Shown: in pieces, positions 1 through 64,000 of the stretch | How the letters are laid out: each line of letters opens with the position of its first letter | Position numbering within the stretch: the stretch's first letter is position 1 | Virus record (IMG/VR): IMGVR_UViG_3300042484_002457 | Span: 124,001 to 188,000 of that record | Length of the DNA stretch: 64,000 nucleotides | Strand: one strand, 5' to 3' | The notes under the pieces: generated by a model | Seen by the model: the letters and a program-made list of their open reading frames with translations, nothing else | Told to the model about the DNA's origin: nothing | The model's database searches: none | Program-made: the position numbers and the translations under genes

Positions 1-1
1 T

Positions 2-256
2 GGTATTCGGCCCCGCTGGGGCCGTGTGTATGCAGTGGGCCCTGACCAGTCTGGAGTGCGTGTAGGCGAATGGGTTTGTATAGAACATGGTCGTTGGACT
101 CGAGGTCTTGAAGTTGAAGACGAAGCTGGCAAACATACACTGCGCAGAGTTGATCCCAAGGATATCTTGATGAGTGCAGATGAGCGGCCAGATGATGTGA
201 CTTTCTCATCAGCCATTCACGTAGAAGCCAAACCCAGCCACATGCAGCACAACTGA
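2..256 (+). CDS. groES: GroES/Cpn10-like co-chaperonin (5' truncated by window edge)
   Basis: Open frame from base 2: GIRPRWGRVYAVGPDQSGVRVGEWVCIEHGRW resembles the GroES G-x-V-x-AVG...V-x-VG-D/E-x-V pattern. Confidence 0.7.
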   Translation, partial: GIRPRWGRVYAVGPDQSGVRVGEWVCIEHGRWTRGLEVEDEAGKHTLRRVDPKDILMSADERPDDVTFSSAIHVEAKPSHMQHN

Positions 257-257
257 T

Positions 258-518
258 ATGATAATCAACTGGGACGTAAACAAAGTTATTAGCGACTGCC
301 AGAAGATGTATTATGGGGCAAATGACCCATATGTGACCGGTTGGAACAACTGGCCTTGCAAACAAGACTTATATCGTGTAAAATTTGCTGTAGACGAAAT
401 GCTCAAGAACACTAGCAAATTTGCTGGTGAACAAGAGTGGTTGGAAGAACATGATAAAGAACAAGTTTGGAAAAAACTCAATGAAGTGCAACACTTGTCG
501 AAAAGACATAGATTCTAA
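258..518 (+). CDS. hypothetical protein
   Basis: 86-aa ORF starting 1 nt after the groES stop. Confidence 0.6.
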   Translation: MIINWDVNKVISDCQKMYYGANDPYVTGWNNWPCKQDLYRVKFAVDEMLKNTSKFAGEQEWLEEHDKEQVWKKLNEVQHLSKRHRF

Positions 519-612
519 TTGCGACTGGCACCAAGGCCGATGTCCGCATCGTCCCAGCACCTGGGACGTTTTTATTACATGGTGGAGAAATAGAAATGAG
601 CAAAGGAAGTAG
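481..612 (+). CDS. small Cys-rich hypothetical protein
   Basis: ATG at 481, MKCNTC...CDWHQGRCPH; fills the gap between neighbours. Confidence 0.45.
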   Translation: MKCNTCRKDIDSNCDWHQGRCPHRPSTWDVFITWWRNRNEQRK

Positions 613-790
613 ACCTCGTCCTTTAAGTATTCCAATTGTGGAATTGAACAATAGACTAGATACAATCTTTGGTGAAAAGCCAAAGAAACAGCGTTGGATA
701 CCACCAGCATTGCCCGAAGACATGCAAGGTATCAAAAGCTCGTTTGAGCAGCAACTGGGTGTGAATAAACTTCCACCTGGGCGCACATGA
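596..790 (+). CDS. hypothetical protein
   Basis: GGAG upstream; overlaps next ORF by ATGA. Confidence 0.6.
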   Translation: MSKGSRPRPLSIPIVELNNRLDTIFGEKPKKQRWIPPALPEDMQGIKSSFEQQLGVNKLPPGRT

Positions 791-1005
791 AATTATTCAA
801 CCAGGTATATCTAGGAATGAATCCCACAATACAACAACTGATGCAACAGGCAGGCACTGACACCAGCGGCAAATGGATGAGTATAGACAATGCCGAAAAG
901 TTTGCTCAGTTGGTAATTGCAGCGTATAATAAAGAACTTGACGAGTCTTGTCAGGAAAGCAAAAGCAAACTTGGCTACAGCCGAATTGGATTGGAAAACG
1001 TATGA
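787..1005 (+). CDS. hypothetical protein
   Basis: ATGA overlaps with both neighbours. Confidence 0.55.
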   Translation: MKLFNQVYLGMNPTIQQLMQQAGTDTSGKWMSIDNAEKFAQLVIAAYNKELDESCQESKSKLGYSRIGLENV

Positions 1006-1925
1006 AAGAATTATGGGTAGAAAAATATCGTCCCAACACTGTGGATGGTTATGTGTTTGTTGACACTGCGCAACGTGAGCAGGTAACACAGTGGATCCGA
1101 GACGGAAGTATTCCTCACTTGATGTTGAGTGGTAGTGCTGGTACAGGTAAAACAACCCTGGCCAAACTGTTGATCAATGAACTAGGCGTAGACGAATATG
1201 ACGTGATGTACGCCAACGGTTCAAAGGAAGCTCGCAAGGTTGAGTGGGTGGACAAGCTGATCAGCTTTTGTCAAACCATGCCATTTGGTGCATTCAAAGT
1301 GGTGTTGATTGACGAAGCAGACTACATGAATCCCAACTCGGTACAGCCCGCACTACGCAACTTGATGGAAGACTACAGCCAAACTGTGCGGTTTATTCTT
1401 ACTTGTAACTATCCCAACAAGATTATCCCGGCCTTGCACTCACGTTGCCAAGGCTTTCACATCACCAAAACAGATCATACAGAGTTCACTGCTAGAGTGG
1501 CCACTGTGCTGGTGTCAGAAAATGTAGAATTTGATCTGGACACCTTGGATACTTATGTCAAGGCCACTTATCCAGATCTACGCAAGTGTTTGAACTTGGT
1601 ACAACCCAATTCAGTAACTGGAAAACTTGCACCCCCGGGCGAAAGCGATCGTGCTGTTCGAGACTGGAAGCTGGACTGTGTGGATCTGTTCAAACAAGGC
1701 AAGATTCGTGCAGCTCGTACTTTGCTGTGTCAAAGTGCCAGTGCCGAAGAATCAGATGAGATTTTTCGCTGGATGTACGACAACCTTGAACTGTTTGGTA
1801 AAACAGCTGAGCAGCAGGATCAAGCCATTGTGATTATTCGCAACGGCATTGCCAACATTCCCTTGGTCACAGATCAAGAAATCAACCTGAGTGCTACTTT
1901 AATTGAACTTGGCAACATCGCTTGA
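1002..1925 (+). CDS. clamp loader AAA+ subunit (RFC small subunit / T4 gp44-like)
   Basis: LWVEKYRP N-terminal motif, Walker A GSAGTGKT, Walker B VLIDEAD, LHSRC motif; start reassigned to ATG 1002. Confidence 0.95.
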   Translation: MKELWVEKYRPNTVDGYVFVDTAQREQVTQWIRDGSIPHLMLSGSAGTGKTTLAKLLINELGVDEYDVMYANGSKEARKVEWVDKLISFCQTMPFGAFKVVLIDEADYMNPNSVQPALRNLMEDYSQTVRFILTCNYPNKIIPALHSRCQGFHITKTDHTEFTARVATVLVSENVEFDLDTLDTYVKATYPDLRKCLNLVQPNSVTGKLAPPGESDRAVRDWKLDCVDLFKQGKIRAARTLLCQSASAEESDEIFRWMYDNLELFGKTAEQQDQAIVIIRNGIANIPLVTDQEINLSATLIELGNIA

Positions 1926-3024
1926 GCCTGTGATTGATCCCAACAACAGGATCACATTCCTGTTGGATTGGGAACTCACAATGAAATGCAATCTGGATTG
2001 CAGCTATTGTGAAACTGGTATCTACGGTGGTCATGACAACAGCACACGACACCCGCCCAGGGCTGAGTGCTTGAAAACCATAGACTTTATGTTTGAGTAC
2101 GCTGATGCGTACATGAGCACCAAGCCCCAGGGCATTCGATATGTGATCCTGAATGTTTATGGCGGCGAAGCTTTGCACCATCCACACATTGTGGAAATTT
2201 TATCGGTGCTGCGATCTCGTCATGAGCAATACAAACAGCAATGGCATTTAACTGTTACCACAACTACCAATGCCATAATTGCGCCACACCGCTTGGACAA
2301 AATCATTCCTTTGATTGACGAGTTTACAGTAAGTTATCACACTGACAACACTCCTGAACAAAAACATCAATTTCAAGATAACTTGTTAAAAATCAAATCT
2401 GCGGGTGGTAGACTAAAGTGTGTGGTGCTCATGCATTCTGAGCCGGACAAGTTTGCCGATGCGCAAAACATGATTGAATGGCTAAAGAAAAATGATATCA
2501 AACATCTTCCGAGACAATTGGATCATGCAATTGAGCATGATTTCAACTACAATCAACAACAGGTAATTTGGTTTGAAAAACTCTACAACAAATCCCTGGA
2601 TCATGCTGTGGTACGAGACAACAAAATGGACCTGGCTGACACAGGTCGTGCCTGCTGCGGGGGCAGAAGTTTGTGTGCGGATCAAAATCGTCGAGACCCG
2701 CAAAAGTTTGTGTCAAACAAATTCCCAGGTTGGTACTGTAGTGTAAATCATTTCTTTTTGTATATCAAGCAAGTCAACGGCGAAGTCTACGTGAACAAAG
2801 ATTGCAAAATGAATTTTGATGGCACCGTGGGACCAATTGGGCATTTATCAAACACTCAGCCCATGATTGATCAGGCTCAAGATCATGATCGTCCTGTGAT
2901 ACAGTGTGCCAAACAACGCTGCTATTGTGGACTTTGTGCACCCAAGGCAGCAGATCTAGATACATATAACCACATAATGAAAAAATATGAGATACCTAAT
3001 TCTAACCTACGTGACCAGGCCTAA
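1903..3024 (+). CDS. radical SAM protein with Cys-rich C-terminus
   Basis: CNLDCSYC (CxxxCxxC), YGGEA, TTTNA; C-terminal CYCGLC. Confidence 0.85.
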   Translation: MNLATSLEPVIDPNNRITFLLDWELTMKCNLDCSYCETGIYGGHDNSTRHPPRAECLKTIDFMFEYADAYMSTKPQGIRYVILNVYGGEALHHPHIVEILSVLRSRHEQYKQQWHLTVTTTTNAIIAPHRLDKIIPLIDEFTVSYHTDNTPEQKHQFQDNLLKIKSAGGRLKCVVLMHSEPDKFADAQNMIEWLKKNDIKHLPRQLDHAIEHDFNYNQQQVIWFEKLYNKSLDHAVVRDNKMDLADTGRACCGGRSLCADQNRRDPQKFVSNKFPGWYCSVNHFFLYIKQVNGEVYVNKDCKMNFDGTVGPIGHLSNTQPMIDQAQDHDRPVIQCAKQRCYCGLCAPKAADLDTYNHIMKKYEIPNSNLRDQA

Positions 3025-3292
3025 TGGCAAAATTGACGAGCAAATGCAACTGGCTCGAAATATCAAACGCAGAGATTTGCAAACAGGCAATGTTATTCTT
3101 GACTTTCGTGAGCTCAAGGTAGTAAAATCTAGCATGAGTGGGCAACAAGTACCAAAAGATTTTGATCGAATTGTTGCTTACTATTATCAACACTATGCCA
3201 ACACAATAGATCGGCTACTGAAAGAAAATGGATACGAAATTGTCAAATCTGAAGAACCCCAAGCACAACCCGCAGAAACTGATCCTAGTTGA
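2987..3292 (+). CDS. hypothetical protein
   Basis: 101-aa ORF overlapping the upstream gene. Confidence 0.65.
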   Translation: MRYLILTYVTRPNGKIDEQMQLARNIKRRDLQTGNVILDFRELKVVKSSMSGQQVPKDFDRIVAYYYQHYANTIDRLLKENGYEIVKSEEPQAQPAETDPS

Positions 3293-4154
3293 TTAGTTTC
3301 CAACCTTTGTAACTTTTATACAGTCCTTTAACTAGTTTGTATGCTTCGGAGCCACTGCTAAAATTATATGCGGTGGCAAGATCTCCAGTTGTTCCGCAAA
3401 ATGTACCGTGGTTAGGATGAACAAAGTTATATTTGATAGCACGACTTTTTGTAGCATGGCTAATTTTCTTTCTTGATTCTGAGGCCCAAGCATGAGTTTT
3501 AAAACTTTCAGGTCTTTCTAATCTCCTTTGTTTTTGAGACTCTGATAATTTTTGTCGCATATCGTCGGTCCATATACGCTTACTATTAGATTCTCTTATT
3601 TTTTGTTTTTGGTAATCTGATATTGGATGAGACACATTTCCTTTAAGTTTTGCAGAAATTTTTTGTCTTGACTCTATAGTATGTGTTTTTCCATACATTG
3701 GATTATTTGTGCCTGAATTTCTATTAGATATATCAGACTTGAATTGTTTGGCTCGTTCGTCTCCAAATAATTCTTCATACGTCTTGTTTTTTCTGTTTTT
3801 GGATAATTGTTCTTTAGTTTCATTAGACAATGTGTGATGTTCTCCCCCTTTGGAGATATTAGTAAGGATACCACCGTCTTTTCTTCTACCGTATAAATCT
3901 ATTAGATGTGTTTCTCGGTCAATTGCTTCTTCTTTAGTTAACGATTCAAATACAACCTTGACTTCGGGAACTAAGTTTGCAGATAAGATGTTGCTAATTT
4001 CGTTAACTTTTTCTAAATTTACTATTTTAGTTCTAGTCTCCCGTATATGTTCTTTATATCGGAGTTCTGCTGTTCTTGATGTAATCCCTACATAAAAAAC
4101 GGTTTGAGTTAGTGGATTCAAAATCTCATAAACATAAAAAATTTTACTTGACAT
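3285..4154 (-). CDS. GIY-YIG family homing endonuclease with NUMOD3-type repeats
   Basis: FYVYEI...FYVGIT...RYKEH, LTNISKGGE, NPMYGKTHTIESRQKIS repeats; AT-rich and antisense to neighbours. Confidence 0.85.
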   Translation of the reverse strand: MSSKIFYVYEILNPLTQTVFYVGITSRTAELRYKEHIRETRTKIVNLEKVNEISNILSANLVPEVKVVFESLTKEEAIDRETHLIDLYGRRKDGGILTNISKGGEHHTLSNETKEQLSKNRKNKTYEELFGDERAKQFKSDISNRNSGTNNPMYGKTHTIESRQKISAKLKGNVSHPISDYQKQKIRESNSKRIWTDDMRQKLSESQKQRRLERPESFKTHAWASESRKKISHATKSRAIKYNFVHPNHGTFCGTTGDLATAYNFSSGSEAYKLVKGLYKSYKGWKLIN

Positions 4155-4176
4155 ATACTATTCTTTCTATTATAAT
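4148..4176 (+). promoter_or_regulatory. sigma70-type early promoter
   Basis: TTGACA (4148-4153), 17 nt spacer, TATAAT (4171-4176); ATG follows at 4183. Confidence 0.8.
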
Positions 4177-4182
4177 CATACT

Positions 4183-4797
4183 ATGACTAAAGATATTTAT
4201 CAAAAACGCATAATTTTAACGGATATCGACGGTGTCGCGCTTGACTGGGAATATGCGTTTGATGTGTATATGCGGCAACACGGTTTCAACAAACAAGAAG
4301 GCGGCCAATTCAAATACAACATTGGCACACGCTACGGAATTGATACAGAACAAGGCAAAAAGCTGATCAAGATTTTTAATGAATCGGCACACATGGGATT
4401 TTTGCCACCCTTGCGTGATTCTATGTATTATATTAAACGTCTGCACGAAGAGCACGGATACGTGTTTCACGCAATTACTTCATTGAGCAAAGACGAAAAC
4501 GCACAAGAACTTCGCCGCATGAATATTAAGAAATTGTTTGGCGAATCAACATTTGAAAAATTTGTGTTTTTGGACACTGGAGCAGACAAAGATGAAGCCC
4601 TGGAGCCATATCGTGACTCAGGGCTATGGTGGATTGAGGACAAAATTGTCAATTGTGAAGTTGGATACAATCTTGGACTCTATCCCTTGTTAATGGAACA
4701 CGGGCACAACCTGGACTACGAAAATCCTGCTATTCCTCGTGTTCGTAATTGGCGTGAAATTTATTCAATAATTGCTCCTAGCGAGAATACAATTTAA
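4183..4797 (+). CDS. HAD-superfamily 5'(3')-deoxyribonucleotidase-like protein
   Basis: ILTDIDGVALDW (DxDG), AITS, WIEDK motifs. Confidence 0.8.
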   Translation: MTKDIYQKRIILTDIDGVALDWEYAFDVYMRQHGFNKQEGGQFKYNIGTRYGIDTEQGKKLIKIFNESAHMGFLPPLRDSMYYIKRLHEEHGYVFHAITSLSKDENAQELRRMNIKKLFGESTFEKFVFLDTGADKDEALEPYRDSGLWWIEDKIVNCEVGYNLGLYPLLMEHGHNLDYENPAIPRVRNWREIYSIIAPSENTI

Positions 4798-5515
4798 GAA
4801 CATCACCAATGATCTTGTGTCGCTGTACGTCCCTGGATTCTAGTGGGCATACAGCGATTCCTTTGACCGGATGTGCTTGCAATCGATCACAAAGATCCAT
4901 CAAGCCGTTGTCGCCATTGGCGCGATCAGCTTGTTCTACGTCTCCTGTGATAACAATGCGACTGTTGACTCCAATACGAGTCATTAACATTTTGGCCTGT
5001 GCTGGTGTTGCGTTTTGCATTTCGTCTGCGATGATCCACGAGTGTTTGAATGTCCTGCCGCGCATGTAGGCCAGTGGCGCAATTTCAATGACTTGATCTT
5101 CAATCATGGCCACAATGTCTTGTGGTCTATAGTGTTCACGTAGTACGTCTAGCAAAGGCCTAGTCCATGGTTCCATTTTGGCGACCAAGTTGCCGGGCAA
5201 GAATCCGTGTTGTTCGCCTTCAACACCCACTGCTGGGCGTGTCATAATGATTCGTTCGCAGTCTCCTTCTTTTAATGCTTTGATTGCTGCCAACATGGCC
5301 AAGTAAGTTTTACCTGTACCTGCTGGCCCTGCAGTAACTACAATGTGCTGCCCTGGGTCTTGCAGTGCCATTACCAACTGTTCCTGATTTCGTGTTCGAG
5401 GGATCAAGTCTATGCGGCGCTGTGCCGCCTTAGGTGCCGGGTTAAAGGCTATGGTGTTTTCTACAGTTTGATTCATTCTCTTGTTTTGTGCTTTCGCAGC
5501 GCGGTTTCTACTCAA
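4778..5515 (-). CDS. phoH: PhoH-like ATPase
   Basis: GPAGTGKTYLA, GFLPG, YMRGRTF, IADEMQN, ITGDVEQAD; likely TTG start at 5515 behind AAGGAG. Confidence 0.92.
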   Translation of the reverse strand: MSRNRAAKAQNKRMNQTVENTIAFNPAPKAAQRRIDLIPRTRNQEQLVMALQDPGQHIVVTAGPAGTGKTYLAMLAAIKALKEGDCERIIMTRPAVGVEGEQHGFLPGNLVAKMEPWTRPLLDVLREHYRPQDIVAMIEDQVIEIAPLAYMRGRTFKHSWIIADEMQNATPAQAKMLMTRIGVNSRIVITGDVEQADRANGDNGLMDLCDRLQAHPVKGIAVCPLESRDVQRHKIIGDVLKLYSR

Positions 5516-5669
5516 AGTATTTTCTCCTTTAGTCCTCTCGGACCTGTTATTTACGGGCCTGCGCAACATGATAACACAACATTGATTTAACAACACCTGA
5601 TCACTAAATACTGACCTGGCGGCGTATTCCACAAAAACCCTGCTCTTGGTCAATCGACTAAATATACGC

Positions 5670-6278
5670 ATGGACCGAGAACTCTTTAAAGACCACACTG
5701 ATTACTGGCAAGTTGCTGACAACATCCGCGACATCTACATGAGCGACGGCAGTTTGACCACGCTGTTGGATTTTGAGCGTGTGCTGGACGAAGTTGATAT
5801 CTACGCATTTAAAAACTGGGAAATTGGCGAGCTTGTGGCCGGTCCTGAAATTGGCCGATATCGTGTGAGCTGCACATTTATGTGGCCACTCAAACTCATG
5901 CCCGATCCACGTGGCGGACGCAGACTGTTGAACTACGACTGCGAAATAAGTTATCAACGCAAAGAAATAAAGATTCCTGTAAAGATCACAGACCCCAGTG
6001 ATTATCGCCCTGGCACCAAAAAAGCCAAGTTAATGACACAGGAAGTGTGGCTGGTGGAAATTGTCATGCCCAAGGCCTTGATGAATGATATTCGCACTGG
6101 ATCAATTGAAATGGAAGATGAGGATATTGATCTTGAAGAACTGGATCAGGCCTATGAGCAAGATCTAGATCAGGAAGCCAATCAGAGTGATGAGGCTGCC
6201 GATGATGCACAGGCCAGCCTGGACACACCCAACCCTGGAGGCGCACCAGCTGCTGCGCCAGGACAACCACAGATTTAA
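5670..6278 (+). CDS. hypothetical phage protein with acidic C-terminus
   Basis: ATG 5 nt downstream of TAAATA (5659-5664); 202-aa ORF. Confidence 0.75.
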   Translation: MDRELFKDHTDYWQVADNIRDIYMSDGSLTTLLDFERVLDEVDIYAFKNWEIGELVAGPEIGRYRVSCTFMWPLKLMPDPRGGRRLLNYDCEISYQRKEIKIPVKITDPSDYRPGTKKAKLMTQEVWLVEIVMPKALMNDIRTGSIEMEDEDIDLEELDQAYEQDLDQEANQSDEAADDAQASLDTPNPGGAPAAAPGQPQI

Positions 6279-6280
6279 TC

Positions 6281-6847
6281 ATGAATACTTTTAATCCTTT
6301 TGACCCTGCCCGCCCCTTGCTGCTGGAAGGCCTACAGTACAAAGATCTTGACGGCATCATGAAACCCACAGTGCACGTGGATGAATTTTCTGCCAAACTG
6401 GGCGAAGATGCTGATGTGATTGTACTCAGCTTTTTTGTGCGCGACAAGCAAGCAGCACGTGATCTAATGGGCTGGTTTGAAAAAGGCTATGATTTTGTAC
6501 TAGATGCTGATGTCAGCCCCGGTGAAATCAAGCCTGGCCGGTATCTGGTGTATGTGGAAATTCGTCGCCGCAGCGCAGTACCTCGCCATGTTCAAACCTT
6601 GTTGGATGATCTTTCTACCCTGACAGAATTTGAGCCTGAAGACTGGCAGTTTGTGTATGAGGATGGTGACTTTGGCTGGGACCAGGATGAATTTATCAAA
6701 CGCATTCCACTAACACCCGACGCATATAGAGCCAGAAATGAATCTGATCTAAATGAAATGAGAGCTGCTGCCGGCTTGAAGCCAGTGCAGATTCATACTC
6801 CGCGGAGTGATGTCAAGGCATTAATGGCCGCAGCAGGGATATTGTAA
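6281..6847 (+). CDS. hypothetical phage protein
   Basis: 188-aa ORF coupled to the next gene by TAATG. Confidence 0.75.
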   Translation: MNTFNPFDPARPLLLEGLQYKDLDGIMKPTVHVDEFSAKLGEDADVIVLSFFVRDKQAARDLMGWFEKGYDFVLDADVSPGEIKPGRYLVYVEIRRRSAVPRHVQTLLDDLSTLTEFEPEDWQFVYEDGDFGWDQDEFIKRIPLTPDAYRARNESDLNEMRAAAGLKPVQIHTPRSDVKALMAAAGIL

Positions 6848-9800
6848 TGTTACTAAACCACTTGTTTGAAAACCGCCCCGGGGGCACACTAAACGAATTT
6901 GCACCTGCAGGTGGTGGTGGCAATCGCATGGGTGGTGGTCGTATTGGCGGTGGCGGAGATGACGATGGTGCCGGTGATGATCCCTACAAGTATCCACAGC
7001 CAGACCACTATAGCCGTAGCATAGACTTCTTTGGACGGTTTGAAGCAGATCATTTTGACGACGAAGAGTTTGACAAAGCCACAGGCGAGTTCCGGGGCTA
7101 CTGGGACGATCAAGAGGGCCGTGATCAGATTGCCTATTTCAAGTTTGACAATCCCCGACGCACCGGAGACGACGACCCAGGCATGGGCTGGTACTACGAG
7201 CCACAAAATGAAAGCATGGCAGAAGCACAAACTGAACCTGAGCAGCAACAGATTGATGCTAACCGTCAAGCAGCACTGCGTCGTGAGCGTGAACCTGGTG
7301 GCAGCGAAAAGATTGATGCCCAGCTGGCACAACAAAATGCACAGCGCCAAGAATATGAACGCACTGGCAACTTCTGGCTCAAGCGCAAAGACACACAAGA
7401 ACACATCAGTGATGAGTTTGTGGGCAAAGCTGCCGCAGTGGCTGCTGCACAAGACTTGTTGAAACAACAACCTGATTTGCGTGGCAACATTGTGATCACA
7501 GCATACGGCCCAGGCGAAACTCAGGGTGTGGCGGAAGGCTTCAAGAACATGTACGCAGAGTTCTCTGGATACGGAAACTACATGCAAGGTCGTGCTGTCA
7601 ATGTATTCAACAAAGCTGGCTTGGAGATTGTCAGCAAAGATTACACAGAAGATGATGACATACAAACCTATGTTGTAAAGGGTGACCGCCAAGCTATCGA
7701 AAAAGCCGGCGAGTTCTTGGAACGCAATCCCGAACAGTTTGGCGGATATCACTTTGTCAAGCAAGGTGTGGCGGAAGGCGGATATCCTGAAGTTGACCAT
7801 ATGCCAGGTCCCACTATAAAGAGAACACAGACTGGTTGCAAAAGATGCCACGGCAAGGGCTATGTTTATAAAACACCAGACGGTGAAGTTCATCCTATGA
7901 ATCGTCCAGATGCCAAGAAATACAAATGTGGCAAATGTGATGGTATTGGGTTTGTCAAAGTAGCAGAGCAAGGTGTGGCGGAAGGCTCACAGGATAATGG
8001 AATTAGTTTTCGTGTACAAAAGGGTAAAAATAAATTTGTCACTACCATGACAGTTAATAACGAGCAGGTGGGTGTATACCAATATGATGCTACTACAGGT
8101 CGTAGCATAGCCGAGGTTTATCCAGAATTCAAGGGCAAAGGATTTGGTAAATTATTGGTTTTACATGCTATCTATACCGCGGCCAAATTAGGATTAGATT
8201 TCCAAGAAGATGAATCAAGAACTGCTGAGTATGATAATGTGTTAGACAGTTTGAGTAGCAACAGTTATATTGTAGATGATGATGGATATTGGTACGTTAC
8301 TGGTGAGGGCGAACAATACCTACAACAATCATTAAAACAAGGTGTGGCGGAAGGCAAGAGAATGAAAACTGCCAGCGGCATGTATCGTGACCAGCATACT
8401 GGAGTTGCCTACAGAGGAAAAACAGGACAAGATGGAAACGATAGTTATATGACTCCTGATTACTTGATTCAAAAGTATCAAGAGCGTTTAGCGCAAATTG
8501 CATCAGGTCCATACAAGCGTCCTAAAGAAGTAGCACAACTAAAATCTCGTATTGCTAAACTACAAGGTCAGCAAGGTGTGGCGGAAGGTGCTCCTATTGT
8601 AGTGGCACAGGCTCCTATTCATATTCGCAATCCTAAGAAACAACAAAGTCGTCAAGACAAGCCACTTACAGCATACCAACAAGGTGTTGCAGCACAGGGC
8701 AAGCCATACAAGAATCCGCATCCGTTTGATCCTAAAGCAGGCGCAGATGTGAACTACGACCATAATCAATATCGTGCTGGATATAAGAAGCAAGGTGTGG
8801 CGGAAGGCTCCTTGGAAGAAATAGACCGTAGAGGATTCTTAAAAGGCATGGGTGCAGCGGCAGTAGCAGGCACTGGACTATCACCTATGCCTGCGAAAGC
8901 CTGGTTTTTCTTTATAATACCATTACCTAACACTAACCCAGATGCAGCGGCAAATGCATGCATGCCTCCGACTGTCCAGGTCGGACAACAGGTAAATTTT
9001 CAAAACGAATTACAGGTCATACAAAAAATACACGGAGTCTCTAATAGATGCCAAAATCCAAATATGCCTGTGGCTGTCACTATTGGCAAACCTGAACCCG
9101 TTCAAGCACCAGTAGTAAAAGAACCTCCTAATCAAAAAACACCTCCGAATTACGCATCAAGAATTATAGCTAGAATAAGACCAAACATTCATTATTCTGG
9201 CGACACCTCAGGTAATCCACGTGCAGAAATTGAAGTTCGAGTATCTTCTGATGGTACAATTACCGGAGTAAAATTAGAAAAATCAAGCGGTAACTCAGAG
9301 TGGGACCAGGCTGTAATTGATGCTGTTAAAAAAACCCAAACAATGCCTTTAGATTCTACTGGTAATGTTCCATCTATTATGATAATGGGTTTTAGACCAA
9401 TGGATAATCAATCTTTACAAAGAGAAAGCGTTGACCAAGGTGTGGCGGAAGGCGGTGAGAAAGATCGTCAATGGTCCAACAAAGACATGGAGAGGCTGCG
9501 TGTTGCTACCAGAGACTTTGATGATATAATGGCATCTGATGGACCTGACCAAACCAAGCACGATTTAATTAAGAAGCGAATTCAAACAAAACCAATGGCA
9601 GGTCCTAAAGGCGTATTGCCGGAGGAAGGTGTGGCGGAAGGCGGATACAGCGGTATCGACGATACTGACACCGTGGGCTTTAGCGTCAACAGTGAACGGG
9701 CATACAATGCAGTAATGGCTCGCTTTGGCGACCAGATTGATCATGACGAAACTTCGGGTATTCTGTATGTGCCTGCACGTTTGTGGCCCAAAGTAGAAAT

Positions 9801-10014
9801 GGTAGCTTTTGATGCCGACGGCGAAGGTGCTACACAAACTGATGGCTTGGACGAAGGCGAGAAAGTTGGCAACATGGATGCTGATGCATTTGATGCTGCC
9901 ATGGCCCGCCTTAAAAAGCTAGCAGGCGCAGGACCAATGAAAACAGTTTATGACCCCAACAAACGTGTGTATCGTAATGTGCCCACAGCAGTTCAACCAG
10001 GTACCAAAAAATGA
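6847..10014 (+). CDS. modular polyprotein (putative packaged internal protein) with QGVAEG-linked modules including a CxxCxGxG zinc finger, a GNAT domain, and a Tat signal plus TolA/TonB C-terminal domain
   Basis: 1055-aa ORF; eight Q/E-GVAEG linkers; CKRCHGKG...CGKCDGIG; VYPEFKGKGFGKLL; DRRGFLKG; SSGNSEWDQAVIDAV. Confidence 0.8.
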   Translation: MLLNHLFENRPGGTLNEFAPAGGGGNRMGGGRIGGGGDDDGAGDDPYKYPQPDHYSRSIDFFGRFEADHFDDEEFDKATGEFRGYWDDQEGRDQIAYFKFDNPRRTGDDDPGMGWYYEPQNESMAEAQTEPEQQQIDANRQAALRREREPGGSEKIDAQLAQQNAQRQEYERTGNFWLKRKDTQEHISDEFVGKAAAVAAAQDLLKQQPDLRGNIVITAYGPGETQGVAEGFKNMYAEFSGYGNYMQGRAVNVFNKAGLEIVSKDYTEDDDIQTYVVKGDRQAIEKAGEFLERNPEQFGGYHFVKQGVAEGGYPEVDHMPGPTIKRTQTGCKRCHGKGYVYKTPDGEVHPMNRPDAKKYKCGKCDGIGFVKVAEQGVAEGSQDNGISFRVQKGKNKFVTTMTVNNEQVGVYQYDATTGRSIAEVYPEFKGKGFGKLLVLHAIYTAAKLGLDFQEDESRTAEYDNVLDSLSSNSYIVDDDGYWYVTGEGEQYLQQSLKQGVAEGKRMKTASGMYRDQHTGVAYRGKTGQDGNDSYMTPDYLIQKYQERLAQIASGPYKRPKEVAQLKSRIAKLQGQQGVAEGAPIVVAQAPIHIRNPKKQQSRQDKPLTAYQQGVAAQGKPYKNPHPFDPKAGADVNYDHNQYRAGYKKQGVAEGSLEEIDRRGFLKGMGAAAVAGTGLSPMPAKAWFFFIIPLPNTNPDAAANACMPPTVQVGQQVNFQNELQVIQKIHGVSNRCQNPNMPVAVTIGKPEPVQAPVVKEPPNQKTPPNYASRIIARIRPNIHYSGDTSGNPRAEIEVRVSSDGTITGVKLEKSSGNSEWDQAVIDAVKKTQTMPLDSTGNVPSIMIMGFRPMDNQSLQRESVDQGVAEGGEKDRQWSNKDMERLRVATRDFDDIMASDGPDQTKHDLIKKRIQTKPMAGPKGVLPEEGVAEGGYSGIDDTDTVGFSVNSERAYNAVMARFGDQIDHDETSGILYVPARLWPKVEMVAFDADGEGATQTDGLDEGEKVGNMDADAFDAAMARLKKLAGAGPMKTVYDPNKRVYRNVPTAVQPGTKK
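7522..9642 (+). repeat. eight dispersed in-frame direct repeats, consensus CAAGGTGTGGCGGAAGGC
   Basis: Copies start at 7522, 7762, 7969, 8338, 8572, 8791, 9436 and 9625; 14-nt core GGTGTGGCGGAAGG is invariant; periods 240/207/369/234/219/645/189 nt. Confidence 0.95.
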
Positions 10015-10166
10015 GAAGCACTGCTAACGGTCGTGTTATAAGAACACTGCCTGGCGCTACAAAACCTGAAGCTCCTGTACAACCTCAGCAGCCCCAGGCC
10101 CGGATCAAACGAGCTATGCCAATAGCAGCGCTACTACAAAGTCATAGATTCAGACTAAACCCATGA
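10011..10166 (+). CDS. small hypothetical protein (51 aa, not in ORF track)
   Basis: ATGA overlaps at both ends; MRSTANGRVIRTLPG... Confidence 0.5.
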   Translation: MRSTANGRVIRTLPGATKPEAPVQPQQPQARIKRAMPIAALLQSHRFRLNP

Positions 10167-10597
10167 GAAATTTTATCAATCTAATAGAAGCAGTGCAATC
10201 TGGTTGCCCACCAGCTACCCAGAGCATTGAATTGAATCTAAAAAATCGTCAAAAAGCCATTGAAGAATACCATTATGGTCCGTTGAATCCCAACGAGCCC
10301 AATCAAGAATACTGGGCTGAATTGGCTGACAAATGGAACACCAATGACATTGAATCAGTCAAAAACAACCGCTGCGGAAATTGTGCTGCATTTGATATCA
10401 CAGACAAAATGCTAGACTGTATTGCCAAAGGCATTGGCTCAGAGCCTGGGTCAGACCCACAAGGCACAATTGATGCTGGCGATTTAGGCTATTGTAAGTT
10501 TTTGAAATTCAAGTGTGCTGCACTGCGCACCTGTGATGCCTGGGTTGAAGGCGGCCCTGTAACAGATAAAAAAGATGAGAGCACAAGAATTCGTTGA
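10163..10597 (+). CDS. Cys-rich hypothetical protein
   Basis: CGNC...GYC...KC...TCDAW; N-terminus MRNFINLIE. Confidence 0.7.
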   Translation: MRNFINLIEAVQSGCPPATQSIELNLKNRQKAIEEYHYGPLNPNEPNQEYWAELADKWNTNDIESVKNNRCGNCAAFDITDKMLDCIAKGIGSEPGSDPQGTIDAGDLGYCKFLKFKCAALRTCDAWVEGGPVTDKKDESTRIR

Positions 10598-10871
10598 AGC
10601 TGATCTGGGTACTAACCCACGTAGAGCAGCCCGACAAGGGTCAAGACCTCCACGCGGGCACAACCCTGTGCCGCGCTATCGTAGTAAAAAAGCCGAGCCT
10701 GACCAGGAACAACTGGACGAGCTGATGTTCATGAACATGAGTCCCTGCAAAACTGACTGCTCGGGACACAGAGCAGGCTACAAATGGAGCAAGGATCGCG
10801 GCGGTGTCAGCACTGCGTCCTGGAGCGACAGCTTTAATCGCGGTGCTGAAATAGCCCGAGCAGGCTATTAA
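10575..10871 (+). CDS. hypothetical protein, putative internal head protein
   Basis: N-terminus MRAQEFVE; CKTDCSGHRAGYKW module after LDE. Confidence 0.7.
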   Translation: MRAQEFVEADLGTNPRRAARQGSRPPRGHNPVPRYRSKKAEPDQEQLDELMFMNMSPCKTDCSGHRAGYKWSKDRGGVSTASWSDSFNRGAEIARAGY

Positions 10872-11602
10872 CGTCGAGTATAAACAAAATACAACCTACC
10901 CAGTTCGGTAGGTTCTTTTTTGAATGTGTCTAGATTCAAGTTGTATTTTTCTGCAAACGCATTAACAACTTCAAAGCTCCAGGGAAAGATATCCACATAC
11001 GGGCCTGTTCGGTGTGGAATTCCTGGGTTGGCTCGCAAAAAGAATTTGCCACCTGGGCGCAAGAGATTCACACAGTGCGAGAATCTTTCTTCAATTTCAT
11101 CCTGTGAATTAAAGTTGATACTGCCCAGCGCAATGATCACGTCGTAGCTCTCAGGTTTTACTTTGTAATCCAGTATATCTACTTCATAATCAGCAGCGTC
11201 ATTGTAAGGATCAATGCCAACAATATTGTTGATACGCCCCTTGAATGGATGATAGCCGCAACCTACATCTAAGACTTTTTCTGGATTCAGCTTGTTAACT
11301 TCGTCAGCTAGTTCCCAGCCTGTGTGTTCGTAGTCGCCTGTACGCGGCTTCCAGATTTCTGCAAAAAATCGCAATATGTAACGCTCGCTAAGATCATCAA
11401 CAATGTCTTTTAGGGTGCCCACGTAATCACATGGCAGATGTAGCTCTGCTTCTACTGCGTCTTTGAATTTGCGATATCGAGCCGGAGTCCATGGCAACGA
11501 ATCTACAACAGTATTTGCATCGATTGCAATGTTTGCATACTTGGGTAAAGCAAATGCAGTCTGCAAATTTTTTATTAAGAGAGAAAAAATTTTGTTATTC
11601 AT
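10868..11602 (-). CDS. class I SAM-dependent methyltransferase
   Basis: VLDVGCG, GIDPY, YDVIIALGS, LLRPGG. Confidence 0.85.
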   Translation of the reverse strand: MNNKIFSLLIKNLQTAFALPKYANIAIDANTVVDSLPWTPARYRKFKDAVEAELHLPCDYVGTLKDIVDDLSERYILRFFAEIWKPRTGDYEHTGWELADEVNKLNPEKVLDVGCGYHPFKGRINNIVGIDPYNDAADYEVDILDYKVKPESYDVIIALGSINFNSQDEIEERFSHCVNLLRPGGKFFLRANPGIPHRTGPYVDIFPWSFEVVNAFAEKYNLNLDTFKKEPTELGRLYFVYTRR

Positions 11603-11692
11603 AAATATTTTGGTATATACAGTAGAAATTTTACAGGGAATAGTAAAAAATTATAACCTCCCTGGATAATTTATTATATTTAAGGAAACAAC

Positions 11693-12661
11693 ATGAACCT
11701 CAAAAAATTATTAGCAACATTTGCTGTTGCACTTCCGATGCTAGCATTAGCATTTACACCGCCCAAAGTGGTTAACGTCACTGTGGGATATGCACCCGGA
11801 TCTGGTAACGAAACCTCATTTAGGGGAGTTGCAGCCATTGTAGAAAAAGCCAACCCAAACATCACATTTGTAGTTACAAATCGCCCAGGCGCTGACGAAG
11901 TAGTAGCACTAAACCATTTTATGAAACTGCCTGGTGATGGACACAATCTGTATATTAGTAGTCAGCAAGGGGTTTTTACCACTATCGAACAGTGGTATCC
12001 GGATCAGATCAAATTCAACCCGCTGGACATGGAATTGGTCACAACTATTGCTAAATCTCCATTGGCTGTGATTGCCAATATTGATTCTCCTACTAACACT
12101 CCGCAAGAATTACTAGCACGTCTCAAGAACACTAACAAGCCTATTACATTTGGTCTAGGTGCTGGCGCTCACAAGCTGGTGTTTGAATACTTGATGGATC
12201 GAGGCCAAGGCAACCACAATCAAGTCAAGTCTGTGATGTATCGTGGTCCTGCACAAGCCGCACAGGACGTGGCTGGCAATCAGGTAGAGTTTGGAATCAT
12301 GCCTACAGCAGTGGCCTATGGTCTTTATAAAGCAGGAAAAATCAAGTATATTGCATTAGCATCAGAATTTAAACTGACTCAACTGCCTAACGTGCCACTG
12401 TGGAAAGATTCTGGCATGCCCGGTCTGAACATTTATGGTGCTTGGATGATTGCACTACCACCGGGAACTCCTAAGGAAATAGTAAAGTATTATCAGGACT
12501 TGTTTGTGCCAGCCATTAGATCAGCCGACGCCAAACAGTTTTTTGATTCAAACTTGATGTTTCCGGTACCTGCTGAGCAGAGTCCTGAAGGAGCTCGAAA
12601 GTTCATAATGAGTATTCGAGAAACCTGGATCCCATATGTGAAGAAAATGAAGTTAGATTAA
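11693..12661 (+). CDS. Bug/TctC tripartite tricarboxylate transporter substrate-binding protein
   Basis: Signal peptide; VGYAPGSG, VVTNRPGA, DGHNL, YRGPAQAAQDVAGNQV, LPNVP, PPGTPKEIV. Confidence 0.88.
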   Translation: MNLKKLLATFAVALPMLALAFTPPKVVNVTVGYAPGSGNETSFRGVAAIVEKANPNITFVVTNRPGADEVVALNHFMKLPGDGHNLYISSQQGVFTTIEQWYPDQIKFNPLDMELVTTIAKSPLAVIANIDSPTNTPQELLARLKNTNKPITFGLGAGAHKLVFEYLMDRGQGNHNQVKSVMYRGPAQAAQDVAGNQVEFGIMPTAVAYGLYKAGKIKYIALASEFKLTQLPNVPLWKDSGMPGLNIYGAWMIALPPGTPKEIVKYYQDLFVPAIRSADAKQFFDSNLMFPVPAEQSPEGARKFIMSIRETWIPYVKKMKLD

Positions 12662-13290
12662 TGAAATATATTTTTGTAGCCGGTGCACCAGGCAGTAAAT
12701 GGAGCAGTGTAGTTAAAAACATTTACTACAGTCCAGACATTGATCGCAGTGATTATAGAGATGAATGGACTTATTACCACGATGCATCAGGCAAAGAAGA
12801 GCTCATGCATTTAGGTGCATACTTTGATCCTGGTATGGCTTGCCCACTGCCTGATGATCTATCAGTGATGAGTAAAAAAGAAGCGGAGGCCAGTTTTGAT
12901 TATCCTTTTAACCTGAACTCTAAAGGAGTTAGAATTATCAAGAGTCATATTTTCTCGTATAAAGAAAACCTGGAATACCTTAGAAAACAATGGCCTGACT
13001 GTGCCATTGTACTGGTTCACCGCGGCGATGATTCTTGCCTGGGTTGGTGGGTAAAATGTGGACATTTTGACATTACCTATCCTGACTATTCAGAGTACTA
13101 TCAAGACCTGAAACACATGGCACAAATAATTAAAAAACAAAATGCTGGTATCTTATCAGCATGGTGGAAACACGAAGGCAAAGTAGTCACAGACAATCTT
13201 CAACTTGCCCAGGCATTACGAATTGAAGCGGCACCTACGGAATATTCCCAGGACTATGTGGTATCAAATGTGAGCGTAAAAGTAATATGA
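12661..13290 (+). CDS. P-loop/sulfotransferase-like protein
   Basis: YIFVAGAPGSKWS at N-terminus, IIKSH, IVLVHR. Confidence 0.5.
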   Translation: MKYIFVAGAPGSKWSSVVKNIYYSPDIDRSDYRDEWTYYHDASGKEELMHLGAYFDPGMACPLPDDLSVMSKKEAEASFDYPFNLNSKGVRIIKSHIFSYKENLEYLRKQWPDCAIVLVHRGDDSCLGWWVKCGHFDITYPDYSEYYQDLKHMAQIIKKQNAGILSAWWKHEGKVVTDNLQLAQALRIEAAPTEYSQDYVVSNVSVKVI

Positions 13291-13946
13291 TAACAGAAGA
13301 ATTCAAAAGCAGTTGGGACTTTACCAAGAGCTACAGTACATACCATTTTGACCCTACAGTTAAAGACACACAGCAATCAGCGTTCACACAGCTAGGGCGT
13401 ATAAACCCCACATGGCTGGATGACATTGCTGACGTAGTGGCTAACTCGCGGCCTGCCACCTGGGAAACACGTGGCTACAAAGGCGAGGGTGTGCCTCCAC
13501 CGCGTGAAGATTTAATTGCCGAAGAGTATGACATTGAGCGTGTGGGTGCAGATCCCAAAATGATCATTACGCATCTGAATTGGCGCATACCTGATTCATT
13601 GAAATGGATCACTGAAGCATTTGCATTAGATGACTGCATGGAACGCATACACGTACAACAGCCTGGCGAAGTGTGGAATCTGCATATAGATAAACTGCAA
13701 AAGTGGTCACCGGAAGATCCTTCTAAAGTAGGACGCTATTTTGTTCAGCTCACAGACTGGCAACCAGGACAGTTTTGGGAGTATGGTAACTATCACTGGA
13801 ATCAATGGCGTGCCGGAGATGTCAGCACATTTGACTGGGCCAACATGCCACACAGCACTGCCAATGCTGGACATCACCCCAGAGTTACATTTCAGTTAAC
13901 TGGGGTTATTACTGATCAGACTCGAGCCTTTTTAGCCACACTATGA
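13287..13946 (+). CDS. 2OG-Fe(II) oxygenase / cupin-like protein
   Basis: LHID (HxD), PHSTAN, RVTFQLT. Confidence 0.65.
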   Translation: MITEEFKSSWDFTKSYSTYHFDPTVKDTQQSAFTQLGRINPTWLDDIADVVANSRPATWETRGYKGEGVPPPREDLIAEEYDIERVGADPKMIITHLNWRIPDSLKWITEAFALDDCMERIHVQQPGEVWNLHIDKLQKWSPEDPSKVGRYFVQLTDWQPGQFWEYGNYHWNQWRAGDVSTFDWANMPHSTANAGHHPRVTFQLTGVITDQTRAFLATL

Positions 13947-14569
13947 AAACAATGTTGATTTTAACAGGCCCTCAGGGGTCAGGAAATCATTTGTGGAGCA
14001 AGATATTTGCCCTGCATCCTCAAGTACAAGGCTGGAGCGAACTCAACAGCACATACTGGATAGGGCATGATCAAGAACCTTTTGCAGACTGCTGGGCCGA
14101 TCCTGACTTGTTACAGCAACGGGATTGGAGTTCTAGCAATTATTATGTAACAGGCGTAAGCACACCCTACATGCTCAACGGTGAATGCACAGTGCCTGAC
14201 ATTGTGCGCTTTGCTGCCACTGTAATGGGCCAGGGTATCCGTGTAAAAATTGCTATTATTGGCCGTGACCGCAACATATTAACATACCAGGAAACTCGTG
14301 TGCGTGGTGAGACTACATTTGAAATTGCTCAAAAAGAATTTGAACTTTTGCGCACTTGGAGCCCAGTGTTTTTAAGTTATGAATTACTGCATCTTTATCG
14401 AGATCTTTATCTACAACAGTTAAGTGATCAATTGGAATTTCCTATTGATTATGACAATCCTGCTGTGGATATTATTCTGCAGGATGACACAAACAGTAAA
14501 TATTTTAAGCCAGTGCTACATCATGCCACTGATGATCTAGCAAGACATACTTCAAGAAAATGGCGATGA
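13943..14569 (+). CDS. sulfotransferase-like P-loop protein
   Basis: LILTGPQGSGNHLW, IIGRD, LSYE. Confidence 0.5.
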   Translation: MKTMLILTGPQGSGNHLWSKIFALHPQVQGWSELNSTYWIGHDQEPFADCWADPDLLQQRDWSSSNYYVTGVSTPYMLNGECTVPDIVRFAATVMGQGIRVKIAIIGRDRNILTYQETRVRGETTFEIAQKEFELLRTWSPVFLSYELLHLYRDLYLQQLSDQLEFPIDYDNPAVDIILQDDTNSKYFKPVLHHATDDLARHTSRKWR

Positions 14570-15438
14570 CTAAACCAACTTTTTTACCAGAGTTATATTT
14601 GCCTTCGAGAGTCGATCAGCACTGGAACGAGTCTGGAATAGACAACATTAAATGGTGCAGGGATCGTGAACATTTTTTGTCATACCCACACCAGGTTGAA
14701 TATCATTATAACAGTCGAGGATTCAGAGATGCGGAATGGCCCGATGATATGCTTGAACTCAAAGAAGCTGTTTGGTGTATAGGGGACAGTTTTACGGTTG
14801 GTATTGGTAGTCCGGTGGAATTTACTTGGCCCCATCGGTTGTCAGTTGCAATTAATAAACGCACTATAAATGTCAGCATGGATGGCGCCAGTAACCAGTG
14901 GATAGCAAGAATTGCACAACATATTATCTCGGCTGTTGACCCTAAGAAAATAGTAATCATGTGGAGTTATACTCACCGTCGAGAACACAGTAATATGCTA
15001 CTAGACGACGAACATCGTAGAACACAGTTTATAAAAGCAACTGTTCAAGAAGACCTGGACAATTTGTTAGCTTGTAAAAAGCAAGTTGATTTGGTGGCCA
15101 GCAATGCTGTTGTGAATTTTGCAATCCCCGGCGCACATTCGGGCGTGTTGTTTAGTGTAACAGAGTGTTGGAATAAAATTCGAGATCCCAGCTGGCCCGT
15201 TGACGCTCCTGCTACTGCGGCTGAATTTATGGCATTGCCTTCAGACATATTGCTAGAAATAAAAAATTTACATAAACTCCAGGATGATATTCAAAACACC
15301 CTGGAGTTTGCACACTTTTTAAAAACTCAACATAATATTATGCCGGTTCAGCGGCTGGATATTGCACGAGATGGTCATCATTTTGACAAAATCACTGCTG
15401 ACTGGGTGGCGCAACAAGCTGTGTATTGCCTGGAGTGA
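14560..15438 (+). CDS. SGNH/GDSL-like protein
   Basis: CIGDSFTVG, GASN, C-terminal RDGHH. Confidence 0.6.
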   Translation: MAMTKPTFLPELYLPSRVDQHWNESGIDNIKWCRDREHFLSYPHQVEYHYNSRGFRDAEWPDDMLELKEAVWCIGDSFTVGIGSPVEFTWPHRLSVAINKRTINVSMDGASNQWIARIAQHIISAVDPKKIVIMWSYTHRREHSNMLLDDEHRRTQFIKATVQEDLDNLLACKKQVDLVASNAVVNFAIPGAHSGVLFSVTECWNKIRDPSWPVDAPATAAEFMALPSDILLEIKNLHKLQDDIQNTLEFAHFLKTQHNIMPVQRLDIARDGHHFDKITADWVAQQAVYCLE

Positions 15439-16633
15439 TAATAGATTTCCAAAATTGATCTTCAGTTTGTGTGCAGTCTTCAAACGTCTGATCAGTCATA
15501 GGTGAGGCAATGTCTGTGTTACAGCTGGCCCATTTGTTGTAAACCTCGACTAGCGCATCAAAGTTTTTTATTATTTTTCTTTTTTCGGTCAATGTTTGTT
15601 TTTTAATAGGCGGACCGTTTATCATAATGCCCAGCTCAATCATTTGATTTATAGTTTTTTGAGCCAACGCATATCCAGGTTTATAAGGCTCCAAGCACTG
15701 TTGTGTTTCTTGACTTAGTACAGAAATTATTCCTTCTCGACGTACAATATCTTGTGTCCACTGTTGTTTAATAGTAGCCGGAAGATTATCAATATCAGTA
15801 GATGAATGAACTGCCGGCCACTGGGCATGAGCATGTTGTTGATAGTCATTGACTAGGTCTAGGTCTGACGATATGAGTTTGTTTGCGGTGCTGTTGGTAC
15901 CCAGTGGCAGGCTGTTTATATCACTGCGAACATAATGCATTTGATTCCAGGAATTAAAACTTATTCCAAAATTCTTTTGCCAGGTAATTTTATTGGATTG
16001 ACTCGAAAATATTGGAAGGTCCAATATAAACTGTTCTAGTCTAGGAACATCTTGTTCGTAATTAAAGTATGTTCCAACGTCAAAGTACTGATTACTCCAT
16101 TGGATATACTGTTTGTAAGCATTTAATTGAGTGACAAATACCTGAGGATCTAGTGTTACTCCTGACTTGTATATTTCGTAAAAAGCATCAATTTTTTCAT
16201 ACGCATCGTATACATTTAACTTTTTGGTAATTTTATTAAGTGTCATGCTGATTCCGTGCTCAAAAACATTGGCACGTTTGCAAGCAATTATATAAAAGTT
16301 TTCATTGATATACTTGTAAAATGGAATCTGTTGTTCAACGCTGTCGCCGCGTTGTTTAATATGATAATGTGCAAGTCTTGATGTTTTGTAGTGATCAACA
16401 GTGTCTAGTAGTTCAGCTATTTCTTGAAGACTCTGATGATACCCCCATTTGGTATGCTTTTTACCAATTAGCTCTCTATTGAATTCGGGGCTGTAGTATG
16501 TTGACAACCCGTTTGTTAATTCGTGTAAATTAATAGTTGGACGATCAAACTCATGAAATTGCATGTATATAGTGATCATTCGTTGAAGCAGTGTGCTGCC
16601 TACTGCGTCAGGGGTTAAAATTAATACGTTCAT
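15392..16633 (-). CDS. sulfotransferase-like protein
   Basis: VLILTPDAVGSTLL, KRANVFEHGIS, FNYE; start reassigned to ATG 16633. Confidence 0.5.
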   Translation of the reverse strand: MNVLILTPDAVGSTLLQRMITIYMQFHEFDRPTINLHELTNGLSTYYSPEFNRELIGKKHTKWGYHQSLQEIAELLDTVDHYKTSRLAHYHIKQRGDSVEQQIPFYKYINENFYIIACKRANVFEHGISMTLNKITKKLNVYDAYEKIDAFYEIYKSGVTLDPQVFVTQLNAYKQYIQWSNQYFDVGTYFNYEQDVPRLEQFILDLPIFSSQSNKITWQKNFGISFNSWNQMHYVRSDINSLPLGTNSTANKLISSDLDLVNDYQQHAHAQWPAVHSSTDIDNLPATIKQQWTQDIVRREGIISVLSQETQQCLEPYKPGYALAQKTINQMIELGIMINGPPIKKQTLTEKRKIIKNFDALVEVYNKWASCNTDIASPMTDQTFEDCTQTEDQFWKSIITPGNTQLVAPPSQQ

Positions 16634-16656
16634 AAAATTACTTAGTAAATAACAAT

Positions 16657-17451
16657 ATGACACAACGTATTTTAATCATGGGCCTTCCAGGGGCCGGCAA
16701 AACATATCTGGCACAACACATTGTGGACCATTTGCAAGCAGACAAGAAACGAGTGGGTTGGCTCAATGCTGATGATGTACGCAAAAAATACAACGACTGG
16801 GATTTTAGTTCCGAAGGTCGTATCAGACAAAGTCTGCGTATGCGTGAACTTGCAGACGCAATGACTGACTGTGATTACGTAATTTGCGACTTTGTTGCGC
16901 CTTTAGTTGAAATGCGTAATAACTTCAAAGCTGATTGGACTATTTGGGTTGACACTATCGACAAAGGCCGTTACGAAGATACTAACAAAGCCTTTATTCC
17001 ACCTGAAGTTTACGACTTCCGCATCACAGAACAGCATAGCGAAAAGTGGGGTGAATTTGTTGCCGCACATATTTTAGATAATCGTCGCAGACCTGTGTTT
17101 GATTGGCAAAAAGAAACTGTTCAGATGTTAGGGCGTTGGCAACCGTGGCATGCTGGGCATCGTGCGCTGTTTGAACGTGCTATTGCAAAGACAGGACAAG
17201 TTGTTATTCAGATCCGCGACTGTCAAGGTTGGCAGGGCAGTAACCCATTTGAAATTGAAAAAGTCAAATCATTTATTCGCCGTGATTTAGATATGGTTTA
17301 TCAAGGCCAATACGAAATTCAAGTTGTTCCTAATATTGTTAACATCACATATGGGCGTGATGTTGGCTATCGCATAGAGCAAGAAGTCTTTGATGCAGCC
17401 ACCCATGCTATCAGCGCCACACAAATCAGACGAGATCTTGGACTAGCCTAA
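16657..17451 (+). CDS. adenylylsulfate kinase (CysC-like) fused to a cytidylyltransferase-like HxGH domain
   Basis: GLPGAGKT, LNADDVR, DFSSEGRIRQ, DFVAP; C-terminal GRWQPWHAGH. Confidence 0.8.
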   Translation: MTQRILIMGLPGAGKTYLAQHIVDHLQADKKRVGWLNADDVRKKYNDWDFSSEGRIRQSLRMRELADAMTDCDYVICDFVAPLVEMRNNFKADWTIWVDTIDKGRYEDTNKAFIPPEVYDFRITEQHSEKWGEFVAAHILDNRRRPVFDWQKETVQMLGRWQPWHAGHRALFERAIAKTGQVVIQIRDCQGWQGSNPFEIEKVKSFIRRDLDMVYQGQYEIQVVPNIVNITYGRDVGYRIEQEVFDAATHAISATQIRRDLGLA

Positions 17452-17475
17452 TTGTAAGAAGTGCTAAATATCTCT

Positions 17476-17943
17476 ATGTGGATTTTGCACTTTCTTCCTG
17501 ACGCTGTAATACTGTGGTTCACCAACCTGTTGCTGTTTGCGGGTGTTGCACTCACAGTGGCTGGATTTTTTATTCATCGAATTCCGTCCCCGTTGATATA
17601 TCAGTATCAATTGCCATTCAAAATAGTAGGCGTTGTTCTGCTGGTACTGGGCGTGTATTTTCGTGGCGGCTATGCTATAGAAATAACCTGGCGCGAGCGT
17701 GTGGCAGAAGTAGAAGCCCAGTTGCGAGTTGCTGAACAACAATCAGCTCAAGAAAACACACGTATAGAAACTCGAGTAGTTAAAAAGACCGAATACATCA
17801 CACGTCGCGGATCAGATATTGTTCAGTATGTTGACCGTGAAATCGTCCGGTATGACACCAAGTTTGCTCCTGGCGGACAGTGTGAAATACCACGAGAATT
17901 TATCAAGGCCCACAATCAGGCCGCTGAGGCACCACCCAAATGA
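17476..17943 (+). CDS. putative inner-membrane spanin (Rz-like)
   Basis: N-terminal TM helices, coiled coil and C-terminal Cys; near endolysin and lipoprotein genes. Confidence 0.55.
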   Translation: MWILHFLPDAVILWFTNLLLFAGVALTVAGFFIHRIPSPLIYQYQLPFKIVGVVLLVLGVYFRGGYAIEITWRERVAEVEAQLRVAEQQSAQENTRIETRVVKKTEYITRRGSDIVQYVDREIVRYDTKFAPGGQCEIPREFIKAHNQAAEAPPK

Positions 17944-19118
17944 AATTCAAAGACTTTCGAACAGAAGAAAAAGTACGCTTGGATCCCAAGTGTTGGACAG
18001 GTAAAAAAATTGGCAACCCCAAGACCAAGGTCAAGGGTGGAGTTAGAGTCAACAACTGTGTGCCCGCTGAATCTGTTGAAGAGGCTGTAAATCCTGCACA
18101 ACAGGCTGCTATTGCTATTGCTAAAAAGAAAAAGAAACAAGGTCTGAAGGAAGGTACAGACAATCCCTACGGATATCGCAAAGGGCAAACTGTAAAACTT
18201 GGCAATGGTCAACAAGGTCGTGTCATTGATATTTTTGATGACAGCATTGAAGTTTTACTAGTTGGCGGCCGAACAGTCACAGTAGACTTCCGTGATGCAC
18301 GGGTAATCGACGAGCAAGGTGTGGCGGAAGATGCTGTGGCAGATTTCTTGGCTCGTGGTGGAGAAATACAAAAAGGCAAGCTACACAAACCACGCAAGGG
18401 TGAAACTTGGCAAGGATCATCACACATTGGTGCAGCAGGCGGAAAAGGTACCAAAGGCACAGTGTCGGGTCGAGCTGCTAACACCAATCCCAAAGGTGGC
18501 AAGCCAGTGGTCAGTGCTGAAGGTTTCAACCCTGAATACAACGACGAAGCAGGCATGGCCGACAACAATCTTGAAACCTTGGAACGTGCTGTGGCAGGTA
18601 TTGACGACCTAATTCAAACCGGTGATAACTTGCCAGAGTGGTGTCAAGAAAAGATCGCAGTGGCCAAGTCAATGTTGGTGGCTGTATGGGACTACATGGA
18701 AAGTGAAGAAGACTCTGAGGAAGTAGATCCTGAAGTGGACGAAATGTTTGAAGCCATGCAAGACCTGGTGTCAGAAATGGCCCAGAAAAATCGTGTGAGT
18801 GAAGATCTAGTGTGGGAACAGTTTGAAGCCATGCCGGATAACGTACTGTACGAAACAGCAGCTTGGCGTCGCAAAGAAGGCAAAAGCGCCAAAGGTGGAC
18901 TCAACGCCAAGGGTGTGGCCAGCTATCGCAGAGAGAATCCTGGTTCAAAACTACAAACAGCAGTCACAACCAAGCCCAGCAAACTCAAGCCAGGATCCAA
19001 AGCAGCCAAGCGCCGTAAATCATTCTGTGCAAGAATGGGCGGAGTCAAAGGACCAATGAAAAAGCCCAATGGCAAGCCCACACGCAAAGCTCTAGCCCTA
19101 CGTAAATGGAACTGCTAA
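17940..19118 (+). CDS. modular polyprotein, putative internal head protein
   Basis: MKFKDFRTE start; short modules bounded by x-x-E sites; QGVAED linker at 18315; basic C-terminal module ...RRKSFCARM...RKWNC. Confidence 0.75.
   Translation: MKFKDFRTEEKVRLDPKCWTGKKIGNPKTKVKGGVRVNNCVPAESVEEAVNPAQQAAIAIAKKKKKQGLKEGTDNPYGYRKGQTVKLGNGQQGRVIDIFDDSIEVLLVGGRTVTVDFRDARVIDEQGVAEDAVADFLARGGEIQKGKLHKPRKGETWQGSSHIGAAGGKGTKGTVSGRAANTNPKGGKPVVSAEGFNPEYNDEAGMADNNLETLERAVAGIDDLIQTGDNLPEWCQEKIAVAKSMLVAVWDYMESEEDSEEVDPEVDEMFEAMQDLVSEMAQKNRVSEDLVWEQFEAMPDNVLYETAAWRRKEGKSAKGGLNAKGVASYRRENPGSKLQTAVTTKPSKLKPGSKAAKRRKSFCARMGGVKGPMKKPNGKPTRKALALRKWNC
18315..18331 (+). repeat. ninth copy of the QGVAE linker repeat
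   Basis: CAAGGTGTGGCGGAAGA, in frame (QGVAED). Confidence 0.9.
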
Positions 19119-19119
19119 A

Positions 19120-19389
19120 ATGAAATATTGGGCTATTGCAATATTGTTGTGCCTGTCAGGATGTAGTACTGTGGTGCCTGTGGTTGCTAAGTTTCCCGAA
19201 GCACCGGGCCAACTGGTAAGTGAGCCTTGTCCCAATCTTAAAAAATTAAATGATGATGCGGCCTTGAGCAACATTGCACGTACCATTACTGAAAATTACA
19301 CCGCGTACTACGAATGCGCAGTCAAACTAGACGCATGGATTGAGTGGCACGCAAAACAAAAAATAATATTTGAAGGAGCCAACAAATGA
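19120..19389 (+). CDS. lipoprotein, putative outer-membrane spanin (Rz1-like)
   Basis: Lipobox LSGC after a hydrophobic signal; Pro-rich; two further Cys. Confidence 0.7.
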   Translation: MKYWAIAILLCLSGCSTVVPVVAKFPEAPGQLVSEPCPNLKKLNDDAALSNIARTITENYTAYYECAVKLDAWIEWHAKQKIIFEGANK

Positions 19390-20006
19390 GCATATTAACA
19401 CTGGAACAACTAAAACAACTGGTACCGGGAAACCCGTATATAGAAGACTGGCACGAGGCCCTGGACCAGTTGCTGGATGACTACGGTATCAACACACCAC
19501 AACGGGTGGCACACTTTGTTGCACAATGCGCCCACGAATCAGGTGGGTTCAAGTTCATCAAAGAAAACTTGAACTACAGTGCAGCCGGCCTCAACACCAC
19601 GTTCCGTAAGTATTTCCCCACACTGGAATCAGCTCGTTCCTATGAGCGCAAGCCAGAAAAGATTGCCAACCGGGTGTATGCCAACAGAATGGGCAACGGC
19701 GACGAAGCATCAGGTGATGGCTGGCGCTACTGCGGACGTGGGCTGATTCAGCTCACAGGCAAAGACAACTACACATTCTTTGCGGGCAGCCTAGGCATTC
19801 CCGTGGAAGAAGCTGCTGAATACTTGGCCACATTTGAAGGCGCAGCACAGTCAGCCTGTTTCTTCTGGGAACAAAACAACTTGAATCGCTTTGCTGACGT
19901 CAATGATGTGCGGGGACTAACTCGTGCCATCAATGGCGGCGCAATTGGCCTAGAAGACAGACAAAAACACACCGAACATGCACTACATGTGCTGACCGGA
20001 CACTAA
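19386..20006 (+). CDS. glycoside hydrolase family 19 endolysin
   Basis: FVAQCAHESGGF, ENLNYS, YCGRGLIQLTGKDNY, INGG. Confidence 0.93.
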   Translation: MSILTLEQLKQLVPGNPYIEDWHEALDQLLDDYGINTPQRVAHFVAQCAHESGGFKFIKENLNYSAAGLNTTFRKYFPTLESARSYERKPEKIANRVYANRMGNGDEASGDGWRYCGRGLIQLTGKDNYTFFAGSLGIPVEEAAEYLATFEGAAQSACFFWEQNNLNRFADVNDVRGLTRAINGGAIGLEDRQKHTEHALHVLTGH

Positions 20007-20023
20007 AATAACAGGAGCCAACC

Positions 20024-20530
20024 ATGAGCAAAAAACAATTACCTCCCGGCAAAATTACCAAATCAGAAGAAGACTGGATGACCAAGAAATGGCGTCCCAT
20101 GATGGCCATTATGTACATGACCGCATGTTTGTTTGACTTTGTGTTCTTCCCTATTATGTTTACTGCGGTACAGTTCTGGGAAGTCAGTGCAGCCAACGAT
20201 GCCTTCCGTCAGTGGGCACCAATAACACTGCAAGGCGGCGGCTTGTTCCACGTGGCCATGGGTGCTGTACTGGGCGTTAGTGCATGGAGTCGTGGACAAG
20301 AGAAAATGGCTGGTGTGACTGGTGGCTCAGCGCCAGCACCTGGCTGGGGGTCAATGCCTGTAGCCAACAACAGCTGGGGCAGCGCACCTGGTGCACAAAC
20401 TGCTGCATACACTCCAGCACCCAGCTGGGGATCAACACCTGTGGCCAGCAACAGCTGGGGCAGCGCACCTGTACAAACAGGTTGGGGAGGCAAAAAGGCT
20501 CCGCCTGAAGCCGAATTCCCTGTATTATAA
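20024..20530 (+). CDS. putative holin with low-complexity WG-repeat tail
   Basis: KWRPMMA followed by TM helices, LFHVAMGAVLGV...RGQEK; directly after the endolysin. Confidence 0.65.
   Translation: MSKKQLPPGKITKSEEDWMTKKWRPMMAIMYMTACLFDFVFFPIMFTAVQFWEVSAANDAFRQWAPITLQGGGLFHVAMGAVLGVSAWSRGQEKMAGVTGGSAPAPGWGSMPVANNSWGSAPGAQTAAYTPAPSWGSTPVASNSWGSAPVQTGWGGKKAPPEAEFPVL
20333..20471 (+). repeat. imperfect ~58-nt direct repeat, period 81 nt, in the holin tail
   Basis: PAPGWGSMPVANNSWGSAP / PAPSWGSTPVASNSWGSAP. Confidence 0.85.
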
Positions 20531-20539
20531 GGAAACATT

Positions 20540-20761
20540 ATGAAATCCATAATCTTAGCAATCACCCTGGCTCTAGGTACTTCGCTGGTGTTGGCCGAAG
20601 GGCCCCGAGAAACTGTCAAGGTCTGCGTTGACGTAAAAGACAAAGCAGGCCAAACAGTCATTGACCCCAAGACCAAGCAGCCCAAACAAAACTGCAAAGA
20701 AGTCAAAAAGCACAAGAAACTAGAAGGCGCTGAAAAAGTACCCGACGGCAAGAAGAAGTAA
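20540..20761 (+). CDS. small secreted protein
   Basis: Signal peptide, two Cys, Lys-rich. Confidence 0.65.
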   Translation: MKSIILAITLALGTSLVLAEGPRETVKVCVDVKDKAGQTVIDPKTKQPKQNCKEVKKHKKLEGAEKVPDGKKK

Positions 20762-20815
20762 CATTTGACCTTGTGCCCCTGGGTCCTGTATAATTAAATG
20801 TACAGGACCTTTTTC

Positions 20816-21577
20816 ATGACTGACTACTACGCCACCCTGGGTGTTGCAAAAACTGCCACTGCCGAGGAAATCAAACGAGCCTATCGTCGACTGGCTTCGC
20901 AACACCATCCTGATCGGGGTGGCAACACTGCCCAATTTCAACAGATTCAAGCGGCCTATGACACACTAGGCGATGCTGCCAAACGTGCCGCTTACGACAA
21001 CCCACAGCCGCAATTTGGTGGATTTGGTTTTCAACAAGGCCAAAACATCCATGACATTTTCAGTCAGATGTTTGGGCAACAACCACGTCGTGGCCACATA
21101 CGCATGACCATTGGAGTTGACTTAGTGGATGTGATCAATGGCAGCACAAGAACTGTGCAACTGGGCACAACACAGGGCTCCAACACAGTGGAAATTGCTA
21201 TACCCCGGGGTATTGACAACGGAGACACAGTGCAGTATGGCGGAATTGGTCCCGGGGGTTCAGACCTCATGGTACAGTTTAGAGTCAACCCCATGCCCAA
21301 TTGGCGCAGAGAAGGTATAAATCTGCACACCGAAGTTCAAGTGTCAATTTGGCAACTGATCCTGGGCAGTGAAATCACCATGACTGCACTCACAGGCAAT
21401 GAGCTTACTATTACAGTGCCCCCAATGACTCAACCCAATACTGTGATGCGCCTACGAGCACATGGAGTACATCATAGGTCTGGACAGCAGGGCGACATCA
21501 TGGTAAGAATTGTGGCCCAAATTCCCCAGAACATTCCCGCCGAAGTCATGGCAGCAATACAGCAACACTGCCCGTAA
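20816..21577 (+). CDS. dnaJ: DnaJ/CbpA-like co-chaperone
   Basis: DYYATLGV, HHPDRGG J-domain, G/F region and C-terminal domain; no zinc finger. Confidence 0.92.
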   Translation: MTDYYATLGVAKTATAEEIKRAYRRLASQHHPDRGGNTAQFQQIQAAYDTLGDAAKRAAYDNPQPQFGGFGFQQGQNIHDIFSQMFGQQPRRGHIRMTIGVDLVDVINGSTRTVQLGTTQGSNTVEIAIPRGIDNGDTVQYGGIGPGGSDLMVQFRVNPMPNWRREGINLHTEVQVSIWQLILGSEITMTALTGNELTITVPPMTQPNTVMRLRAHGVHHRSGQQGDIMVRIVAQIPQNIPAEVMAAIQQHCP

Positions 21578-21591
21578 TGTCAGTAGATCAC

Positions 21592-21620
21592 TTGACACCA
21601 ACGACTGTAAGTAGTATAAT
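21592..21620 (+). promoter_or_regulatory. sigma70-type promoter of clpA
   Basis: TTGACA, 17 nt spacer, TATAAT, then AAGGAG. Confidence 0.8.
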
Positions 21621-21644
21621 AATCACTGTAACTCAAGGAGCTTT

Positions 21645-23909
21645 ATGAATCCCACCGCCGAAATTGAACACATTGTTGAACAATCTGTAGCAATTGCTCA
21701 AACATTTCAACACGAATATGTCACAACCGAGCACCTGCTGCTGGCCATGGTTCGATATGCACCATTTCGAAAAACACTGGAGAATTTTGGTGTAGAAATT
21801 GACATGCTGGATCAAGACCTAACCAGTTATCTGAGTGGGTTACAAAATCTTGTTAAAGAAAATTCAGATCTAACACCCAAAAAGACCACGGCTCTGGAGC
21901 GTATTTTTAATCGTGCCAATGTGCAGGTGATGTTTACCGGGCGTAGACAAATGTCCCTGATTGATGTTTATCTTTCAATCATGGCTGAAGGCCACAGTCA
22001 CGCACAGTACTATCTCATGAGATACGGTGTGAAGAAAGTGGAATTTGTGGAGTTCTGGCAAAAGAACTATTCTGCCCAGGCCAGTGCCACTGGCATGAGT
22101 GTGAATCAAGCCAATGACATTCTCAACGAGTACTGCGTTGATCTCAGTGGTCGTGCTGCCAAGAACGAACTTGAGCCCATGATTGGTCGAGACACTGAAC
22201 TACAGGAAATGGTCACTGTGCTGGCACGACGCTTCAAGGCCAACGTGCTCATGGTAGGCGATCCTGGCGTGGGCAAGACTGCCATCATTGAAGGCCTGGC
22301 CCAGGAAATTCAAGCCGGTCGTGTGCCTGAGTTTCTCAAGGGTCACGAAGTATGGAGTTTGGAAATTGGCTCGCTGCTGGCAGGATCAAAGTATCGTGGT
22401 GATTTTGAGGAAAAGTTCAAGGCCGTGGTGTCAGCACTGGAAGCCAAGAAAAACTGTATCTTGTTTGTGGACGAAGCGCACACCATGAAGGGTGCTGGTG
22501 CAGGATCTAGCTCTAGCCTGGACTTTGCCAACATGCTGAAGCCGGCTATTACCAAGGGCAGTTTAAAAATCATTGCGTCAACCACCTGGGAAGAGTATTA
22601 CGAAAGCTTTGAAAAGGATCGTGCCCTGATGCGACGTTTCTATCGTCTCAGCATTGACGAACCTGATGCTGCGACCACAGAAAAGATTCTTATTGGACTC
22701 AGTCCACGCCTGGAACAGTTCCACAATGTGTTGATTGACACTGAAGCTATTACTGCTGCTGTGGACTTGGCCAATCGCTACATTCATGATCGCAAGAACC
22801 CTGACAAAAGTATTGACTTGATTGATGCTGCTTGTGCTCGGGAACGTGTGAAAGATGCAGGCTTGACAACCATCAACAAAGGCATGATTGAAGAACAGCT
22901 GAGCCGTGTGACCAGTGTGCCTGTAGACAAGTTACAGAACGAGCGCAGTGCCAAGATTGTGGAGCTAGAAGGCAATATCAAGCAACGGCTGTATGGACAG
23001 GATTCAGCTGTGGACACTGTGCTGGAACGTGTGTACATTAACTTTGCTGGTATTGGCAACGAGCGACGCCCCATGGCATCATTCCTGTTCTTGGGCCCCA
23101 CAGGCACAGGCAAAACTGAATTGGCTCGACTGCTGGCCGACAACTTGGACATGAAGCTGTTGAAATATGACATGAGCGAGTTCCAAGAGCGTCACAGTGT
23201 GAGTGGACTTATTGGTGCTCCCCCAGGTTACGTGGGCTTTGAAGACGGCAACATCGGCGGCGGCAAGCTGATTGCAGACATCAGCAAGAATCCTTTTTCA
23301 ATTATCTTGTTTGACGAGATTGAAAAGGCACACCCTGACGTTGCCAACATCATGCTGCAAATGCTAGACGATGGTGTGCTGACCAGTTCAAATGGCAAGA
23401 AAGTCAGCTGCAAGAACACCATTATCATCATGACGTCTAACCTGGGCGCACGTGATAGTGAAAGCAATGCAATTGGCTTTGGATCACAAGAAAAAACTGG
23501 TGAGGACGATCGTGCACTCAAAGAGCACTTCCGCCCCGAACTGCGAAATCGTATTGATGCTATCTGCAAGTTTGGGCGCCTGGACCAACTGGCCATTAAA
23601 AAGATTGTGCTGAAGTTTGTGGCTGAATTGCAAACCAGTCTTGGCAACAAAAACATACGACTCACTGTGACCGAAGCCATGGTAGAACACTTGGCCGAAA
23701 AAGGTTATGATCCCAAGATGGGTGCGAGGCCTCTGGGTCGCAAGATTGACGAGTTACTGCGTGTGCCACTCAGCAAGCGTATCTTGTTTGATCGCCTGGA
23801 CAACTGTGATATCACAGCTGACTTGGTGGAAGGTGGGGTCAAGTTTGATATTGCAACACACGAGACCAGCTTGCTAGACAGTGACGGAATTATTCGTTTC
23901 CCAGCATGA
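21645..23909 (+). CDS. clpA: ATP-dependent Clp protease ATP-binding subunit ClpA
   Basis: Clp N domain (EHLLLA), GDPGVGKT, LFVDEAH, GPTGTGKTE, GAPPGYVG, FDEIEKAHP, MGARPL. Confidence 0.95.
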   Translation: MNPTAEIEHIVEQSVAIAQTFQHEYVTTEHLLLAMVRYAPFRKTLENFGVEIDMLDQDLTSYLSGLQNLVKENSDLTPKKTTALERIFNRANVQVMFTGRRQMSLIDVYLSIMAEGHSHAQYYLMRYGVKKVEFVEFWQKNYSAQASATGMSVNQANDILNEYCVDLSGRAAKNELEPMIGRDTELQEMVTVLARRFKANVLMVGDPGVGKTAIIEGLAQEIQAGRVPEFLKGHEVWSLEIGSLLAGSKYRGDFEEKFKAVVSALEAKKNCILFVDEAHTMKGAGAGSSSSLDFANMLKPAITKGSLKIIASTTWEEYYESFEKDRALMRRFYRLSIDEPDAATTEKILIGLSPRLEQFHNVLIDTEAITAAVDLANRYIHDRKNPDKSIDLIDAACARERVKDAGLTTINKGMIEEQLSRVTSVPVDKLQNERSAKIVELEGNIKQRLYGQDSAVDTVLERVYINFAGIGNERRPMASFLFLGPTGTGKTELARLLADNLDMKLLKYDMSEFQERHSVSGLIGAPPGYVGFEDGNIGGGKLIADISKNPFSIILFDEIEKAHPDVANIMLQMLDDGVLTSSNGKKVSCKNTIIIMTSNLGARDSESNAIGFGSQEKTGEDDRALKEHFRPELRNRIDAICKFGRLDQLAIKKIVLKFVAELQTSLGNKNIRLTVTEAMVEHLAEKGYDPKMGARPLGRKIDELLRVPLSKRILFDRLDNCDITADLVEGGVKFDIATHETSLLDSDGIIRFPA

Positions 23910-24547
23910 CACTAGTATACCAACCACAGCCAAGAGACCGACTCTACTACGATCAGTATCAGTACTGCTTGACTTTTCAGCTCAGTCATTCTGGTCGCAG
24001 TCGCAGCCTGGACCCTGAAAAGATTCGCTCAGCTATTCATTTTGCCAATCTTTTGAAGTGGACCAATTCAAAAATCAGTGATGAACAAGAGAAAAATTTA
24101 CTAGAGTGCGCCAAAATATTTAGAGAATGTAACCAGCCACACAAACGAATTGTGTATGCCAACTGGCAGTATGTTTATACCAATCATGAAAGTCTACTGG
24201 CACAATTGCACAGTCTTGACTTTGTAAAACATTCCAAACTCACTGAAGCCGCAGTGACTCTGCCCCGGGATGTGGTAGTGCTTAAAAACAGCCAGTATCA
24301 GTTTAGAAGCTATTTCAGCAGTCGCTGGTTCAATCGAGAAGAAGTTGCTGCAATAAAGAACTTTCTGGTAAGCCGTGGCACTCAGTTTAGAACCACACTT
24401 GGTGTTCAGTCTCGATTAAATGGCCGATTCTTTTATCCCAACGACTGGATGTTTGTGGATCACAATGACGAAAAAGATGCATTGTTGCTCAATCTTGTAG
24501 CAAGTCAGTGTATTAGAAAAACGCTGCCCATACAGATTGCTAAATAA
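23906..24547 (+). CDS. hypothetical protein
   Basis: 213-aa ORF with ATGA overlap. Confidence 0.7.
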   Translation: MTLVYQPQPRDRLYYDQYQYCLTFQLSHSGRSRSLDPEKIRSAIHFANLLKWTNSKISDEQEKNLLECAKIFRECNQPHKRIVYANWQYVYTNHESLLAQLHSLDFVKHSKLTEAAVTLPRDVVVLKNSQYQFRSYFSSRWFNREEVAAIKNFLVSRGTQFRTTLGVQSRLNGRFFYPNDWMFVDHNDEKDALLLNLVASQCIRKTLPIQIAK

Positions 24548-24553
24548 TTTACT

Positions 24554-24721
24554 ATGGCAAAAATACACGAAGAAACAGTTGTGATCACACTGAGCAAGTT
24601 GATCAAAGAACGAGACACTGAAGAACAGTATCTTGCTACCAATGACATCTGCGATGCATTGCAATCAGTAGCAGAAGAACTCCTGGGTCAAGGTGTATTG
24701 GTTGAAGTTGTGAGAGCATAA
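24554..24721 (+). CDS. small hypothetical protein (55 aa, not in ORF track)
   Basis: MAKIHEETVVITLSKL...VEVVRA; TAAATA at 24541; TAATG coupling to the next gene. Confidence 0.7.
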   Translation: MAKIHEETVVITLSKLIKERDTEEQYLATNDICDALQSVAEELLGQGVLVEVVRA

Positions 24722-25089
24722 TGACCCCCACAACACAAACCATTCTGGGCACCACAATCTACGGTGAAGCTGCGGGCAACTACGACGGCAGCAGCCAGGA
24801 TTGGTTCAGTGTGGCTCGCAAAGCTGCTGACTACTATCGTGGATACGGTGGTGTTCAAACTGTGACAATATCAGTTGCTGGGTTTGAAGGCATCATGTAC
24901 ATCGAAGCCACTCTGGATTCTGACCCTGACTCTGCGGCCTGGTTTCCAACCTATACCTATGGTGACGGATCTAGCACACCTGTCACCGACTATCATCCTG
25001 CTACCATTACCGGAAACTTTACATGGATACGTGTAAGAGTTGAGGGATTTTCAGGTGGCACAATAAACTCAGTAACCATAACATACTAA
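24721..25089 (+). CDS. hypothetical beta-rich protein (possibly virion)
   Basis: 122-aa ORF coupled to both neighbours. Confidence 0.7.
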   Translation: MTPTTQTILGTTIYGEAAGNYDGSSQDWFSVARKAADYYRGYGGVQTVTISVAGFEGIMYIEATLDSDPDSAAWFPTYTYGDGSSTPVTDYHPATITGNFTWIRVRVEGFSGGTINSVTITY

Positions 25090-25523
25090 TGAACCCTGAC
25101 AAAATTTCTTTTGAATTTGATGTGGAGCGCACCCCTGCTGAGCCTGCCTTGGCTTTTCGTGTGCTGCATAACAATGTAGTGGTACACACCATGACGTCAG
25201 ATCAAGAGTCTGTGAAATTTGACATTGACGACAGTAATGGCGTGCATCAAATAACATTTGAATTGCAGGGCAAGACCCAGGTTCATACTCATGTTGATGA
25301 TCAAGGACAGATCACACAGGATGCAGTGATCAACATCAAAAACATCACAGTTGACGGGATTGAGGTTGGTCTTTTGATTTTTAATCATGCTGAATACACA
25401 CATGACTTTAATGGCAATGGGCAACCAGTTGTTGAAAAATTTTACGGTACCATGGGCTGTAATGGTTTGGCCACTGTGGAACTCACCACACCCATTTACC
25501 TGTGGCTTTTGGAAAACATGTAA
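25089..25523 (+). CDS. hypothetical protein
   Basis: 144-aa ORF with TAATG coupling. Confidence 0.7.
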   Translation: MNPDKISFEFDVERTPAEPALAFRVLHNNVVVHTMTSDQESVKFDIDDSNGVHQITFELQGKTQVHTHVDDQGQITQDAVINIKNITVDGIEVGLLIFNHAEYTHDFNGNGQPVVEKFYGTMGCNGLATVELTTPIYLWLLENM

Positions 25524-25524
25524 G

Positions 25525-26193
25525 TTATCTCGACTTGCAATGGTCCCCGTGCCATCTACCAAAGTGTCCGGGAGCAAATGATTTTTGGCAGTATACACAT
25601 GAGATTCGTTCAGAGTGAGCAAATGCGTATTTTTCTTTTTGCTCTGTGGTTCTATTCAACTGCTGCTGCCTGATTATTTCTCTACGTTCAGGAGTCATTT
25701 GATCAATAGTTTTTTGTCTCAGTATTTGTTTCAGCTCGTTACTAATTGGGCCACGCTTGTGTCCAGTATTGCCAGATGTTTTACCTCGGCGAGCAATAGC
25801 TGCTTGATGGTTTTTTCTAACCTCAGGATCGTGCATTGGGTTGTTTGTTTTTGTGTGTATTGATTTAATTCTACTATATTGCTGCCTTAATAACTCGTAT
25901 GTTCTTCCAGTTATTTTGTGTCGTTGTTGATTCTGGTTTTCTAAATTCGCCATAGTCCAGGCAGCATAGATCATCTTTTCTTTGTGAGGGCTAACAACCA
26001 TTTTAGTCAGTAACCAATGACAAACAAAGTGTTCTCGTGCAGTTAAATCCACCAAATTTTCTTTGAGATTTGACCCATCTAAACTTCGTGGTATAATATG
26101 ATGTCGTTCTTTGTATTCTGTTAGAGATCTTGTTTTTGCTCGTTGAACAATGTTGTTATACCATGTGGTATATTTGTTGTCAATAAATATCAT
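25525..26193 (-). CDS. HNH homing endonuclease
   Basis: ERHHIIPRSLDGSNLKENLVDLTAREHFVCHWLL; C-terminal CVYC...RWHGDHC; ATG 26193 behind AAGGAG. Confidence 0.88.
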   Translation of the reverse strand: MIFIDNKYTTWYNNIVQRAKTRSLTEYKERHHIIPRSLDGSNLKENLVDLTAREHFVCHWLLTKMVVSPHKEKMIYAAWTMANLENQNQQRHKITGRTYELLRQQYSRIKSIHTKTNNPMHDPEVRKNHQAAIARRGKTSGNTGHKRGPISNELKQILRQKTIDQMTPERREIIRQQQLNRTTEQKEKYAFAHSERISCVYCQKSFAPGHFGRWHGDHCKSR

Positions 26194-26262
26194 TGCTGGT
26201 GCTCCTTTCAAGCATTAGAGTAGTTGGATATGTCCAGTATCGCGAACTACACCTTTATTTAT
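26191..26262 (-). promoter_or_regulatory. conserved structured leader upstream of the HNH gene (copy A)
   Basis: Closely similar to 44653-44723 with compensatory stem changes. Confidence 0.75.
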
Positions 26263-26269
26263 AAATAAA
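26254..26269. promoter_or_regulatory. palindromic divergent T4-type late promoters
   Basis: TTTATTTATAAATAAA is a perfect palindrome carrying TATAAATA on both strands, between divergent genes. Confidence 0.7.
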
Positions 26270-26288
26270 CGAACAAAGATTTAACTAA

Positions 26289-27350
26289 ATGGGCAAAACA
26301 ATAGTGATTCAACCGGGTGGTTATCATCCCTTTCACGCGGGCCATCTCGCGCTTTATCAAAGTGCACGCCGTGCTTTTCCTGATGCCGAAGTGTTTGTGG
26401 CCGCCACCAACGACACATCAACACGACCTTTTCCGTTTGCTGTGAAAGAAAAACTGGCCAAGTTGGCCGGAGTTGAGCCTGGACATTTTGTGCAGGTCAA
26501 GTCGCCATTTAGAGCTGAAGAAATCACCAGCAGATTCAATCCTGAACAAGACGTCCTGATTTTTGTGCGCAGCGAAAAAGACGAAAATAAACCTCCGCAA
26601 GCTGGCGGCGTTAAAAAAGATGGTGCACCTGCATACTTGCAACGGCTGGAAGATGCGCAGAGGCTGGAACCATTTGCCCGGCATGCATACATGGCTTACT
26701 TGCCCACAGTGGAGTTTGGTCCCGGAATGACGTCAGCTACAGAGATTCGTGCAGCATGGCCCAAGCTGAATGAAAAGCGCAAGACAGCTCTTGTGATGAG
26801 CTTGTATCCTGACACACAGCGAAATCCAGCCTTGGCAGCAGTAGTGGTCAAGATGTTGGACACTGCCATTGGTAGCACAGTGGACGAAAATCAAGGCTGG
26901 GCTGCTACATACACCAATGAAGGTAACAAGAATAAAAATTACGAAGCTGATCCTGAACTAAAACAATCAAAACTATTTGCTAAACAGCATTATTCGCAAC
27001 ACACCAATGATCCTGATATGGCTTTTGACAAGTGGGTACAGCGCAGCCTCATGCACAGCAAGCAAGACGATGTACAGCAGGATCAAATATTAAAACGTCT
27101 AACACAAAAAGTGGACATTCTAGCACGTCGTCTACAACAAGCACAGTTGCCCGTGGGCGAAAATGCTGGACAAATGGCCGGAACACCAGCTGTGGGTGGT
27201 ATGTGGGCCGGTTATCAGCAGCGTGAAAATCAGCCCGTGGACGAAGACTACGTTGAAGAAAAATGGAGCGCAAAATACAAGAGCAGTATCAATTGTGCCA
27301 ATCCTAAGGGATTTAGTCAACAAGCTCACTGTGCAGGTCGCAAAAAATAA
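26289..27350 (+). CDS. cytidylyltransferase-like (HxGH) protein with C-terminal appended modules
   Basis: PGGYHPFHAGH, SATEIR; terminal module EEKWSAKYKSSINCANPKGFSQQAHC. Confidence 0.75.
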   Translation: MGKTIVIQPGGYHPFHAGHLALYQSARRAFPDAEVFVAATNDTSTRPFPFAVKEKLAKLAGVEPGHFVQVKSPFRAEEITSRFNPEQDVLIFVRSEKDENKPPQAGGVKKDGAPAYLQRLEDAQRLEPFARHAYMAYLPTVEFGPGMTSATEIRAAWPKLNEKRKTALVMSLYPDTQRNPALAAVVVKMLDTAIGSTVDENQGWAATYTNEGNKNKNYEADPELKQSKLFAKQHYSQHTNDPDMAFDKWVQRSLMHSKQDDVQQDQILKRLTQKVDILARRLQQAQLPVGENAGQMAGTPAVGGMWAGYQQRENQPVDEDYVEEKWSAKYKSSINCANPKGFSQQAHCAGRKK

Positions 27351-27398
27351 CACAGTCGTTTATAATCCGTAAATACTACATCTTATTACGGAGAAAAC

Positions 27399-28292
27399 AT
27401 GGCTGACGCCCAACCCACAACTACACCCCCAACAGATCCCAACGCACAAGAACAAATGAACATTCAAGTTGATTTGGACTATTTGCGTACAACTCGTGTG
27501 CACATCTGTATGCCCTGCTATGGCGGCCAGCTTACAGAATCAACATTCATGAGTTTTATCAAATGGGCCAACATGGCTCGTCAATTAAGCATTGACTGGA
27601 CCGTGGAAACCATGACCAACGAGAGCTTGATTTCACGTGCTAGAAACACGCTCACTGCCAAGTTCTTGCACACCGAAGGCTCCACACACTTGATGTTTAT
27701 TGACGCTGACATTGGCTGGGAACCCTGGCACTTGTTGGTGTTGTTGAACCGCAAGGTTGATGTAATTGGTGGACTTTACCCCATGAAGAGCATGCCCATC
27801 AAGTGGTGTGTAAACGGCATTCCCGGCAAAGAAGATGGCGAAGACAATCTTGTAGAAGTCACCAAAACTGGCACAGGCTTCTTGTTGATCAAGCGCGAGG
27901 TGTTTGACAAGCTAGACGCACACCCTGCTGTGCGAGCCTTTGCTAATGACATTGGTTTGCCCCCTGAACTCAACAAGTACATGAAAACCTACTTTGACAC
28001 TGCTGTGCGCGAAGGTCGTTACTACTCAGAAGACTGGACATTCTGCGAAAATTGGCGCGACATTGGTGGGCAAGTGTTTGTGGACAAACGTGTGTTGCTC
28101 AAGCACACAGGCACATATGTGTTTGACGCTACCACACAGGACAAACTGTACTTTGAACTTGATGCTATTGCCAAGGCCAATACACAAAAAATCACACAAA
28201 TGGTACCGCAGGGTGGACACGAAGTTGCTGCGGACATTCTTGTCCCGGCAGCTGAACCTGAAGTGCTGGCCAGTTCTGACAACAGCAAATAA
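27399..28292 (+). CDS. GT-A fold glycosyltransferase-like protein
   Basis: ICMPCYGG, ESLISRARN, FIDADI, GTGFLLIKR, YSEDWTFC. Confidence 0.75.
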   Translation: MADAQPTTTPPTDPNAQEQMNIQVDLDYLRTTRVHICMPCYGGQLTESTFMSFIKWANMARQLSIDWTVETMTNESLISRARNTLTAKFLHTEGSTHLMFIDADIGWEPWHLLVLLNRKVDVIGGLYPMKSMPIKWCVNGIPGKEDGEDNLVEVTKTGTGFLLIKREVFDKLDAHPAVRAFANDIGLPPELNKYMKTYFDTAVREGRYYSEDWTFCENWRDIGGQVFVDKRVLLKHTGTYVFDATTQDKLYFELDAIAKANTQKITQMVPQGGHEVAADILVPAAEPEVLASSDNSK

Positions 28293-28308
28293 CAGCACAA
28301 CAGCCACC

Positions 28309-28336
28309 AGCGCCGGTTCCGCCGGCGCTTTCATTT
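28309..28336 (+). terminator. rho-independent terminator
   Basis: AGCGCCGG-TTCCG-CCGGCGCT followed by TTCATTT. Confidence 0.7.
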
Positions 28337-28354
28337 GTCCGCTAAATACACATT

Positions 28355-31300
28355 ATGAATATCGAAGAGTTAGATTCCTTCAATCTTGCAGACGCTGTGA
28401 AGTTTCACAATCAGTTAAATCCCCGATTGTGGGATCAGCGTGAACATCTCAAGCCTGATGTGCACGCCAAGCTCATGGAAATTGCTAGAGATTTCCAAGA
28501 GTTTCTGGGCGTTCCTGACCTTGAAGTCAAGGACATCACAGTATCTGGCTCAAATGCTGCATACAATTACACACCGCACAGCGATGTAGATCTACACCTT
28601 GTGGTGGATATGCCTGACGCTAAAAACAGCGAAGTGTTTCGCGAGCTGTTTGACGCCAAGAAATTCCAGTACAACGCTGAACATGACATTCGTATTGGCG
28701 GCTATGATGTAGAACTGTATGTGCAAGATGCTGAACAAGAGCATCACTCACAGGGCATTTACAGCCTGTTGCAAAACCGTTGGATCAGTGTGCCCAAGAG
28801 ACGCAAACCTGATGTAGATGATATCAGTGTGAAAAGCAAATACCAAGATGTGGGACACAGAATTGAAGCTGCTATCCGTGGCGGTGACGCTGCACAAATG
28901 GAAGATGTTTGGAACAAACTACGTGTGATGCGCAAGCAGGGTCTTGAGCGTGAAGGCGAGTTTGCCCCAGAAAACATTGTGTTCAAGATGCTGCGCAACA
29001 ACGGCACCATTGGCAACCTCAAACAAGCAAGACAGGCTGTGCGTGATCGAGAGCTGAGTCTTGCTGAAGTCAACCGCCCCAAGCAACGTGTGCATTATGG
29101 CTTTGTAAGTGAAAGCCCCGATGGTGTAAATCCCAGTACCAAGATGTTTCTTGAAGAAGATGATGCCGAAAGTCTTGTAACTGAATTTATTTTTACCACG
29201 GCTGACAAGCTGGGCATTAAACGTATACCAAAAATTCATATACACACCAATGATGACTGGAGCAGAGAAAACAACAGTTTTGGAATGTTTGTTCCTGACA
29301 CATATGAACTGCATGTGAGTTTGATAAATCGCCATCCCATGGATGTGATGCGCACCATTGCGCACGAACTAGCACATGTCCGTCAACACGAGATCAAGCC
29401 GGTCAAACCCGGTGATGGAGAAACTGGAAGTGATGTTGAAAACGAAGCGCATGCCATAGCTGGTATTGTCATGCGAGACTTTGCCAGCAGCCATCCTGAA
29501 TATTTTGAAAAGCCTGCTGTGAGCGAAAGCTCGGGATACATTCCTACCCGAGCACAGGCTCAAGATCCTCGCTTTAAAATGGCCCTGACTGTGGACATCA
29601 AGCCAGGACAAACTGGTAAGGAAGCCAACAAGCTGGCCTTGCAAACAGATGCACAAGGCCGTCCAGCACTGTTGATGAAAACAGCAAACCTGCGTGAAGG
29701 CCGGATGCCGCAGCCCAGCCAAGGGCAGGGCCAGTATAGAGATTTAAACAAGCCCCTGGGTCCAGAAACACCTCCTACCATGCCCGCAGGCACTGTCAAG
29801 GTAGATGTGAGTGATGTGTATGACTGGTACAAGCTGGGCAGTCATATCAGCAACCTCAAAGGTCTGGGCAAACACGACTTTGGCGCAGGACCTCCTAGTA
29901 CTATCATCAGTTTTGGTGATGAGGAAACTGAACACAAGTACATCCAAGACCTTGAAAAAACTGGACTCACTACCACAGATATTGACCCCAAGGATCCCAA
30001 GCAGCCTCCAGGAATGAAACGTCAAAAGACTGATCCCACCTACAACGTGGCAGAAGATGACATTGTAGAAAGCCTGCGTCAAGAATTTGCTTTGCTGGAA
30101 GACGAGTACATCAGCGAAATCAAAATGACCGGAAAGAACCTGCGAGCCGAAGCTGCTCAAACAGGTGCGCAGGCTGGCATGGAATTTGAAATGATTGTGC
30201 CCAACGTTGAGACCGAAGAGCTAGACCCTGAATACGAACCAGACTGGGATCAGGATCAGCGTACTAGAAGCTTCAGTGACATTCGAGACTTTTTCCACGA
30301 TGGAGACTACAACGGTCGTCGCGAAGCAGACAACCTAATGGAAGAAATACAAAACGAGTATGAAGAATGGCAAGCAGAACAAACTGACGAAGCCTGGGCT
30401 CGAGATGGAGTAGATTACATGCGTGACTTTGTTGAAGTCAATGACTTGTTTGATCGTGAAGAAGCTATAGACACTGCTCGAGACGAGGTCATTGACGCTA
30501 ACCCTGACTTGCCACCTGAAAGCAAAGACTTCCAGGACCTGCTTCGTGCCAGACTCGATGAACTACAAGAACAGTTTGTGCTAGAATCGTTTGAAGATCA
30601 AGGCCGCATCTACAATGACGCATTGCAAGCGTTTGCAGAAGAGCAAAGAGACGAATACGACGAACGCAGTTTCTTGGATGACAAGTATCCCATGATGACA
30701 GATATTCAAAGCAACTTTGATATTTCATGGCCCCACTACTACAACATCAACGATGGTCAAGACAGTGGAGAAGTGGATGTAGATCAAGTAGCTGATGAGT
30801 TTGGCTCATACATGGGCAAACCTGTGAATGCCAGCAGACAATACCATGGCGGTCGTCGCGAAGCAGGAACCTATGTAGTAGAACCCGACGGCAGCTTAGA
30901 AGGTGACAACCCAGGTGATGGTGGCCTTGAGTTTGTTAGTCCGCCCATGCCCATAGATGAAATGATTTCAGACTTGAACAAGGTCAAGGCCTGGGCAGAC
31001 AAGACTGGTTGCTATACCAACGACTCTACAGGCTTGCACATCAATATCTCAGTGCCCAATTATTCAATTGACAAACTGGACTATGTAAAATTGGCCATCC
31101 TCATGGGCGACGAATACATTCTGGACTTGTTTGGTCGCTCAGGCAACACCTATGCCAAATCAGCCATGGGCAAGATCAAGTCAGCACTGAAACAAAAACC
31201 CGAAGCGTCAGCACAAATCATGGACTTGATGAAACAAGGACTGGACGGTGCTGCAACCAAGGCCATACACACAGGTATCACAGACAAGTACACGTCAATC

Positions 31301-32476
31301 AACACCAAGACTGGCTATATTGAATTCCGTAGCCCCGGTGGTGACTGGCTGGACAGCAATTTTGACAAGATTGAAAACACCCTGTTGCGTTTTACTGTGG
31401 CCCTGAGTGCTGCTATCAATCCAGAAGCATACCGCAAAGAATACTTGACCAAGCTGTACAAGTTGTTGTCCGAAGGCATGGCGGACAAGAGTGACGTAAA
31501 CATTATTCAGTTGTTCTCCAACTACTCAGCTGGTGAACTGGACAAAGCTGCTCTAATCCGTCAAGTGCGTCAAAAGCAACTGGCTCGCAATGTTGCCAAG
31601 GGCAAGGCCACAGGCAAGATGTGGTGGAATGTTTCTAGACCAGGATACATGGGCAGCATCGAAGTTGTTGCTAACAGCAAAGAAGAAGCCATTGATGTTG
31701 CATTACAGCCGAGCAATTATCCAAACTGGGCAAGTGCTAGAAATACATTACAGGCTAAACCATTACGTCCATACCAAGAAAAGCCAAGCGCACCTGCACA
31801 ACCTGCTGCGGACAATCAAGGCAACTGGGGTATCTGGTTGGATGCTGCAGAACGCTTTGTCCGAATACCTCGCACCGAAACTGGTGGCGACGGGCAAGCC
31901 TTGCGTAGATTCTCTAGCCAAGCGGCTGCAATGGCGTTCTTGGAGCGAACTCGAGAAGAGAATCCACTAATGAGAAGAGACATCAGCATTCGCGAAATCC
32001 CTGCAGACTATCAGTGGCCACCCGTTGCACCGGCTGTTAACCGCAATACGCTGACACCAACCGGTCCTGGACCTTGGGAAGTGTTTAGAATCAGTGACGG
32101 GTCAAGTGTAGCAGAGCTGGGGCAGACCAACCGCATGAGTGCTGAAGTAGAAGCTCGCGGAGTGATTGATCAACGTGGCGAAGCACCTGAACTGTATGGA
32201 GTAAGAACTCGTCAGTCTGACGCAGCACAAGGTGGCACAGTTGATGTAGGGGGAGAAACACCTGCAACAGCACCGCAGACACTGACTCGTCCCGGACAAG
32301 GCCAACAACAGTTCACAGGCACATGGCGAGTGTTAGATCCTGAAGACCGTGAGATCTATCGCTTTAGTGGTGTGGGCAACAACCAATCAGATGCCAATCG
32401 TGTGGCCCTGAACTGGATGCGTCAAAATCCTGGTCGCATGCAAGCAGGTGTCACAGTGGTCCCGGAGATGACCTAA
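28355..32476 (+). CDS. multidomain polyprotein: nucleotidyltransferase, HExxH metallopeptidase-like and putative amidoligase domains plus C-terminal modules
   Basis: GSNAAYNYTPHSDVDLH; AHELAHVRQ; GMEFEM...EPDGSL...LEFVSPP...TNDSTGLHINIS...IEFRSPGG. Confidence 0.75.
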   Translation: MNIEELDSFNLADAVKFHNQLNPRLWDQREHLKPDVHAKLMEIARDFQEFLGVPDLEVKDITVSGSNAAYNYTPHSDVDLHLVVDMPDAKNSEVFRELFDAKKFQYNAEHDIRIGGYDVELYVQDAEQEHHSQGIYSLLQNRWISVPKRRKPDVDDISVKSKYQDVGHRIEAAIRGGDAAQMEDVWNKLRVMRKQGLEREGEFAPENIVFKMLRNNGTIGNLKQARQAVRDRELSLAEVNRPKQRVHYGFVSESPDGVNPSTKMFLEEDDAESLVTEFIFTTADKLGIKRIPKIHIHTNDDWSRENNSFGMFVPDTYELHVSLINRHPMDVMRTIAHELAHVRQHEIKPVKPGDGETGSDVENEAHAIAGIVMRDFASSHPEYFEKPAVSESSGYIPTRAQAQDPRFKMALTVDIKPGQTGKEANKLALQTDAQGRPALLMKTANLREGRMPQPSQGQGQYRDLNKPLGPETPPTMPAGTVKVDVSDVYDWYKLGSHISNLKGLGKHDFGAGPPSTIISFGDEETEHKYIQDLEKTGLTTTDIDPKDPKQPPGMKRQKTDPTYNVAEDDIVESLRQEFALLEDEYISEIKMTGKNLRAEAAQTGAQAGMEFEMIVPNVETEELDPEYEPDWDQDQRTRSFSDIRDFFHDGDYNGRREADNLMEEIQNEYEEWQAEQTDEAWARDGVDYMRDFVEVNDLFDREEAIDTARDEVIDANPDLPPESKDFQDLLRARLDELQEQFVLESFEDQGRIYNDALQAFAEEQRDEYDERSFLDDKYPMMTDIQSNFDISWPHYYNINDGQDSGEVDVDQVADEFGSYMGKPVNASRQYHGGRREAGTYVVEPDGSLEGDNPGDGGLEFVSPPMPIDEMISDLNKVKAWADKTGCYTNDSTGLHINISVPNYSIDKLDYVKLAILMGDEYILDLFGRSGNTYAKSAMGKIKSALKQKPEASAQIMDLMKQGLDGAATKAIHTGITDKYTSINTKTGYIEFRSPGGDWLDSNFDKIENTLLRFTVALSAAINPEAYRKEYLTKLYKLLSEGMADKSDVNIIQLFSNYSAGELDKAALIRQVRQKQLARNVAKGKATGKMWWNVSRPGYMGSIEVVANSKEEAIDVALQPSNYPNWASARNTLQAKPLRPYQEKPSAPAQPAADNQGNWGIWLDAAERFVRIPRTETGGDGQALRRFSSQAAAMAFLERTREENPLMRRDISIREIPADYQWPPVAPAVNRNTLTPTGPGPWEVFRISDGSSVAELGQTNRMSAEVEARGVIDQRGEAPELYGVRTRQSDAAQGGTVDVGGETPATAPQTLTRPGQGQQQFTGTWRVLDPEDREIYRFSGVGNNQSDANRVALNWMRQNPGRMQAGVTVVPEMT

Positions 32477-33462
32477 TGAGAGCACAAGAATTTGTAACAG
32501 AACTGTTTGAGCCAGGCAAAAAGTGGCAGTGGAGTTTTACTGGCAGTGAAGAAGCAGTAGCAGTATTTCATGTTGGTGAAGTGCCTTACATGTTCCATGC
32601 ATATGGCGCCGTCGGTGAATGGGAAGCAGAGTTCAAGCGGTATGGTAACAAACTAGATCGATCGCAAAAGTTTGGACTAACTGGCACTGGTAACTCAGCA
32701 GAAGTCATGAGCACAGTGGTTGACATCATGCGAGCGTTCTTGGAAAAATACAAGGACAAGATACAAGTGCTGACATTCAGTGCCAAGGAAGATTCCCGTC
32801 AGGGTCTATATGCCCGAATGGTCAAACGACTGCTGCCCGACTGGACCATGAAACAATCCGGTGAGCACTTTGTTCTTGTGGCTCCCAAACAAGATGTCAC
32901 AGAAACATGGGGTGTTGAAAAGTATCCTATTCCGCTGCCAATTGGGCAGTACCTTGCTGTTGGTAGTGATGAGTTTGCTCCGCCGGGCAACTATGCCAGT
33001 GCAGACGATCTTGTGGATGATGTGTACGACTTGATAGATGCAGGTGTTGAGCCCACAGTGGTTGCAGTTGATCCCAAGACTCTGTTGGCCACACAAGACT
33101 GGCTTAGTAACGAAGGCGGCGGCGATCCCTTGTTTGACGAGTACCCGGACAAGCCTGTGATATACAAGAAGGCAGGCAAGCTGTACATCCTTGACGGGCA
33201 TCACAGAACCACACGAGCTTGGAAAGCTGGTAGACCTATTTCAGTATACCTGTTTGGGGACGATCAACAAAACGAACTGGACGAAAACTTTGCAGATGGC
33301 CGAAACCCACAAGACAAAGGTGATTCAAAGCGTCACGGTATCAATACCAAAGCATCAGTTAGTAGTCTACGCAAAACTGCCAAACAAGGCGGCCGCAAAG
33401 GACAACTGGCACACTGGCTGGCTAACATGAAGTCTGGTAGAGCAAAGGCCAAACGAAAATGA
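32476..33462 (+). CDS. modular putative internal protein with a ParB/Srx-like module
   Basis: MRAQEFVTE start; ATQDWL...YILDGHHR; basic terminal module after LDE. Confidence 0.7.
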   Translation: MRAQEFVTELFEPGKKWQWSFTGSEEAVAVFHVGEVPYMFHAYGAVGEWEAEFKRYGNKLDRSQKFGLTGTGNSAEVMSTVVDIMRAFLEKYKDKIQVLTFSAKEDSRQGLYARMVKRLLPDWTMKQSGEHFVLVAPKQDVTETWGVEKYPIPLPIGQYLAVGSDEFAPPGNYASADDLVDDVYDLIDAGVEPTVVAVDPKTLLATQDWLSNEGGGDPLFDEYPDKPVIYKKAGKLYILDGHHRTTRAWKAGRPISVYLFGDDQQNELDENFADGRNPQDKGDSKRHGINTKASVSSLRKTAKQGGRKGQLAHWLANMKSGRAKAKRK

Positions 33463-33920
33463 GCGCATATCGACTTGATCCTTTTTATGGCATTGGTGCT
33501 GTTTCCTTGAATGCAAACACCGCTAGAGCTCAGATAGAGCTGCGACCCAGTATGTTTTTGAATTTGGCACACAGACTTGATGCCAACAGTGAATGTGCAC
33601 TCCGTATAATACCCTACATCAGAACCAGATTGCAGTCAAGAGGTATTGGATATCCAATACTGCACATTGCGCCGCCTTTGGAATGGCGTAATAACGATTT
33701 TTCCAAACCTTGTCAAGTTATTGAAAGCAACGGACGCCATCGTATGCATGCAATTATGGAGGTTCAAGGCGATGAACCTATTCCAGTATTGTTGGTACCT
33801 TGGCAAGATATTACACAACAAGAGTTAAATACATGGCTACCTCGCATGCGTGAGCAAATGCTCAGTCAGGATGGCGAGTTGGTATCAGGTCAATTATGGG
33901 ATCAAACACATGAGAGCTAA
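33459..33920 (+). CDS. ParB/Srx-like hypothetical protein
   Basis: YPIL...VIESNGRHRM...IPV. Confidence 0.5.
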   Translation: MSAYRLDPFYGIGAVSLNANTARAQIELRPSMFLNLAHRLDANSECALRIIPYIRTRLQSRGIGYPILHIAPPLEWRNNDFSKPCQVIESNGRHRMHAIMEVQGDEPIPVLLVPWQDITQQELNTWLPRMREQMLSQDGELVSGQLWDQTHES

Positions 33921-34110
33921 AGAGTTTGTTAATGAAAGTGTTGCGCCGGGCTTTCACGTGTATCAAGCACGAGTCAAAGTCAACAATCCTCTTTACTCTA
34001 ACAGTATTGATGTTGCAGTGTTTGCCAAAGGTCCGGCTATGGCTCGCGCTCTGTTACAGGCACAGTACGGCAAAGATAGTGTTGTGACCAACGTTACACA
34101 AATTGCATAA
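33910..34110 (+). CDS. small putative internal protein
   Basis: ATG 33910, MRAKEFVNE. Confidence 0.65.
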   Translation: MRAKEFVNESVAPGFHVYQARVKVNNPLYSNSIDVAVFAKGPAMARALLQAQYGKDSVVTNVTQIA

Positions 34111-34144
34111 TTCTCTGTGGCGCAAAGCCACAGATACATAAGTG

Positions 34145-34984
34145 ATGATAGACATTGTTACTGTTGTTTTCCAAGAAGAAATTCCAATTTTAAAAGTACA
34201 AGCAGAGTCAGTTGCACGATACTGCCAAAATATTGGTATCCGTAATATCTATGTGGTAGTCAATGATGACGAAGACACCATACACAAAATTGATGCTGGT
34301 TGGTGGGGTGACTTGGCCAATCATGTGTTGGTAGTACCGCGTTCAGCGTTTAGCACACAGTTTATAGATAATGGTTGGGTCAGTCAGCAGGCTCTTAAAT
34401 TGCTAGCGGCTGCTATGAGCCATAACACCTGGAGCATGGTACTAGATGCCAAAACAGTATTTGTGCGTGAGCTGCAACTGACTGATTTATTGGACTGTGA
34501 TGGCCGTGCACGAGTAGGCACATTACCAGTGTTCCCAGTGTTTGAACCCACACGACTCATGATCAATGAGTTGTACAACATAGACATGAAAGATCAACTG
34601 GGGCCAGGCGGCGTGCCCTTTTTCTTTCAAAATGATGTAGTGCGACTCATGATTGCAGAAACAACATTCTTGGCCAAGAAAAGTTTTCCCATATGGTTTC
34701 AAGCAAAAGGACGCATCACTGAGTTTATGCTGTACTCAGGATACTTGCAATATAGATTTGGCGGATACGATACATTTTACTCGTCTGACTCAGCATTTGG
34801 TGCAGTGAACATCAGCCATGGCGAAGTTGATCAATTCAACACCAAGCTCAAGCAAATGCAAGATCCACGTACTCTTACAGTGAGTATACATCGTGGCGCC
34901 TGGAGTCAACTCAGCGCAGACCAACGCCAAGAATATCAGTTTAGATTAATTGAAGCAGGCCTAATAGGAGCACACAGTTTATGA
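34145..34984 (+). CDS. glycosyltransferase-like (DUF6492-type) protein
   Basis: GWVSQQALKL, VLDAKTVF, TEFMLY. Confidence 0.55.
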   Translation: MIDIVTVVFQEEIPILKVQAESVARYCQNIGIRNIYVVVNDDEDTIHKIDAGWWGDLANHVLVVPRSAFSTQFIDNGWVSQQALKLLAAAMSHNTWSMVLDAKTVFVRELQLTDLLDCDGRARVGTLPVFPVFEPTRLMINELYNIDMKDQLGPGGVPFFFQNDVVRLMIAETTFLAKKSFPIWFQAKGRITEFMLYSGYLQYRFGGYDTFYSSDSAFGAVNISHGEVDQFNTKLKQMQDPRTLTVSIHRGAWSQLSADQRQEYQFRLIEAGLIGAHSL

Positions 34985-35493
34985 AAGCCCTGTGCTTGGT
35001 TGCACATCCCGACGACTGTGTTATATTTGCCTACAGCTATATTCATAACCATCCTGAACTGGATTGGACGATTGGCTATTTGACCTACACTGCTGACAGT
35101 GAACGTGGTGTTGAGTTATCAGCATTTTGGCAACGACGAAACATACCTTGTGTGTTCCTTGGCTTTGTTGATGACTACCGAGATCAGGAGCAGCAACAAT
35201 TGTTACAATGGTACGGTATTGATGCCATGGCCGAGTGTGCCAATCTTGCCCGACAATACGACTTAGTTTTGACCCACGATGAACACGGTGATTACGGGCA
35301 CATACATCATCAAGTGGTGCACGATGCAGTAAAACTCCATCCACGTTTGATTACATTTGCCAAGCCTGGTCAAGGTACAACATACACAGTACCGCCAGGC
35401 ACATACACTCTTGATGAATTGCCCATGCACGGTGAAATTGTTGCCAGCTTTCATAGCCATGAACACAAAAACAGTTACAAGGAATCAAAATGA
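34981..35493 (+). CDS. PIG-L/LmbE family deacetylase
   Basis: VAHPDD, THDEHGDYGHIHH. Confidence 0.8.
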   Translation: MKALCLVAHPDDCVIFAYSYIHNHPELDWTIGYLTYTADSERGVELSAFWQRRNIPCVFLGFVDDYRDQEQQQLLQWYGIDAMAECANLARQYDLVLTHDEHGDYGHIHHQVVHDAVKLHPRLITFAKPGQGTTYTVPPGTYTLDELPMHGEIVASFHSHEHKNSYKESK

Positions 35494-36302
35494 AATTGAT
35501 GGTAGCAGGATGCAGCTTTAGTGCTGTGAGTCAAAAGCATCCAGGCACAGCCTGGAGCGAAGTTCTAGCACAACGCCTGGGCTGGGACTTGGAAAATCTA
35601 GCACGCCAAGGATGCAGCAATGGCGGTATCCGCGTGCAGATTGAAGAAATTATTAGACAACGACCAGACTTTGCAATTGTGACTCCTACGTTTTGGGACC
35701 GGATGGAAATCCCTGCAACTGCTGCACCATTTGACTGGAAGAAAAGCACAGGCGGTTGGAATCCTGAAATTCAAAAACACCTACAGGATCGCACATTAAA
35801 AAATGGGTATAATCGTGCTGATGGTATCAACAATGTCAACTATGGCAACAACAACTACAACATGATTTGCGAGACCATCTATACCTTGGCAGAGAACTTT
35901 AGTCACCCCTATCGGTCAGGCCTGATCAGCAAGGTATCACAAAACGCAGTGCGTTACTACATTGATGCCATCTATGATTCAGAATGGAAGAAGCAACAAG
36001 ACGAGTGGTTGATCAAAGAAGGTATATTTGAGCTGTATCATGCCGGCATAGACTTCTTGTTTGTGCCTGTACTGCTGTGGCCCTTTGATCCTGTACTGGG
36101 CCAACAACAGTGGCGCAACGTGATTACCACGGCTATACCTGATCGCAATGTGATGTTCAATGAACCAGAATCAGTACTGCCCATTTGTGGCAACAATCCG
36201 TTTACGGGCGAAGATCCTGGATATCATAGCGGTGCACAAGGGCAAAAGATCATTGCTGAAAACTACTATCGCAGAATCACTCAAGACTTTGGGCTGACTT
36301 AA
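35490..36302 (+). CDS. SGNH-like protein
   Basis: VAGCSFS, LARQGCSN, DPGYH. Confidence 0.55.
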   Translation: MKLMVAGCSFSAVSQKHPGTAWSEVLAQRLGWDLENLARQGCSNGGIRVQIEEIIRQRPDFAIVTPTFWDRMEIPATAAPFDWKKSTGGWNPEIQKHLQDRTLKNGYNRADGINNVNYGNNNYNMICETIYTLAENFSHPYRSGLISKVSQNAVRYYIDAIYDSEWKKQQDEWLIKEGIFELYHAGIDFLFVPVLLWPFDPVLGQQQWRNVITTAIPDRNVMFNEPESVLPICGNNPFTGEDPGYHSGAQGQKIIAENYYRRITQDFGLT

Positions 36303-37347
36303 ACAACTGCTGCATTTGGTGCTTGACTTCAGGCACCATTTCCAGCAACCTGGCATGATTGTGATCCAGTACTGACTGCAATTGATTTTGCACAGCCACA
36401 GGATCTTGTTGGCTGAGATACACCACTTGCTGCATAGCAAGATCAAACCGCTCAAAATCCAAGGGACTATTGTCGTAGCTTTCATCTATCACACTACCAA
36501 ACGTTTGGAATCCTTGATCTCTCAAACGTTTTAAATGATGCTGATTTCCGAACAGAACAAATATGCGTTTGGCAAACAAGGCTTTGATACTTTTTTCACT
36601 CATGAAGAATCCGCCACCAGTGCCTAGGGTTTCGGTCAAGATACTATAGTATGTGCGTTGATAAATGCGTTCAGGTACAATAAAACTTATTTGATTGTTG
36701 ATATTTTGCGCAACCTCCCACGCAGGATCAAGATGCGGACTCACATAAGGATACAGCAAAGGTGTGTCTTTAAATATTTCAGCAAACTCTTGATTTTGAT
36801 GATTGATCACACCACCTGGAAAACAATCACGATATGTAACAATGCACTGATCCAACAAGTTGTTTTTTGCTAGACCCAGTATCACATAGTCTCTGTTGGG
36901 CCTGCGAGCACCTAGCAGTGCATCAAACATATAGTGCTTGTGGTCATTGCGTGTGTCCACAAAGGTATTTGTATCAACAAAGCGTTCAATGTAAAAATTG
37001 CGATACAACATTCGACCAGGATCTAACACATTGTTTTGATGGGTGCCGCCCAGTGCAATCAAGTAGTTGTTGATGCGATTATCACGACACCACTGTTCAA
37101 TTTGCGGCTGCGAAAAATATTCAGGATCACTTATCAACACAAGATCAAACTGGTCAAGTTGGATATTGGCAATTAATGCATCGTAACTAAAGATCCAGGC
37201 ACAATTATAAAAGGGTCGTACTGCTGCTACACGATATGGTTGTGCTAGAGCTGTCTCTAAATCAGTTGTGGTTTGGTCAGGCGTAAAACCCCAGTCATGT
37301 GCACAGTTTACACTTTGCCAGCAGGGGTTATAAACTTTGAATTGCAT
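36277..37347 (-). CDS. hypothetical protein, glycosyltransferase-like
   Basis: SILTET...SEKSIK...GFQTFGSVIDESYD block. Confidence 0.5.
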   Translation of the reverse strand: MQFKVYNPCWQSVNCAHDWGFTPDQTTTDLETALAQPYRVAAVRPFYNCAWIFSYDALIANIQLDQFDLVLISDPEYFSQPQIEQWCRDNRINNYLIALGGTHQNNVLDPGRMLYRNFYIERFVDTNTFVDTRNDHKHYMFDALLGARRPNRDYVILGLAKNNLLDQCIVTYRDCFPGGVINHQNQEFAEIFKDTPLLYPYVSPHLDPAWEVAQNINNQISFIVPERIYQRTYYSILTETLGTGGGFFMSEKSIKALFAKRIFVLFGNQHHLKRLRDQGFQTFGSVIDESYDNSPLDFERFDLAMQQVVYLSQQDPVAVQNQLQSVLDHNHARLLEMVPEVKHQMQQLFKSAQSLE

Positions 37348-38209
37348 GACATTTCTCTTTTACTTTGGCAAGGTGCCGATTAAAGTTGGCTATGGTCAAG
37401 GTGTCCCAATCCATTTGCATACTGAGACTGAGATCAGGTATGGCATCGCATATGGAATTGTGCGCGGAACCAAATCCAGCAATGTTGCTCAAGGTATTGT
37501 ATTCGTAACGATGTTGTGCTTGGTATGTTACACTGCCCTGGGACACTGCCCAGTTACCCAGTAGCTCGTATTCACTGAACCATTTGATAATGTTGCCTGT
37601 ACCCCAAGGCGGAACTGTGGGCATCCCTGGTACCGCATCAATAATTGCATCCAACCAGTGCTTGTTGGGCCAACGCTGTTGCAGATGTTCACGAAGTTTT
37701 ACAAAATCTTTTTTTCTAACTGCACATAATTCAGTAACAAAGCAATGTGGTGATTGATGGCGCAACCCTGTGATGGCTTCAAACACCCCATTGTAACTGC
37801 CTTGGGTGGTGTTCATTAGTGACAACAAATTTAACTGATTGTTGGGATAGGGATTGTATGGCTCAAGCATAAATGTATCAGCATCGTGCATGAGAAAAAC
37901 ATCATGCTCCAATATGTCAAGATATGCTAACTTGATAGCTTGCTGGCGCAACCACCAGCCACGGTAGTCATCTGGAAACACCCAGTTGTTGACTTCAGGG
38001 TATTGTTTATATATTATGCTATCGTTAATGTATTCAAAGCGACTGCTGTCAATATTGTATTTGTGCCAGACTGGCTCAAGTTCGTCCCGTGTCATTGGAC
38101 TAGCAATCACTGTGGTATCAATACCTTTAAGGTTGTGATCCCACTGCATAGCAAATGCTGCATGAGGCACACGATACTTGGCCAAAAACAAAACTCTTGC
38201 AACTGTCAT
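37328..38209 (-). CDS. glycosyltransferase-like (DUF6492-type) protein
   Basis: GWWLRQQAIKL, MHDADTF, FSEYELLG; shares motifs with 34145-34984. Confidence 0.55.
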   Translation of the reverse strand: MTVARVLFLAKYRVPHAAFAMQWDHNLKGIDTTVIASPMTRDELEPVWHKYNIDSSRFEYINDSIIYKQYPEVNNWVFPDDYRGWWLRQQAIKLAYLDILEHDVFLMHDADTFMLEPYNPYPNNQLNLLSLMNTTQGSYNGVFEAITGLRHQSPHCFVTELCAVRKKDFVKLREHLQQRWPNKHWLDAIIDAVPGMPTVPPWGTGNIIKWFSEYELLGNWAVSQGSVTYQAQHRYEYNTLSNIAGFGSAHNSICDAIPDLSLSMQMDWDTLTIANFNRHLAKVKEKCHAIQSL

Positions 38210-39204
38210 GTTTGATTACAACTGTTGACACAGGCATATAACCTGCCTGTGGAAATACTAGTGTTTTGCCAAGATGCTTCCACCTGATCAAACCACTCCA
38301 TACAATGCTCTAGACTATGCTCAAGAGCATTGTTTTCACGAACCATGTCAGTTAATTGGCTGTTTCCTGGATGTGTCATTTGTCCAGGATAGAATCCCAA
38401 ATAGCAACAGGGATAAACAGATCCATCGGCGGCCAAATATATTTCTCTATTGACTTTGTGTTGACATCTCAAATTCAATTGCTCAGTATCTTTTTGTAGT
38501 TGTATTGTTTTGGCATCAAACCATGTGACATGACTGTGAAGCAAAGCGTCAATAGGTGGCGGTGTTGATGCAGGGCCCAACCAATGCGAAAAGGTGCCAT
38601 CTCGGGCATACACTGGCCCTGCATCGCGGCCATCATAGATGTTTTCAAACCGCGCAAACCCCCACTCCTGGGCCAATCTTTTGCATTCAGCTTCTTGGTG
38701 ACGATTGTGATCAAACGGTACAAATCTCCAAAGTGCTTGCCCCCCAGCATTGATATAGGCACGAGCATTTTCTGTTACTCGATTCCAATCTGTATCTTGA
38801 CGGTACAGTGCGTGGGTGTCAGCAAGGCCGTCCAGAGCAAAGCCTATAGTGACCAAGGGATGGGCCATCTGTGCCCACCAATCAGGGGTTCTTGCTCCCC
38901 CATTGGTGTTGATGTTTACTTGTATGCCCTGACTGCTCAACCACTGCACAATTTCTGCTCCGTCTCGGGCCAGTGCAAAATCTCCAAGATTGCCGTTGAA
39001 ATTTACAGCATAGTTGGAATTGAGTTTTAGTTGGGGTATCAAGGGCTCAATAATATGTTTAAACTCAGGTAGCCTAAGCTCGCATGTGGGATATCCTGAG
39101 TTGTAATCTACCCCGCGGTAGTTTCTTGGGCACATTGGACACCTGGCATTACACCGTGTTGTGAGTTCAACATGAACACGACGTATATCGCTAACTTTCA
39201 GCAT
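38206..39204 (-). CDS. radical SAM protein with SPASM/twitch-like domain
   Basis: CNARCPMC, NTNGG, ADGSVYPCCY; start reassigned to ATG 39204 just after minus-strand TATAAATA. Confidence 0.85.
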   Translation of the reverse strand: MLKVSDIRRVHVELTTRCNARCPMCPRNYRGVDYNSGYPTCELRLPEFKHIIEPLIPQLKLNSNYAVNFNGNLGDFALARDGAEIVQWLSSQGIQVNINTNGGARTPDWWAQMAHPLVTIGFALDGLADTHALYRQDTDWNRVTENARAYINAGGQALWRFVPFDHNRHQEAECKRLAQEWGFARFENIYDGRDAGPVYARDGTFSHWLGPASTPPPIDALLHSHVTWFDAKTIQLQKDTEQLNLRCQHKVNREIYLAADGSVYPCCYLGFYPGQMTHPGNSQLTDMVRENNALEHSLEHCMEWFDQVEASWQNTSISTGRLYACVNSCNQT

Positions 39205-39241
39205 TGGATATTTATAGGCATACATTTTGCTAAATATTATT

Positions 39242-39544
39242 ATGCAAGCTGAATTTATTATTGCCGTGGTAGATGTTTATTGCAAATGGACTGGCGAGCA
39301 CCCACGCTATCGCTGCTATGTTAATGATGAGCTATTTGCCGAGCGCACATGGATATGGCACAACGAGTACCTTGAAGAAGAATTTCAAATTCAAGCGCCA
39401 CCAGGTAACTATAAAATCAGATACGAGCTGGTTGATCCAGCCAATGCCAAGTTAAAAATTCGCAATGTTAGAGTGTGTGTGGGTCCAGCAGTGGTAGACC
39501 CAAATGGCATAGTTCAAATATACACGCCGGAGAAACCACAATGA
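39242..39544 (+). CDS. hypothetical protein
   Basis: ATG 5 nt after TAAATA (39231-39236). Confidence 0.65.
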   Translation: MQAEFIIAVVDVYCKWTGEHPRYRCYVNDELFAERTWIWHNEYLEEEFQIQAPPGNYKIRYELVDPANAKLKIRNVRVCVGPAVVDPNGIVQIYTPEKPQ

Positions 39545-39744
39545 GACTGCGGGAAATTACTGAAAACGTCAGCACTGTAGCAGGATCTTTTGCTCCAGTC
39601 GTTATGCCCATGGGCACTGTGTCAAGAAACGGCGGAGGCTTGCTTTCAGGTAAATATACAACTGATCCTACGCCTAACACGCCCAAGGAATACAAAAGGA
39701 ACAAAAATGCTCGCGGACGCTTTAAAAACTCTCCTGGCAACTGA
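39541..39744 (+). CDS. small putative internal protein
   Basis: MRLREITE start; GGAG upstream. Confidence 0.6.
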   Translation: MRLREITENVSTVAGSFAPVVMPMGTVSRNGGGLLSGKYTTDPTPNTPKEYKRNKNARGRFKNSPGN

Positions 39745-40150
39745 ATACGCATTCGTAATCAAGGCCCAGCTATTTCACTGGAATGTGGAGGGTCCAGACT
39801 TTGCTCAACTGCACAAGTTCTTTGGCAAGATCTACGACGAAGTGTACGAAAATTCTATAGATCAAACCGCAGAGTTTATCCGCATTTTAGATGACTACAC
39901 TCCTGGCAGCTTTGAACGTTTTGGTGAGCTGTCTACAATTTCTGGCCAAACCAAGATTCCGCGTGCTCGACTCATGATTGAAGAGTTGTATGCCAACAAC
40001 GATCAAATGATAGACTTACTGAACAAAACATTCCAAATTGCTGAACAAGAAAATCAGCAAGGCATCATGGACTTCCTGGCCGCTCGCATTGACGCACACG
40101 GCAAGCACGGTTGGATGTTGAGAAGTTTTTTGAAAGACGCTAGAGCATGA
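39707..40150 (+). CDS. dps: Dps/ferritin-like DNA starvation protein
   Basis: FHWNVEGPDFAQLHKFF...DQTAEFIR...HGWMLRS; start ATG 39707. Confidence 0.9.
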   Translation: MLADALKTLLATEYAFVIKAQLFHWNVEGPDFAQLHKFFGKIYDEVYENSIDQTAEFIRILDDYTPGSFERFGELSTISGQTKIPRARLMIEELYANNDQMIDLLNKTFQIAEQENQQGIMDFLAARIDAHGKHGWMLRSFLKDARA

Positions 40151-40884
40151 GTTCATCAGACATTAGAGATATACTAAGCCGACTGTCATCACTGGAGGAG
40201 TCTCAATTGACTCCAACTTCGGTTCGGCACGGATTAAATCCACAACAGAAAAAAGCAGGGCAACTACCTGCACTGTTCAAACCCAAGGATATAAGTCCCA
40301 CACTTACAAAGAAACCCTATCAAAAGCATCCCATGGACGGCAAGCTGGTTGGCGACAGTGTAGAGCCAAAAAAGAATCCGCTTGAAGAAGCCATGCAAGA
40401 AGTTGAAGAAGACATGCTCAGCAAGGTCAAATCAACTTTTGTTGATTATCTTGAGCAATTAGAAGATAAAAACAAAATTGACAGTCGCTTGGTGCGCAAA
40501 GCCAAGGCTGAACTCAACATTGATGACGATCCACAAACTGAAGAAGTTGATGGCGGCGCAACCTGGGACGCTGATGTGGCCCCCCCAAGTGATCCTGGTG
40601 ATACAGAAACTGCACACGGGCTGGAAGATCATATAGCCGCTGCGGTGAGTCAGCCAGCAGCACCTGTTGCAACCATGGAAATGGTTGCACAATTTGAAGG
40701 TCACGATGGTATCCCGTTTGAATGCTGGGGCGACAACGATCAAGGATACGAAATACGACGCCAAGACAAAGCATTACCCACACGCTTTAAATCGCCAGGC
40801 GAGGCAGAAGTAGCAGTAAAGTTGTTTCAACAAAGAAGAAAGAAGCAACAGGACTTGAGTCAAGATTATATAGAAGAACGCTGA
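40147..40884 (+). CDS. acidic hypothetical protein
   Basis: 245-aa ORF with ATGA overlap. Confidence 0.7.
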   Translation: MSSSDIRDILSRLSSLEESQLTPTSVRHGLNPQQKKAGQLPALFKPKDISPTLTKKPYQKHPMDGKLVGDSVEPKKNPLEEAMQEVEEDMLSKVKSTFVDYLEQLEDKNKIDSRLVRKAKAELNIDDDPQTEEVDGGATWDADVAPPSDPGDTETAHGLEDHIAAAVSQPAAPVATMEMVAQFEGHDGIPFECWGDNDQGYEIRRQDKALPTRFKSPGEAEVAVKLFQQRRKKQQDLSQDYIEER

Positions 40885-40885
40885 T

Positions 40886-43591
40886 ATGTACATTACACAA
40901 CTATTACCACAACAAACGTCTAGCATTCGTAGACTAGACGAAAGTGTCCTATTAGAAGATCCAGTATACCGCAAGTTCAAGACTGTGGGTCGTTACATTG
41001 CTGAACGCCGCATGAGCGAAAAAGAAATTCTACAAGTATTTGCAGACGCCGAAGCAGGCATGACTGACAAAGCTACCGGAGCCAACCGTACTATGTTAGG
41101 CCGTGGCAAAGATACCACCATGGACTTTGCTGGCGGTGTAAAAGACGCAGTGTCTAGTGTACTCAACAGCATACAGAATTCAGTTCCTGTTGCCGCAGTA
41201 GATGTTGCTTATGACCAAGCCACTGACGCTTTGGCCAATATGGCTGGCGGACAAAAAGGCAAAGTCATGCAGGCCATCAAAGGCTATCGCAACTTGGTCA
41301 AACAGTATCCTAAAACAGCAGGCTTTGCCAAAGCAGCCTTGGTTGCTATCGCTGGTCTAGCCACAGGCGGTGCAGGGTTGCCTGCTATTGCAGGTTTGAC
41401 CTATGCACTGGATTCGGCTATCCGTGGAGATAAACTATCCAGCGTTCTTGGCAAAGGTGCTGGCGCTACTGCTGTTACTTGGGGCGGTCAACAAGTGGCC
41501 GGTGCTTTGGGCGGTGGAGATGCTGCTACTCCTGATTCAAATTCTCAAGGTCCAAATGTTGATGATAGAATTGATGCTGCTAGAGCAAGAGTTGACGCAG
41601 CCAATTCCAAATTAGGAATAGACGGGTCTGCACAGAACTACGATGTTACAGGTAATGTCAGTCAGGCTGCCGGAGTTGATACACCTTTGCCACAAGGTGC
41701 CACAGTAAGATGCCCGTTGGGATCATGCAATGGTGATGCATGGCAAGTGAAGCCTGGCGAAACTTTTAGCGATATTGCACAACAAATTGGTGTGCCACCA
41801 GAAGAGCTAGTTAAACTGAATCCTGGGCTTGCTGGACCTGGCGGCACTTATACTGTGATGAAAGGTGACCAACTGGGATTTATTGCTCAAGCGCAAGGAA
41901 CAACACCCGAAGCAATTCGCGCAGCAAATCCAGATATTAATTTTTCCAAGGCATTGCAGCAAGGACAAGAAATCAATTTACCTGCTGCTGGTACTCCTGG
42001 TCAAGGCAGTGTGTGGGCAGATTACAAGGGCGGCATGTATGGAGACAAAGCAGCCGCGCAAACAGCAGGTTCTGGCACAGGATCTGTTGGACCAACAAAT
42101 CTTGGACCAAATTTTAATCCGGACAATGTTCCTGCAGGTTGGACAATGAAACAAGCACCTAGTCCAATAGACACAACTGCTGGAACTACTCAACGTTATA
42201 TTCCACAGTCTGATGGTACTTGGATTGATGCTAGCACGGGCAAAGTTGCAGATGCTGCTAAACTACAAGCATCGCAGGACGCTGTGAGAAATGCGTTGCG
42301 CACAGGATTTAAAGAATCTATCAAGTTTAAAACACTGCCAGTTGACAAATTAATTGATCACAAACTCACTGTAATGTCTTGGGCACTAAATGAAAGTGTA
42401 GGCAAACCACAAGGTCAAAGCGTACAGCTGACCACTGCTGGTACCTACACAGTGTTTGAAAACGTTGACCGATATCGCAAGGCCGTCATGGAACTCAAAG
42501 GTGTGCCAGGCAGCACACGCCCAGCTCAATATCGACCAGACATGTCCGGCGGCGCCGGCGTGAAATCCAAGCCAGGGATTGTTGGCAAAGGCCTTAACTG
42601 GTTAGACAAAACTGCAGGCAAAGTAGGCGGAGCACTGAGCAATTTTGGACATCAGTTTACTACTAACGTCACAAAAGAAAAACTCAAGATGAACTGGCAC
42701 CAGGCCGGCAAGCCCAGTGATTCAGATCAATTGGCTGCTTGGTTAGCCAAACAAGGTGTGCCACAAGACGTTGTTACCAGTGTGTATAGCAAGATGGGTA
42801 TTCCTGTTAGTGCGCCAAGTCCAGTCCCAACACCTGAGCCTGCGCCAATGGATACTAATCCCGCACCAACACCGTCTCCAACACCTGTATCGATAAATCG
42901 TTCAGGCATTGGAAGAATAGCAGGATCAACTGAAGTTGCGTCAGGCTTGATAAATCCCAAAACTAAAAAACCATACACTTATCAAGAACTCAGAGCCATG
43001 GGCAGCGAACCAGAGACTGCACCAACTACTCCAACTACGCCAAGTACAACACCAACAGTTGCCCCAGTAGGTTACAACGCCAAGAACGTTATGAACCTGC
43101 CAGGCATGGAAAAATATGCCAAGCAGCCTGCAGCGCCGGCCAAGACAGCCAACTTTGGCGTACCCAATGCATACAGCAAAACTACTACCACAGTTAAACC
43201 CATGGCTGGGGTACCTGGTGCCAAGACTGCTACACCAGCAGCACCTGTTGCACCAGCAGCACCTGCAGCGCCTGGCGTACCAGCAGCACCTACAATGAAA
43301 ATTGGTGGCCAGGCCTTGAATCCAAAGAATCCCGCCGATAAAAAGATCATTGACAAAGTACAAGCACAGGCTGAAAAAGTAGCAGAAGCTCTTGAAATAC
43401 CTGTGTCCAAAATGCTAGACCTAGTTGAGACAAAAGAAGATGTGCGCCAGATTAAAAATTTCATTGATCAGACCTTTGTAAAATATGGTATGATAGGCGA
43501 AAGTGCATTTGTTGTTCGTAACAAATTGATTGAGCACGTGACACATGTTGGCGCACAACGCCGTAGAGAGTTTGCCCGCAAGAACAGCTGA
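40886..43591 (+). CDS. large virion-type protein with a hydrophobic segment, two LysM domains and Pro/Ala/Thr-rich linkers
   Basis: WQVKPGETFSDIAQQIGV...LNP and YTVMKGDQLGFIAQAQGTT...ANPDI; ALVAIAGLATGGAGLPAIAGL. Confidence 0.75.
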   Translation: MYITQLLPQQTSSIRRLDESVLLEDPVYRKFKTVGRYIAERRMSEKEILQVFADAEAGMTDKATGANRTMLGRGKDTTMDFAGGVKDAVSSVLNSIQNSVPVAAVDVAYDQATDALANMAGGQKGKVMQAIKGYRNLVKQYPKTAGFAKAALVAIAGLATGGAGLPAIAGLTYALDSAIRGDKLSSVLGKGAGATAVTWGGQQVAGALGGGDAATPDSNSQGPNVDDRIDAARARVDAANSKLGIDGSAQNYDVTGNVSQAAGVDTPLPQGATVRCPLGSCNGDAWQVKPGETFSDIAQQIGVPPEELVKLNPGLAGPGGTYTVMKGDQLGFIAQAQGTTPEAIRAANPDINFSKALQQGQEINLPAAGTPGQGSVWADYKGGMYGDKAAAQTAGSGTGSVGPTNLGPNFNPDNVPAGWTMKQAPSPIDTTAGTTQRYIPQSDGTWIDASTGKVADAAKLQASQDAVRNALRTGFKESIKFKTLPVDKLIDHKLTVMSWALNESVGKPQGQSVQLTTAGTYTVFENVDRYRKAVMELKGVPGSTRPAQYRPDMSGGAGVKSKPGIVGKGLNWLDKTAGKVGGALSNFGHQFTTNVTKEKLKMNWHQAGKPSDSDQLAAWLAKQGVPQDVVTSVYSKMGIPVSAPSPVPTPEPAPMDTNPAPTPSPTPVSINRSGIGRIAGSTEVASGLINPKTKKPYTYQELRAMGSEPETAPTTPTTPSTTPTVAPVGYNAKNVMNLPGMEKYAKQPAAPAKTANFGVPNAYSKTTTTVKPMAGVPGAKTATPAAPVAPAAPAAPGVPAAPTMKIGGQALNPKNPADKKIIDKVQAQAEKVAEALEIPVSKMLDLVETKEDVRQIKNFIDQTFVKYGMIGESAFVVRNKLIEHVTHVGAQRRREFARKNS

Positions 43592-43686
43592 ACACACCTT
43601 AGGACCGGTACTTGTTACCGTAAGTGTGAGGCGGCTGCTGCCTTGGAATTGAACGATTCGCTACCTAGTAAATTCCTAAAACGAGC
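43592..43686. ncRNA. candidate structured intergenic RNA
   Basis: Four compact helices visible by eye in a ~95-nt intergenic stretch. Confidence 0.45.
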
Positions 43687-43697
43687 ATATACATCCC

Positions 43698-43725
43698 GCA
43701 GCGGCTTGACCAAGGCCGCTGTTTT
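43698..43725 (+). terminator. rho-independent terminator overlapping a TTGACC...TATACT promoter
   Basis: CAGCGGC-TTGACCAAG-GCCGCTG-TTTT; TATACT at 43730. Confidence 0.65.
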
Positions 43726-43758
43726 CATTTATACTAGTACTTTACAACAGGAGGTCCT

Positions 43759-44019
43759 ATGTCGGACAAAACTTTTAACGGCGATCAAAAAATCAAACTG
43801 ATAACTATCATCAATGAGGGCATGGCAGTCATGCACGAAATTGAAACACTGCAAGGTGGCCTCAATGACACCATCAAAGCTGTGGCCGAAGAACTGGAAG
43901 TCAAGCCAGCTATTCTCAAGAAGGCAATCAAACTTGCACACAAAGCTGAATTTGGCAAAGAGAAACAAGACCACGAAACTCTAGAAACTATTCTTGAAAC
44001 AGTGGGGCGCACATTGTAA
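43759..44019 (+). CDS. T4 DsbA/GapR-like dsDNA-binding protein
   Basis: 86 aa helical; DTIKAVAEELEVKPAILKKAIKLAHK; GGAGG RBS. Confidence 0.6.
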   Translation: MSDKTFNGDQKIKLITIINEGMAVMHEIETLQGGLNDTIKAVAEELEVKPAILKKAIKLAHKAEFGKEKQDHETLETILETVGRTL

Positions 44020-44655
44020 TTAATTTTTAGAAGCAGCTCTTCTCTGGTGTGCTAGTCTCATACGTTCTTTGGTCTCCGCAGAATGCGTTTTTCCTAGCAT
44101 GCCCGACACTTTAGGTTTTTTACTGTATGTCTCTCTAAGAGACTCTTTAATTTTCTTTTTTGTTTCTTCCGATCGCATCGATTTGCTACGCGAATTTCCA
44201 ATTAGTGATTTACTAATTTTTTCCTTAGTTTCATCACTGGTTATTTGCAAGGCTCGTTTATTGCGAATTTTTTGTTTGATTTTCTCAGATAGCATTTTGC
44301 CTGTTTGAGCAAGACGAATACTATTCTTGTGTTCTTCACTAAGTGATTCGCACTTGAATCGATTTTTTCCGTGAAAACAAGATCGATTCAATAGTAAATT
44401 GCTACCCCAGTTTTCAAATATCAATTGCTGTTCAAAATCGTATGCATCATTGCCAGTATAAAACTCTGCAATAATATACCATACATAATCATCAAAGTTG
44501 TTAGAAACAATAAGGGATGATGTTTTATAATACATAAAATCTACATTAGATGGTAATGTGTTGGCTTCTCTGTAGCCGATATAAAATTCTTTTGATTCTT
44601 TATGAATGCACATATAAACATACGGCATTGCCTTCGTTGATGGATAAGTATTCAT
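44020..44655 (-). CDS. GIY-YIG-like homing endonuclease with NUMOD3 repeats
   Basis: PYVYMC...FYIGYR, repeated SEETKKKI / GKTHSAETKERM; ATG 44655 behind AAGGAG. Confidence 0.8.
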   Translation of the reverse strand: MNTYPSTKAMPYVYMCIHKESKEFYIGYREANTLPSNVDFMYYKTSSLIVSNNFDDYVWYIIAEFYTGNDAYDFEQQLIFENWGSNLLLNRSCFHGKNRFKCESLSEEHKNSIRLAQTGKMLSEKIKQKIRNKRALQITSDETKEKISKSLIGNSRSKSMRSEETKKKIKESLRETYSKKPKVSGMLGKTHSAETKERMRLAHQRRAASKN

Positions 44656-44723
44656 GCTGATTGCTCCTTTTAGCATTAGAGCCGGTGGATGCGTCCAACA
44701 TCGCGACTGGCAACTTTATTTAT
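44653..44723 (-). promoter_or_regulatory. conserved structured leader upstream of the endonuclease gene (copy B)
   Basis: Closely similar to 26191-26262. Confidence 0.75.
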
Positions 44724-44785
44724 CTTTTAAATTGTATTTAGACTGCGTTTAGTTTATACTCTTAACTTAATATTGGAGAATTATC

Positions 44786-47449
44786 ATTAGCTACGTAGAC
44801 AGTTTATTTGATCGTGAGCACGATCGCATTCATGTTGTTGAGCGCCGTGATGGTGTTCGCAAATATCAAGAATACCCGGCCAATTATGTTTTTTATTACG
44901 ACGACCCACGTGGCAAGTTCAAAAGCATTTATAGTACGCCAGTATCAAGATTCAGCACACGCAACAACAAAGAGTTTCGCAAAGAAGTTCGCATGCATTC
45001 CGGCAAGCAACTTTACGAAAGCGACATCAACCCTATCTTTAGGTGCTTGGAAGAAAACTACAAAGATGTCGATGCTCCAGAACTGCACACAGCATTTTTC
45101 GACATTGAAGTAGATTTTGATAAAGTTCGGGGTTTTAGTCCTGTTGAAGATCCATTCAATCCTATCACTGCAATTTCTGTTTATCTAGATTGGTTGGATC
45201 AGTTAATAACCTTGGCGGTGCCGCCCAAGGGCCTGAGTTGGGAAACTGCGCAAGATTTGGTCAAAGAATTTGATAATACTATTCTGTTTGATAACGAAGC
45301 AGACATGATCAAAACTTTTCTTGATCTCATTGACGATGCAGACGTACTGTCAGGTTGGAACTCGGAAGGTTATGACATTCCGTACACTGTAAACAGAACC
45401 ATACGTATTCTCAGCAAAGACGATACTCGTAAGTTTTGTTTATGGGGGCAGTTGCCCAAGAAGCGCATGTTCGAACGCTTTGGTGCTGAACAAGAAACTT
45501 ATGACTTGGTGGGCCGTGTTCACATGGACTATATGCAGTTGTACCGCAAGTACACTTATGAAGAACGGCACAGCTACAGCTTGGACGCCATTGCTGAATA
45601 CGAGCTAGGTGAACGCAAAACACAGTTTGAAGGTACACTGGATTCCTTGTATAATCAACACTTCAAGACATTTATTGAATACAACCGTCAAGATACCTTG
45701 TTGTTAAACAAGCTGGACAAGAAATTGCGATTCCTGGAACTGGCCAGCGAACTGGCACATGCCAACACTGTGCTACTACAGACCACCATGGGCGCTGTGG
45801 CAGTTACCGAACAGGCCATTATCAACGAAGCACACGAACGTGGCATGGTTGTGCCCAATCGCAAACAGCGACTGGACAGTGAAGACACACAAGCAGCTGG
45901 AGCATATGTTGCATATCCCAAAAAAGGCATGCACGAGTGGGTGGGATCAGTAGACATTAACTCACTGTATCCGTCGGCCATTCGAGCCATGAACATGGGC
46001 CCCGAGACTGTGATTGGACAGTTGCGACCCATCATGACTGACAGGTATATTGCAGACAAAATGGCCAAGAACCGTGGCAACTTTGCTGACGCCTGGGAAG
46101 GCTTGTTTGGATCGCTTGAATACACTGCTGTGATGGAACAGAATCGTGGCACTGAAATCATCATCGACTGGGAGTCAGGCCAAGAAACCAAGCACAGTGC
46201 CGCTGAAGTTTGGAACTTGATGTTTGACAGTAACCAGCCTTGGATTTTGACTGCAAACGGTACTATTCTAAGTTTTGAGAAACGAGGTATCATTCCTGGT
46301 TTGCTGGAGCGTTGGTATAGTGAACGTAAAGAAATGCAGGCCAAGAAAAAAGATGCCACTGATCCCAAAGAGATTGCGTTCTGGGACAAGCGACAACTGG
46401 TCAAAAAGATTAACTTGAACAGCTTGTATGGTGCTATTTTGAATCCAGGTTGCAGATTCTTTGACAAACGCATTGGACAGTCAACCACACTCACTGGTCG
46501 AGCAATTGCTAGACACATGGATGCTTACATCAATGAATGTGTAACTGGCAAGTACGACCACCTGGGCGAAGCAGTGATTTATGGTGACACAGACTCATGC
46601 TATTTCTCAGCCTGGCCGGTGCTACAGAAGGAAGTTGAACAAGGACGTATGGAGTGGAGCAAGGAAACTTGTATTGCACTGTATGATTCAATTGCAGACC
46701 AAGTCAACGAAAGCTTTCCTACATTCATGGAACAGGCATTTCATTGTCCCAGAGACATGGGCTCATTGATCAAGTGTGGTCGAGAAATGGTTGCAGATCG
46801 CAGTTTGTTTATCACAAAGAAACGCTATGCCGTAAACATCATTGATCTAGAAGGCAAACGACTAGATGTCAATGGCAAGATTGGCAAGACCAAGGCCACT
46901 GGCTTGGACTTGAAACGTAGTGATACACCCAAAGTTATTCAAGACTTCTTGTTGGAAATTCTAAATAGTCTGTTGGCAGGCGCTGACAAAGATACTATTG
47001 TAGAAAAAATTCGTGAGTTCAAATACAAGTTTATGGAACGCCCGGGTTGGGAAAAAGGCTCACCCAAGCGTGTGAACAACTTGACCAAGTACGCTGCTGA
47101 CGAAGCACGTGAAGGCAAAGCAAACATGCCTGGTCATGTGCGAGCAGCACTGAACTGGAACAACCTGCGTAGAATGAACTCGGACAACTACAGTATGCAG
47201 ATTGTGGATGGTATGAAAACCATTGTGTGCAAGCTCAAGAGCAATGCACTGGGCTGGACGTCAATTGGTTATCCCACAGATGAACAACGTTTGCCTGCTT
47301 GGTTTACAGAATTGCCGTTTGATAACGACCTCATGGAAGCCACTGTTGTGGACAAAAAAGTTGACAACTTGTTGGGTGTACTAGAATGGGATCTAGCCTC
47401 AGCAACCAATACTGAAAATACATTTACATCATTGTTTAGCTTTGAATGA
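44786..47449 (+). CDS. family B DNA polymerase (T4 gp43-like), probable ATT start
   Basis: Exonuclease motifs FDIEVD, GWNSEGYDIPY, YNRQD; polymerase motifs DINSLYPS, KINLNSLYG, YGDTDS; frame open 69 codons upstream of ATG 44993 to an ATT 7 nt after GGAG. Confidence 0.93.
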   Translation: MSYVDSLFDREHDRIHVVERRDGVRKYQEYPANYVFYYDDPRGKFKSIYSTPVSRFSTRNNKEFRKEVRMHSGKQLYESDINPIFRCLEENYKDVDAPELHTAFFDIEVDFDKVRGFSPVEDPFNPITAISVYLDWLDQLITLAVPPKGLSWETAQDLVKEFDNTILFDNEADMIKTFLDLIDDADVLSGWNSEGYDIPYTVNRTIRILSKDDTRKFCLWGQLPKKRMFERFGAEQETYDLVGRVHMDYMQLYRKYTYEERHSYSLDAIAEYELGERKTQFEGTLDSLYNQHFKTFIEYNRQDTLLLNKLDKKLRFLELASELAHANTVLLQTTMGAVAVTEQAIINEAHERGMVVPNRKQRLDSEDTQAAGAYVAYPKKGMHEWVGSVDINSLYPSAIRAMNMGPETVIGQLRPIMTDRYIADKMAKNRGNFADAWEGLFGSLEYTAVMEQNRGTEIIIDWESGQETKHSAAEVWNLMFDSNQPWILTANGTILSFEKRGIIPGLLERWYSERKEMQAKKKDATDPKEIAFWDKRQLVKKINLNSLYGAILNPGCRFFDKRIGQSTTLTGRAIARHMDAYINECVTGKYDHLGEAVIYGDTDSCYFSAWPVLQKEVEQGRMEWSKETCIALYDSIADQVNESFPTFMEQAFHCPRDMGSLIKCGREMVADRSLFITKKRYAVNIIDLEGKRLDVNGKIGKTKATGLDLKRSDTPKVIQDFLLEILNSLLAGADKDTIVEKIREFKYKFMERPGWEKGSPKRVNNLTKYAADEAREGKANMPGHVRAALNWNNLRRMNSDNYSMQIVDGMKTIVCKLKSNALGWTSIGYPTDEQRLPAWFTELPFDNDLMEATVVDKKVDNLLGVLEWDLASATNTENTFTSLFSFE

Positions 47450-48390
47450 AATTAAGTGAAATAGTTGCATATCTAAACTTGCTGGACACCCTGGACGTTG
47501 AGGCCGAGGGTGCCGAAACTCTGCGTCGTTTACAAGCAATTGCTCATGTGATTGAGACTAATCAGATACAGATAAAAAGTCATACCAAGGACATGAAAGA
47601 CAGTATTGATTCCATCAACTACTATGTTGGTAAATTTTCAGAATCAATGCAACAACTCAAACAAGAACTAAAACAACAGGTTGCAGAACAAGAACCCAGT
47701 TACTTGCATGACAGTTACAGGGTGTTTGAACATGAAATGGTATTTGAGAACAACGATTACATTCTCAACCGTAGGCTCAAGATTGACGATGACAGCAATA
47801 TTTTGTTAAGAACAAAACTAAGAAATTTGTCTGATTGGCGGTTGCCTGGTTTAATTTTTAGACCAGGACTTGAAGACTTTGTTGAAGACCTAGTGCCACT
47901 TGATCCATTGTACCTGGTGGACCAACACCAAGATCTATTGGCGCCGTCAGTTCGCAAGTTTACCCCCGAATATCAACGACGGCTTCGCGAATATGTAGTT
48001 GATGACAGACAACCCAACGCCATATTAGAAAAACTGCCCAACAACCAATTTGGCTTTGTGTTTGCCTACAACTATTTTAATTACAAGCCCTTGGAAATTC
48101 TAAATAGGTATATTGCAGAACTTGCTGTAAAACTGAGACCAGGTGGAACACTGTTGATGACCTATAACAATTGTGATCAAGCACAGGGCGTGGGTCTTGC
48201 TGAACGGGCCTGGATGATGTATCAGCCTCAACGCTTGGTTGTTGCACAGGTTGAACAGTCGGGACTAGAAGTTGCTGGTGCCTATGATGGACCTGGCGAC
48301 ATAAGCTGGCTGGAAATACGCAAGCCTGGCAATATTGAAACACTTCGTGGTGGCCAGACTCTGGCCAAAATTGTTGCACTTTCGCAATAA
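47446..48390 (+). CDS. methyltransferase-fold protein with N-terminal coiled coil
   Basis: LPNNQFGFVFAYNYFNY, KLRPGGTLLMTY. Confidence 0.55.
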   Translation: MKLSEIVAYLNLLDTLDVEAEGAETLRRLQAIAHVIETNQIQIKSHTKDMKDSIDSINYYVGKFSESMQQLKQELKQQVAEQEPSYLHDSYRVFEHEMVFENNDYILNRRLKIDDDSNILLRTKLRNLSDWRLPGLIFRPGLEDFVEDLVPLDPLYLVDQHQDLLAPSVRKFTPEYQRRLREYVVDDRQPNAILEKLPNNQFGFVFAYNYFNYKPLEILNRYIAELAVKLRPGGTLLMTYNNCDQAQGVGLAERAWMMYQPQRLVVAQVEQSGLEVAGAYDGPGDISWLEIRKPGNIETLRGGQTLAKIVALSQ

Positions 48391-48402
48391 AATCTATATA
48401 AT
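48374..48402 (+). promoter_or_regulatory. sigma70-type promoter
   Basis: TTGCAC, 17 nt spacer, TATAAT, then AAGGAG. Confidence 0.6.
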
Positions 48403-48419
48403 GTATACAAGGAGCACTT

Positions 48420-49142
48420 ATGAGAGATCATCTTTTAGATTTAGTAGAACACACTTTTGACCTTGGTTGTATTGACCTAGTTAAAATTACCGGCGACGAT
48501 ACCAGTACACAAATTGCCGGCCTGGCCGAAGATTTAAGTGTGGTAATTCAAGCCAACTTCCACAATCCTGTGGCAGACTTTATTGGCACATTTGGCATGC
48601 CAAACTTGGCCAAACTCAAGACCTTGCTTAATCTGCAAGAGTACAAAGAACATGCCAAGCTTACCATTACACGCAAAGTCACAGGCGAACCTGATGGTAT
48701 CAATTTTGAAAACAAAGCTGGCGACTTTAAAAACAACTACAGATTCATGGCCAGTGAGATTGTAAACGACAAACTCAAAACTGCCAAGTTCAAAGGTGTT
48801 AACTGGCACATTGAATTTGAGCCCACAAACGCCAGTATCCAAAGACTCAAGTGGCAAATGAGCGCCAACACTGAAGAGCCTAACTTTCAAGCCAAGACTG
48901 AAAACGGTGATCTCAAGTTCTTCTTTGGTGATCACTCAACTCATGCTGGTAACTTTGTGTTCCAAGCTGGTGTTACAGGACAGTTGAAACGTGCATGGTC
49001 GTGGCCAGCAGCTCAGGTTGCTAGCATCCTGAGCCTTACAGGTGACAAAGTTGTGCGCATCAGCGACGACGGTGCTGCACAGATCACAGTGGATTCTGGC
49101 TTGGCCGTGTACAACTACATCTTACCAGCACAAAGCAAGTAA
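48420..49142 (+). CDS. probable DNA sliding clamp (gp45-like)
   Basis: 240 aa alternating beta/alpha pattern ending YNYILPA; near the polymerase, with a clamp loader in the window. Confidence 0.55.
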   Translation: MRDHLLDLVEHTFDLGCIDLVKITGDDTSTQIAGLAEDLSVVIQANFHNPVADFIGTFGMPNLAKLKTLLNLQEYKEHAKLTITRKVTGEPDGINFENKAGDFKNNYRFMASEIVNDKLKTAKFKGVNWHIEFEPTNASIQRLKWQMSANTEEPNFQAKTENGDLKFFFGDHSTHAGNFVFQAGVTGQLKRAWSWPAAQVASILSLTGDKVVRISDDGAAQITVDSGLAVYNYILPAQSK

Positions 49143-50776
49143 TGAGCGAACCAATCAGTCAAGATGATCTCACAGCCAAGCAGTTGACCTATGCTGTGTT
49201 CCTTCCGGCTATAAGTGGTTTCTATGCTACATTTGTGGGCCGCCAAAGAAATGAACCGTATGTGGATCCTGCAAGATTTCCACAGGGTCTTAAGGATATG
49301 GAACAGCTTAACTGGCTCAACTCTAGCAAGGCCCTGTTTCCTTATCGATGGAGCCTCTACTCAGGCGGTCATGCCAACTTGGATCTCTCAAAGCAGGATT
49401 GGTCAGAGGACATGGTACGAAGTCGGGAGCCTGGGAATTTTATACTGGGAGACTCGGGCGGCTTTCAGATTGCCAAGGGACTATGGGAAGGTGACTGGAA
49501 AGCCAACTCAGGTTGTGCCAAGGCACAGAAAAAACGAGACGGTGTCCTAAAGTGGTTGGATAACATTGCTGATTACGGCATGATTCTTGATATTCCCACC
49601 TGGGTTATTCATGACAAGAAGTCTAGCCAGGCTTGCGGAATTTCTACCTTGGATCAAGCATTTGAAGCCACCAAGTTCAACAACGAATATTTCATTGCCA
49701 ATCGCCGAGGCAAAGAAAATGGCGGTGCCAAATTCCTAAACGTGTTACAAGGTGATAATCATACCTCAGCAGAGATTTGGTATCAAGAGATGAAGAAATT
49801 TTGTGATCCTGCTCAATACCCTGGACGTCACTTTGATGGTTGGGCCATGGGCGGACAGAACATGTGCGATGTACACCTGGTGTTGAAACGCCTGGTGGCA
49901 TTGCGTTATGATAACTTGCTGCAAGAAGGTGTGCATGATTGGATGCACTTTTTGGGAACCAGCAAGCTAGAGTGGGCAGTTCTCTTAACTGTTATTCAAC
50001 GAGCCGTAAGGAAATATGTCAATCCAGCGTTTACCATCTCTTTTGATTGCGCCAGCCCATTCCTCGCAACAGCGAACGGACAGGTCTACTATGAAAATGT
50101 CTTCCCGCAAGACGGCAAATGGTCGTATCGCATGGCTCCTTCAGCCGATGACAAAAAATACTCCACTGACACACGAAAGTGGAATACAGGAGTAATTGCT
50201 GATGGTATCTATCCGCGTTGGCAAGATAGTCCCATAAGTGATATGTTGACCATGAAGGATGTTTGCATCTACAAAGATGGTATACCCAAGGCTGGTGTTA
50301 CTATTACCGAAGAAAATTTTAAAGATCCTGCGCTATACGATGTATTGCCAGATCAAAACAAAAATGGTAAATGGGGCAAAACAAGCTGGGATAGTTTTAG
50401 CTATGCCTTGCTCATGGGTCACAATGTGTACATGCACTTGACTGCTGTGCAAGAAGCCAATCGACGTTTTGATGCAGGAGAGCATCCTGCCATGATGCGT
50501 CGAGATGGTGGCAATTATGAGTATTTTGAACACATTGTAGAAGCCATTTTTGCTGCACCAGATAGGCAAACTGCTGATGCCATAATTGAACAATACAGTT
50601 CATACTGGATGCAAATTGTGGGCACACGCGGATTCAAAGGCAAAAAAGCCATGAATGCACGTACACAGTTCAACGCACTGTTTGATTTAGAAGAAACTGC
50701 GGTTGAAGACGAATTGGATGATAGTGTACAATTAGACAACAACAAACTTGATCAACTAGAACAGGACCAGCAATGA
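49142..50776 (+). CDS. TGT-fold transglycosylase, DpdA-like (7-deazaguanine insertion into DNA)
   Basis: LGDSGGFQ, MILDIP, NVLQG, GWAMGG, MHFLG, SFDCASP are TGT-family motifs; lies among folE/queD/queE genes. Confidence 0.75.
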   Translation: MSEPISQDDLTAKQLTYAVFLPAISGFYATFVGRQRNEPYVDPARFPQGLKDMEQLNWLNSSKALFPYRWSLYSGGHANLDLSKQDWSEDMVRSREPGNFILGDSGGFQIAKGLWEGDWKANSGCAKAQKKRDGVLKWLDNIADYGMILDIPTWVIHDKKSSQACGISTLDQAFEATKFNNEYFIANRRGKENGGAKFLNVLQGDNHTSAEIWYQEMKKFCDPAQYPGRHFDGWAMGGQNMCDVHLVLKRLVALRYDNLLQEGVHDWMHFLGTSKLEWAVLLTVIQRAVRKYVNPAFTISFDCASPFLATANGQVYYENVFPQDGKWSYRMAPSADDKKYSTDTRKWNTGVIADGIYPRWQDSPISDMLTMKDVCIYKDGIPKAGVTITEENFKDPALYDVLPDQNKNGKWGKTSWDSFSYALLMGHNVYMHLTAVQEANRRFDAGEHPAMMRRDGGNYEYFEHIVEAIFAAPDRQTADAIIEQYSSYWMQIVGTRGFKGKKAMNARTQFNALFDLEETAVEDELDDSVQLDNNKLDQLEQDQQ

Positions 50777-51300
50777 ATCGAGAAGGTCATGACAACGTCA
50801 ACTTTTTTGTGGGAACAGAAGTTGAGCGTACACCAGCATTTGGAAAGCGCACACTATTTGTGGTAGGAGTGCAACCGGTTGCAGAAATTCAAGACTGGCT
50901 GGATGACTTAAACAGCTACGAAGATCAATCCAAGCACGTCAAGCATATCTTCTTTGGTGCCAATCACAGTTTTTGCCCAGACAACAACTCAGAATGGGCA
51001 CAATGGGAAGGCATGATTGGGCACTTTCTTAAAAAAGGTCACATGTGCAGTCTTGATATTCCTGTCAAGTGTGTGGAAGAATTTAACGATTCGGGCTTGT
51101 GCGAGTATCGTAACTTTGTTCCGCAGATTCGAGTAAGCATTCCGTATGTGCGGCTATGGAACTACAACACCATGATCAAGATTGACGACAACAATTTTGA
51201 TGCAACCAACCCAGGAGTGTGGACTCACAGTTTGCACAGCCTGATGTCAAGACGAACATTCACTGACTGGGATCAGTACAACGAGGACAAACCTGTATGA
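50773..51300 (+). CDS. hypothetical protein
   Basis: 175-aa ORF coupled to both neighbours. Confidence 0.7.
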   Translation: MNREGHDNVNFFVGTEVERTPAFGKRTLFVVGVQPVAEIQDWLDDLNSYEDQSKHVKHIFFGANHSFCPDNNSEWAQWEGMIGHFLKKGHMCSLDIPVKCVEEFNDSGLCEYRNFVPQIRVSIPYVRLWNYNTMIKIDDNNFDATNPGVWTHSLHSLMSRRTFTDWDQYNEDKPV

Positions 51301-51725
51301 ATCAACAACAAAGAGAAACCGTGGAAAGAATTAAAAGTGCAGCAAAACGACAAATCTGGGTCACCTTTCAACGTGCCGGATTTCATCGTTATCCAGCAGC
51401 TAGCGAAGATCCAAAATTAAGTGACGTAAGCTATCTTGGATCTCGGCATAGACACCTGTTTAAATTTAAGGTAGAGATTGAAATTTTTCATAACGATCGT
51501 GAGTTAGAATTCCATCAGGTCCTAAATTATTGCGAATCTCTTTACAAAGACACCCATCTCGAAATAGATTACAAAAGTGTTGAAATGCTTGCAGATGATC
51601 TGTATCTACAATTAGCCAGTAGATATCCAGGAAGATTCATGTCCATTGAAGTAAGTGAAGACGGCGAGTGCGGATGTAGGATTGAATACAAAACTCAACA
51701 ACCAAATTTGATGGTCAAGATTTAA
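51297..51725 (+). CDS. QueD/PTPS-like T-fold protein
   Basis: GFHRYP, HRHLFKFKV, SVEMLA, IEVSEDGE. Confidence 0.65.
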   Translation: MNQQQRETVERIKSAAKRQIWVTFQRAGFHRYPAASEDPKLSDVSYLGSRHRHLFKFKVEIEIFHNDRELEFHQVLNYCESLYKDTHLEIDYKSVEMLADDLYLQLASRYPGRFMSIEVSEDGECGCRIEYKTQQPNLMVKI

Positions 51726-51768
51726 GATTGATATGGAATATATGCTAAATATCCGTAGAGGAAATGCT

Positions 51769-52485
51769 ATGAAATATTATGTGTATATACTATCTGACCC
51801 AAGAAACAACGTTCCTTTTTATATAGGTAAGGGCAAAGGCAAAAGATCTATGTCCCACCTTAAGGAAACAAAAGAAACTACAATCAACATTAGAAAATAT
51901 AATAAGATACAATCAATTTTCAGTGAAGGTCTGACACCCTTGATTTCTTACTATGCCACTGACTTGTCTGAGCAAGATGCTTATGAATTAGAAGCTTCTC
52001 TTATTAAACAATACGGACGCAAAGATTACGATGCTAACGGAATCTTACTTAACATTTGTGAAAACAATCGCCCTCCTGGGCACGATAATTTTTTAACCAA
52101 CAACCCTGGATTGAGGATGAAAGGGAAAACGTATGAGGAGATCTACGGTGAAGAAAAAGCCAAACAGTTAAAACTTCAAAGAACATTATCTTCTTCTGTA
52201 AGAGAAGTTACACAAGAGACTAAAGACAGAATGAAAGAATCTGCCCTTGTCAAGATGGCTAATGGATACAAAATGCCGTCAAGAAAAGGAAAGAGAGATT
52301 CTGAAGAGACACGTTTGAAAAAATCTTTGGCACACAGAGGCAAAATTAAGCCGTCGATGAGCGAAGAGACAAAGAAAAAAATTTCAGACACAAAGCGAAA
52401 AAATAGTAAAAAATTTTTAAACATTCAATATTTAAGGAAGTACCATGGCCAAGCCTACATTCAAACCCAACCAGCGCCTGACTGA
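51769..52485 (+). CDS. GIY-YIG family homing endonuclease with NUMOD3-type repeats
   Basis: YYVYILSDPR...FYIGKGKGKR, SEETRLKKS / SEETKKKIS; AT-rich; TAAATA at 51746. Confidence 0.82.
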   Translation: MKYYVYILSDPRNNVPFYIGKGKGKRSMSHLKETKETTINIRKYNKIQSIFSEGLTPLISYYATDLSEQDAYELEASLIKQYGRKDYDANGILLNICENNRPPGHDNFLTNNPGLRMKGKTYEEIYGEEKAKQLKLQRTLSSSVREVTQETKDRMKESALVKMANGYKMPSRKGKRDSEETRLKKSLAHRGKIKPSMSEETKKKISDTKRKNSKKFLNIQYLRKYHGQAYIQTQPAPD

Positions 52486-52672
52486 GATCTTTGAAGATCT
52501 TGAAGTGTTCTTGGAATTCTGCCAAGACTTTGGGTATCGTTACAACGAGAGCGATCTCTACAACTTCAAGAGCTATGCTTGGCAACAGTTTACCAAGCAT
52601 AGCACCGGCAAGAACGCCAAGAACATGTGGAGTGAAGACGCTCGACGCTTTGCAGGATACCGTCCAGCATGA
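52445..52672 (+). CDS. hypothetical protein
   Basis: AAGGAAG RBS; 75 aa. Confidence 0.65.
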   Translation: MAKPTFKPNQRLTEIFEDLEVFLEFCQDFGYRYNESDLYNFKSYAWQQFTKHSTGKNAKNMWSEDARRFAGYRPA

Positions 52673-52923
52673 GCGCCGCTCGAGAGAAAGACCAAGCGGA
52701 CTTTGATCTCGAGCGATTCGTTGACATGTTCGACGAGGCCCTGACCAGTCAGGATCCGCGAGTGATTGAAACGCTACGCAATCTCTTGATGATGGTAACA
52801 CTAACACGACCGGAAACTCGCGAGGAACACGGTCGTAGGTCTGGACCGCTGAGAAGATTGTTTGAGGACGTGAACGATCTAAATAGAAGCATGAGTCGCA
52901 TGCAGGAAGAAGTTTTACTATAA
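52669..52923 (+). CDS. hypothetical protein
   Basis: ATGA overlap; 84 aa. Confidence 0.65.
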   Translation: MSAAREKDQADFDLERFVDMFDEALTSQDPRVIETLRNLLMMVTLTRPETREEHGRRSGPLRRLFEDVNDLNRSMSRMQEEVLL

Positions 52924-52941
52924 TCAAACAAAGGAAGTTTT

Positions 52942-54156
52942 ATGCGAAAGTTAATTTATATGGGACTCGAACAACTGGAGTCAAGATACACACTACAGCT
53001 AACTGAGTGGAATCGACGGGTATTTGATCGTCGAGGGCTCGATGTTGTCTATGTCCCTGGGCTAAACATTGATAATACTAAACAGATTTCTGTTGGACAA
53101 GTTTTAGATGCTCATGGTCGAAGTTATTTTTCTATGAGCCAGATGATGAACTTAGTTCAGATGATGCGTAATGGAGAAATTACAAACGAAGATGTAGTGT
53201 ATTTCGAGGACATGTTTACTCCTGGCTTCGAAAGTCTTGGTTACATCATGAATCAGATTCCCCGCGAGCAGTGCCCACGCATCTATGTTCGCTGTCTAGC
53301 ACAAGCTATTGATCCTGATGACTTTGTGCATGTTTGGGGCATGGCTCGATGGATGAACTTGTATGAACAAATGGTCAATGAGATGGTGGTTTTCTCGGGG
53401 GGTGCAGTATTGGCAACCAATGAGGAAATGGTCGCGCACATGCGCATCGCTGGATGGACTGCTCCAATCTACAACATTTCTGGGTTGGCATTTGGAAAAA
53501 CAGAAGTACTGGAGCGGATCGGTGGGAAAGAAAACATCCGGCCGTTTGATTCGCGTCCGCGGAGGGTGGGTTTCGCAGCTAGGTTCGACCAAGAGAAACA
53601 GCCTGGTTTTTTCATGGACCTTATTGAAATGTACGGTGAGCTCACCAATGAACCATGTGAGTTTGCAATTTTCAGTGGGGGGCCACTCAGGTCTAATAAT
53701 CCAGAGTACGTGGAGAGAGCCCGCCGCATGGAATCCAAAGGCAAACTCCAGATTTACGAAAATCTAAACAAGAATCAGTATTATGATTTACTTAACAATA
53801 CTCGTGTTCTCTTTAATTGTGCTCTTCAAGACTGGGTATCTAACACTGTATCCGAAGCCGACACTGTGGGGTGCAATGTTCTTTACCCTGCATATCGTAG
53901 CTTTCCTGAAACTTTTGCAAATGATCCTAACCGACTATATGTTCCTTGGAGCATAGATGACGCTTATCATAAGATACAAAATTTATTGCGAGAACCGCAT
54001 CACAACATGGGTCTCATCTCGGATTGGAACAACGCCACTATTGACCGTATTGTTGATATTATTACTGGTCGAGGTGAGCAATGGAATCGGGCGGGCAATC
54101 GATATCGTGACCACGTTGCTCACGAAAAATATCAAGTTGTAAAGATTGAGGAATGA
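52942..54156 (+). CDS. GT-B fold glycosyltransferase
   Basis: ARFDQEKQPGFF, NTVSEADTVGCNVLYPAYRSFPE (GT4-like C-terminal domain). Confidence 0.75.
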   Translation: MRKLIYMGLEQLESRYTLQLTEWNRRVFDRRGLDVVYVPGLNIDNTKQISVGQVLDAHGRSYFSMSQMMNLVQMMRNGEITNEDVVYFEDMFTPGFESLGYIMNQIPREQCPRIYVRCLAQAIDPDDFVHVWGMARWMNLYEQMVNEMVVFSGGAVLATNEEMVAHMRIAGWTAPIYNISGLAFGKTEVLERIGGKENIRPFDSRPRRVGFAARFDQEKQPGFFMDLIEMYGELTNEPCEFAIFSGGPLRSNNPEYVERARRMESKGKLQIYENLNKNQYYDLLNNTRVLFNCALQDWVSNTVSEADTVGCNVLYPAYRSFPETFANDPNRLYVPWSIDDAYHKIQNLLREPHHNMGLISDWNNATIDRIVDIITGRGEQWNRAGNRYRDHVAHEKYQVVKIEE

Positions 54157-55097
54157 GCACCGTAGTTGTAACAGGAGCTTCTGGATATATTGGAGGGCAA
54201 TGTGCTCTCCAATTGCACGATGCTGGCCACCAGGTGGTTGGCATTGATCGCAGGCCGCTGCCTTTGCAGTTGAAGGGCATGATACAGTTTGTGCAGGCTG
54301 ACTTTGACAGTGACGAGTCGTTTAGAAAAATCATTGAGCTAAGACCCAGTGCCATAATTCACTGTGCCGGTACTAGTCTTGTGGGACCAAGCATCCGGCA
54401 TCCATCAGACTACTACAACAACAACGTGGTCAAGACCTTGCACCTGTTGGGTATAATTGTGTCAGCTGTGCCCCGGACTAGATTTATTTTTAGTAGCAGT
54501 GCAGCCACATACGGAGTTCCCGCAGCCAGCTTGCCCTGCCAAGAAACTGATGCGCTAAAGCCTATCAGTCCATACGGTGAAAGCAAGCAGATGGTAGAAC
54601 AAATCCTTAAATCATACCATCGTGCTTACAATTTAGACTATGTGGCATTTCGTTATTTCAATGCTTGCGGGGCTGATCCACAACAACGACATGGGCAAGA
54701 GCCTGGTGCCACACACATTATTGCTCGTGTGCTAGAAAGCATTAGAGACCAACAGGAGTTTACGTTGTATGGTAACGATTACGATACACGAGACGGGACT
54801 TGTGTTCGCGACTATGTTCATGTTGGTGATATTGCGCAGGCACATGTTGCAGCCCTGTCTAATAAAATTCCTGCGGGCATCTACAATCTCGGATCTAGCA
54901 CTGGAACCAGCAACCAAGAAATAATTGCTGCGGCTGAACGTATCACTGGGCAAAAGGTCCAGCTGCATCACAGTGCTAGGCGCGAGGGTGATCCTGACGT
55001 GTTAGTAGCTGATGCTGCTCGGTTTAATCAGCTGGTACACTGGCAACGTTTTGATCTAGATCACATGATTCAACATGCATGGAACTGGTATGTTTGA
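54153..55097 (+). CDS. galE: UDP-glucose 4-epimerase
   Basis: VTGASGYIG, FSSSAATYG, PYGESK, FRYFNACGA, RDYVHV. Confidence 0.92.
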   Translation: MSTVVVTGASGYIGGQCALQLHDAGHQVVGIDRRPLPLQLKGMIQFVQADFDSDESFRKIIELRPSAIIHCAGTSLVGPSIRHPSDYYNNNVVKTLHLLGIIVSAVPRTRFIFSSSAATYGVPAASLPCQETDALKPISPYGESKQMVEQILKSYHRAYNLDYVAFRYFNACGADPQQRHGQEPGATHIIARVLESIRDQQEFTLYGNDYDTRDGTCVRDYVHVGDIAQAHVAALSNKIPAGIYNLGSSTGTSNQEIIAAAERITGQKVQLHHSARREGDPDVLVADAARFNQLVHWQRFDLDHMIQHAWNWYV

Positions 55098-55677
55098 TAA
55101 AATTTTAAAATTTGAACAAGAGCTAGCAGAGTTTACAGGTGCGCCCTATGCCATCATGACTGACTGCTGCACTCATGCCATAGAATTGTGCCTGCGTCAT
55201 GAACGAGTGCAAGAAGTTGTAATGACTCCTTACACCTACTTGAGCATTCCTATGACCATGCACAAGTTGGACATTCGTTACTACTATCGAGAAGAAGAGT
55301 GGACTGGAGAATATCAGTTTCATGGCACACGCATCTGGGATTCAGCACGTAGACTGGAACCCAACATGTATCGAACTGGACAAATGCAATGCTTGAGTTT
55401 TGGGCATGACAAGCCTTTACACATAGGCCGTGGTGGTGCTATACTACTAGATAACGAGTCAGCATATCGTCGACTAATTCGTATGAGGTACGATGGTCGC
55501 GATCTAAATATATCGCCCTGGGCAACACAAAAGGAATTTGAGGTTGGATATCATTACAAGCCCACTCCCGAAGAAGCTGTGCAAGGACTTGCACAGCTGG
55601 AAGGTTTGCGTGAGTTTTGTGCTCCTCCGCGAGCAGTTGTGTATCCAGATTTAAGAACCATCACTATCAAGAACTAA
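55090..55677 (+). CDS. short DegT/DnrJ/EryC1/StrS-like aminotransferase
   Basis: FEQELAEFTG, CTHAIELCL, LSFGHDKPLHIGRGGAI; lacks the usual C-terminal domain. Confidence 0.7.
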   Translation: MFDKILKFEQELAEFTGAPYAIMTDCCTHAIELCLRHERVQEVVMTPYTYLSIPMTMHKLDIRYYYREEEWTGEYQFHGTRIWDSARRLEPNMYRTGQMQCLSFGHDKPLHIGRGGAILLDNESAYRRLIRMRYDGRDLNISPWATQKEFEVGYHYKPTPEEAVQGLAQLEGLREFCAPPRAVVYPDLRTITIKN

Positions 55678-55678
55678 T

Positions 55679-56380
55679 ATGACAGATACAAGCAAACACC
55701 TATCACAAGCAATCCGCGAGCGTATGAAATCCGACGGCAAGAGATTCTGGGCCGGGGACAACATTAGTGAATACATCAAACCAGAAGAACGCAGACTGCT
55801 AATCGACGAGGCTGCAGAAGCATTTGAAGTAGTACTGGACCGACTACTGATTGATCGAGAAACAGATCCCAACTCAAAGGGCACAGCCCGTAGGTTGGCC
55901 AAAATGTACTACAATGAAATAATGGCAGGTAGATATGAACAAGCACCAGATGCAACAGCATTTCCAAACGATTCGCAGGACCGCTACGAAGGTATGCTCG
56001 TGGTTCGCAGTGAACTTCGTAGTATGTGTAGTCATCATCACCAACCCGTTGCTGGGGTTGCTTATATTGGCATTATTGCGGCAGAGAAATTAATTGGCCT
56101 CAGCAAGTACACCCGAATCGCACAGTGGTGCGCCCGCCGTGGTACACTACAAGAAGAACTATGTAATGACATTGCTCGCGAGATTAGCAAGGCTACTGAA
56201 TCAGAAAACGTAGCAGTATATGTGCAGGCAATTCATGGTTGTTGTGAGAATCGTGGTATTATGGCTCACAGTAGTCTTACACAGACCACAGTTCTTAGAG
56301 GCGCTTTCAAAGAAGATCAAAGTGTCAAGAAAGAGTTCTTTGACAACATCAAGTTGCAGCAGGACTTTGCACCACGTTAA
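55679..56380 (+). CDS. folE: GTP cyclohydrolase I
   Basis: TARRLAKMY, SMCSHHHQP, IGLSKYTRI, LQEEL, HGCCENRG. Confidence 0.93.
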   Translation: MTDTSKHLSQAIRERMKSDGKRFWAGDNISEYIKPEERRLLIDEAAEAFEVVLDRLLIDRETDPNSKGTARRLAKMYYNEIMAGRYEQAPDATAFPNDSQDRYEGMLVVRSELRSMCSHHHQPVAGVAYIGIIAAEKLIGLSKYTRIAQWCARRGTLQEELCNDIAREISKATESENVAVYVQAIHGCCENRGIMAHSSLTQTTVLRGAFKEDQSVKKEFFDNIKLQQDFAPR

Positions 56381-56422
56381 ATTTATCTAACTAAATATAA
56401 TTTCAATCAAGATGATACACTA

Positions 56423-57241
56423 ATGTTTTTAGCGTTAGAACAAGATTTACCCAACAATAAAATTATTCCATTGCCCCAGTTTAACAATCAAGTCAGCATT
56501 GTTAACACTGAGCAATACCGCCTTATATCCAACATTTGTCCGCATCAGAACTCCAAAATTGCAAAATCTGCTACGGAGCATTTGCGCTGCCCTTATCATG
56601 GCATGACATTTGACTGTCAGGGCAAAGGTACCAACAACAACTATGAATTGAAAACATGGGACACCTATCGAACACAGACCATGTTGTTTGATAAGCCTGT
56701 TGACCATTTTCCAATTGCAACGCATAACATGACCTTGGTTGAACATCGACAAGATTATGTGAATGCATCAACGCACGTTATCATGGATGTGTTTCTTGAT
56801 ATTGATCATATACCTGTTGCGCATCAAGGTGTATATGACCAGGTGGGTATTCATAGCGTGGACAATGTATCGTGGACCATATTTGAGAATGGAAGCATAC
56901 AATATGTACCAGCACAAGATACTGATCACATACTTGAGTCAGACAAGATCTACAATCTTGGTGCAGTATGGATGGCTGTTTATCCCGGTAGCATGATTGA
57001 GTGGCAGCCTGGTGCATTGTTTGTAACCGTTGCATGCAAACGCGGTTTGGGCAGTGCTGTACAAGTCTACAAGTATCGGGATACCAGGTACGATCAGAAC
57101 AGTTGGGATCTTAATGAACAAGTATGGGAACTGGCTTGGTCACAAGATCGAGCACTGGCAGAAGGTATCTGCTTGCTGGCAGAAAACAACCTAGACGATT
57201 TAAAAAAACATTACAGAAACTGGATCAATCATGCTGTGTAA
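56423..57241 (+). CDS. Rieske 2Fe-2S oxygenase-like protein
   Basis: NICPHQ...RCPYHGMTF; mononuclear iron motif DIDHIPVAH. Confidence 0.85.
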   Translation: MFLALEQDLPNNKIIPLPQFNNQVSIVNTEQYRLISNICPHQNSKIAKSATEHLRCPYHGMTFDCQGKGTNNNYELKTWDTYRTQTMLFDKPVDHFPIATHNMTLVEHRQDYVNASTHVIMDVFLDIDHIPVAHQGVYDQVGIHSVDNVSWTIFENGSIQYVPAQDTDHILESDKIYNLGAVWMAVYPGSMIEWQPGALFVTVACKRGLGSAVQVYKYRDTRYDQNSWDLNEQVWELAWSQDRALAEGICLLAENNLDDLKKHYRNWINHAV

Positions 57242-58094
57242 AGATAACTGGATTGAGATGTCCTGGGACGGATTGCCTGCTAGACAAGGTCCTGAGAACC
57301 TGTCAGTCAATATCAATCGCAAGGCCAAAGAGCTTTTGCCCTTTGACACTGCTTGCAGTCGCGTAGCAGAAGAAATATATAGCACACATAAAAATTTATA
57401 CATTGCCATGAGTGGCGGCAGTGACAGTGAAAACGTTGCCAACACGTTTTTACGCATGGGTATTCCGTTTACCCCAATCATGATAACATACGATGTAACT
57501 CGCCACAATGATCAAAAATTAGAAATGTGGTGGGCGCAACAATGGTGCAAAAAACACAACATAGAACCTCTTGTAGTTGATGTGGGTAATTATGCCAACA
57601 GTAAAACAGAAAAACAATATACTTCAATTGTTAAACCGCGACTTGGCAATGGCACAGTAACTCATGGACTAATCTTAGACACTGTACAACAACTAAACGG
57701 GCATATAGTATCTGGTTTCCAACTTGAATACTATCCTGACCACGAACAGATGGAATACCTAACACCAGTGCTGGGAAACTACAATGGCTTTGTAATGGAA
57801 GAAGCTGACCTCTATGTAGAAACCTTGGTGCCAAATCAACATCCCTGGGCGTTTTATTATTGGAACGCCGAAGTCATGGCCAGTTTTGTGTCAGAGTGGG
57901 ATACTAATCTTACTATGCAGGAAAACAAAGCCAAAATTTACGGCACTGTGCATAGACCAAAATTTGTTTACCATCAAGATGTGTTTGAACCAACCATTAA
58001 AAAAATTCGAGACCGATGTAAACAGCATTGGGGAACCAGAGATTGTGCATTGTTGGGCTCTAGAGAACAACTACTTGCACAATTACTTGGGTAA
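57231..58094 (+). CDS. PP-loop (adenine nucleotide alpha hydrolase-like) protein
   Basis: IAMSGGSDSE. Confidence 0.55.
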   Translation: MLCKDNWIEMSWDGLPARQGPENLSVNINRKAKELLPFDTACSRVAEEIYSTHKNLYIAMSGGSDSENVANTFLRMGIPFTPIMITYDVTRHNDQKLEMWWAQQWCKKHNIEPLVVDVGNYANSKTEKQYTSIVKPRLGNGTVTHGLILDTVQQLNGHIVSGFQLEYYPDHEQMEYLTPVLGNYNGFVMEEADLYVETLVPNQHPWAFYYWNAEVMASFVSEWDTNLTMQENKAKIYGTVHRPKFVYHQDVFEPTIKKIRDRCKQHWGTRDCALLGSREQLLAQLLG

Positions 58095-58106
58095 ATAGTT
58101 CTTTAC

Positions 58107-58170
58107 AGCGGTCTTCGGTCATCATCCCGCTATACAAACTCTGCTGCCTATGCTACAATAACATAGGAGA
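58107..58170 (+). promoter_or_regulatory. preQ1-I-like riboswitch candidate plus an RBS-occluding hairpin
   Basis: AGCGG/CCGCT stem, loop ending CATC, tail ATACAAAC; CCTATG/CATAGG hairpin overlaps the GGAG of queD. Confidence 0.5.
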
Positions 58171-58175
58171 ATAAC

Positions 58176-58673
58176 ATGCAACCAGTAGTTTACAAATACA
58201 CAAGTACTAAAGAATATCACGATGCGTTTCCGTGTGCTTATCGACAATGGCGGGCCGACAGCCATTGCAATCTAATTCACGGATACAGCTTCTCAATGAA
58301 GTTCTATTTTGGCACCAACGATCTTGATGTTCGCAATTGGGCAGCTGATTACGGTGGCCTCAAGGAACTAAAGAAAATATTAGAAGACCAATTTGATCAT
58401 ACACTGATCGTGGCACAAGATGACCCTGAACTAGAAACCTTCAAGCTTTTACAAGAGCGCAAGATGGCCAAGATTGTTGTGTTGCCAAAGCTGGGCTGCG
58501 AAGGACTGGCTGACCAACTGTACAAGTTTGTGAACGGCATCTATATTCCTGAAAACTGGGGACCTGGAGAAGCCGAACGCTTGTGGTGCTATCGTGTGGA
58601 AGTTCGCGAAACACAGGCAAACATGGCTTTCCGTGAAGGCCACCGTGAATGGAACGAAGATTTATTTGCCTAA
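58176..58673 (+). CDS. queD: 6-carboxy-5,6,7,8-tetrahydropterin synthase
   Basis: HCNLIHGYS, DYGGLK, FDHTL, GCEGLA, VEVRET. Confidence 0.88.
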   Translation: MQPVVYKYTSTKEYHDAFPCAYRQWRADSHCNLIHGYSFSMKFYFGTNDLDVRNWAADYGGLKELKKILEDQFDHTLIVAQDDPELETFKLLQERKMAKIVVLPKLGCEGLADQLYKFVNGIYIPENWGPGEAERLWCYRVEVRETQANMAFREGHREWNEDLFA

Positions 58674-58674
58674 T

Positions 58675-59529
58675 ATGGAACAAACAGTACAAGAACCCAA
58701 ATTTGACATTGCAATATTGCTGGCCACACGTGGTCGCACAGACTCGGTAAGTCGCAGTATTCGCAGCCTAGTTGACCTTGCTGACAACATCAAAAGTGTA
58801 CAAATCATGTTTGCTTTTGACAAGGATGACAGTGTGGGCCCGTCACACTTTTTGACAGACATCAAACCCATGTTGGATCAGGCTGGTGTATCATACACTG
58901 CCATGAACTTTGAACCCATGGGTTATGTGAACTTGCACAAGTACAACAATGCCATGGCCGCAAGGACCAACAGCCGATGGTTGGTTATCTGGAATGACGA
59001 CGCTGTGATGCAGACCAAGGGCTGGGACAGCAAGATCATGGGTTATCATGAGCAATTCAAGTTGCTGGCATTTCGCACACACAATCTGCATCCGTATAGT
59101 ATTTTTCCAATTGTGCCAAGAAAGTGGTATGACTTGTTGGGTTACATCAGTCCGCACCCCACACAGGATGGTTGGGTAAGTCAACAAGCATATCTGTTGG
59201 ACATATATGAGCGCATTGACGTAGATGTATTGCACGACCGCTATGACTTGACTGGCAACAACAACGACGAAACATTCCGCAATCGCCCCATGCTAGAAGG
59301 CAAACCCAACGATCCCAATGATTTTCACAGTGAGAACATGATTGATTTACGGCACCGTGATGCTGCAAAACTGGCTACATGGATGCGGGGACAAAGTATC
59401 AGTACCAAGTTCTTTGAAGCGGTGTTTGCCGGAACACAAGACCCCTGGGAAAAACTAGCCCAGAACGATGTGAATCAGTTAATGGTACAATTTGCCAACC
59501 CACACAAGCACTTCTCTGACAGTAAATAA
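58675..59529 (+). CDS. GT-A fold (family 2-like) glycosyltransferase
   Basis: ILLATRGR, FDKDD, IWNDDA; start reassigned to ATG 58675. Confidence 0.7.
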   Translation: MEQTVQEPKFDIAILLATRGRTDSVSRSIRSLVDLADNIKSVQIMFAFDKDDSVGPSHFLTDIKPMLDQAGVSYTAMNFEPMGYVNLHKYNNAMAARTNSRWLVIWNDDAVMQTKGWDSKIMGYHEQFKLLAFRTHNLHPYSIFPIVPRKWYDLLGYISPHPTQDGWVSQQAYLLDIYERIDVDVLHDRYDLTGNNNDETFRNRPMLEGKPNDPNDFHSENMIDLRHRDAAKLATWMRGQSISTKFFEAVFAGTQDPWEKLAQNDVNQLMVQFANPHKHFSDSK

Positions 59530-59532
59530 CAA

Positions 59533-61533
59533 ATGAAAAACAAAATTGCCTGGGTTCAACCCAACTTTCAGCAAGGTCCCAAAGAGTTTAATGCTTATTA
59601 TCTTCCTTACTCTGCAGGTGTAGTATGGAGTTACAGTCTAGCTGATCCAGCCATACGTGAACGATTTGAAGCCACTGACTGGATCTGGCGCCGAGATGCA
59701 CTGGAGCCAACAGCACAACGCCTGGCACTCAATAACATTGTGACTTTCAGTACCTATGTATGGAATCACCGCTATAACTATGAGTTGGCCCGCCGAATCA
59801 AAGAAATCAATCCCACGGTATTGACTGTGTTCGGGGGTCCTGAGCCGGCAATAACTGACCCAGATCTGTTTCGCAAAGAACCTTTCATGGACCTGGTGAT
59901 CTGTTACGAAGGCGAAATCACATTCAAAAGAGTGCTGGAACACTTTGAAACTGCTGACTGGGAATCGGTGCCAGGACTGTTGATCAATCGCAACGGTGAG
60001 GCTGTGAAAACCCAAGACGCTGAACGTATTGAAAGTCTTGAGCAGGTAGCTAGTCCTTACTTGTCGGGCATATTTGATCAAATGATGGCGGACCATCCTG
60101 AAGTAACATGGCAAGGCACCCTGGAAACCAATCGTGGTTGTCCGTTTGCCTGTACTTTTTGTGACTGGGGTAGTCTAACTTACAACAAGGTCAAGCAGTT
60201 TGAACTCACTCGAGTGTTCCACGAACTTGAATGGATGGCCCAACGCAACTTCGATTGGATCTCAATCACCGATGCCAACTTTGGCATGTTTCCCGAACGT
60301 GATGGCATGATTGCAGACAAGATCATTGAGATGCAGGAAAAGTACGGATCACCGCGCACCTTCTCAGTGGCCTGGGCCAAGAATCAAAAGAAGGAAGTGA
60401 TTGACATTGTGAAAAAACTGCTGGATGCTCGAGGCTTCAATCAAGGTCTCACGCTGAGTGTACAGAGTCTTGACTTGGATGTGCTGGAAAATATTCGCAG
60501 AAAAAACATGGAAATGAACAAACTAAACGAAGTGTTTGAACTGTGTGATCAACGCAATATTCCTGCCTATACCGAGCTGATCCTTGGCTTGCCCGGGGAA
60601 ACGTTAGAGACCTGGAAGAAAAATTTCTATGCATTGTATGATCTAAATCAGCACACTGGTATCACTGTGTTCCAAGCCCAGCTGTTGGAAAATGCTGAGA
60701 TGAATCTACTACAGAAAAAACTGTTCAAGATCACTAGCCAACCAGTTACCGATTACTTTGCTGGCTCATACAGTGTGGAACACATTGAAGAAAGCATTGA
60801 CGTTATAACTGGCACCAAAGACATGCCCACCCCTGTGATGTTGGATGCACAGATTTTTTCGTGGTTCCAAACTACTATGCACATCAATGGATTTGCTACT
60901 ATAGTGGCCAGGTTTATCAACAAGTATCTAGGCATCAGTTACCACAACTACTATGAAGACCTGTTTGCATATGCCATGACTCATGACTGGTTGAAGAAAG
61001 AAGCAGACGAAGCTAGAACGTATTTTTCTAACTGGATGGATACTGGCCGGATCAACCATCCCAAGATTGGTGTGGAGATTCATGGTTGGAACATCATACA
61101 TCGTACATCAATGAACATGCACCAAGAAGACCGTGTGGATGACTTGTATGATTTCTTGGAAACTTTCTTAGAGCGTTACAACTTGCCCAAAAATCTATTA
61201 GCCAGCCTCATGCGTCTCCAACGCAGTTACTACATCAAGTATGATGACAGAAATGCCTATCCCATGAATTTGACTCTAGACTATAATATTTGGGAATACC
61301 TCAGTTTTAACCGACCCTTGGTCAATGAACCCACAGTGTATCGTTTGGATTTTCCTGAAGACAAGACCATGAGCCTCAATAGATTTTTGGAATTGTTTTA
61401 TTTTGCTCGACGTCGCAACTTTGGCAAAGCCACAGTTGATTTAGTAGGCAAAGTTGACAGCAAAGCAAGTCAGCGCGGCAAAGGTGCTGCCAAGGCACAA
61501 GGTTCATTCTCAATCAAACAACTAGCAGCCTAA
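59533..61533 (+). CDS. B12-binding domain radical SAM protein
   Basis: FSTYVWN, FGGPE, EGE, ETNRGCPFACTFCDWG, DANFG, ELILGLPGET. Confidence 0.9.
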   Translation: MKNKIAWVQPNFQQGPKEFNAYYLPYSAGVVWSYSLADPAIRERFEATDWIWRRDALEPTAQRLALNNIVTFSTYVWNHRYNYELARRIKEINPTVLTVFGGPEPAITDPDLFRKEPFMDLVICYEGEITFKRVLEHFETADWESVPGLLINRNGEAVKTQDAERIESLEQVASPYLSGIFDQMMADHPEVTWQGTLETNRGCPFACTFCDWGSLTYNKVKQFELTRVFHELEWMAQRNFDWISITDANFGMFPERDGMIADKIIEMQEKYGSPRTFSVAWAKNQKKEVIDIVKKLLDARGFNQGLTLSVQSLDLDVLENIRRKNMEMNKLNEVFELCDQRNIPAYTELILGLPGETLETWKKNFYALYDLNQHTGITVFQAQLLENAEMNLLQKKLFKITSQPVTDYFAGSYSVEHIEESIDVITGTKDMPTPVMLDAQIFSWFQTTMHINGFATIVARFINKYLGISYHNYYEDLFAYAMTHDWLKKEADEARTYFSNWMDTGRINHPKIGVEIHGWNIIHRTSMNMHQEDRVDDLYDFLETFLERYNLPKNLLASLMRLQRSYYIKYDDRNAYPMNLTLDYNIWEYLSFNRPLVNEPTVYRLDFPEDKTMSLNRFLELFYFARRRNFGKATVDLVGKVDSKASQRGKGAAKAQGSFSIKQLAA

Positions 61534-62213
61534 TGAAGAGACTGTTCACTTTTGGGTGTAGCTTCACTAACTACAGATGGAGCACCTGGGCTGACTGTCT
61601 AGCACCCGAATTTGACTACTTTGAAAATTGGGGTCAGAGCGGCGGTGGCAACGGCTATATCATGAACTCAGTGATGGAAGCCGATCAACGCAATCGATTT
61701 GGTCCAAATGACACTGTGGTTGTGTGCTGGACCAGTCACACGCGAGATGATCGATATGCCAATCGAAAGTGGCAGACTTTGGGAAATATTTTTACTTGCC
61801 CCATATACGATCCTGCGTATTTGAAAACTCATGTTGATGATCGTGGTTACATGATACGTGATCTTGCGTATGTCAAGGCTGTAAAAACTTTATTGGAATC
61901 TCGGCCTGGACTGACCTGGAGATTTATCAGCATGACCACCTGGGGGTCAGTATCATTTTATAGTGACGCTGTTGAGCTGTATAAAGATTGTGTTGATATT
62001 ATTTCCAAAGGCTACGATCAAGTGCTTTACCCCAACGGCTGGCCCAATCGAGAAGATCCACACCCTAGCCCTGCTGAGCATTTGGCCTATTTGGATGCAG
62101 TATTGCCTGGTTGGGTTACAAAACAATCTACTCGTGTTATAATGCATGATGAAAGCGTCAATCTAAATAAAGATCCCCGTAAGTCGGGTATGGCAAAAGT
62201 AACAAGACTATGA
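61533..62213 (+). CDS. SGNH-like protein
   Basis: FGCSFT, GQSGGGN, DPHPSPAEH. Confidence 0.55.
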   Translation: MKRLFTFGCSFTNYRWSTWADCLAPEFDYFENWGQSGGGNGYIMNSVMEADQRNRFGPNDTVVVCWTSHTRDDRYANRKWQTLGNIFTCPIYDPAYLKTHVDDRGYMIRDLAYVKAVKTLLESRPGLTWRFISMTTWGSVSFYSDAVELYKDCVDIISKGYDQVLYPNGWPNREDPHPSPAEHLAYLDAVLPGWVTKQSTRVIMHDESVNLNKDPRKSGMAKVTRL

Positions 62214-62485
62214 CACCACAACACAAAGAGATTCTAGATATCACACAAGAAGAGTGTGCTGAGGTAATTGTTGCCGTCAGCAAAATTAACCGTTTTGGTC
62301 TAGACAATGTCAAGCCTGGCAAACCATTGACCAATAGGCAACACCTGGCAGAAGAACTAGGGGACTTGCAGGCCATGATTGATTTGTGCACTGACTTCGA
62401 CCTTGTGAGTCGCGAGGAGGTGCTTGCTGCTGCCAGCAACAAGATTACCAAACTAAAACAGTGGTCAAACATTTTTAAGGACTAA
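62210..62485 (+). CDS. MazG-like NTP pyrophosphohydrolase
   Basis: QEECAEV...LAEELGDL. Confidence 0.8.
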   Translation: MTPQHKEILDITQEECAEVIVAVSKINRFGLDNVKPGKPLTNRQHLAEELGDLQAMIDLCTDFDLVSREEVLAAASNKITKLKQWSNIFKD

Positions 62486-62486
62486 C

Positions 62487-63332
62487 ATGAAATTAAAAGT
62501 AAGTGAACTATTTTATTCTGCACAAGGCGAAGGCCGCTATGTAGGCGTTCCTTCAATTTTCCTCCGCACATTTGGTTGTAACTTCACCTGTTCAGGCTTT
62601 GGTTGTAAGCCTGGAGAAAAAAGCACAGGTGCTGACGAAGTTGCCAAGACTGTGCATTTATACAAGACTTTTGAAGAACTGCCATTAGTAGATACTGGCT
62701 GCGACAGCTATGCTAGTTGGCATCCAGACTTCAAACATCTAAGCCCCACATACACTCCTGAAGAACTTGTGGAAAAGATGGCAGCATTGTTGCCTAACAA
62801 TAACTGGCAACAACCCAACGGCAACCCTGTACACTTGGTTATCACTGGTGGCGAGCCATTGCTGGGCTGGCAGCGAGCATATCCTGAGTTGTTGGACCTG
62901 TTGCACGAACGTGGTTTGCGACACATTACATTTGAAACCAATGGTACTCAAGAACTCACACGTGACTTCAAACAGTATCTGGCAAACTGGCACGGTGAGA
63001 TCACATTCTCAGTAAGCCCCAAGCTGAGTGTATCAGGTGAGACTTGGGCAGATGCAATCAAGCCAGATATTGTATGGGATTACGAAACACATGGCATCAC
63101 TTACTTGAAGTTTGTGGTAGACAAGATTGAAGACTTCGACGAGCTGGATCGTGCTGTGGATGAGTATCGACTGCGTGGTTTCAGTGGCCCCGTGTTCGTG
63201 ATGCCAGTGGGCGGTGTGGTTAGCGTATATGACAGCAATAGAATTCATGTTGCAGACGAAGCACTCAAACGCGGTTACTGGTATACCCCAAGATTGCATG
63301 TGGATCTTTGGGGCAATGGCTGGGGGAAATAA
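62487..63332 (+). CDS. queE: 7-carboxy-7-deazaguanine synthase (radical SAM)
   Basis: SELFYSAQGEG, FLRTFGCNFTC...GCDS, VITGGEPLL, FETNGT, SVSPKL, PRLHVDLW. Confidence 0.9.
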   Translation: MKLKVSELFYSAQGEGRYVGVPSIFLRTFGCNFTCSGFGCKPGEKSTGADEVAKTVHLYKTFEELPLVDTGCDSYASWHPDFKHLSPTYTPEELVEKMAALLPNNNWQQPNGNPVHLVITGGEPLLGWQRAYPELLDLLHERGLRHITFETNGTQELTRDFKQYLANWHGEITFSVSPKLSVSGETWADAIKPDIVWDYETHGITYLKFVVDKIEDFDELDRAVDEYRLRGFSGPVFVMPVGGVVSVYDSNRIHVADEALKRGYWYTPRLHVDLWGNGWGK

Positions 63333-63333
63333 C

Positions 63334-64000
63334 ATGTTTGATTGTGTACTGGTTAATGGTGACAGCTATTCTGCAAAGAACAGCTCGACTCATGTTTACA
63401 GCGATTTTTTAAAAAAAGAGCTAGACTTACCAGTACACAACATAGCAGCAATTGGTGCAAACAATCAAAGAATTATAAGAAGTACGATAGAAAAAGCACT
63501 AGAGTTAAAATATCAAGGTAACATGCCATTGATATTGATTGGTTGGAGTTTTATTCGGCGTATAGAAGTTTGGTATTATGGCAACAAACCTGGAGTGTTA
63601 AATCGAATTCCAGATTCTCTAGTAGGTAACGAACATAAAAATCCAAAGTTTGTTACACTCGATGTGTTGTTGAAGGAGAACGAAGCTACCTTAGAACAGA
63701 AATGTTTAATCAACAACGACATGTTTGTACACTCACAATTGACTAATTTTTATACCAGTCTTTTTATGCTTGCAAACACCTTAGAAGCATTGGGGCTTGA
63801 ATATCGATTTTTTTCTGCTGCTAAAAACACTGAGATCCCAGTAAATAGTTTTCCCTACATTGAATCTTTACAACAAGTGCAATGGTGTATTAACAATAAG
63901 AATTTTTATCAGTTGCATAATTTTTGTGTGCTAGATTGGGCCAAAGACAATGATCCTAATGCTCATCAAGTCACTGGGCATCTAAGTACAGAAGGGCACA
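63334..64000 (+). CDS. SGNH-like protein (3' truncated by window edge)
   Basis: MFDCVLVNGDSYS...IGANNQRI...TGH; open to the end of the window. Confidence 0.55.
   Translation, partial: MFDCVLVNGDSYSAKNSSTHVYSDFLKKELDLPVHNIAAIGANNQRIIRSTIEKALELKYQGNMPLILIGWSFIRRIEVWYYGNKPGVLNRIPDSLVGNEHKNPKFVTLDVLLKENEATLEQKCLINNDMFVHSQLTNFYTSLFMLANTLEALGLEYRFFSAAKNTEIPVNSFPYIESLQQVQWCINNKNFYQLHNFCVLDWAKDNDPNAHQVTGHLSTEGH

Follow-up and report, generated by a model that had tools for sequence, protein, structure and literature searches.

The window, a 64,000-nt stretch of DNA from an uncultivated jumbo phage, contains a reading frame, 6847..10014, within which about ten unrelated small proteins are encoded. 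The gene is translationally coupled to two genes for virion proteins, and a PA5oct homologue of the first of these has been detected in virions by mass spectrometry. Two other samples yielded an identical assembly of the reading frame, and a third contig carries its first 148 residues, at which point the contig ends (L001-L003). The gene and the neighbours that bear on its interpretation are as follows.

3285-4154: homing endonuclease gene, 2.7 kb upstream of the polyprotein
5646..6847, + strand: pair of upstream genes with matches to PHROG families of virion structural proteins
6847..10014, + strand: polyprotein ORF, 1055 aa, a 116-kDa chain; overlaps at its start, in TAATG, with the stop codon of the virion-protein gene upstream
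10575..10871, + strand: small gene with leader MRAQEFVE; conserved, and adjoins the polyprotein slot in relatives
17940..19118, + strand: second linker-bearing gene, with leader MKFKDFRTE, a small Cys module and a DUF6321 basic tail
28355..32476, + strand: 1373-aa multi-domain ORF with nucleotidyltransferase, zincin-like HExxH peptidase and amidoligase domains
about 29123-29509, + strand: the zincin-like HExxH peptidase domain of that ORF, a rival candidate for the processing protease
32476..33462, + strand: gene encoding a DUF6934 domain, a ParB-like motif and a basic tail, with leader MRAQEFVTE; probably another packaged protein

The polyprotein is punctuated by a short repeat. The sequence GGTGTGGCGGAAGG occurs in eight exact copies, at 7525, 7765, 7972, 8341, 8575, 8794, 9439 and 9628, all within the ORF and in its frame 0, and encodes QGVAEG seven times and EGVAEG once; the linker coordinates in the initial annotation are those of 17/18-mers that begin 3 nt earlier. 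With up to two mismatches allowed, chance would give 0.40 matches, and 100 shuffles never produced as many as nine. ORF 17940..19118 holds, at 18318 (18315-18332; QGVAE/D, the slash marking the predicted cut), a ninth copy that differs in one base, and a decayed copy, CAAGGTGTTGC (Q-G-V-A-A-Q), is found at 8680-8697, inside module 6. Cuts after the glutamate would give pieces of 230, 80, 69, 123, 78, 73, 215, 63 and 124 aa. Module-against-module BLASTP found no similarity except in the linker itself (all E > 0.3), so that both the eight in-frame copies and the mutual unrelatedness of the modules, as first described, are borne out. The first module carries a degenerate site, S-M-A-E/A, at residues 121-124 (7207-7218) and is therefore really two, listed here as 1a and 1b.

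6847..6870, + strand: N-terminal leader, MLLNHLFE; fits the family pattern M-x-x-x-x-[LFIV]-[FILV]-x-E and is similar to the capsid-targeting sequence of T4
6874..7218, + strand: module 1a, ending in the degenerate S-M-A-E/A
7219..7536, + strand: module 1b, the N-proximal module of many family members
7522..7539, + strand: linker 1, CAGGGTGTGGCGGAAGGC (QGVAE/G)
7537..7776, + strand: module 2, 80 aa, matching no known family
7762..7779, + strand: linker 2
7777..7983, + strand: module 3, 69 aa, a double CxxCxGxG zinc ribbon with a weak DnaJ central-domain match
7969..7986, + strand: linker 3
7984..8352, + strand: module 4, 123 aa, GNAT-like; homologues pass Pfam GNAT models
8338..8355, + strand: linker 4
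8353..8586, + strand: module 5, 78 aa
8572..8589, + strand: linker 5, ending GGT
8587..8805, + strand: module 6, 73 aa, with the decayed linker inside
8791..8808, + strand: linker 6
8806..9450, + strand: module 7, 215 aa, with a twin-arginine signal and a TonB/TolA C-terminal domain
8821-8901, + strand: twin-arginine signal of module 7, starting 5 residues past the cut site
9148-9381, + strand: TonB/TolA C-terminal domain of module 7
9436..9453, + strand: linker 7
9451..9639, + strand: module 8, 63 aa
9625..9642, + strand: linker 8, GAAGGTGTGGCGGAAGGC (EGVAE/G)
9640..10011, + strand: module 9, a small domain plus the conserved C-terminal tail
9841-10011, + strand: conserved C-terminal tail with R-L-K-K-L-A-G

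The modules recur elsewhere in other company. By HMMER (E <= 1e-3), single modules turn up in 2377 representative proteins, whose lengths run from about 100 to 1400 aa, and their place in the protein varies; the combination in the window has no second example, and the order can differ elsewhere, as in m6-m3 and m1b-m9-m1a. GenBank phages gave no matches to the polyprotein, and no description of such an arrangement was found in the literature searched. In other phages (L005, L043, P0006) module 1a forms a cassette of its own between linkers, module 1b is without any other window module in 15 of the 22 members of the examined set, module 3 is found with differing neighbours in L006, L007 and L008, module 7 is also encoded by a gene of its own (P0009), and of all cargo modules the GNAT-like module 4 is the most widespread. 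Behind one and the same conserved virion gene, the orthologous slot of relatives holds genes for 172, 374, 402, 457, 633 and 1055 aa; all have an MK-, MR- or ML-type leader, and a common C-terminal tail is kept in every such slot that has a polyprotein gene, while the interiors are unrelated.

Exchange, among hundreds of related phages, takes place at the linkers. BLASTP alignments end within 8 aa of a linker in 26-35% of cases, against 8% for random positions. At the DNA level, blastn homology tracts start and stop at the 18-mer (7760-7986 in L006, 96% identity; 7966-8355 in L038, 86%), and two gene pairs, L115/L127 and L017/L049, are 95-99% identical and differ only by cassettes replaced, recently, at linkers. 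The initial annotation had proposed that module content would vary among relatives with breakpoints at the repeat, and both are seen; the description of the array as integron-like stands as an analogy only, with no attC-like structure and no integrase among the ORFs examined.

The linker is also conserved as DNA. The other ORFs of the window use GGT, GTG, GCG and GAA at 0.33, 0.36, 0.074 and 0.74, and given this codon use eight identical GGT-GTG-GCG-GAA runs have a probability of about 3e-18 (about 5e-16 if the first copy is taken as given); alanine is GCG in all eight linkers, a codon used at 7% elsewhere in the window. Identity at the wobble positions, which had been suspected to exceed protein-level selection, is thus far above what codon usage predicts. 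The 17-mer is present in at least 120 viral contigs in 162 copies, all in frame and on the coding strand. In relatives chosen by protein similarity, 24 of 27 GVAE sites carry GGTGTGGCGGA, and at 154 sites outside the scan seed the exact 12-mer occurs at 58% (0.5% expected) and GCG at 79% (7% background). Whatever the divergence, codons are 80-96% identical at linker residues and 44-77% identical within modules, so relatedness does not predict the conservation of the linker either. Conservation is confined to about 18-21 nt, with neither a conserved structure in the flanks nor inverted repeats; the element is not palindromic. Orthologues with degenerate linkers exist (L152), indicating that exact DNA identity is not essential for protein function. 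We infer that recombination is the cause of this conservation.

Several features suggest that the linker is a protease site and that the products are packaged. N-termini in the family, for example MRAQEFIAE and MKINDIITE, resemble the MKTYQEFIAE/A of T4 ipII and ipIII (from NC_000866), a capsid-targeting sequence (PMC3012670, PMC5694885). The PA5oct protein EST35_0150, whose gene sits between the portal and protease genes, starts MKINDIITE/G and was identified as a virion protein by mass spectrometry. Among linker-bearing loci, whose closest cultured relatives are those of the window, homologues of gp21 (L027, L043), gp20 (L043) and gp23 (L027, L043, L063) are encoded, and in a head-gene cluster a linker polyprotein lies two genes past the capsid gene. 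The N-terminus of the clade's capsid protein carries L-L-E/G and I-L-E/N, aligning with the T4 gp23 sites, and both capsid and scaffold proteins have hydrophobic-x-Glu sites, with mostly L, I or M, not V, at P3. The R-L-K-K-L-A-G motif of the polyprotein tail is also found at the C-terminus of the clade's scaffold proteins. Lastly, all 14 twin-arginine (Tat) motifs lie 3-8 residues past a linker or near a true N-terminus. Together these sequence features argue for the reading of the linker as a protease site put forward in the initial annotation. For this particular genome the head protease gene, which falls outside the window, was not recovered.

We propose, with a probability of roughly 0.55, that ORF 6847-10014 encodes a precursor from which a T4-related jumbo phage derives internal head (ejection) proteins, and that the linker DNA doubles as a recombination joint. 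The short leader of the T4 capsid-targeting type would take the precursor into the prohead core, and the C-terminal tail, with its R-L-A-G motif as in the scaffold protein, may aid entry. A gp21-type head maturation protease would then cut after the glutamate in each Q-G-V-A-E/G, freeing about ten unrelated proteins of 7-24 kDa; the predicted module sizes fall in the range of the T4 internal proteins, whose ipI-III precursors have 95-193 aa. The freed proteins would remain in the capsid and enter the next host along with the DNA, where one of them could expose its twin-arginine signal and be exported to the periplasm. With the same 18 nt preserved in hundreds of contexts that have nothing else in common, a crossover or template switch between linkers, whether inside one gene, from gene to gene or across co-infecting phages, would give an in-frame, still cleavable precursor, so that cargo modules could be gained, lost and swapped as cassettes. 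If so, the linker is a built-in means of reshuffling the proteins that the phage carries into its host. Against this proposal, 18 nt is short for efficient homologous recombination, and the strict Q-G-V-A-E-G, with a V at P3 that most capsid and scaffold sites of the clade lack, is more specific than the three-residue gp21 motif requires. Polyprotein genes are also found among replication genes, and the enzyme and Tat-exported modules would be equally useful if made and cut in the producing cell.

This last point belongs to an alternative that we consider unlikely, in which the polyprotein is cut in the infected cell by another protease, a zincin-like metallopeptidase or a host enzyme, and its modules act there unpackaged, a gene-expression strategy as in RNA-virus polyproteins. 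Such a protease is possible because HExxH peptidase domains occur at the C-terminal end of L017/L049-type members and in ORF 28355-32476, and Iyer et al. predicted that such peptidases free the domains of polyvalent proteins (PMC5512222). The cargo, which includes nucleotidyltransferase, deaminase, NUDIX, GNAT and a Tat-exported TonB-like domain, would be of use in the current infection, and some family genes are distant from head genes. However, the window polyprotein itself has no HExxH motif, its leader is of the type found on the PA5oct virion protein, and the glutamate at P1 and hydrophobic P3 recur in the clade's capsid and scaffold sites. The coupling to virion-protein genes and the placement of another member within a head-gene cluster also favour the head-protein precursor.

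A second alternative concerns the DNA level only and is compatible with cleavage: the linker nucleotides may serve mRNA or translation, as a ribosome pause between modules or the site of an RNA-binding factor, with exchange as a by-product. GTG and GCG, both conserved, are not the preferred codons (family background 20% and 7%), each linker contains AAGGUG with its Shine-Dalgarno-like AGGUG pentamer, and copies are always coding-strand and in frame. We nevertheless regard it as doubtful, since conservation spans all 18 nt, beyond a pentamer or a rare codon, there is no conserved flanking structure and no Rfam match, orthologues with degenerate linkers function, and crossovers at the linker are directly evident.

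It is improbable that the 116-kDa chain works whole, as an uncleaved polyvalent protein with Q-G-V-A-E-G as a flexible spacer, even though certain proteins of that class, the N4 virion RNA polymerase among them, are packaged without processing (PMC5512222). The Tat signal at residues 659-685 passes the NCBIfam cut-off, and an internal Tat signal is not expected to work; the 14 of 14 placement, the stand-alone genes for modules and the invariant glutamate followed by a small residue, which a spacer does not need, all point the same way. Least plausible is that a dedicated recombinase or homing nuclease acts on the 18-mer as its core site, making the array of direct repeats a true integron analogue: a homing endonuclease gene lies upstream and GIY-YIG genes adjoin the polyprotein in L027, L043 and L063, but free-standing homing endonucleases are common across T4-like genomes, and the short, non-palindromic element has neither conserved flanks nor inverted repeats, nor an integrase or recombinase among the neighbouring ORFs examined.

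Of known systems, the T4 internal proteins IPI, IPII and IPIII, with Alt, come close. They too are small, unrelated, hypervariable cargo proteins with a leader of about 10 residues ending hydrophobic-x-Glu, they have roles against host defences and are delivered with the DNA (PMC3012670, PMC5694885), and a gp21-type protease is present in the clade as well. The first 30 nt of T4 ipII and ipIII are exactly alike. In T4, however, each gene has one cargo and one cut, whereas here up to ten cargos share one ORF with repeated internal sites, there is a conserved C-terminal tail, and the site DNA is conserved across hundreds of contexts. The polyvalent proteins that phages and conjugative elements encode, for which packaging and delivery together with the DNA are predicted and which Iyer et al. 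likened to viral polyproteins (2017, PMC5512222), combine many disparate conflict-type domains in a chain (GNAT, Pol-beta nucleotidyltransferase, ParB, peptidase), and relatives of ORF 6847..10014 carry the same kinds. They lack a uniform linker, no DNA-level joints or leader resembling a capsid-targeting sequence have been described for them, and domain release is ascribed to embedded zincin peptidases (PMC5512222), a domain that the window polyprotein does not have.

Short conserved sequences also occur as PeSL cassettes in hyperplastic regions of T4-type phages, where the general phage recombination machinery shuffles small genes, including via mini-circles (PMC2839356, PMC4122927). PeSLs are intergenic promoter-plus-terminator units that move whole genes, whereas the joint here is coding, in frame, within one ORF and doubles as a presumed protease site. 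The glycine-rich motifs of the T-even tail-fibre adhesin gp38 are likewise conserved in-frame motifs between hypervariable segments, with genetic exchanges in or near them (PMC3157838), but they are uncut structural parts of one folded domain and the segments are loops, not independent proteins. Integron cassette arrays share with this array unrelated, individually exchangeable units delimited by a repeated element. Their integrase, attI and structured attC are absent here, where exchange is presumably homologous, and their units are promoterless genes, whereas those of the phage array are protein modules that share one reading frame. Picorna-like RNA viruses, and African swine fever virus with pp220 and pp62, make polyproteins that are cut by a cognate protease. 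There, one ORF carries a repeated short cleavage motif at which a viral protease frees the products, the same plan as predicted here; gene order is fixed and the products are essential replication or structural proteins, whereas the content of the phage polyprotein is accessory and combinatorial.

The polyprotein (1055 aa) contains eight exact copies of the 14-mer GGTGTGGCGGAAGG, found by a scan of the window at 7525, 7765, 7972, 8341, 8575, 8794, 9439 and 9628, where 0.4 matches would be expected by chance with up to two mismatches allowed. All eight lie in frame and encode the linker peptide QGVAEG (seven copies) or EGVAEG (one copy). Predicted cuts after the linker glutamate yield pieces of 230, 80, 69, 123, 78, 73, 215, 63 and 124 aa, whose mutual similarity is limited to the linker itself. 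The scan and the module-against-module comparison thus bear out the initial annotation, which had described eight in-frame linkers between mutually unrelated modules. Its claim that the wobble positions are more uniform than the protein requires also holds: eight identical GGT-GTG-GCG-GAA runs have p ~3e-18 under window codon usage (in the other window ORFs, GCG makes up 7.4% of alanine codons and GTG 36% of valine codons). A degenerate site, S-M-A-E/A (a slash marks the predicted cut), occupies residues 121-124, a decayed copy lies at 8680, and a further copy with one mismatch occurs at 18318 in a second gene. The genes of the window referred to here are as follows.

3285-4154, minus strand: free-standing homing-endonuclease-like gene
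6847-10014, plus strand: polyprotein; conserved C-terminal tail at 9841-10011
17940-19118, plus strand: second linker-bearing gene
19386-20530, plus strand: endolysin (PHROG 181, E 2e-78)
21645-23909, plus strand: ClpA/ClpB-like double AAA+ unfoldase with Clp_N
28355-32476, plus strand: 1373-aa protein with Pol-beta-type nucleotidyltransferase, HExxH peptidase (~29123-29509) and amidoligase domains
32476-33462, plus strand: protein with a DUF6934 domain and a ParB-like motif

On its sequence, we rate the polyprotein as a candidate set of internal head proteins that the prohead protease would process and that are arranged as a recombination-ready cassette array. Full-length family members mostly begin M-[KR]-x-x-[DEQ]-[FLIV]-[FILV]-x-E, and T4 ipII and ipIII start MKTYQEFIAE/A (read from NC_000866). 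The polyprotein start, MLLNHLFE/N, has the roughly ten residues ending in hydrophobic-x-Glu of such a leader, a match to a short pattern rather than statistical homology. Leaders resembling the T4 capsid-targeting sequence open four window genes, at 6847, 10575, 17940 and 32476. In Pseudomonas phage PA5oct, the 73-aa virion protein EST35_0150, whose gene lies between those for the portal and the protease, starts MKINDIITE/G. Homologues of T4 head proteins are encoded at three viral contig loci found solely through the linker scan: gp23 at L027, L043 and L063, gp21 at L027 and L043, and gp20 at L043. A linker polyprotein lies two genes past the capsid gene. Across this set the capsid protein shares 66% identity with its PA5oct counterpart and the protease 63% with that of Phosso; the closest cultured relatives are those of the window. 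The gp21 homologues of L027 and L043 share 36-37% identity with T4 gp21 (E ~1e-16), and relatives are encoded in at least 593 viral contigs, the window genome's own protease gene lying outside the 64 kb. The clade capsid N-terminus carries the sites L-L-E/G, L-M-E/G, I-L-E/N and L-K-E/N, two of which align with L-L-E18 and I-F-E38 of T4 gp23, and the clade scaffold protein is rich in hydrophobic-x-Glu sites.

The linker is probably a cleavage site. That the head protease makes the predicted cut, and that the products would be packaged, we hold at slightly better than even odds. Two features speak against a head-protease site: P3 of the linker is Val, where the clade capsid has Leu, Ile or Met, and six residues are conserved in the linker, where a gp21-type site needs three. 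A real rival is that the modules are released by a zincin-like HExxH peptidase, because this is the peptidase that Iyer et al. proposed to release the domains of polyvalent proteins (PMC5512222). Such a domain is C-terminal in several family members and present in ORF 28355-32476, but the polyprotein itself has neither an HExxH motif nor a match to any peptidase family. The ClpA/B-like gene was rejected as the protease, as it encodes AAA+ domains only and no peptidase domain.

Cleavage at the linker would also expose a predicted targeting signal. Module 7 has a predicted twin-arginine (Tat) signal at residues 659-685 (NCBIfam TAT_signal_seq, 19.4 bits against a cut-off of 16.7; Pfam, 21.8 against a cut-off of 22.7), which would become N-terminal solely upon such cleavage. 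Downstream of it lies a TonB/TolA C-terminal domain (Pfam TonB_2, 66.8 bits against a cut-off of 22; NCBIfam tonB_Cterm, 35.2 against 27.1), and the module also occurs as a stand-alone gene, encoding family protein P0009. Across the family, 14 Tat signals were found, each 3-8 residues past a linker or near a true N-terminus. Their placement after linkers, like the sites in capsid and scaffold, lends indirect support to the predicted cleavage. At the other end of the polyprotein, the tail contains R-L-K-K-L-A-G, and the scaffolds of L027, L043 and PA5oct end in [KR]-R-L-A-G-[LI]. Tail-like C-termini are found in the scaffold genes L043 5430-6518, L027 790-1890 and L151 5875-6981, and family proteins P0130 and P0095 have exactly the scaffold-type ending. 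The common motif weakly suggests a shared contact inside the prohead, where it may serve for docking.

Conservation of the linker extends to its nucleotides. Among relatives chosen by protein similarity, GGTGTGGCGGA occurs at 24 of 27 G-V-A-E sites. At least 120 viral contigs carry the 17-mer CAAGGTGTGGCGGAAGG; among the matches listed, 162/162 copies are read as QGVAEG, and every copy except one at a contig end sits within a long open stretch. At 154 G-V-A-E sites of these loci that could not have seeded the scan, the exact 12-mer was found at 58%, against 0.5% expected, and GCG at 79%, against a background of 7%. With relatedness controlled, codon identity at linker residues is 80-96% at every divergence level, compared with 44-77%, depending on divergence, for identical G, V, A and E positions within homologous modules. 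The linker codons are thus conserved beyond both codon usage and relatedness. A census gave 275 canonical linkers, 41 single synonymous variants and ~33 non-synonymous ones. The logo of 271 distinct contexts shows (A)(G)CAA GGT GTG GCG GAA GG(C), some 18-21 nt, with no inverted repeat, palindrome, conserved flank or stem-loop. The canonical 12-mer is absent from 79 head-protease neighbourhoods of the clade (748 kb), so the linker is confined to particular genes. L152 3928-6177, the orthologue of the L043 polyprotein at 8618-9937, has the degenerate linkers GVTE, GVSE, AVAE and VDE, while the head genes of the two loci are 92% identical in DNA; canonical and decayed linkers therefore coexist among close relatives.

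We lean towards recombination as the reason for this conservation: crossovers at the linker are documented below, yet 18 nt is short and orthologues with degenerate linkers exist. It is also possible that the linker acts as RNA in translation, since it holds AAGGUG and two non-preferred codons. Other RNA explanations were rejected, as a scan of 5000-12000 found no Rfam family and a scan of the window no tRNA, so that a phage tRNA for GCG is not encoded here.

Orthologous loci were gathered through the conserved virion gene upstream of the polyprotein. Six of them have a gene in the polyprotein slot, and L143 and L145-L150 are without one.

Table. Length of the gene that follows the conserved virion gene
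Locus: length
Window: 1055 aa
L142: 633 aa
L144: 457 aa
L009: 402 aa
L141: 374 aa
L012: 172 aa

The slot genes share an MK/MR/ML-type leader and a common tail of ~50 residues, and their interiors are otherwise unrelated. Module content had been predicted to vary at this locus, and a variable array between constant ends is what we observed; content that is hypervariable between related phages is also a property of T4 internal proteins. Two gene pairs, L115/L127 and L017/L049, retain 95-99% DNA identity on the flanks of a replaced block. In the first pair, one 61-aa module in L115 stands in place of two other modules in L127; the left tract of identity ends 5 nt past the 12-mer of the first linker, and the right tract begins with the initial base of the 12-mer that follows. 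L017 and L049 have different cassettes after the first linker, including a ParB-like cassette in one and a zinc-ribbon cassette in the other, and identity returns at the edge of a linker. Cassettes are therefore exchanged at linkers that are themselves conserved in DNA.

The window's own modules have been shuffled in the same manner. With degenerate DNA patterns, back-translated from module-interior peptides, we found ten non-identical loci in viral contigs, with different module sets and the same linker. Tracts of DNA homology between the window and other loci have their edges at the 18-mer.

Table. Tracts of DNA homology to the window
Locus: window positions, DNA identity
L006: 7760-7986, 96%
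L007: 7760-7989, 91%
L038: 7966-8355, 86%
L019: tract ends at 7539
L004: tract starts at 9623

Together with the replacements in L115/L127 and L017/L049, these tracts confirm that breakpoints fall at the repeat, as had been proposed; with the synonymous-site result, both computational tests put forward for that interpretation came out in its favour, and it won further, independent support as well. A HMMER search of 1.84 billion representative proteins returned 2377 matches at E <= 1e-3, of which 252 reach E <= 1e-30; almost all involve a single module, at varying positions in proteins of ~100-1400 aa. In 274 family proteins, window modules occur mostly singly among foreign partners, and in other orders too. 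The edges of BLASTP alignments cluster at linkers (starts at -6/-5, ends at 0/+1 relative to the cut), with 26-35% of ends within 8 aa of a linker, compared with 8% for random positions. Assembly chimeras were judged an unlikely source of the apparent shuffling because the 18-21 nt repeat is not longer than the smallest common k-mers and because independent samples yielded the same assembly of the window ORF.

In function, the polyprotein comes nearest to T4 internal proteins with a targeting leader and to polyvalent proteins; in evolutionary mechanism, its nearest counterparts are PeSL-mediated shuffling in T4-type phages (PMC2839356) and exchange at conserved motifs of gp38 adhesins (PMC3157838). 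Polyvalent proteins, encoded by phages or mobile elements, combine 2-15 disparate domains in one polypeptide, typically a zincin peptidase hub, ParB, GNAT, nucleotidyltransferase and ART domains (PMC5512222). The polyprotein is comparable in domain number, with ~10 unrelated modules, and lacks the embedded peptidase, which resides in ORF 28355-32476 and in other family members. A search for conflict-type domains found only a weak GNAT match (E 2e-3, below cut-off) and TonB_C in it, and its relatives have GNAT, Pol-beta NTase, ParB, deaminase and NUDIX domains. PeSLs consist of an intergenic early promoter and a stem-loop terminator; the linker, by contrast, is coding and in frame. Unlike all four systems, the linker arrays hold many cargos per reading frame with one uniform internal site, whose synonymous positions are conserved in hundreds of unrelated contexts. 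The likeness to an integron drawn in the initial annotation holds as an analogy only: the slot and replacement data reveal exchangeable units, but the logo lacks the imperfect inverted repeats of attC-type sites, and the neighbourhood ORFs scanned with PHROGs and Pfam contain no tyrosine-recombinase integrase.

On a more tentative reading, at a probability of roughly 0.4, the 18-nt linker would be maintained as a dedicated in-frame recombination joint, and the arrays would be a protein-level counterpart of integrons, with thousands of effector cassettes, in a large clade of uncultivated jumbo phages. Any polyprotein with a capsid-targeting leader would then take in cassettes at its linkers, and every linker-to-linker crossover would leave a cargo set that could still be packaged, cleaved and injected. 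If true, this would constitute a simple, general design for diversifying injected phage proteins, in which many cargos share a single targeting leader and a short sequence acts as protease site and crossover point at once. The Q-G-V-A-E/G split rule would delimit thousands of small proteins without assigned function in metagenomes, many of which would likely act on host defences or the cell envelope, and the architecture would be a ready-made model for packing several proteins into engineered phage capsids. The modular theory of phage evolution postulated explicit linker sequences between modules; this old idea, that phage module boundaries carry dedicated linkers, would become directly testable. 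A six-codon linker whose synonymous sites are conserved in hundreds of unrelated contexts, and at which cassettes are replaced, appears to be undescribed: the literature searched does not describe the arrangement, and the bare peptide motif led only to papers on an unrelated human protein.

The source is an uncultivated jumbo phage, and the window spans 124001-188000 of its 209-kb IMG/VR contig. The DNA polymerase encoded there shares 44-52% identity with the enzymes of Sinorhizobium phage Phosso, Agrobacterium phage Atu_ph07 and Rak2-like phages. Immediately upstream of the polyprotein are two genes with matches to PHROG virion structural protein families; the product of the first has 38% identity to a PA5oct protein seen in virions by mass spectrometry, and the stop of the second overlaps the polyprotein start in TAATG. 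No match to the polyprotein was found in GenBank phage records (nucleotide and tblastn) or PHROGs, and thus no cultured relative with its modules in either; a PDB sequence search gave zero matches. The annotations of its database homologues consist solely of 'hypothetical protein' or of several enzyme names strung together. Scanned with a 20-mer, 185,579 bacterial and archaeal genomes yielded a single real match, L236, and neither a prophage nor a firm host; the other five matches, in high-GC chromosomes, look like chance. L236 is a small contig (39% GC) with three canonical linkers in a MAG labelled uncultured Bacteroidetes, a weak host hint, as the contig could be mis-binned.

The T4 late-promoter octamer TATAAATA is absent near the polyprotein gene. 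Two overlapping copies, one per strand, lie at 26256-26267, 22 nt upstream of ORF 26289-27350, and the window has a single other copy. The stretch from the second linker-bearing gene to the unfoldase gene contains the endolysin gene and a weak holin match. The ClpA/B-like unfoldase is conserved close to polyprotein genes in no fewer than nine linker-bearing loci, and in PA5oct too. Homing-endonuclease-like genes stand free near polyproteins in the window (3285-4154), L027 (3241-3987) and L043 (7870-8592); in the head cluster such a gene separates the polyprotein from the capsid gene, and PA5oct has one in the corresponding position. ORF 28355-32476 starts MNIEELDSF, as do other family members, has several hydrophobic-x-Glu sites between its domains, and looks like a classical polyvalent protein. 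The product of 32476-33462 starts MRAQEFVTE, near the T4 ipII/ipIII leader, and is probably another packaged protein; its very basic C-terminal tail is of a type recurrent in many family members. A few basic C-terminal tail types recur in hundreds of polyproteins, that of 17940-19118 included, and may have a role in DNA binding or in ejection:

DUF6321, ending ...RKWNC
...ENFADGK...MAHW.ANMK
a small two-Cys module, DPKCW...RVNNCV

Follow-up and report, generated by a model that had tools for sequence, protein, structure and literature searches.

A linker-delimited candidate head polyprotein with a GNAT-like module in an uncultured jumbo phage

The window (the whole stretch of 64,000 nucleotides analysed here, positions 124,001 to 188,000 of IMG/VR virus record IMGVR_UViG_3300042484_002457) is part of a genome fragment of an uncultured jumbo phage, the fragment being recorded as viral and linear and ∼58% complete. 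Its phage encodes T4-type replication genes, and the clamp loader and family-B DNA polymerase are closest to those of Sinorhizobium phage Phosso, Agrobacterium phage Atu_ph07, and other jumbo phages of >340 kb (GAP32 and CBB). Directly 3′ of two ORFs matching virion structural PHROGs lies a long ORF, open under translation table 11, in which an 18-nt sequence, CAAGGTGTGGCGGAAGGC, occurs eight times with no or one mismatch (0.02 copies expected by chance; Table 1). These copies encode the linker (Q)GVAE/G, the slash marking the probable cut after Glu from which all module borders are counted here, and they divide the product into nine modules of 63–230 aa. Zinc knuckles, a GNAT-like domain and, according to Pfam, a Tat signal and a TonB_C/TolA domain are combined in this one ORF. 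Both the CxxCxGxG and the GNAT motif sets named in the first-pass annotation are indeed present, in frame within the single ORF 6847–10014, and the module borders it had drawn coincide with copies of the 18-nt linker. The polyprotein has no counterpart in PHROGs, isolated phages, or proteomes; none of its nine modules had a significant match in PHROGs, and a megablast and tblastn search of 50,697 phage records for isolated-phage relatives of the ORF returned zero matches.

Table 1. Position of the polyprotein, its linkers, the two modules considered in detail, and neighbouring ORFs in the window.
Feature	Position	Strand	Remarks
Two ORFs upstream of the polyprotein	5646-6278, 6281-6847	+	match virion structural protein phrog_12928, phrog_13138
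Polyprotein ORF (P0001), 1055 aa	6847..10014	+	eight (Q)GVAE/G linkers, giving nine modules
Linker 1	7522..7539	+	1 mismatch
Linker 2, QGVAEG	7762..7779	+	exact 18-mer; 5′ border of zinc-finger module
Zinc-finger module (M2), 69 aa, pI 9.0	7777..7983	+	CKRCHGKG 7837-7860, CGKCDGIG 7927-7950
Linker 3, QGVAEG	7969..7986	+	exact 18-mer; between zinc-finger and GNAT-like modules; DNA homology to other contigs begins
GNAT-like module (M3), 123 aa, pI 4.6	7984..8352	+	motif A KGKGFG 8131-8148; AF2 model
Linker 4, QGVAEG	8338..8355	+	exact 18-mer; 3′ border of GNAT-like module; DNA homology to other contigs stops
Linker 5	8572..8589	+	1 mismatch
Linker 6	8791..8808	+	exact
Linker 7	9436..9453	+	exact
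Linker 8, EGVAEG	9625..9642	+	1 mismatch
ORF of 98 aa starting MRAQEFVEA	10575..10871	+	leader resembles T4 capsid-targeting sequence; same on stand-alone GNAT-like proteins

The sequence V-A-E/G is present at all eight linkers and fits the pattern aliphatic-x-Glu followed by a small residue. The T4 prohead protease gp21 cleaves after Glu in L/I-X-E (PMC9026906), and giant-phage proteases likewise cleave after Glu (PMC5694885); the Val at P3 of the linker, compared with the Leu or Ile documented for T4, is a conservative departure from the T4 rule. Outside the polyprotein, QGVAE occurs in four further copies in three other genes of the contig (0.06 expected), and for one of these genes a virion structural PHROG was matched. 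Conservation of the linker extends to its nucleotides: the rare codon GCG accounts for 6.7% of the Ala codons genome-wide, yet it is used in 8/8 linkers of ORF 6847–10014 and at 41 of 42 linker sites in 32 ORFs of other contigs. As the capsid protein of relatives has YLKE/N, and not GVAE, where the maturation cut is expected, the conserved QGVAEG holds more information than a protease alone should need.

The GNAT-like module carries AEVYPEFKGKGFGKLL at 8110–8157. Motif A (module residues 50–55) has K, R, or Q at its first position in homologues, and in an alignment of 29 sequences its G53 and G55 and the adjoining K56 were invariant, the glycines and the lysine even in remote members; so were E44 and Y83. 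EDESRT..Y..V.DSL, the most strongly invariant block, does not belong to the classical GNAT motifs. In an AF2 model (pLDDT 87, pTM 0.81), four strands are followed by helix α3, helix α4, a β-hairpin, and a C-terminal helix; β5 was not called as a strand, and the N-terminal α1-α2 arm is missing, so that the four strands run straight into α3, as in minimal GNATs. All of the top 50 Foldseek matches of this model were acetyltransferases (probability about 1.0), as were the VIA matches, the best structural matches being KAT6A, Tip60, Esa1, and GCN5; sequence identity to solved structures was 10–20%. Pfam scores stayed below the cut-offs for Acetyltransf_7 (17.7; cut-off 27) and Acetyltransf_1 (15.4; cut-off 20.7), the latter being weakly matched by 20/29 family members (E at least 1.6e-4). 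When the GNAT alignment served as query in a PDB profile search, real GNAT chains were reached only at E 0.016–0.14; eS10 winged-helix chains were also among the matches, and 7/29 members matched the winged-helix family HTH_45. The top matches of this PDB search, designed 'Pizza' propellers, were rejected, as one short hairpin motif recurs six to seven times per chain. The module shares its beta sheet, motif A loop, α3, and α4 with minimal GNATs (PF14542, Acetyltransf_CG) and with the MYST core; unlike these, it scores only 18.6 against the Acetyltransf_CG cut-off of 30, and its profile search yields no cellular GNATs. MYST enzymes have a helix-turn-helix-like region after the acetyltransferase core. 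Thus, the earlier designation as GNAT stands for the fold, given motif A and the uniform structural matches, but not for membership in a known family, given the Pfam scores below cut-off and the missing α1-α2. From the model, the module is predicted to be a minimal, acidic domain of GNAT fold in which the loop that binds the pyrophosphate of acetyl-CoA is retained, with a winged-helix-like hairpin at its end.

The zinc-finger module contains two CxxCxGxG motifs about 22 residues apart, which could form one Cys4 zinc centre. The motif, which had led to the label 'DnaJ-type', is that of the DnaJ cysteine-rich domain (PF00684) and of one-zinc relatives such as Anti-TRAP; however, DnaJ has four such repeats plus a J domain, whereas the module has only two, and its score against Pfam DnaJ_CXXCXGXG (25.2 bits, and 16 bits in the context of the whole ORF) is below the cut-off of 32.7, so that the motif but not the full designation can be retained. 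An AF2 model based on five sequences was unusable (pLDDT 46). Judged from its sequence, the module is a probable basic peptide with one Cys4 zinc centre formed by two CxxCxGxG knuckles. Homologues with 88–96% identity were found in three further polyproteins (P0003, P0012, and P0093), at different positions and next to different neighbours, and a word search covering proteins of about 38–121 aa found no stand-alone homologue; the zinc-finger module was found solely inside these polyproteins. A role as fixed partner of the GNAT-like module is not established: among 161 modules neighbouring a GNAT-like module, the two are adjacent only in this ORF and at one other locus (L006), where the adjoining zinc module is divergent and 46 aa long.

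Codon composition is not uniform along the ORF. GC3 of the nine modules, in order, was.465,.512,.333,.293,.295,.315,.265,.413, and.419 (chi2 34.3, df 8, p=3.6e-5), and this within-gene spread was the largest among the 13 genes of at least 600 aa in the genome. The GNAT-like and TolA modules had been judged by eye to be richer in the AT-ending codons TTA, AAA, and AAT than the first modules, and counting confirmed this (13% and 12% of codons, respectively, versus 4–6% in the first two modules; Fisher p=1.1e-7 for GC3), whereas the zinc-finger module differed from the first two modules only at p=0.03. All module values are within the range of whole genes of the genome (0.215–0.628, mean 0.428, sd 0.071). 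In 25 of 27 distinct ORFs from other contigs, a set that includes one near-identical copy of the window's ORF, GC3 of the GNAT-like module was low irrespective of the surrounding composition; low GC3 thus travels with the module.

The GNAT-like module occurs between the same linkers in 94 other metagenomic polyproteins, where its neighbours belong to 43 different module families on the upstream side and 38 on the downstream side. Homology at the DNA level, shared with 16 other viral contigs, breaks off within a few bases of its two linkers, and the identity of the module is 70–98% across phages whose polymerases are 63–87% identical. It is absent from other proteins that share the N- or C-terminal module of the ORF, being present only in P0001 and P0002. 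The idea that the modules are exchangeable cassettes is therefore upheld by the shared linker flanks, the many neighbour families, the homology blocks ending at linkers, and the GC3 differences; when modules were searched separately, homologues recurred in other polyproteins with the same linker and in contexts that were not fixed. Exchange of modules between polyproteins and between phages probably takes place at the linker, by recombination on its 15–18 conserved bases, and the GNAT-like module would accordingly be a mobile cassette that arrived secondarily in this polyprotein class. That the modules also differ in origin, as had further been proposed, is not shown. An exhaustive profile search of 1.8 billion proteins returned 177 clusters only for the GNAT-like family; all clusters inspected were phage proteins of this type, none of them a cellular relative, and the whole family appears to be of that kind. 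The top row of this search, a 3962-aa protein with 58 matched stretches, was a repeat artefact.

Five related contigs, with DNA polymerases 63–87% identical to that of the window, were inspected for a head protease. Peptidase_S77, the gp21-family prohead protease, was found in four of them (85–99 bits), where its gene adjoins a scaffold-like gene and the Gp23 major capsid gene. Neither the gp21 protease nor the Gp23 capsid protein was found on the present contig, a 58% fragment, and the control search found these families in no control genome, so that the blank carries little weight. Stand-alone GNAT-like proteins start MRAxEF[ILV]xE (for example, MRAYEFIAE; one locus starts MIKHFNQFIAEA), which resembles the T4 capsid-targeting sequence MKTYQEFIAE (10.1101/2021.01.19.427310). 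The polyprotein itself starts MLLNHLFEN, with a possible L-F-E/N site and no obvious T4-like leader.

These observations make it fairly probable that the ORF encodes a head polyprotein that is cut after the linker Glu by a gp21-type protease, whose modules are ejected with the DNA and whose linkers double as exchange joints. The polyprotein would be incorporated into the prohead core, where a T4 gp21-type prohead protease would cleave after the Glu of each (Q)GVAE/G linker; nine small proteins would thereby be freed, kept inside the capsid, and leave it together with the DNA at infection. The GNAT-like domain would then most likely acetylate a macromolecule inside the cell that has just been infected. 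Points against this reading are the YLKE/N site in the capsid protein of relatives, the Val at P3, the N-terminus of the polyprotein, the Pfam GNAT scores below cut-off, and the blank searches for a protease or capsid gene on the contig and for PHROG or isolated-phage relatives. Cleavage, packaging, and ejection, as well as zinc binding, catalysis, and the target of the modules, are what we infer from the sequences and models. More tentatively, and at somewhat less than even chances, these jumbo phages may possess an in-frame cassette system, in which one DNA-conserved linker of 15–18 bases is both head-protease site and recombination joint.

The ORF might instead encode an uncleaved multidomain 'polyvalent' protein that acts as one piece, whether in the cytoplasm or, like the virion RNA polymerase of phage N4, after being packaged uncut, QGVAEG being a flexible spacer spread by duplication. 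Polyvalent phage proteins do join GNAT, Pol-beta nucleotidyltransferase, NUDIX, ParB, and deaminase domains in one chain, some of them packaged unprocessed (PMC5512222), and the same Pfam families are annotated on metagenomic relatives of the polyprotein. However, the spacer ends in Glu in every case and, like gp21 sites, has an aliphatic residue two positions ahead of the cut; the motif recurs in other proteins of the phage, and the same modules also exist as small separate genes with a T4-like cleavable leader. T4 internal proteins are also similar in size to the 63–230-aa modules. We consider the uncleaved form improbable. Only marginally less so is the possibility that the GNAT-like module is packaged but non-catalytic, a structural or binding domain on a GNAT scaffold that anchors the protein in the scaffold core or binds DNA or protein via its winged-helix-like end. 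The missing α1-α2, helices that usually give the acceptor site its shape, the HTH_45 and eS10 matches, and the position of the top invariant block outside the classical GNAT motifs would agree with this, and a conserved assembly contact would also suit the high identity of the module across divergent phages. Against it stand the invariance of the motif A glycines and lysine even in remote members, and the existence of minimal GNATs of ∼100 aa (Acetyltransf_CG), which the module weakly matches; moreover, the module is missing from the rest of its polyprotein class, so that assembly of the polyprotein does not depend on it.

A stronger competitor, though still the less likely account, concerns codon composition: the GC3 differences may reflect module-specific constraints (amino-acid make-up, translation speed, or mRNA structure) in a long-resident gene rather than different origins. 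Every module lies inside the spread of the genome's own genes, the low GC3 in 25/27 ORFs would be expected from an intrinsic constraint just as much as from transfer, and no possible donor relative was found outside this phage group. Yet heterogeneity is the highest among the 13 long genes, the homology blocks ending at linkers demonstrate exchange of the GNAT-like module, and this module is unique to the present member of its polyprotein class.

If the ORF is a head polyprotein, its nearest known counterparts are the T4 internal proteins, which are small and diverse, are built into the prohead core, are cut after Glu (aliphatic-x-Glu), and are ejected with the DNA (PMC9026906; 10.1101/2021.01.19.427310). 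Likeness to IPI, IPII, and IPIII lies in the MRAxEFIxE leader of the stand-alone GNAT-like proteins and the gp21-family protease of related contigs. In contrast to these, a single reading frame here strings together up to 13 cargo units with one and the same motif at their borders; this motif is longer (QGVAEG), is conserved at the nucleotide level, and has Val at P3. The first-pass annotation had likened the GNAT-like module to T4 Alt as an injected host-modifying enzyme, and such a role is plausible. Alt is an ADP-ribosyltransferase, no such (ART) domain was among the Pfam matches of ORF 6847–10014, and the analogy is functional only; the small T4 internal proteins, with capsid-targeting leader and gp21 cut, are the closer analogue.

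Polyvalent proteins (PMC5512222), in the available part of their description, likewise carry disparate enzymatic domains in one phage polypeptide that adjoins structural genes and is predicted to be injected, and they share recurring GNAT, Pol-beta NTase, NUDIX, ParB, and deaminase domains with the system described here. The same part of Iyer et al. 2017 describes two GNAT families of the RimI type, and it has the proteins processed by peptidase domains that they themselves carry (PMC5512222); a regular repeated linker matching a head-protease site and a minimal GNAT without α1-α2 set the present polyprotein apart from the proteins as described there. In the jumbo phages phiKZ and SPN3US, many head-internal proteins are cut after Glu at A-X-E or S/A/G-X-E (PMC5694885). 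Their ejection proteins belong to another phage lineage, depend on a protease of the S80 family, and are encoded by separate genes, as opposed to a linker-delimited polyprotein.

Proteins that are packaged in the head and injected reach the cell before any other phage weapon, yet beyond T4, P1, and the phiKZ group few of them are understood. The linker provides a readable rule for a large group of uncultured jumbo phages, in which the stretch from one QGVAE/G to the next is one probable cargo unit, and it could also serve as a candidate rule by which foreign proteins are loaded into capsids of this type. If the cassette system is real, a module of any kind could change polyprotein or phage without losing its packaging, release, and injection, and the system would be a protein-level counterpart of the integron for injected effectors. 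The GNAT-like module would be a natural first target for learning what an injected acetyltransferase does. It was also the module most often recovered in a quick catalogue of 150 polyproteins, a frequency biased upward because these polyproteins had been collected for their similarity to a query containing it. The catalogue holds 259 module families, 179 of them singletons, and includes nucleotidyltransferases, deaminases, NUDIX, and ParB.

Both CxxCxGxG motifs and the GNAT motif-A-like stretch named in the first-pass annotation were found, and all lie inside one ORF coding for a polyprotein. This ORF contains eight copies (7522-9642), with at most one mismatch, of the 18-mer CAAGGTGTGGCGGAAGGC, which codes for QGVAEG, compared with 0.02 in shuffled sequence. 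Cutting the product after the linker glutamate results in nine modules of 63-230 aa, among them the zinc-finger module M2 and the GNAT-like module M3. Queried with the complete ORF, a word search recovered 307 proteins from metagenomes, in most of which (Q)GVAE is repeated; in isolated phages, no homologue of the polyprotein was detectable. The GNAT-like module was present in 94 of the 120 proteins listed (74-98% identity), nearly always bordered by GVAE before and by QGVAE or LNE after. Splitting 150 distinct polyproteins at their linkers yielded 662 modules in 259 families (179 singletons), and the GNAT-like family had 43 neighbour families upstream and 38 downstream. The N-terminal module of the ORF is common to 21 proteins and the C-terminal module to 19. 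Because the GNAT-like module occurs, among these, only in the ORF itself and in its near-identical copy P0002, it represents an insertion in this class of polyprotein. DNA homology to 16 other viral contigs (84-95% over 377-392 nt) started no more than 4 nt from the first base of the upstream linker in 13 contigs, and ended no more than 3 nt from the last base of the downstream linker in all 16. The unit of exchange is the module together with both flanking linkers. The varied neighbours and the homology borders at the linkers thus support the cassette idea more strongly than a first reading of the sequence could know.

Features of the window and of the surrounding record
Feature	Position	Strand	Remarks
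Polyprotein ORF	6847-10014	+	1055 aa; holds M2 and M3 entirely
M2, zinc-finger module	7777-7983	+	69 aa
CKRCHGKG motif	7837-7860	+	in M2
CGKCDGIG motif	7927-7950	+	in M2
M3, GNAT-like module	7984-8352	+	123 aa
AEVYPEFKGKGFGKLL, GNAT motif-A-like stretch	8110-8157	+	in M3
M6, Tat and TonB_C/TolA module	8806-9450
ORF with CTS-like leader MRAQEFVEA	10575-10871		N-terminal reading
ORF with CTS-like leader	32476-33462		N-terminal reading
ORF with CTS-like leader	81449-82093 (genome)	-	N-terminal reading
Basic ORF with one QGVAE site	17940-19118		392 aa
Further linker-type site	18315-18332		nucleotide-level linker conservation
ORF with J-domain-like N-terminus	20798-21577		..DYYATLGV..EEIKRAYR, read by eye only
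ATP-dependent protease or Clp-like ATPase	21645-23909		754 aa; phrog_4871, E 8e-238; adjoins J-domain-like ORF
Radical SAM domain protein	1903-3024		phrog_1802, E 3e-9; directly after clamp loader

Homologues of M2 (88-96% identity) were found inside polyproteins only (P0003 876-944, P0012 685-752 and P0093 376-441), with linkers on both sides and different neighbours each time; the word search, within its length limits, found no stand-alone small version. At L006, a locus on another viral contig, a divergent zinc module of 46 aa, which has both motifs as well, lies directly upstream of a GNAT-like module, the sole case besides the polyprotein ORF in which a zinc module adjoins it. According to precomputed Pfam labels, many metagenomic relatives (for example P0020, P0022, P0025 and P0026) have a second, different GNAT-type module beside the minimal one, and also nucleotidyltransferase, cytidine deaminase, NUDIX, ParB, GIY-YIG and cytidylyltransferase domains.

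The linker is conserved at the level of DNA. GCG accounts for 6.7% of the alanine codons of the genome, yet it is used in all eight linkers of the polyprotein, and at three of the four QGVAE sites in other genes. Among 42 QGVAE sites in 32 distinct ORFs of other contigs (loci within L004-L044), the exact CAAGGTGTGGCGGAA was present at 30, GCG at 41 (versus 7% elsewhere in those ORFs), GGT at 42 (versus 46%) and GTG at 35 (versus 18%). This conservation is not accounted for by selection at the peptide level alone. QGVAE, expected 0.06 times in the contig proteome, occurs four times in three proteins besides the polyprotein; one of the three has a match to a phage protein family (PHROG) of virion structural type. 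The prohead protease gp21 of T4 cuts after Glu in L/I-X-E (PMC9026906), and giant-phage proteases likewise cut after Glu (PMC5694885). The linker fits this pattern and is a probable cutting site of a head protease. In four of five related contigs, whose polymerase is 63-87% identical to that of the window, a Peptidase_S77 gene lies beside genes for a scaffold-like protein and for the Gp23 capsid protein; the head gene order (L045-L052) is acidic protein, gp21-like protease, gp22-like scaffold and Gp23 capsid protein. As the N-terminal region of this capsid protein contains YLKE/N (slash, presumed cut) at the place analogous to the T4 maturation cut, the relatives' protease probably needs aliphatic-x-Glu only. 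A protease content with so little would mean that the longer QGVAEG is kept for another reason, namely for the linker as DNA. The simplest reading is that recombination or gene conversion has repeatedly passed through the linker and so keeps its codons, although the RNA or DNA sequence could also have a function of its own with the same effect. The basic 392-aa ORF has one QGVAE/D site in the same codons. Over its last ∼90 residues it matches eight PHROGs to which no function is assigned, and its product may be a further head protein that undergoes processing.

The designation GNAT holds for the fold of M3, but not for membership in a Pfam family. All GNAT matches of M3 in Pfam were sub-threshold; 29 diverse relatives gave weak matches to Acetyltransf_1 (20), Acetyltransf_7 (17) and Acetyltransf_CG (13), and in seven the C-terminal part matched a winged-helix family. 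The AlphaFold model built from the alignment of these 29 was confident (pLDDT 87, pTM 0.81) and begins with four strands, followed by one helix behind the motif A loop, another helix, a β-hairpin and a closing helix; helices α1-α2 are absent. The best 50 Foldseek matches in the PDB were all acetyltransferases (E about 2e-3, probability about 1.0), among them MYST enzymes, PanZ/YhhK, IAA acetyltransferase and SpeG. Motif A reads K/R/Q-G-x-G-x-G-K, with two glycines and the lysine invariant among the relatives. Also invariant are a glutamate in strand 4, a tyrosine opening the second helix, and the block EDESRT..Y..V.DSL; this Glu and Tyr appear to be positioned where GNAT catalytic residues often lie. 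The sub-threshold Pfam scores, the confident model, the structural matches and motif A together led us to name M3 a predicted minimal GNAT-fold domain, member of no Pfam GNAT family. The label DnaJ-type zinc finger for M2 is, in turn, appropriate for the motif but not beyond it: the module (basic, pI 9.0, two motifs spaced by about 22 residues) scored 25.2 bits against DnaJ_CXXCXGXG (cut-off 32.7), and its structure prediction was unusable (pLDDT 46). Judged from its sequence, M2 would best be described as a single-zinc knuckle peptide of the DnaJ/Anti-TRAP motif type, and such a small basic peptide could bind nucleic acid or protein.

GC3 of the nine modules (in order.465,.512,.333,.293,.295,.315,.265,.413 and.419) was heterogeneous (chi2 34.3, df 8, p=3.6e-5). 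Of 12 further genes of ≥600 aa that were divided by the same partition, only one gave p<0.01, and the polyprotein ORF had the widest within-gene spread of all 13. The by-eye impression that the GNAT and TolA modules are AT-richer was correct (p=1.1e-7 versus the first two modules; zinc-finger module, p=0.03). All values lie within the range spanned by complete genes of this genome, and the effect is of moderate size. Different origins of the modules, as proposed from this impression, were not demonstrated. Among 1.84 billion representative proteins, a profile search reached 177 GNAT-like module clusters only (E≤1e-3) and no cellular GNAT relatives of M3, so an outside donor cannot be named; the remote clusters inspected were polyproteins, or short proteins with leader-like N-termini. 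In 25 of 27 distinct, phylogenetically non-independent ORFs, the GNAT-like module had a lower GC3 than the remainder of the ORF that contains it (means.262 versus.334, Wilcoxon p=8e-7). Low GC3 belongs to this module wherever it is located, and spread from a common AT-richer pool fits this equally well as intrinsic constraint.

For the function of the GNAT-like module, an injected host-modifying role is still the best hypothesis. T4 internal proteins are targeted by a 10-residue leader, MKTYQEFIAE, which is then removed (10.1101/2021.01.19.427310). Short stand-alone GNAT-like proteins start with MRAxEF[ILV]xE, for example MRAYEFIAE (MIKHFNQFIAEA is the start of one locus), and the remotest family members have similar N-terminal starts. 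Starts resembling the T4 capsid-targeting sequence (CTS) were also read on three further ORFs (MRAQEFVEA, MRAQEFVTE and MKIQDIITE, in the order of the table), which are candidate stand-alone internal proteins. The first of these contains a Cys-rich module that recurs in the relative P0122, C-terminally, after a GNAT module. T4 internal proteins and giant-phage ejection proteins are already established (PMC5694885, PMC9026906), as is the "polyvalent protein" idea, injected GNATs included (PMC5512222). In the literature outside subscription journals, no mention was found of a QGVAEG linker in phages or of a linker-delimited polyprotein of this kind.

The source record is a linear viral sequence of 209,543 bases, judged 58% complete, with the window at bases 124001-188000. 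Recognized genes include a T4-type clamp loader, a family-B DNA polymerase, a large ATP-dependent protease-like ATPase and an endolysin. Closest to this polymerase, at 43-52% identity, are those of Sinorhizobium phage Phosso, Agrobacterium phage Atu_ph07 and other >340-kb jumbo phages, including Cronobacter GAP32 and Pectobacterium CBB. The two ORFs that immediately precede the polyprotein match "virion structural protein" PHROGs. Module M6, with the lowest GC3 of all nine (0.265), combines a twin-arginine (Tat) signal, RRGFLKG, that falls just short of the Pfam cut-off (21.8 versus 22.7 bits) with a clear C-terminal domain of the TonB_C/TolA type (TonB_2, 66.8 bits). This make-up points to a Gram-negative host, and if M6 is delivered by the capsid, its Tat signal would mean that it is exported again, into the periplasm of the host.

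Follow-up and report, generated by a model that had tools for sequence, protein, structure and literature searches.

The analysed window of 64,000 nucleotides (positions 124,001 to 188,000 of the 209.5-kb IMG/VR contig IMGVR_UViG_3300042484_002457) contains a forward open reading frame at 6847-10014 that encodes a protein of 1055 residues composed of nine modules, and its ATG overlaps the stop codon of the upstream gene. The two genes immediately upstream (5646-6278 and 6281-6847, both forward) share an operon with it and belong to families annotated as virion structural proteins (phrog_12928 and phrog_13138); the PA5oct homologue, gp189, is marked ESI-MS/MS in its record. PA5oct shares local synteny, with PhoH followed by two virion proteins and ClpA further on, but its gene at the position of the polyprotein encodes an unrelated J-domain protein. 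The identical 1055-residue protein is present in at least five independent metagenome assemblies, and it is therefore not an assembly artefact. Searches of INPHARED with 10 kb of the DNA (megablast) and with the polyprotein (tblastn) gave no match, and no cultured relative carries it.

The nine modules are separated by eight (Q/E)GVAEG linkers, at 7522-7539, 7762-7779, 7969-7986, 8338-8355, 8572-8589, 8791-8808, 9436-9453 and 9625-9642. Module 7 lies between the two QGVAEG linkers at 8791-8808 (CAAGGTGTGGCGGAAGGC) and 9436-9453, and spans 8806-9450 (215 residues, 654-868 of the protein); the context ESV(D/E)QGVAE of the second of these linkers is kept in relatives. The preliminary description had placed at 8791-9453 an internal twin-arginine signal, a small two-Cys domain, a Pro-rich linker and a TolA/TonB C-terminal-like domain, and this observation is confirmed, with the coordinates exact.

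The predicted Tat signal peptide occupies module residues 1-32 (8806-8901), with an n-region GSLEEID, Arg-Arg at 8827-8832, a Gly/Ala-rich hydrophobic region of 16 residues, and A-K-A at 8893-8901 followed by a tryptophan. The motif D-R-R-G-F-L-K at 8824-8844 departs from the (S/T)-R-R-x-F-L-K consensus only in the residue preceding the arginines. The NCBIfam model TIGR01409 scores 23.3 bits against a cut-off of 16.7, whereas Pfam PF10518 scores 21.8 bits, just under its cut-off of 22.7; the relatives L016, L053 and L125 pass the Pfam threshold. The signal starts at residue 654 of 1055 and not at the N-terminus of the translated protein. As the preliminary description had stated, there is no in-frame ATG between the linker and the arginine pair.

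Behind the signal lie a small, confidently predicted beta domain (8953-9090) bracketed by Cys52 and Cys82 of the module, with an AlphaFold2 pLDDT of about 85, and a Pro-rich spacer (9091-9135) of low pLDDT. Both cysteines are kept in the relatives P0002-P0004, and P0007, which starts inside the domain, keeps the second. The beta domain has no significant fold match; the best PDB hit is the TolA-binding N-terminal domain of a filamentous-phage pIII, but at E=0.92 and with neither sequence nor viral-structure support, and we regard it as a lead only. A lipoprotein reading of the module was rejected, because A-N-A-C is not a lipobox and relatives differ at that position.

The C-terminal domain of the module (9136-9423) is TolA domain III-like, with the order alpha-beta-beta-alpha-beta-alpha. 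Pfam TonB_2 (PF13103) matches at 66.8 bits (E=1.9e-18, cut-off 22), TonB_C at 27.6 bits and TolA (PF06519) at 23.8 bits (cut-off 25), and NCBIfam tonB_Cterm scores 38.2 bits against a cut-off of 27.1; the P. aeruginosa TolA-III sequences 1lr0 and 6s3w are matched in the PDB at E=1e-6. The AlphaFold model has pLDDT above 90 over residues 116-206, and its four best Foldseek hits are the TolA-III structures 6s3w, 1lr0, 2x9a and 3qdp, with TonB C-terminal domains following and further TolA-III entries among them. The closest cellular relatives are genuine TolA proteins encoded in tolQ-tolR-tolA operons of Limnohabitans and other Comamonadaceae. The module is not a full-length TolA: the equivalog model TIGR02794 (tolA_full) scores 47 bits against a cut-off of 59.45 with only the C-terminal 70 profile positions matching, and there is no membrane anchor, helical domain or tol neighbour, all of which are present in the Limnohabitans homologue. 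Other modules of the protein include a DnaJ-type zinc finger and a GNAT-like domain.

The linker is a specific, conserved element. All eight encode G-V-A-E as GGT GTG GCG GAA, although elsewhere in the reading frame GCG makes up 6% of Ala codons and GTG 20% of Val codons, giving a chance of 0.0027 per linker. The linker 14-mer occurs eight times exactly in this reading frame and a ninth copy, with one mismatch, lies in another; about 0.4 matches are expected by chance at up to two mismatches. A second linker-bearing reading frame of the window (17940-19118, forward) has Q-G-V-A-E followed by D at 18315-18329, the N-terminus MKFKDFRTEE, and a DUF6321 C-terminus. The linker 17-mer is found in more than 120 IMG/VR contigs, and 195 of 197 copies of the 14-mer lie in open frames of at least 100 residues in the GVAE frame; in loci retrieved by the Tat leader rather than by the linker, five of six GVAE linkers use the same 12 bases. 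In a logo of 336 sites, for which G-V-A-E was fixed by the search pattern, Q occurs at P5 in 74% and G at P1' in 73%. At least 303 mosaic proteins share single modules with this protein, and in 120 proteins found through module homology the tetrapeptides are GVAE (252), GISE (28), GVTE (15), GMAE (15) and GIAE (11). Relatives add deaminase, NTase (nucleotidyltransferase), NUDIX and ParB domains. Single-linkage clustering of the modules collapsed into one giant cluster and was not used. Literature searches for the linker peptide, the leader peptides, phage polyproteins and phage TolA found nothing describing this arrangement.

We collected 16 distinct Tat leaders of this type, of which nine lie within 8 residues behind a G-[VLM]-x-E linker and four lie within 13 residues of an initiator methionine. 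They sit directly behind the linker in the window and in the relatives L053, L098, L123, L126, L127, P0003, P0005 and P0014, and at true N-termini in P0004, P0006, L016 and L034; the leader DNA is nearly identical in L053, L126 and L127. Nearly identical leaders precede at least six other cargoes, one of which is a GH19 peptidoglycan hydrolase, whose substrate is periplasmic. The Tat leader was not inherited from TolA but is a portable phage leader. The linker behaves like an N-terminus generator, and a free-standing gene of 98 residues in the window (10575-10871, forward), with the leader MRAQEFVEADL, has a cargo homologous to a module that follows a QGVAEG linker in P0004.

The preliminary description went on to infer that cleavage at VAE or LEE exposes the internal signal, that the module is exported to the periplasm as a Tol/Ton decoy in superinfection exclusion or envelope manipulation, and that this is the best internal evidence for processing of the polyprotein. 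This interpretation is partly supported. The anatomy is right, and the central inference, that the linker is a cleavage point which turns an internal Tat signal into an N-terminal one, gains strong comparative support from the leaders described above; the domain, however, is TolA domain III rather than generically TolA/TonB. What the analysis shows is the module architecture, the domain identity, the conservation of the linker and the portability of the leader, together with a precursor encoded as a single reading frame that is reproducible across assemblies; cleavage, the responsible protease, Tat-dependent export, TolB binding and a role as Tol decoy or in superinfection exclusion are all inferred.

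The explanation that we favor, which we consider somewhat more likely than not, is that module 7 is one cassette of a cassette polyprotein of an uncultured jumbo myovirus-like phage whose host is probably a freshwater member of the Comamonadaceae. In this view the 1055-residue precursor is made as one chain, and a phage protease that cuts after Glu in a hydrophobic-x-Glu motif cleaves each (Q/E)GVAEG linker after the Glu (at 8805/8806 for module 7) and possibly also after L-E-E (8812-8820). V-A-E is present in eight of eight linkers, and the specificity would be that of the T4 gp21 prohead protease at the internal-protein site I-A-E, although this is a motif match only. If this occurs, a protein of about 23 kDa is released with the Tat signal at its N-terminus, and because Tat accepts finished, folded proteins it could export a fragment that was never a nascent chain; leader peptidase would then cut after A-K-A. 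A strongly hydrophobic stretch (WFFFIIPLP) follows this site, however, and the signal may therefore stay uncleaved as a membrane anchor. In the periplasm the product would be a TolA domain III without the membrane anchor or helical domain II, and should occupy the N-terminus of TolB and any other ligand of TolA-III without coupling it to the TolQR motor. TolA-III binds the TolB N-terminus, g3p and colicin A (PMC7391070), and the inferred result would be a dominant-negative block of Tol-Pal, with outer-membrane destabilisation, impaired constriction and exclusion of Tol-dependent invaders; we note that the affinity of TolA-III for TolB is low (Kd 40-200 uM; PMC7391070) and a decoy would need high copy number. 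The identical linker DNA most likely also serves as a short homology handle for shuffling cassettes between phages.

Processing might occur in the prohead, with subsequent injection alongside the DNA as for the T4 internal proteins, or in the cytoplasm of the producing cell. We weakly favor the former because of the flanking virion-protein genes and the N-terminal leaders in this phage group that resemble the T4 capsid targeting sequence (CTS), MKTYQEFIAE, next to which the T4 internal proteins are cut. Neighbouring and related reading frames start with MRAQEFVxE, and a strict pattern for such CTS-like N-termini is matched by 64 of 1121 reading frames in the linker loci and by 0 of 996 in bacterial loci, but the N-terminus of the polyprotein itself (MLLNHLFEN) resembles the T4 CTS only loosely. 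The leader MRAxEF also heads a Tat-GH19 hydrolase, which would be an odd protein to inject at the start of infection, and it need not mean capsid targeting; moreover, in many other phages the linker-bearing genes lie beside replication genes and not head genes. No major capsid protein or prohead protease was recognised in the window or in about 30 kb of additional flank, a search that leaves out about 100 kb of the contig; about 20 kb upstream holds a baseplate-like gene, a GLEYA gene and large unknown genes followed by auxiliary metabolic genes, and about 10 kb downstream holds 7-deazaguanine-type genes. The ATPase at 21645-23909, which PHROGs labels an ATP-dependent protease, is ClpA-like and an unfoldase rather than a site-specific protease.

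Several other explanations can be envisaged, although each seems unlikely. The protein could be an uncleaved, beads-on-a-string protein of the polyvalent type, in which the linkers are only flexible joints and recombination junctions and the internal Tat-like segment is inert, a relic, or a membrane hairpin; the failure to find a protease in the sequence read and the DNA-level identity of the linkers fit this view, and polyvalent proteins with many fused effector domains are well documented (PMC5512222). However, the G-V-A-E peptide is conserved far beyond what a spacer needs, the arginine pair and the leader are invariant in all internal copies and always abut the linker, the same cargoes exist as free genes, and an internal Tat signal has no known function. 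The least likely of the alternatives is that the cassette is translated from an internal start, with GGAAGG in the linker acting as a Shine-Dalgarno-like site 4 nt before a TTG at 8812; modules 2 and 5 do have an ATG 10 and 7 nt after their linkers. But the TTG is TTA in L053, L126 and L127 and CTA in L123, which argues against independent translation, modules 3, 4, 8 and 9 have no start codon near their linkers, and this reading does not explain the conserved Val-Ala-Glu peptide.

It is also possible, though doubtful, that the polyprotein is a virion ejection protein that reaches the periplasm directly from the tail, with TolA-III helping the phage to cross the envelope, for example by docking on TolB-Pal, and the Tat motif playing no part. 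The flanking genes of annotated virion families and the use of the Tol system as an entry route by filamentous phages and colicins are consistent with this, but it explains neither the conservation and portability of a Tat leader among unrelated cargoes nor its position at a true N-terminus in relatives. Similarly doubtful is the possibility that processing and export occur as proposed but that the target is the Ton system, the domain binding TonB boxes of outer-membrane transporters and blocking TonB-dependent uptake or TonB-dependent phages. The TonB_C and tonB_Cterm models also match, TonB C-terminal domains are the next fold matches, and TolA-III-TolB and TonB-TonB-box complexes are structurally alike (PMC7391070); nonetheless, the best sequence, profile and fold matches are all TolA, and the closest cellular relatives lie in tolQRA operons.

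The arrangement has parallels in several described systems. Like the T4 internal proteins (IPI, IPII, IPIII and Alt), the modules are small, highly variable cargoes, thought to be delivered to the next host, with a putative cleavage site after Glu and short N-terminal leaders in this phage group that resemble those of T4; they differ in that many cargoes are strung into one chain with a repeated internal site rather than encoded by one gene each, no gp21-like gene was found within the sequence read, capsid packaging is conjectural here, and no T4 internal protein is known to carry an export signal. Polyvalent proteins of phages and conjugative elements (Iyer et al. 2017, PMC5512222) similarly combine many unrelated small effector domains and are proposed to be delivered with the DNA and cut into units, but that paper invokes embedded metallopeptidase domains and mentions no linker, signal peptide, TolA or TonB. 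Here a fixed six-residue linker with fixed DNA separates the units, no peptidase family was found in any module, and among 120 relatives only one carries a peptidase-type accession (PF10463, Peptidase_U49). In the SPN3US/phiKZ-like giant phages, ejection and inner-body proteins are cut at several sites by the prohead protease, and SPN3US gp245 cuts after A-X-E and cuts an ejection protein at three or more sites; those cuts remove propeptides and are not described as releasing a series of independent domains, and there is no sequence relationship. In the known exploitation of TolA-III by g3p/pIII and group A colicins, a phage or toxin protein binds host TolA-III, whereas here the phage encodes a domain of the same fold and family, detached from domains I and II and fitted with a predicted Tat signal. 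The PeSL mobile cassettes of T4-type phages (PMC2839356, PMC4122927) are also short conserved DNA motifs at gene boundaries that are proposed to mediate modular shuffling, but they are intergenic promoter-terminator motifs, while the linker is coding, in frame, and also specifies a peptide.

More tentatively, these proteins may represent a widespread, undescribed class of phage cassette polyproteins, in which arrays of small effector modules are joined by an 18-nt element that is at once a protease site, a generator of new N-termini and a DNA homology handle for cassette exchange, and in which some cassettes carry a portable Tat leader and a fragment released by proteolysis, possibly after injection from the capsid, would then be re-routed by the host's own Tat system to the periplasm, where this module would deliver a motor-less copy of the host's TolA tip to disable Tol-Pal. 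This would be the first case of proteolysis-activated Tat signals in a virus, and of a phage using TolA-III as a decoy.

In practical terms the linker is a ready marker that can be used to find and delimit hundreds of unannotated phage effector domains in metagenomes. If the linkers are cleaved, this is a compact way for a phage to make, and perhaps package with a single targeting signal, a whole set of small host-directed proteins, and the fixed linker DNA would explain how such sets are reshuffled so quickly between phages. The internal Tat leaders would show that export signals can be kept silent inside a precursor and switched on by proteolysis, and that Tat is the route of choice for a protein that is already finished. 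A phage-made, soluble or loosely anchored TolA domain III would be a natural dominant-negative probe of Tol-Pal in freshwater Betaproteobacteria, and a new kind of envelope manipulation or exclusion factor.

The window is part of a 209.5-kb viral metagenome contig whose family-B DNA polymerase is closest, at 43-52% identity, to those of jumbo myoviruses such as Phosso, Atu_ph07 and GAP32. ORF 6847-10014 encodes 1055 residues and contains eight copies of the linker (Q/E)GVAEG, which divide it into nine modules of 63-230 residues. The observation made in the preliminary description holds, with the feature running exactly from one linker to the next, and the module between them is 8806-9450. Other genes of the window include a GIY-YIG/NUMOD3 homing endonuclease (3285-4154, minus strand), a radical SAM protein (1903-3024), an APS kinase (16657-17451), and a block at 54153-61533 with epimerase, aminotransferase, GTP cyclohydrolase I, Rieske, PTPS and B12-radical-SAM genes, possibly for nucleotide-sugar and 7-deazaguanine-type DNA modification.

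Residues 1-32 of the module form a predicted Tat signal, with D-R-R-G-F-L-K followed by a Gly/Ala-rich core and then A-K-A|W; the NCBIfam Tat model scores 23.3 bits against a cut-off of 16.7, while the Pfam model falls 0.9 bit short of its own. Residues about 50-95 form a small predicted beta domain (window 8953-9090) bracketed by two conserved Cys residues, and this is followed by a Pro-rich spacer. The best PDB fold match of the two-Cys domain is the TolA-binding N-terminal domain of a filamentous-phage pIII (4g7x_A, 4g7w), and although this match is not significant (E=0.92, TM 0.48), the module would, if it is real, pair a TolA binder with a TolA-III. Residues 111-206 form a TolA domain III, as indicated by Pfam TonB_2 (E=1.9e-18), by PDB TolA-III sequences that match at E=1e-6, and by an AlphaFold model with pLDDT above 90, for which the four best Foldseek hits are all TolA-III structures, with TonB C-terminal domains next.

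In a search of 5.8 billion proteins the closest cellular relatives are TolA proteins (51-55% identity), and in reference genomes they map to Limnohabitans, Hydrogenophaga and other Comamonadaceae (50-62% identity). In Limnohabitans planktonicus the homologue sits behind tolQ and passes the TolA equivalog model. The phage copy lacks the membrane anchor and helical domain of TolA, and it is therefore a TolA-III domain and not a TolA. We note that the phage also encodes a TctC/Bug-family periplasmic binding protein with a Sec signal peptide (11693-12661); this family is greatly expanded in Burkholderiales, which fits the Comamonadaceae affinity of the TolA-III domain.

All eight linkers are encoded GGT GTG GCG GAA, even though GCG supplies only 6% of the Ala codons and GTG 20% of the Val codons in the rest of the ORF, and the chance per linker is 0.0027. 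The 17-mer hits more than 120 IMG/VR contigs, and in these contigs 195 of 197 copies of the 14-mer lie in open frames of at least 100 aa, read as GVAE. In loci retrieved through the Tat leader rather than through the linker, 5 of 6 GVAE linkers use the same 12 bases. At the protein level the site is [K/E]-Q-G-V-A-E-G, with the variants GISE, GVTE, GMAE and GIAE. The peptide is thus under selection and the DNA is also kept uniform, which we interpret as a short homology handle for cassette exchange; the nearest precedent is the PeSL motif of T4-type phages.

A search with the whole polyprotein identified at least 303 mosaic proteins of 580-1450 residues, each of which shares only one or two modules with the query, at 75-98% identity. 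Their other modules include deaminase, nucleotidyltransferase, NUDIX, ParB-like and GIY-YIG domains, and all are unnamed metagenome proteins. The most widely shared cassette is the GNAT-like module 4 (7984-8352), which occurs in 93 of 119 related mosaic proteins at about 75-88% identity, in N-terminal, internal and C-terminal positions. The C-terminal tail of module 9 (9640-10014), of about 45 residues (...KKLAGAGPMKTVYDPNKRVYRNVPTAVQP...), ends at least 8 of 120 related polyproteins as well as the polyprotein of viral locus L126, and may be a shared anchoring or targeting element. A second ORF of the window, 17940-19118, carries the same linker DNA (QGVAE|D at 18315-18329) together with a degenerate linker QGLKEG, the N-terminus MKFKDFRTEE and a DUF6321 C-terminal domain that recurs at the end of many linker-bearing proteins (for example the related protein P0003 and those of loci L053 and L123).

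Several comparisons suggest that the linker is cut. Tat leaders with nearly the same peptide and DNA sit directly behind linkers in front of unrelated cargoes (loci L053, L098/L127, L123 and L126) and in front of other TolA-III versions (proteins P0003, P0005 and P0014), and the same leader sits at a true N-terminus in free-standing genes (P0004, P0006, L016 and L034), such that 13 of 16 distinct leaders are at a native or linker-defined N-terminus. Two of the free-standing genes, L016:3861-4484 and L034:6264-6878 (both on the minus strand), combine an MRAxEF-type leader, a Tat signal and a GH19 (chitinase class I / lysozyme-like) domain; these would be wall hydrolases routed to the periplasm by Tat rather than by a holin or a Sec-type signal anchor, and together with TolA-III they make two cargoes whose partners are periplasmic. 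Window ORF 10575-10871 is likewise a free-standing copy of a cargo that follows a QGVAEG linker in P0004.

The proposed site VAE| resembles IAE|, at which the T4 prohead protease trims the internal proteins next to their capsid targeting sequence MKTYQEFIAE, and the head protease of another giant phage cuts after A-X-E several times within one ejection protein. ORFs in the linker-bearing loci often start with MRAxEF(I/V)xE or similar, and a strict pattern matches 64 of 1121 such ORFs but 0 of 996 ORFs in bacterial control loci; in the window, ORFs 10575-10871, 32476-33462 and 39541-39744 start with MRAQEFVE, MRAQEFVTE and MRLREITEN, respectively, leaders that resemble the T4 capsid targeting sequence. 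In addition, the two genes upstream of the polyprotein, one of which overlaps its start, belong to families annotated as virion structural proteins, and the homologue in Pseudomonas phage PA5oct is marked as detected by mass spectrometry.

While the anatomy of the module is confirmed, cleavage, export and binding are inferences, and the interpretation offered in the preliminary description, that cleavage exposes the signal and the module is exported as a Tol/Ton decoy, is supported in part. No protease was found in the window or in about 30 kb walked beyond it, and no head genes were recognized there. The 754-aa ClpA/ClpB-like double AAA+ ATPase at 21645-23909, which PHROGs calls an ATP-dependent protease and which is syntenic with the ClpA-like gene of PA5oct, is not a site-specific protease, and the next gene (23906-24547) had no PHROG match at E <= 1e-4. 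The polyprotein's own N-terminus only loosely resembles a capsid targeting sequence, the MRAxEF leader also heads the Tat-GH19 hydrolases, which are hard to picture as injected proteins, and in many other phages the linker-bearing genes lie next to the polymerase, clamp and ssDNA-binding genes. Processing in the cytoplasm of the producing cell is therefore as open as processing in the prohead. Independent translation of the module from an internal start is unlikely, as the only candidate start codon, TTG at 8812, is TTA or CTA in relatives, and half of the modules have no start codon near their linker.

The polyprotein would work like the T4 internal proteins and like the polyvalent proteins of Iyer et al., although it cannot be counted as either, in that there is no embedded peptidase, in that there is one chain with repeated sites rather than one gene per protein, and in that its packaging is only inferred. 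We found no description in the literature of the linker, the leaders, an internal Tat signal in a phage precursor, or a phage-encoded TolA-III.

We favor, with moderate confidence overall, a mechanism in which a phage protease cuts after the Glu of each linker, so that the released module starts with a Tat signal and, because Tat handles finished proteins, is exported. Linker cleavage seems likely and Tat export somewhat less so, whereas Tol-Pal as the target is a tentative assignment, and capsid packaging and injection are possible but more doubtful still. Export of TolA-III alone to the E. coli periplasm is reported to give a tol-like, leaky and colicin-tolerant phenotype (Levengood-Freyermuth et al., J Bacteriol 1993). 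In this view, a TolA-III without a motor connection would compete for the TolB N-terminus and other TolA-III ligands, and would thereby disable Tol-Pal.
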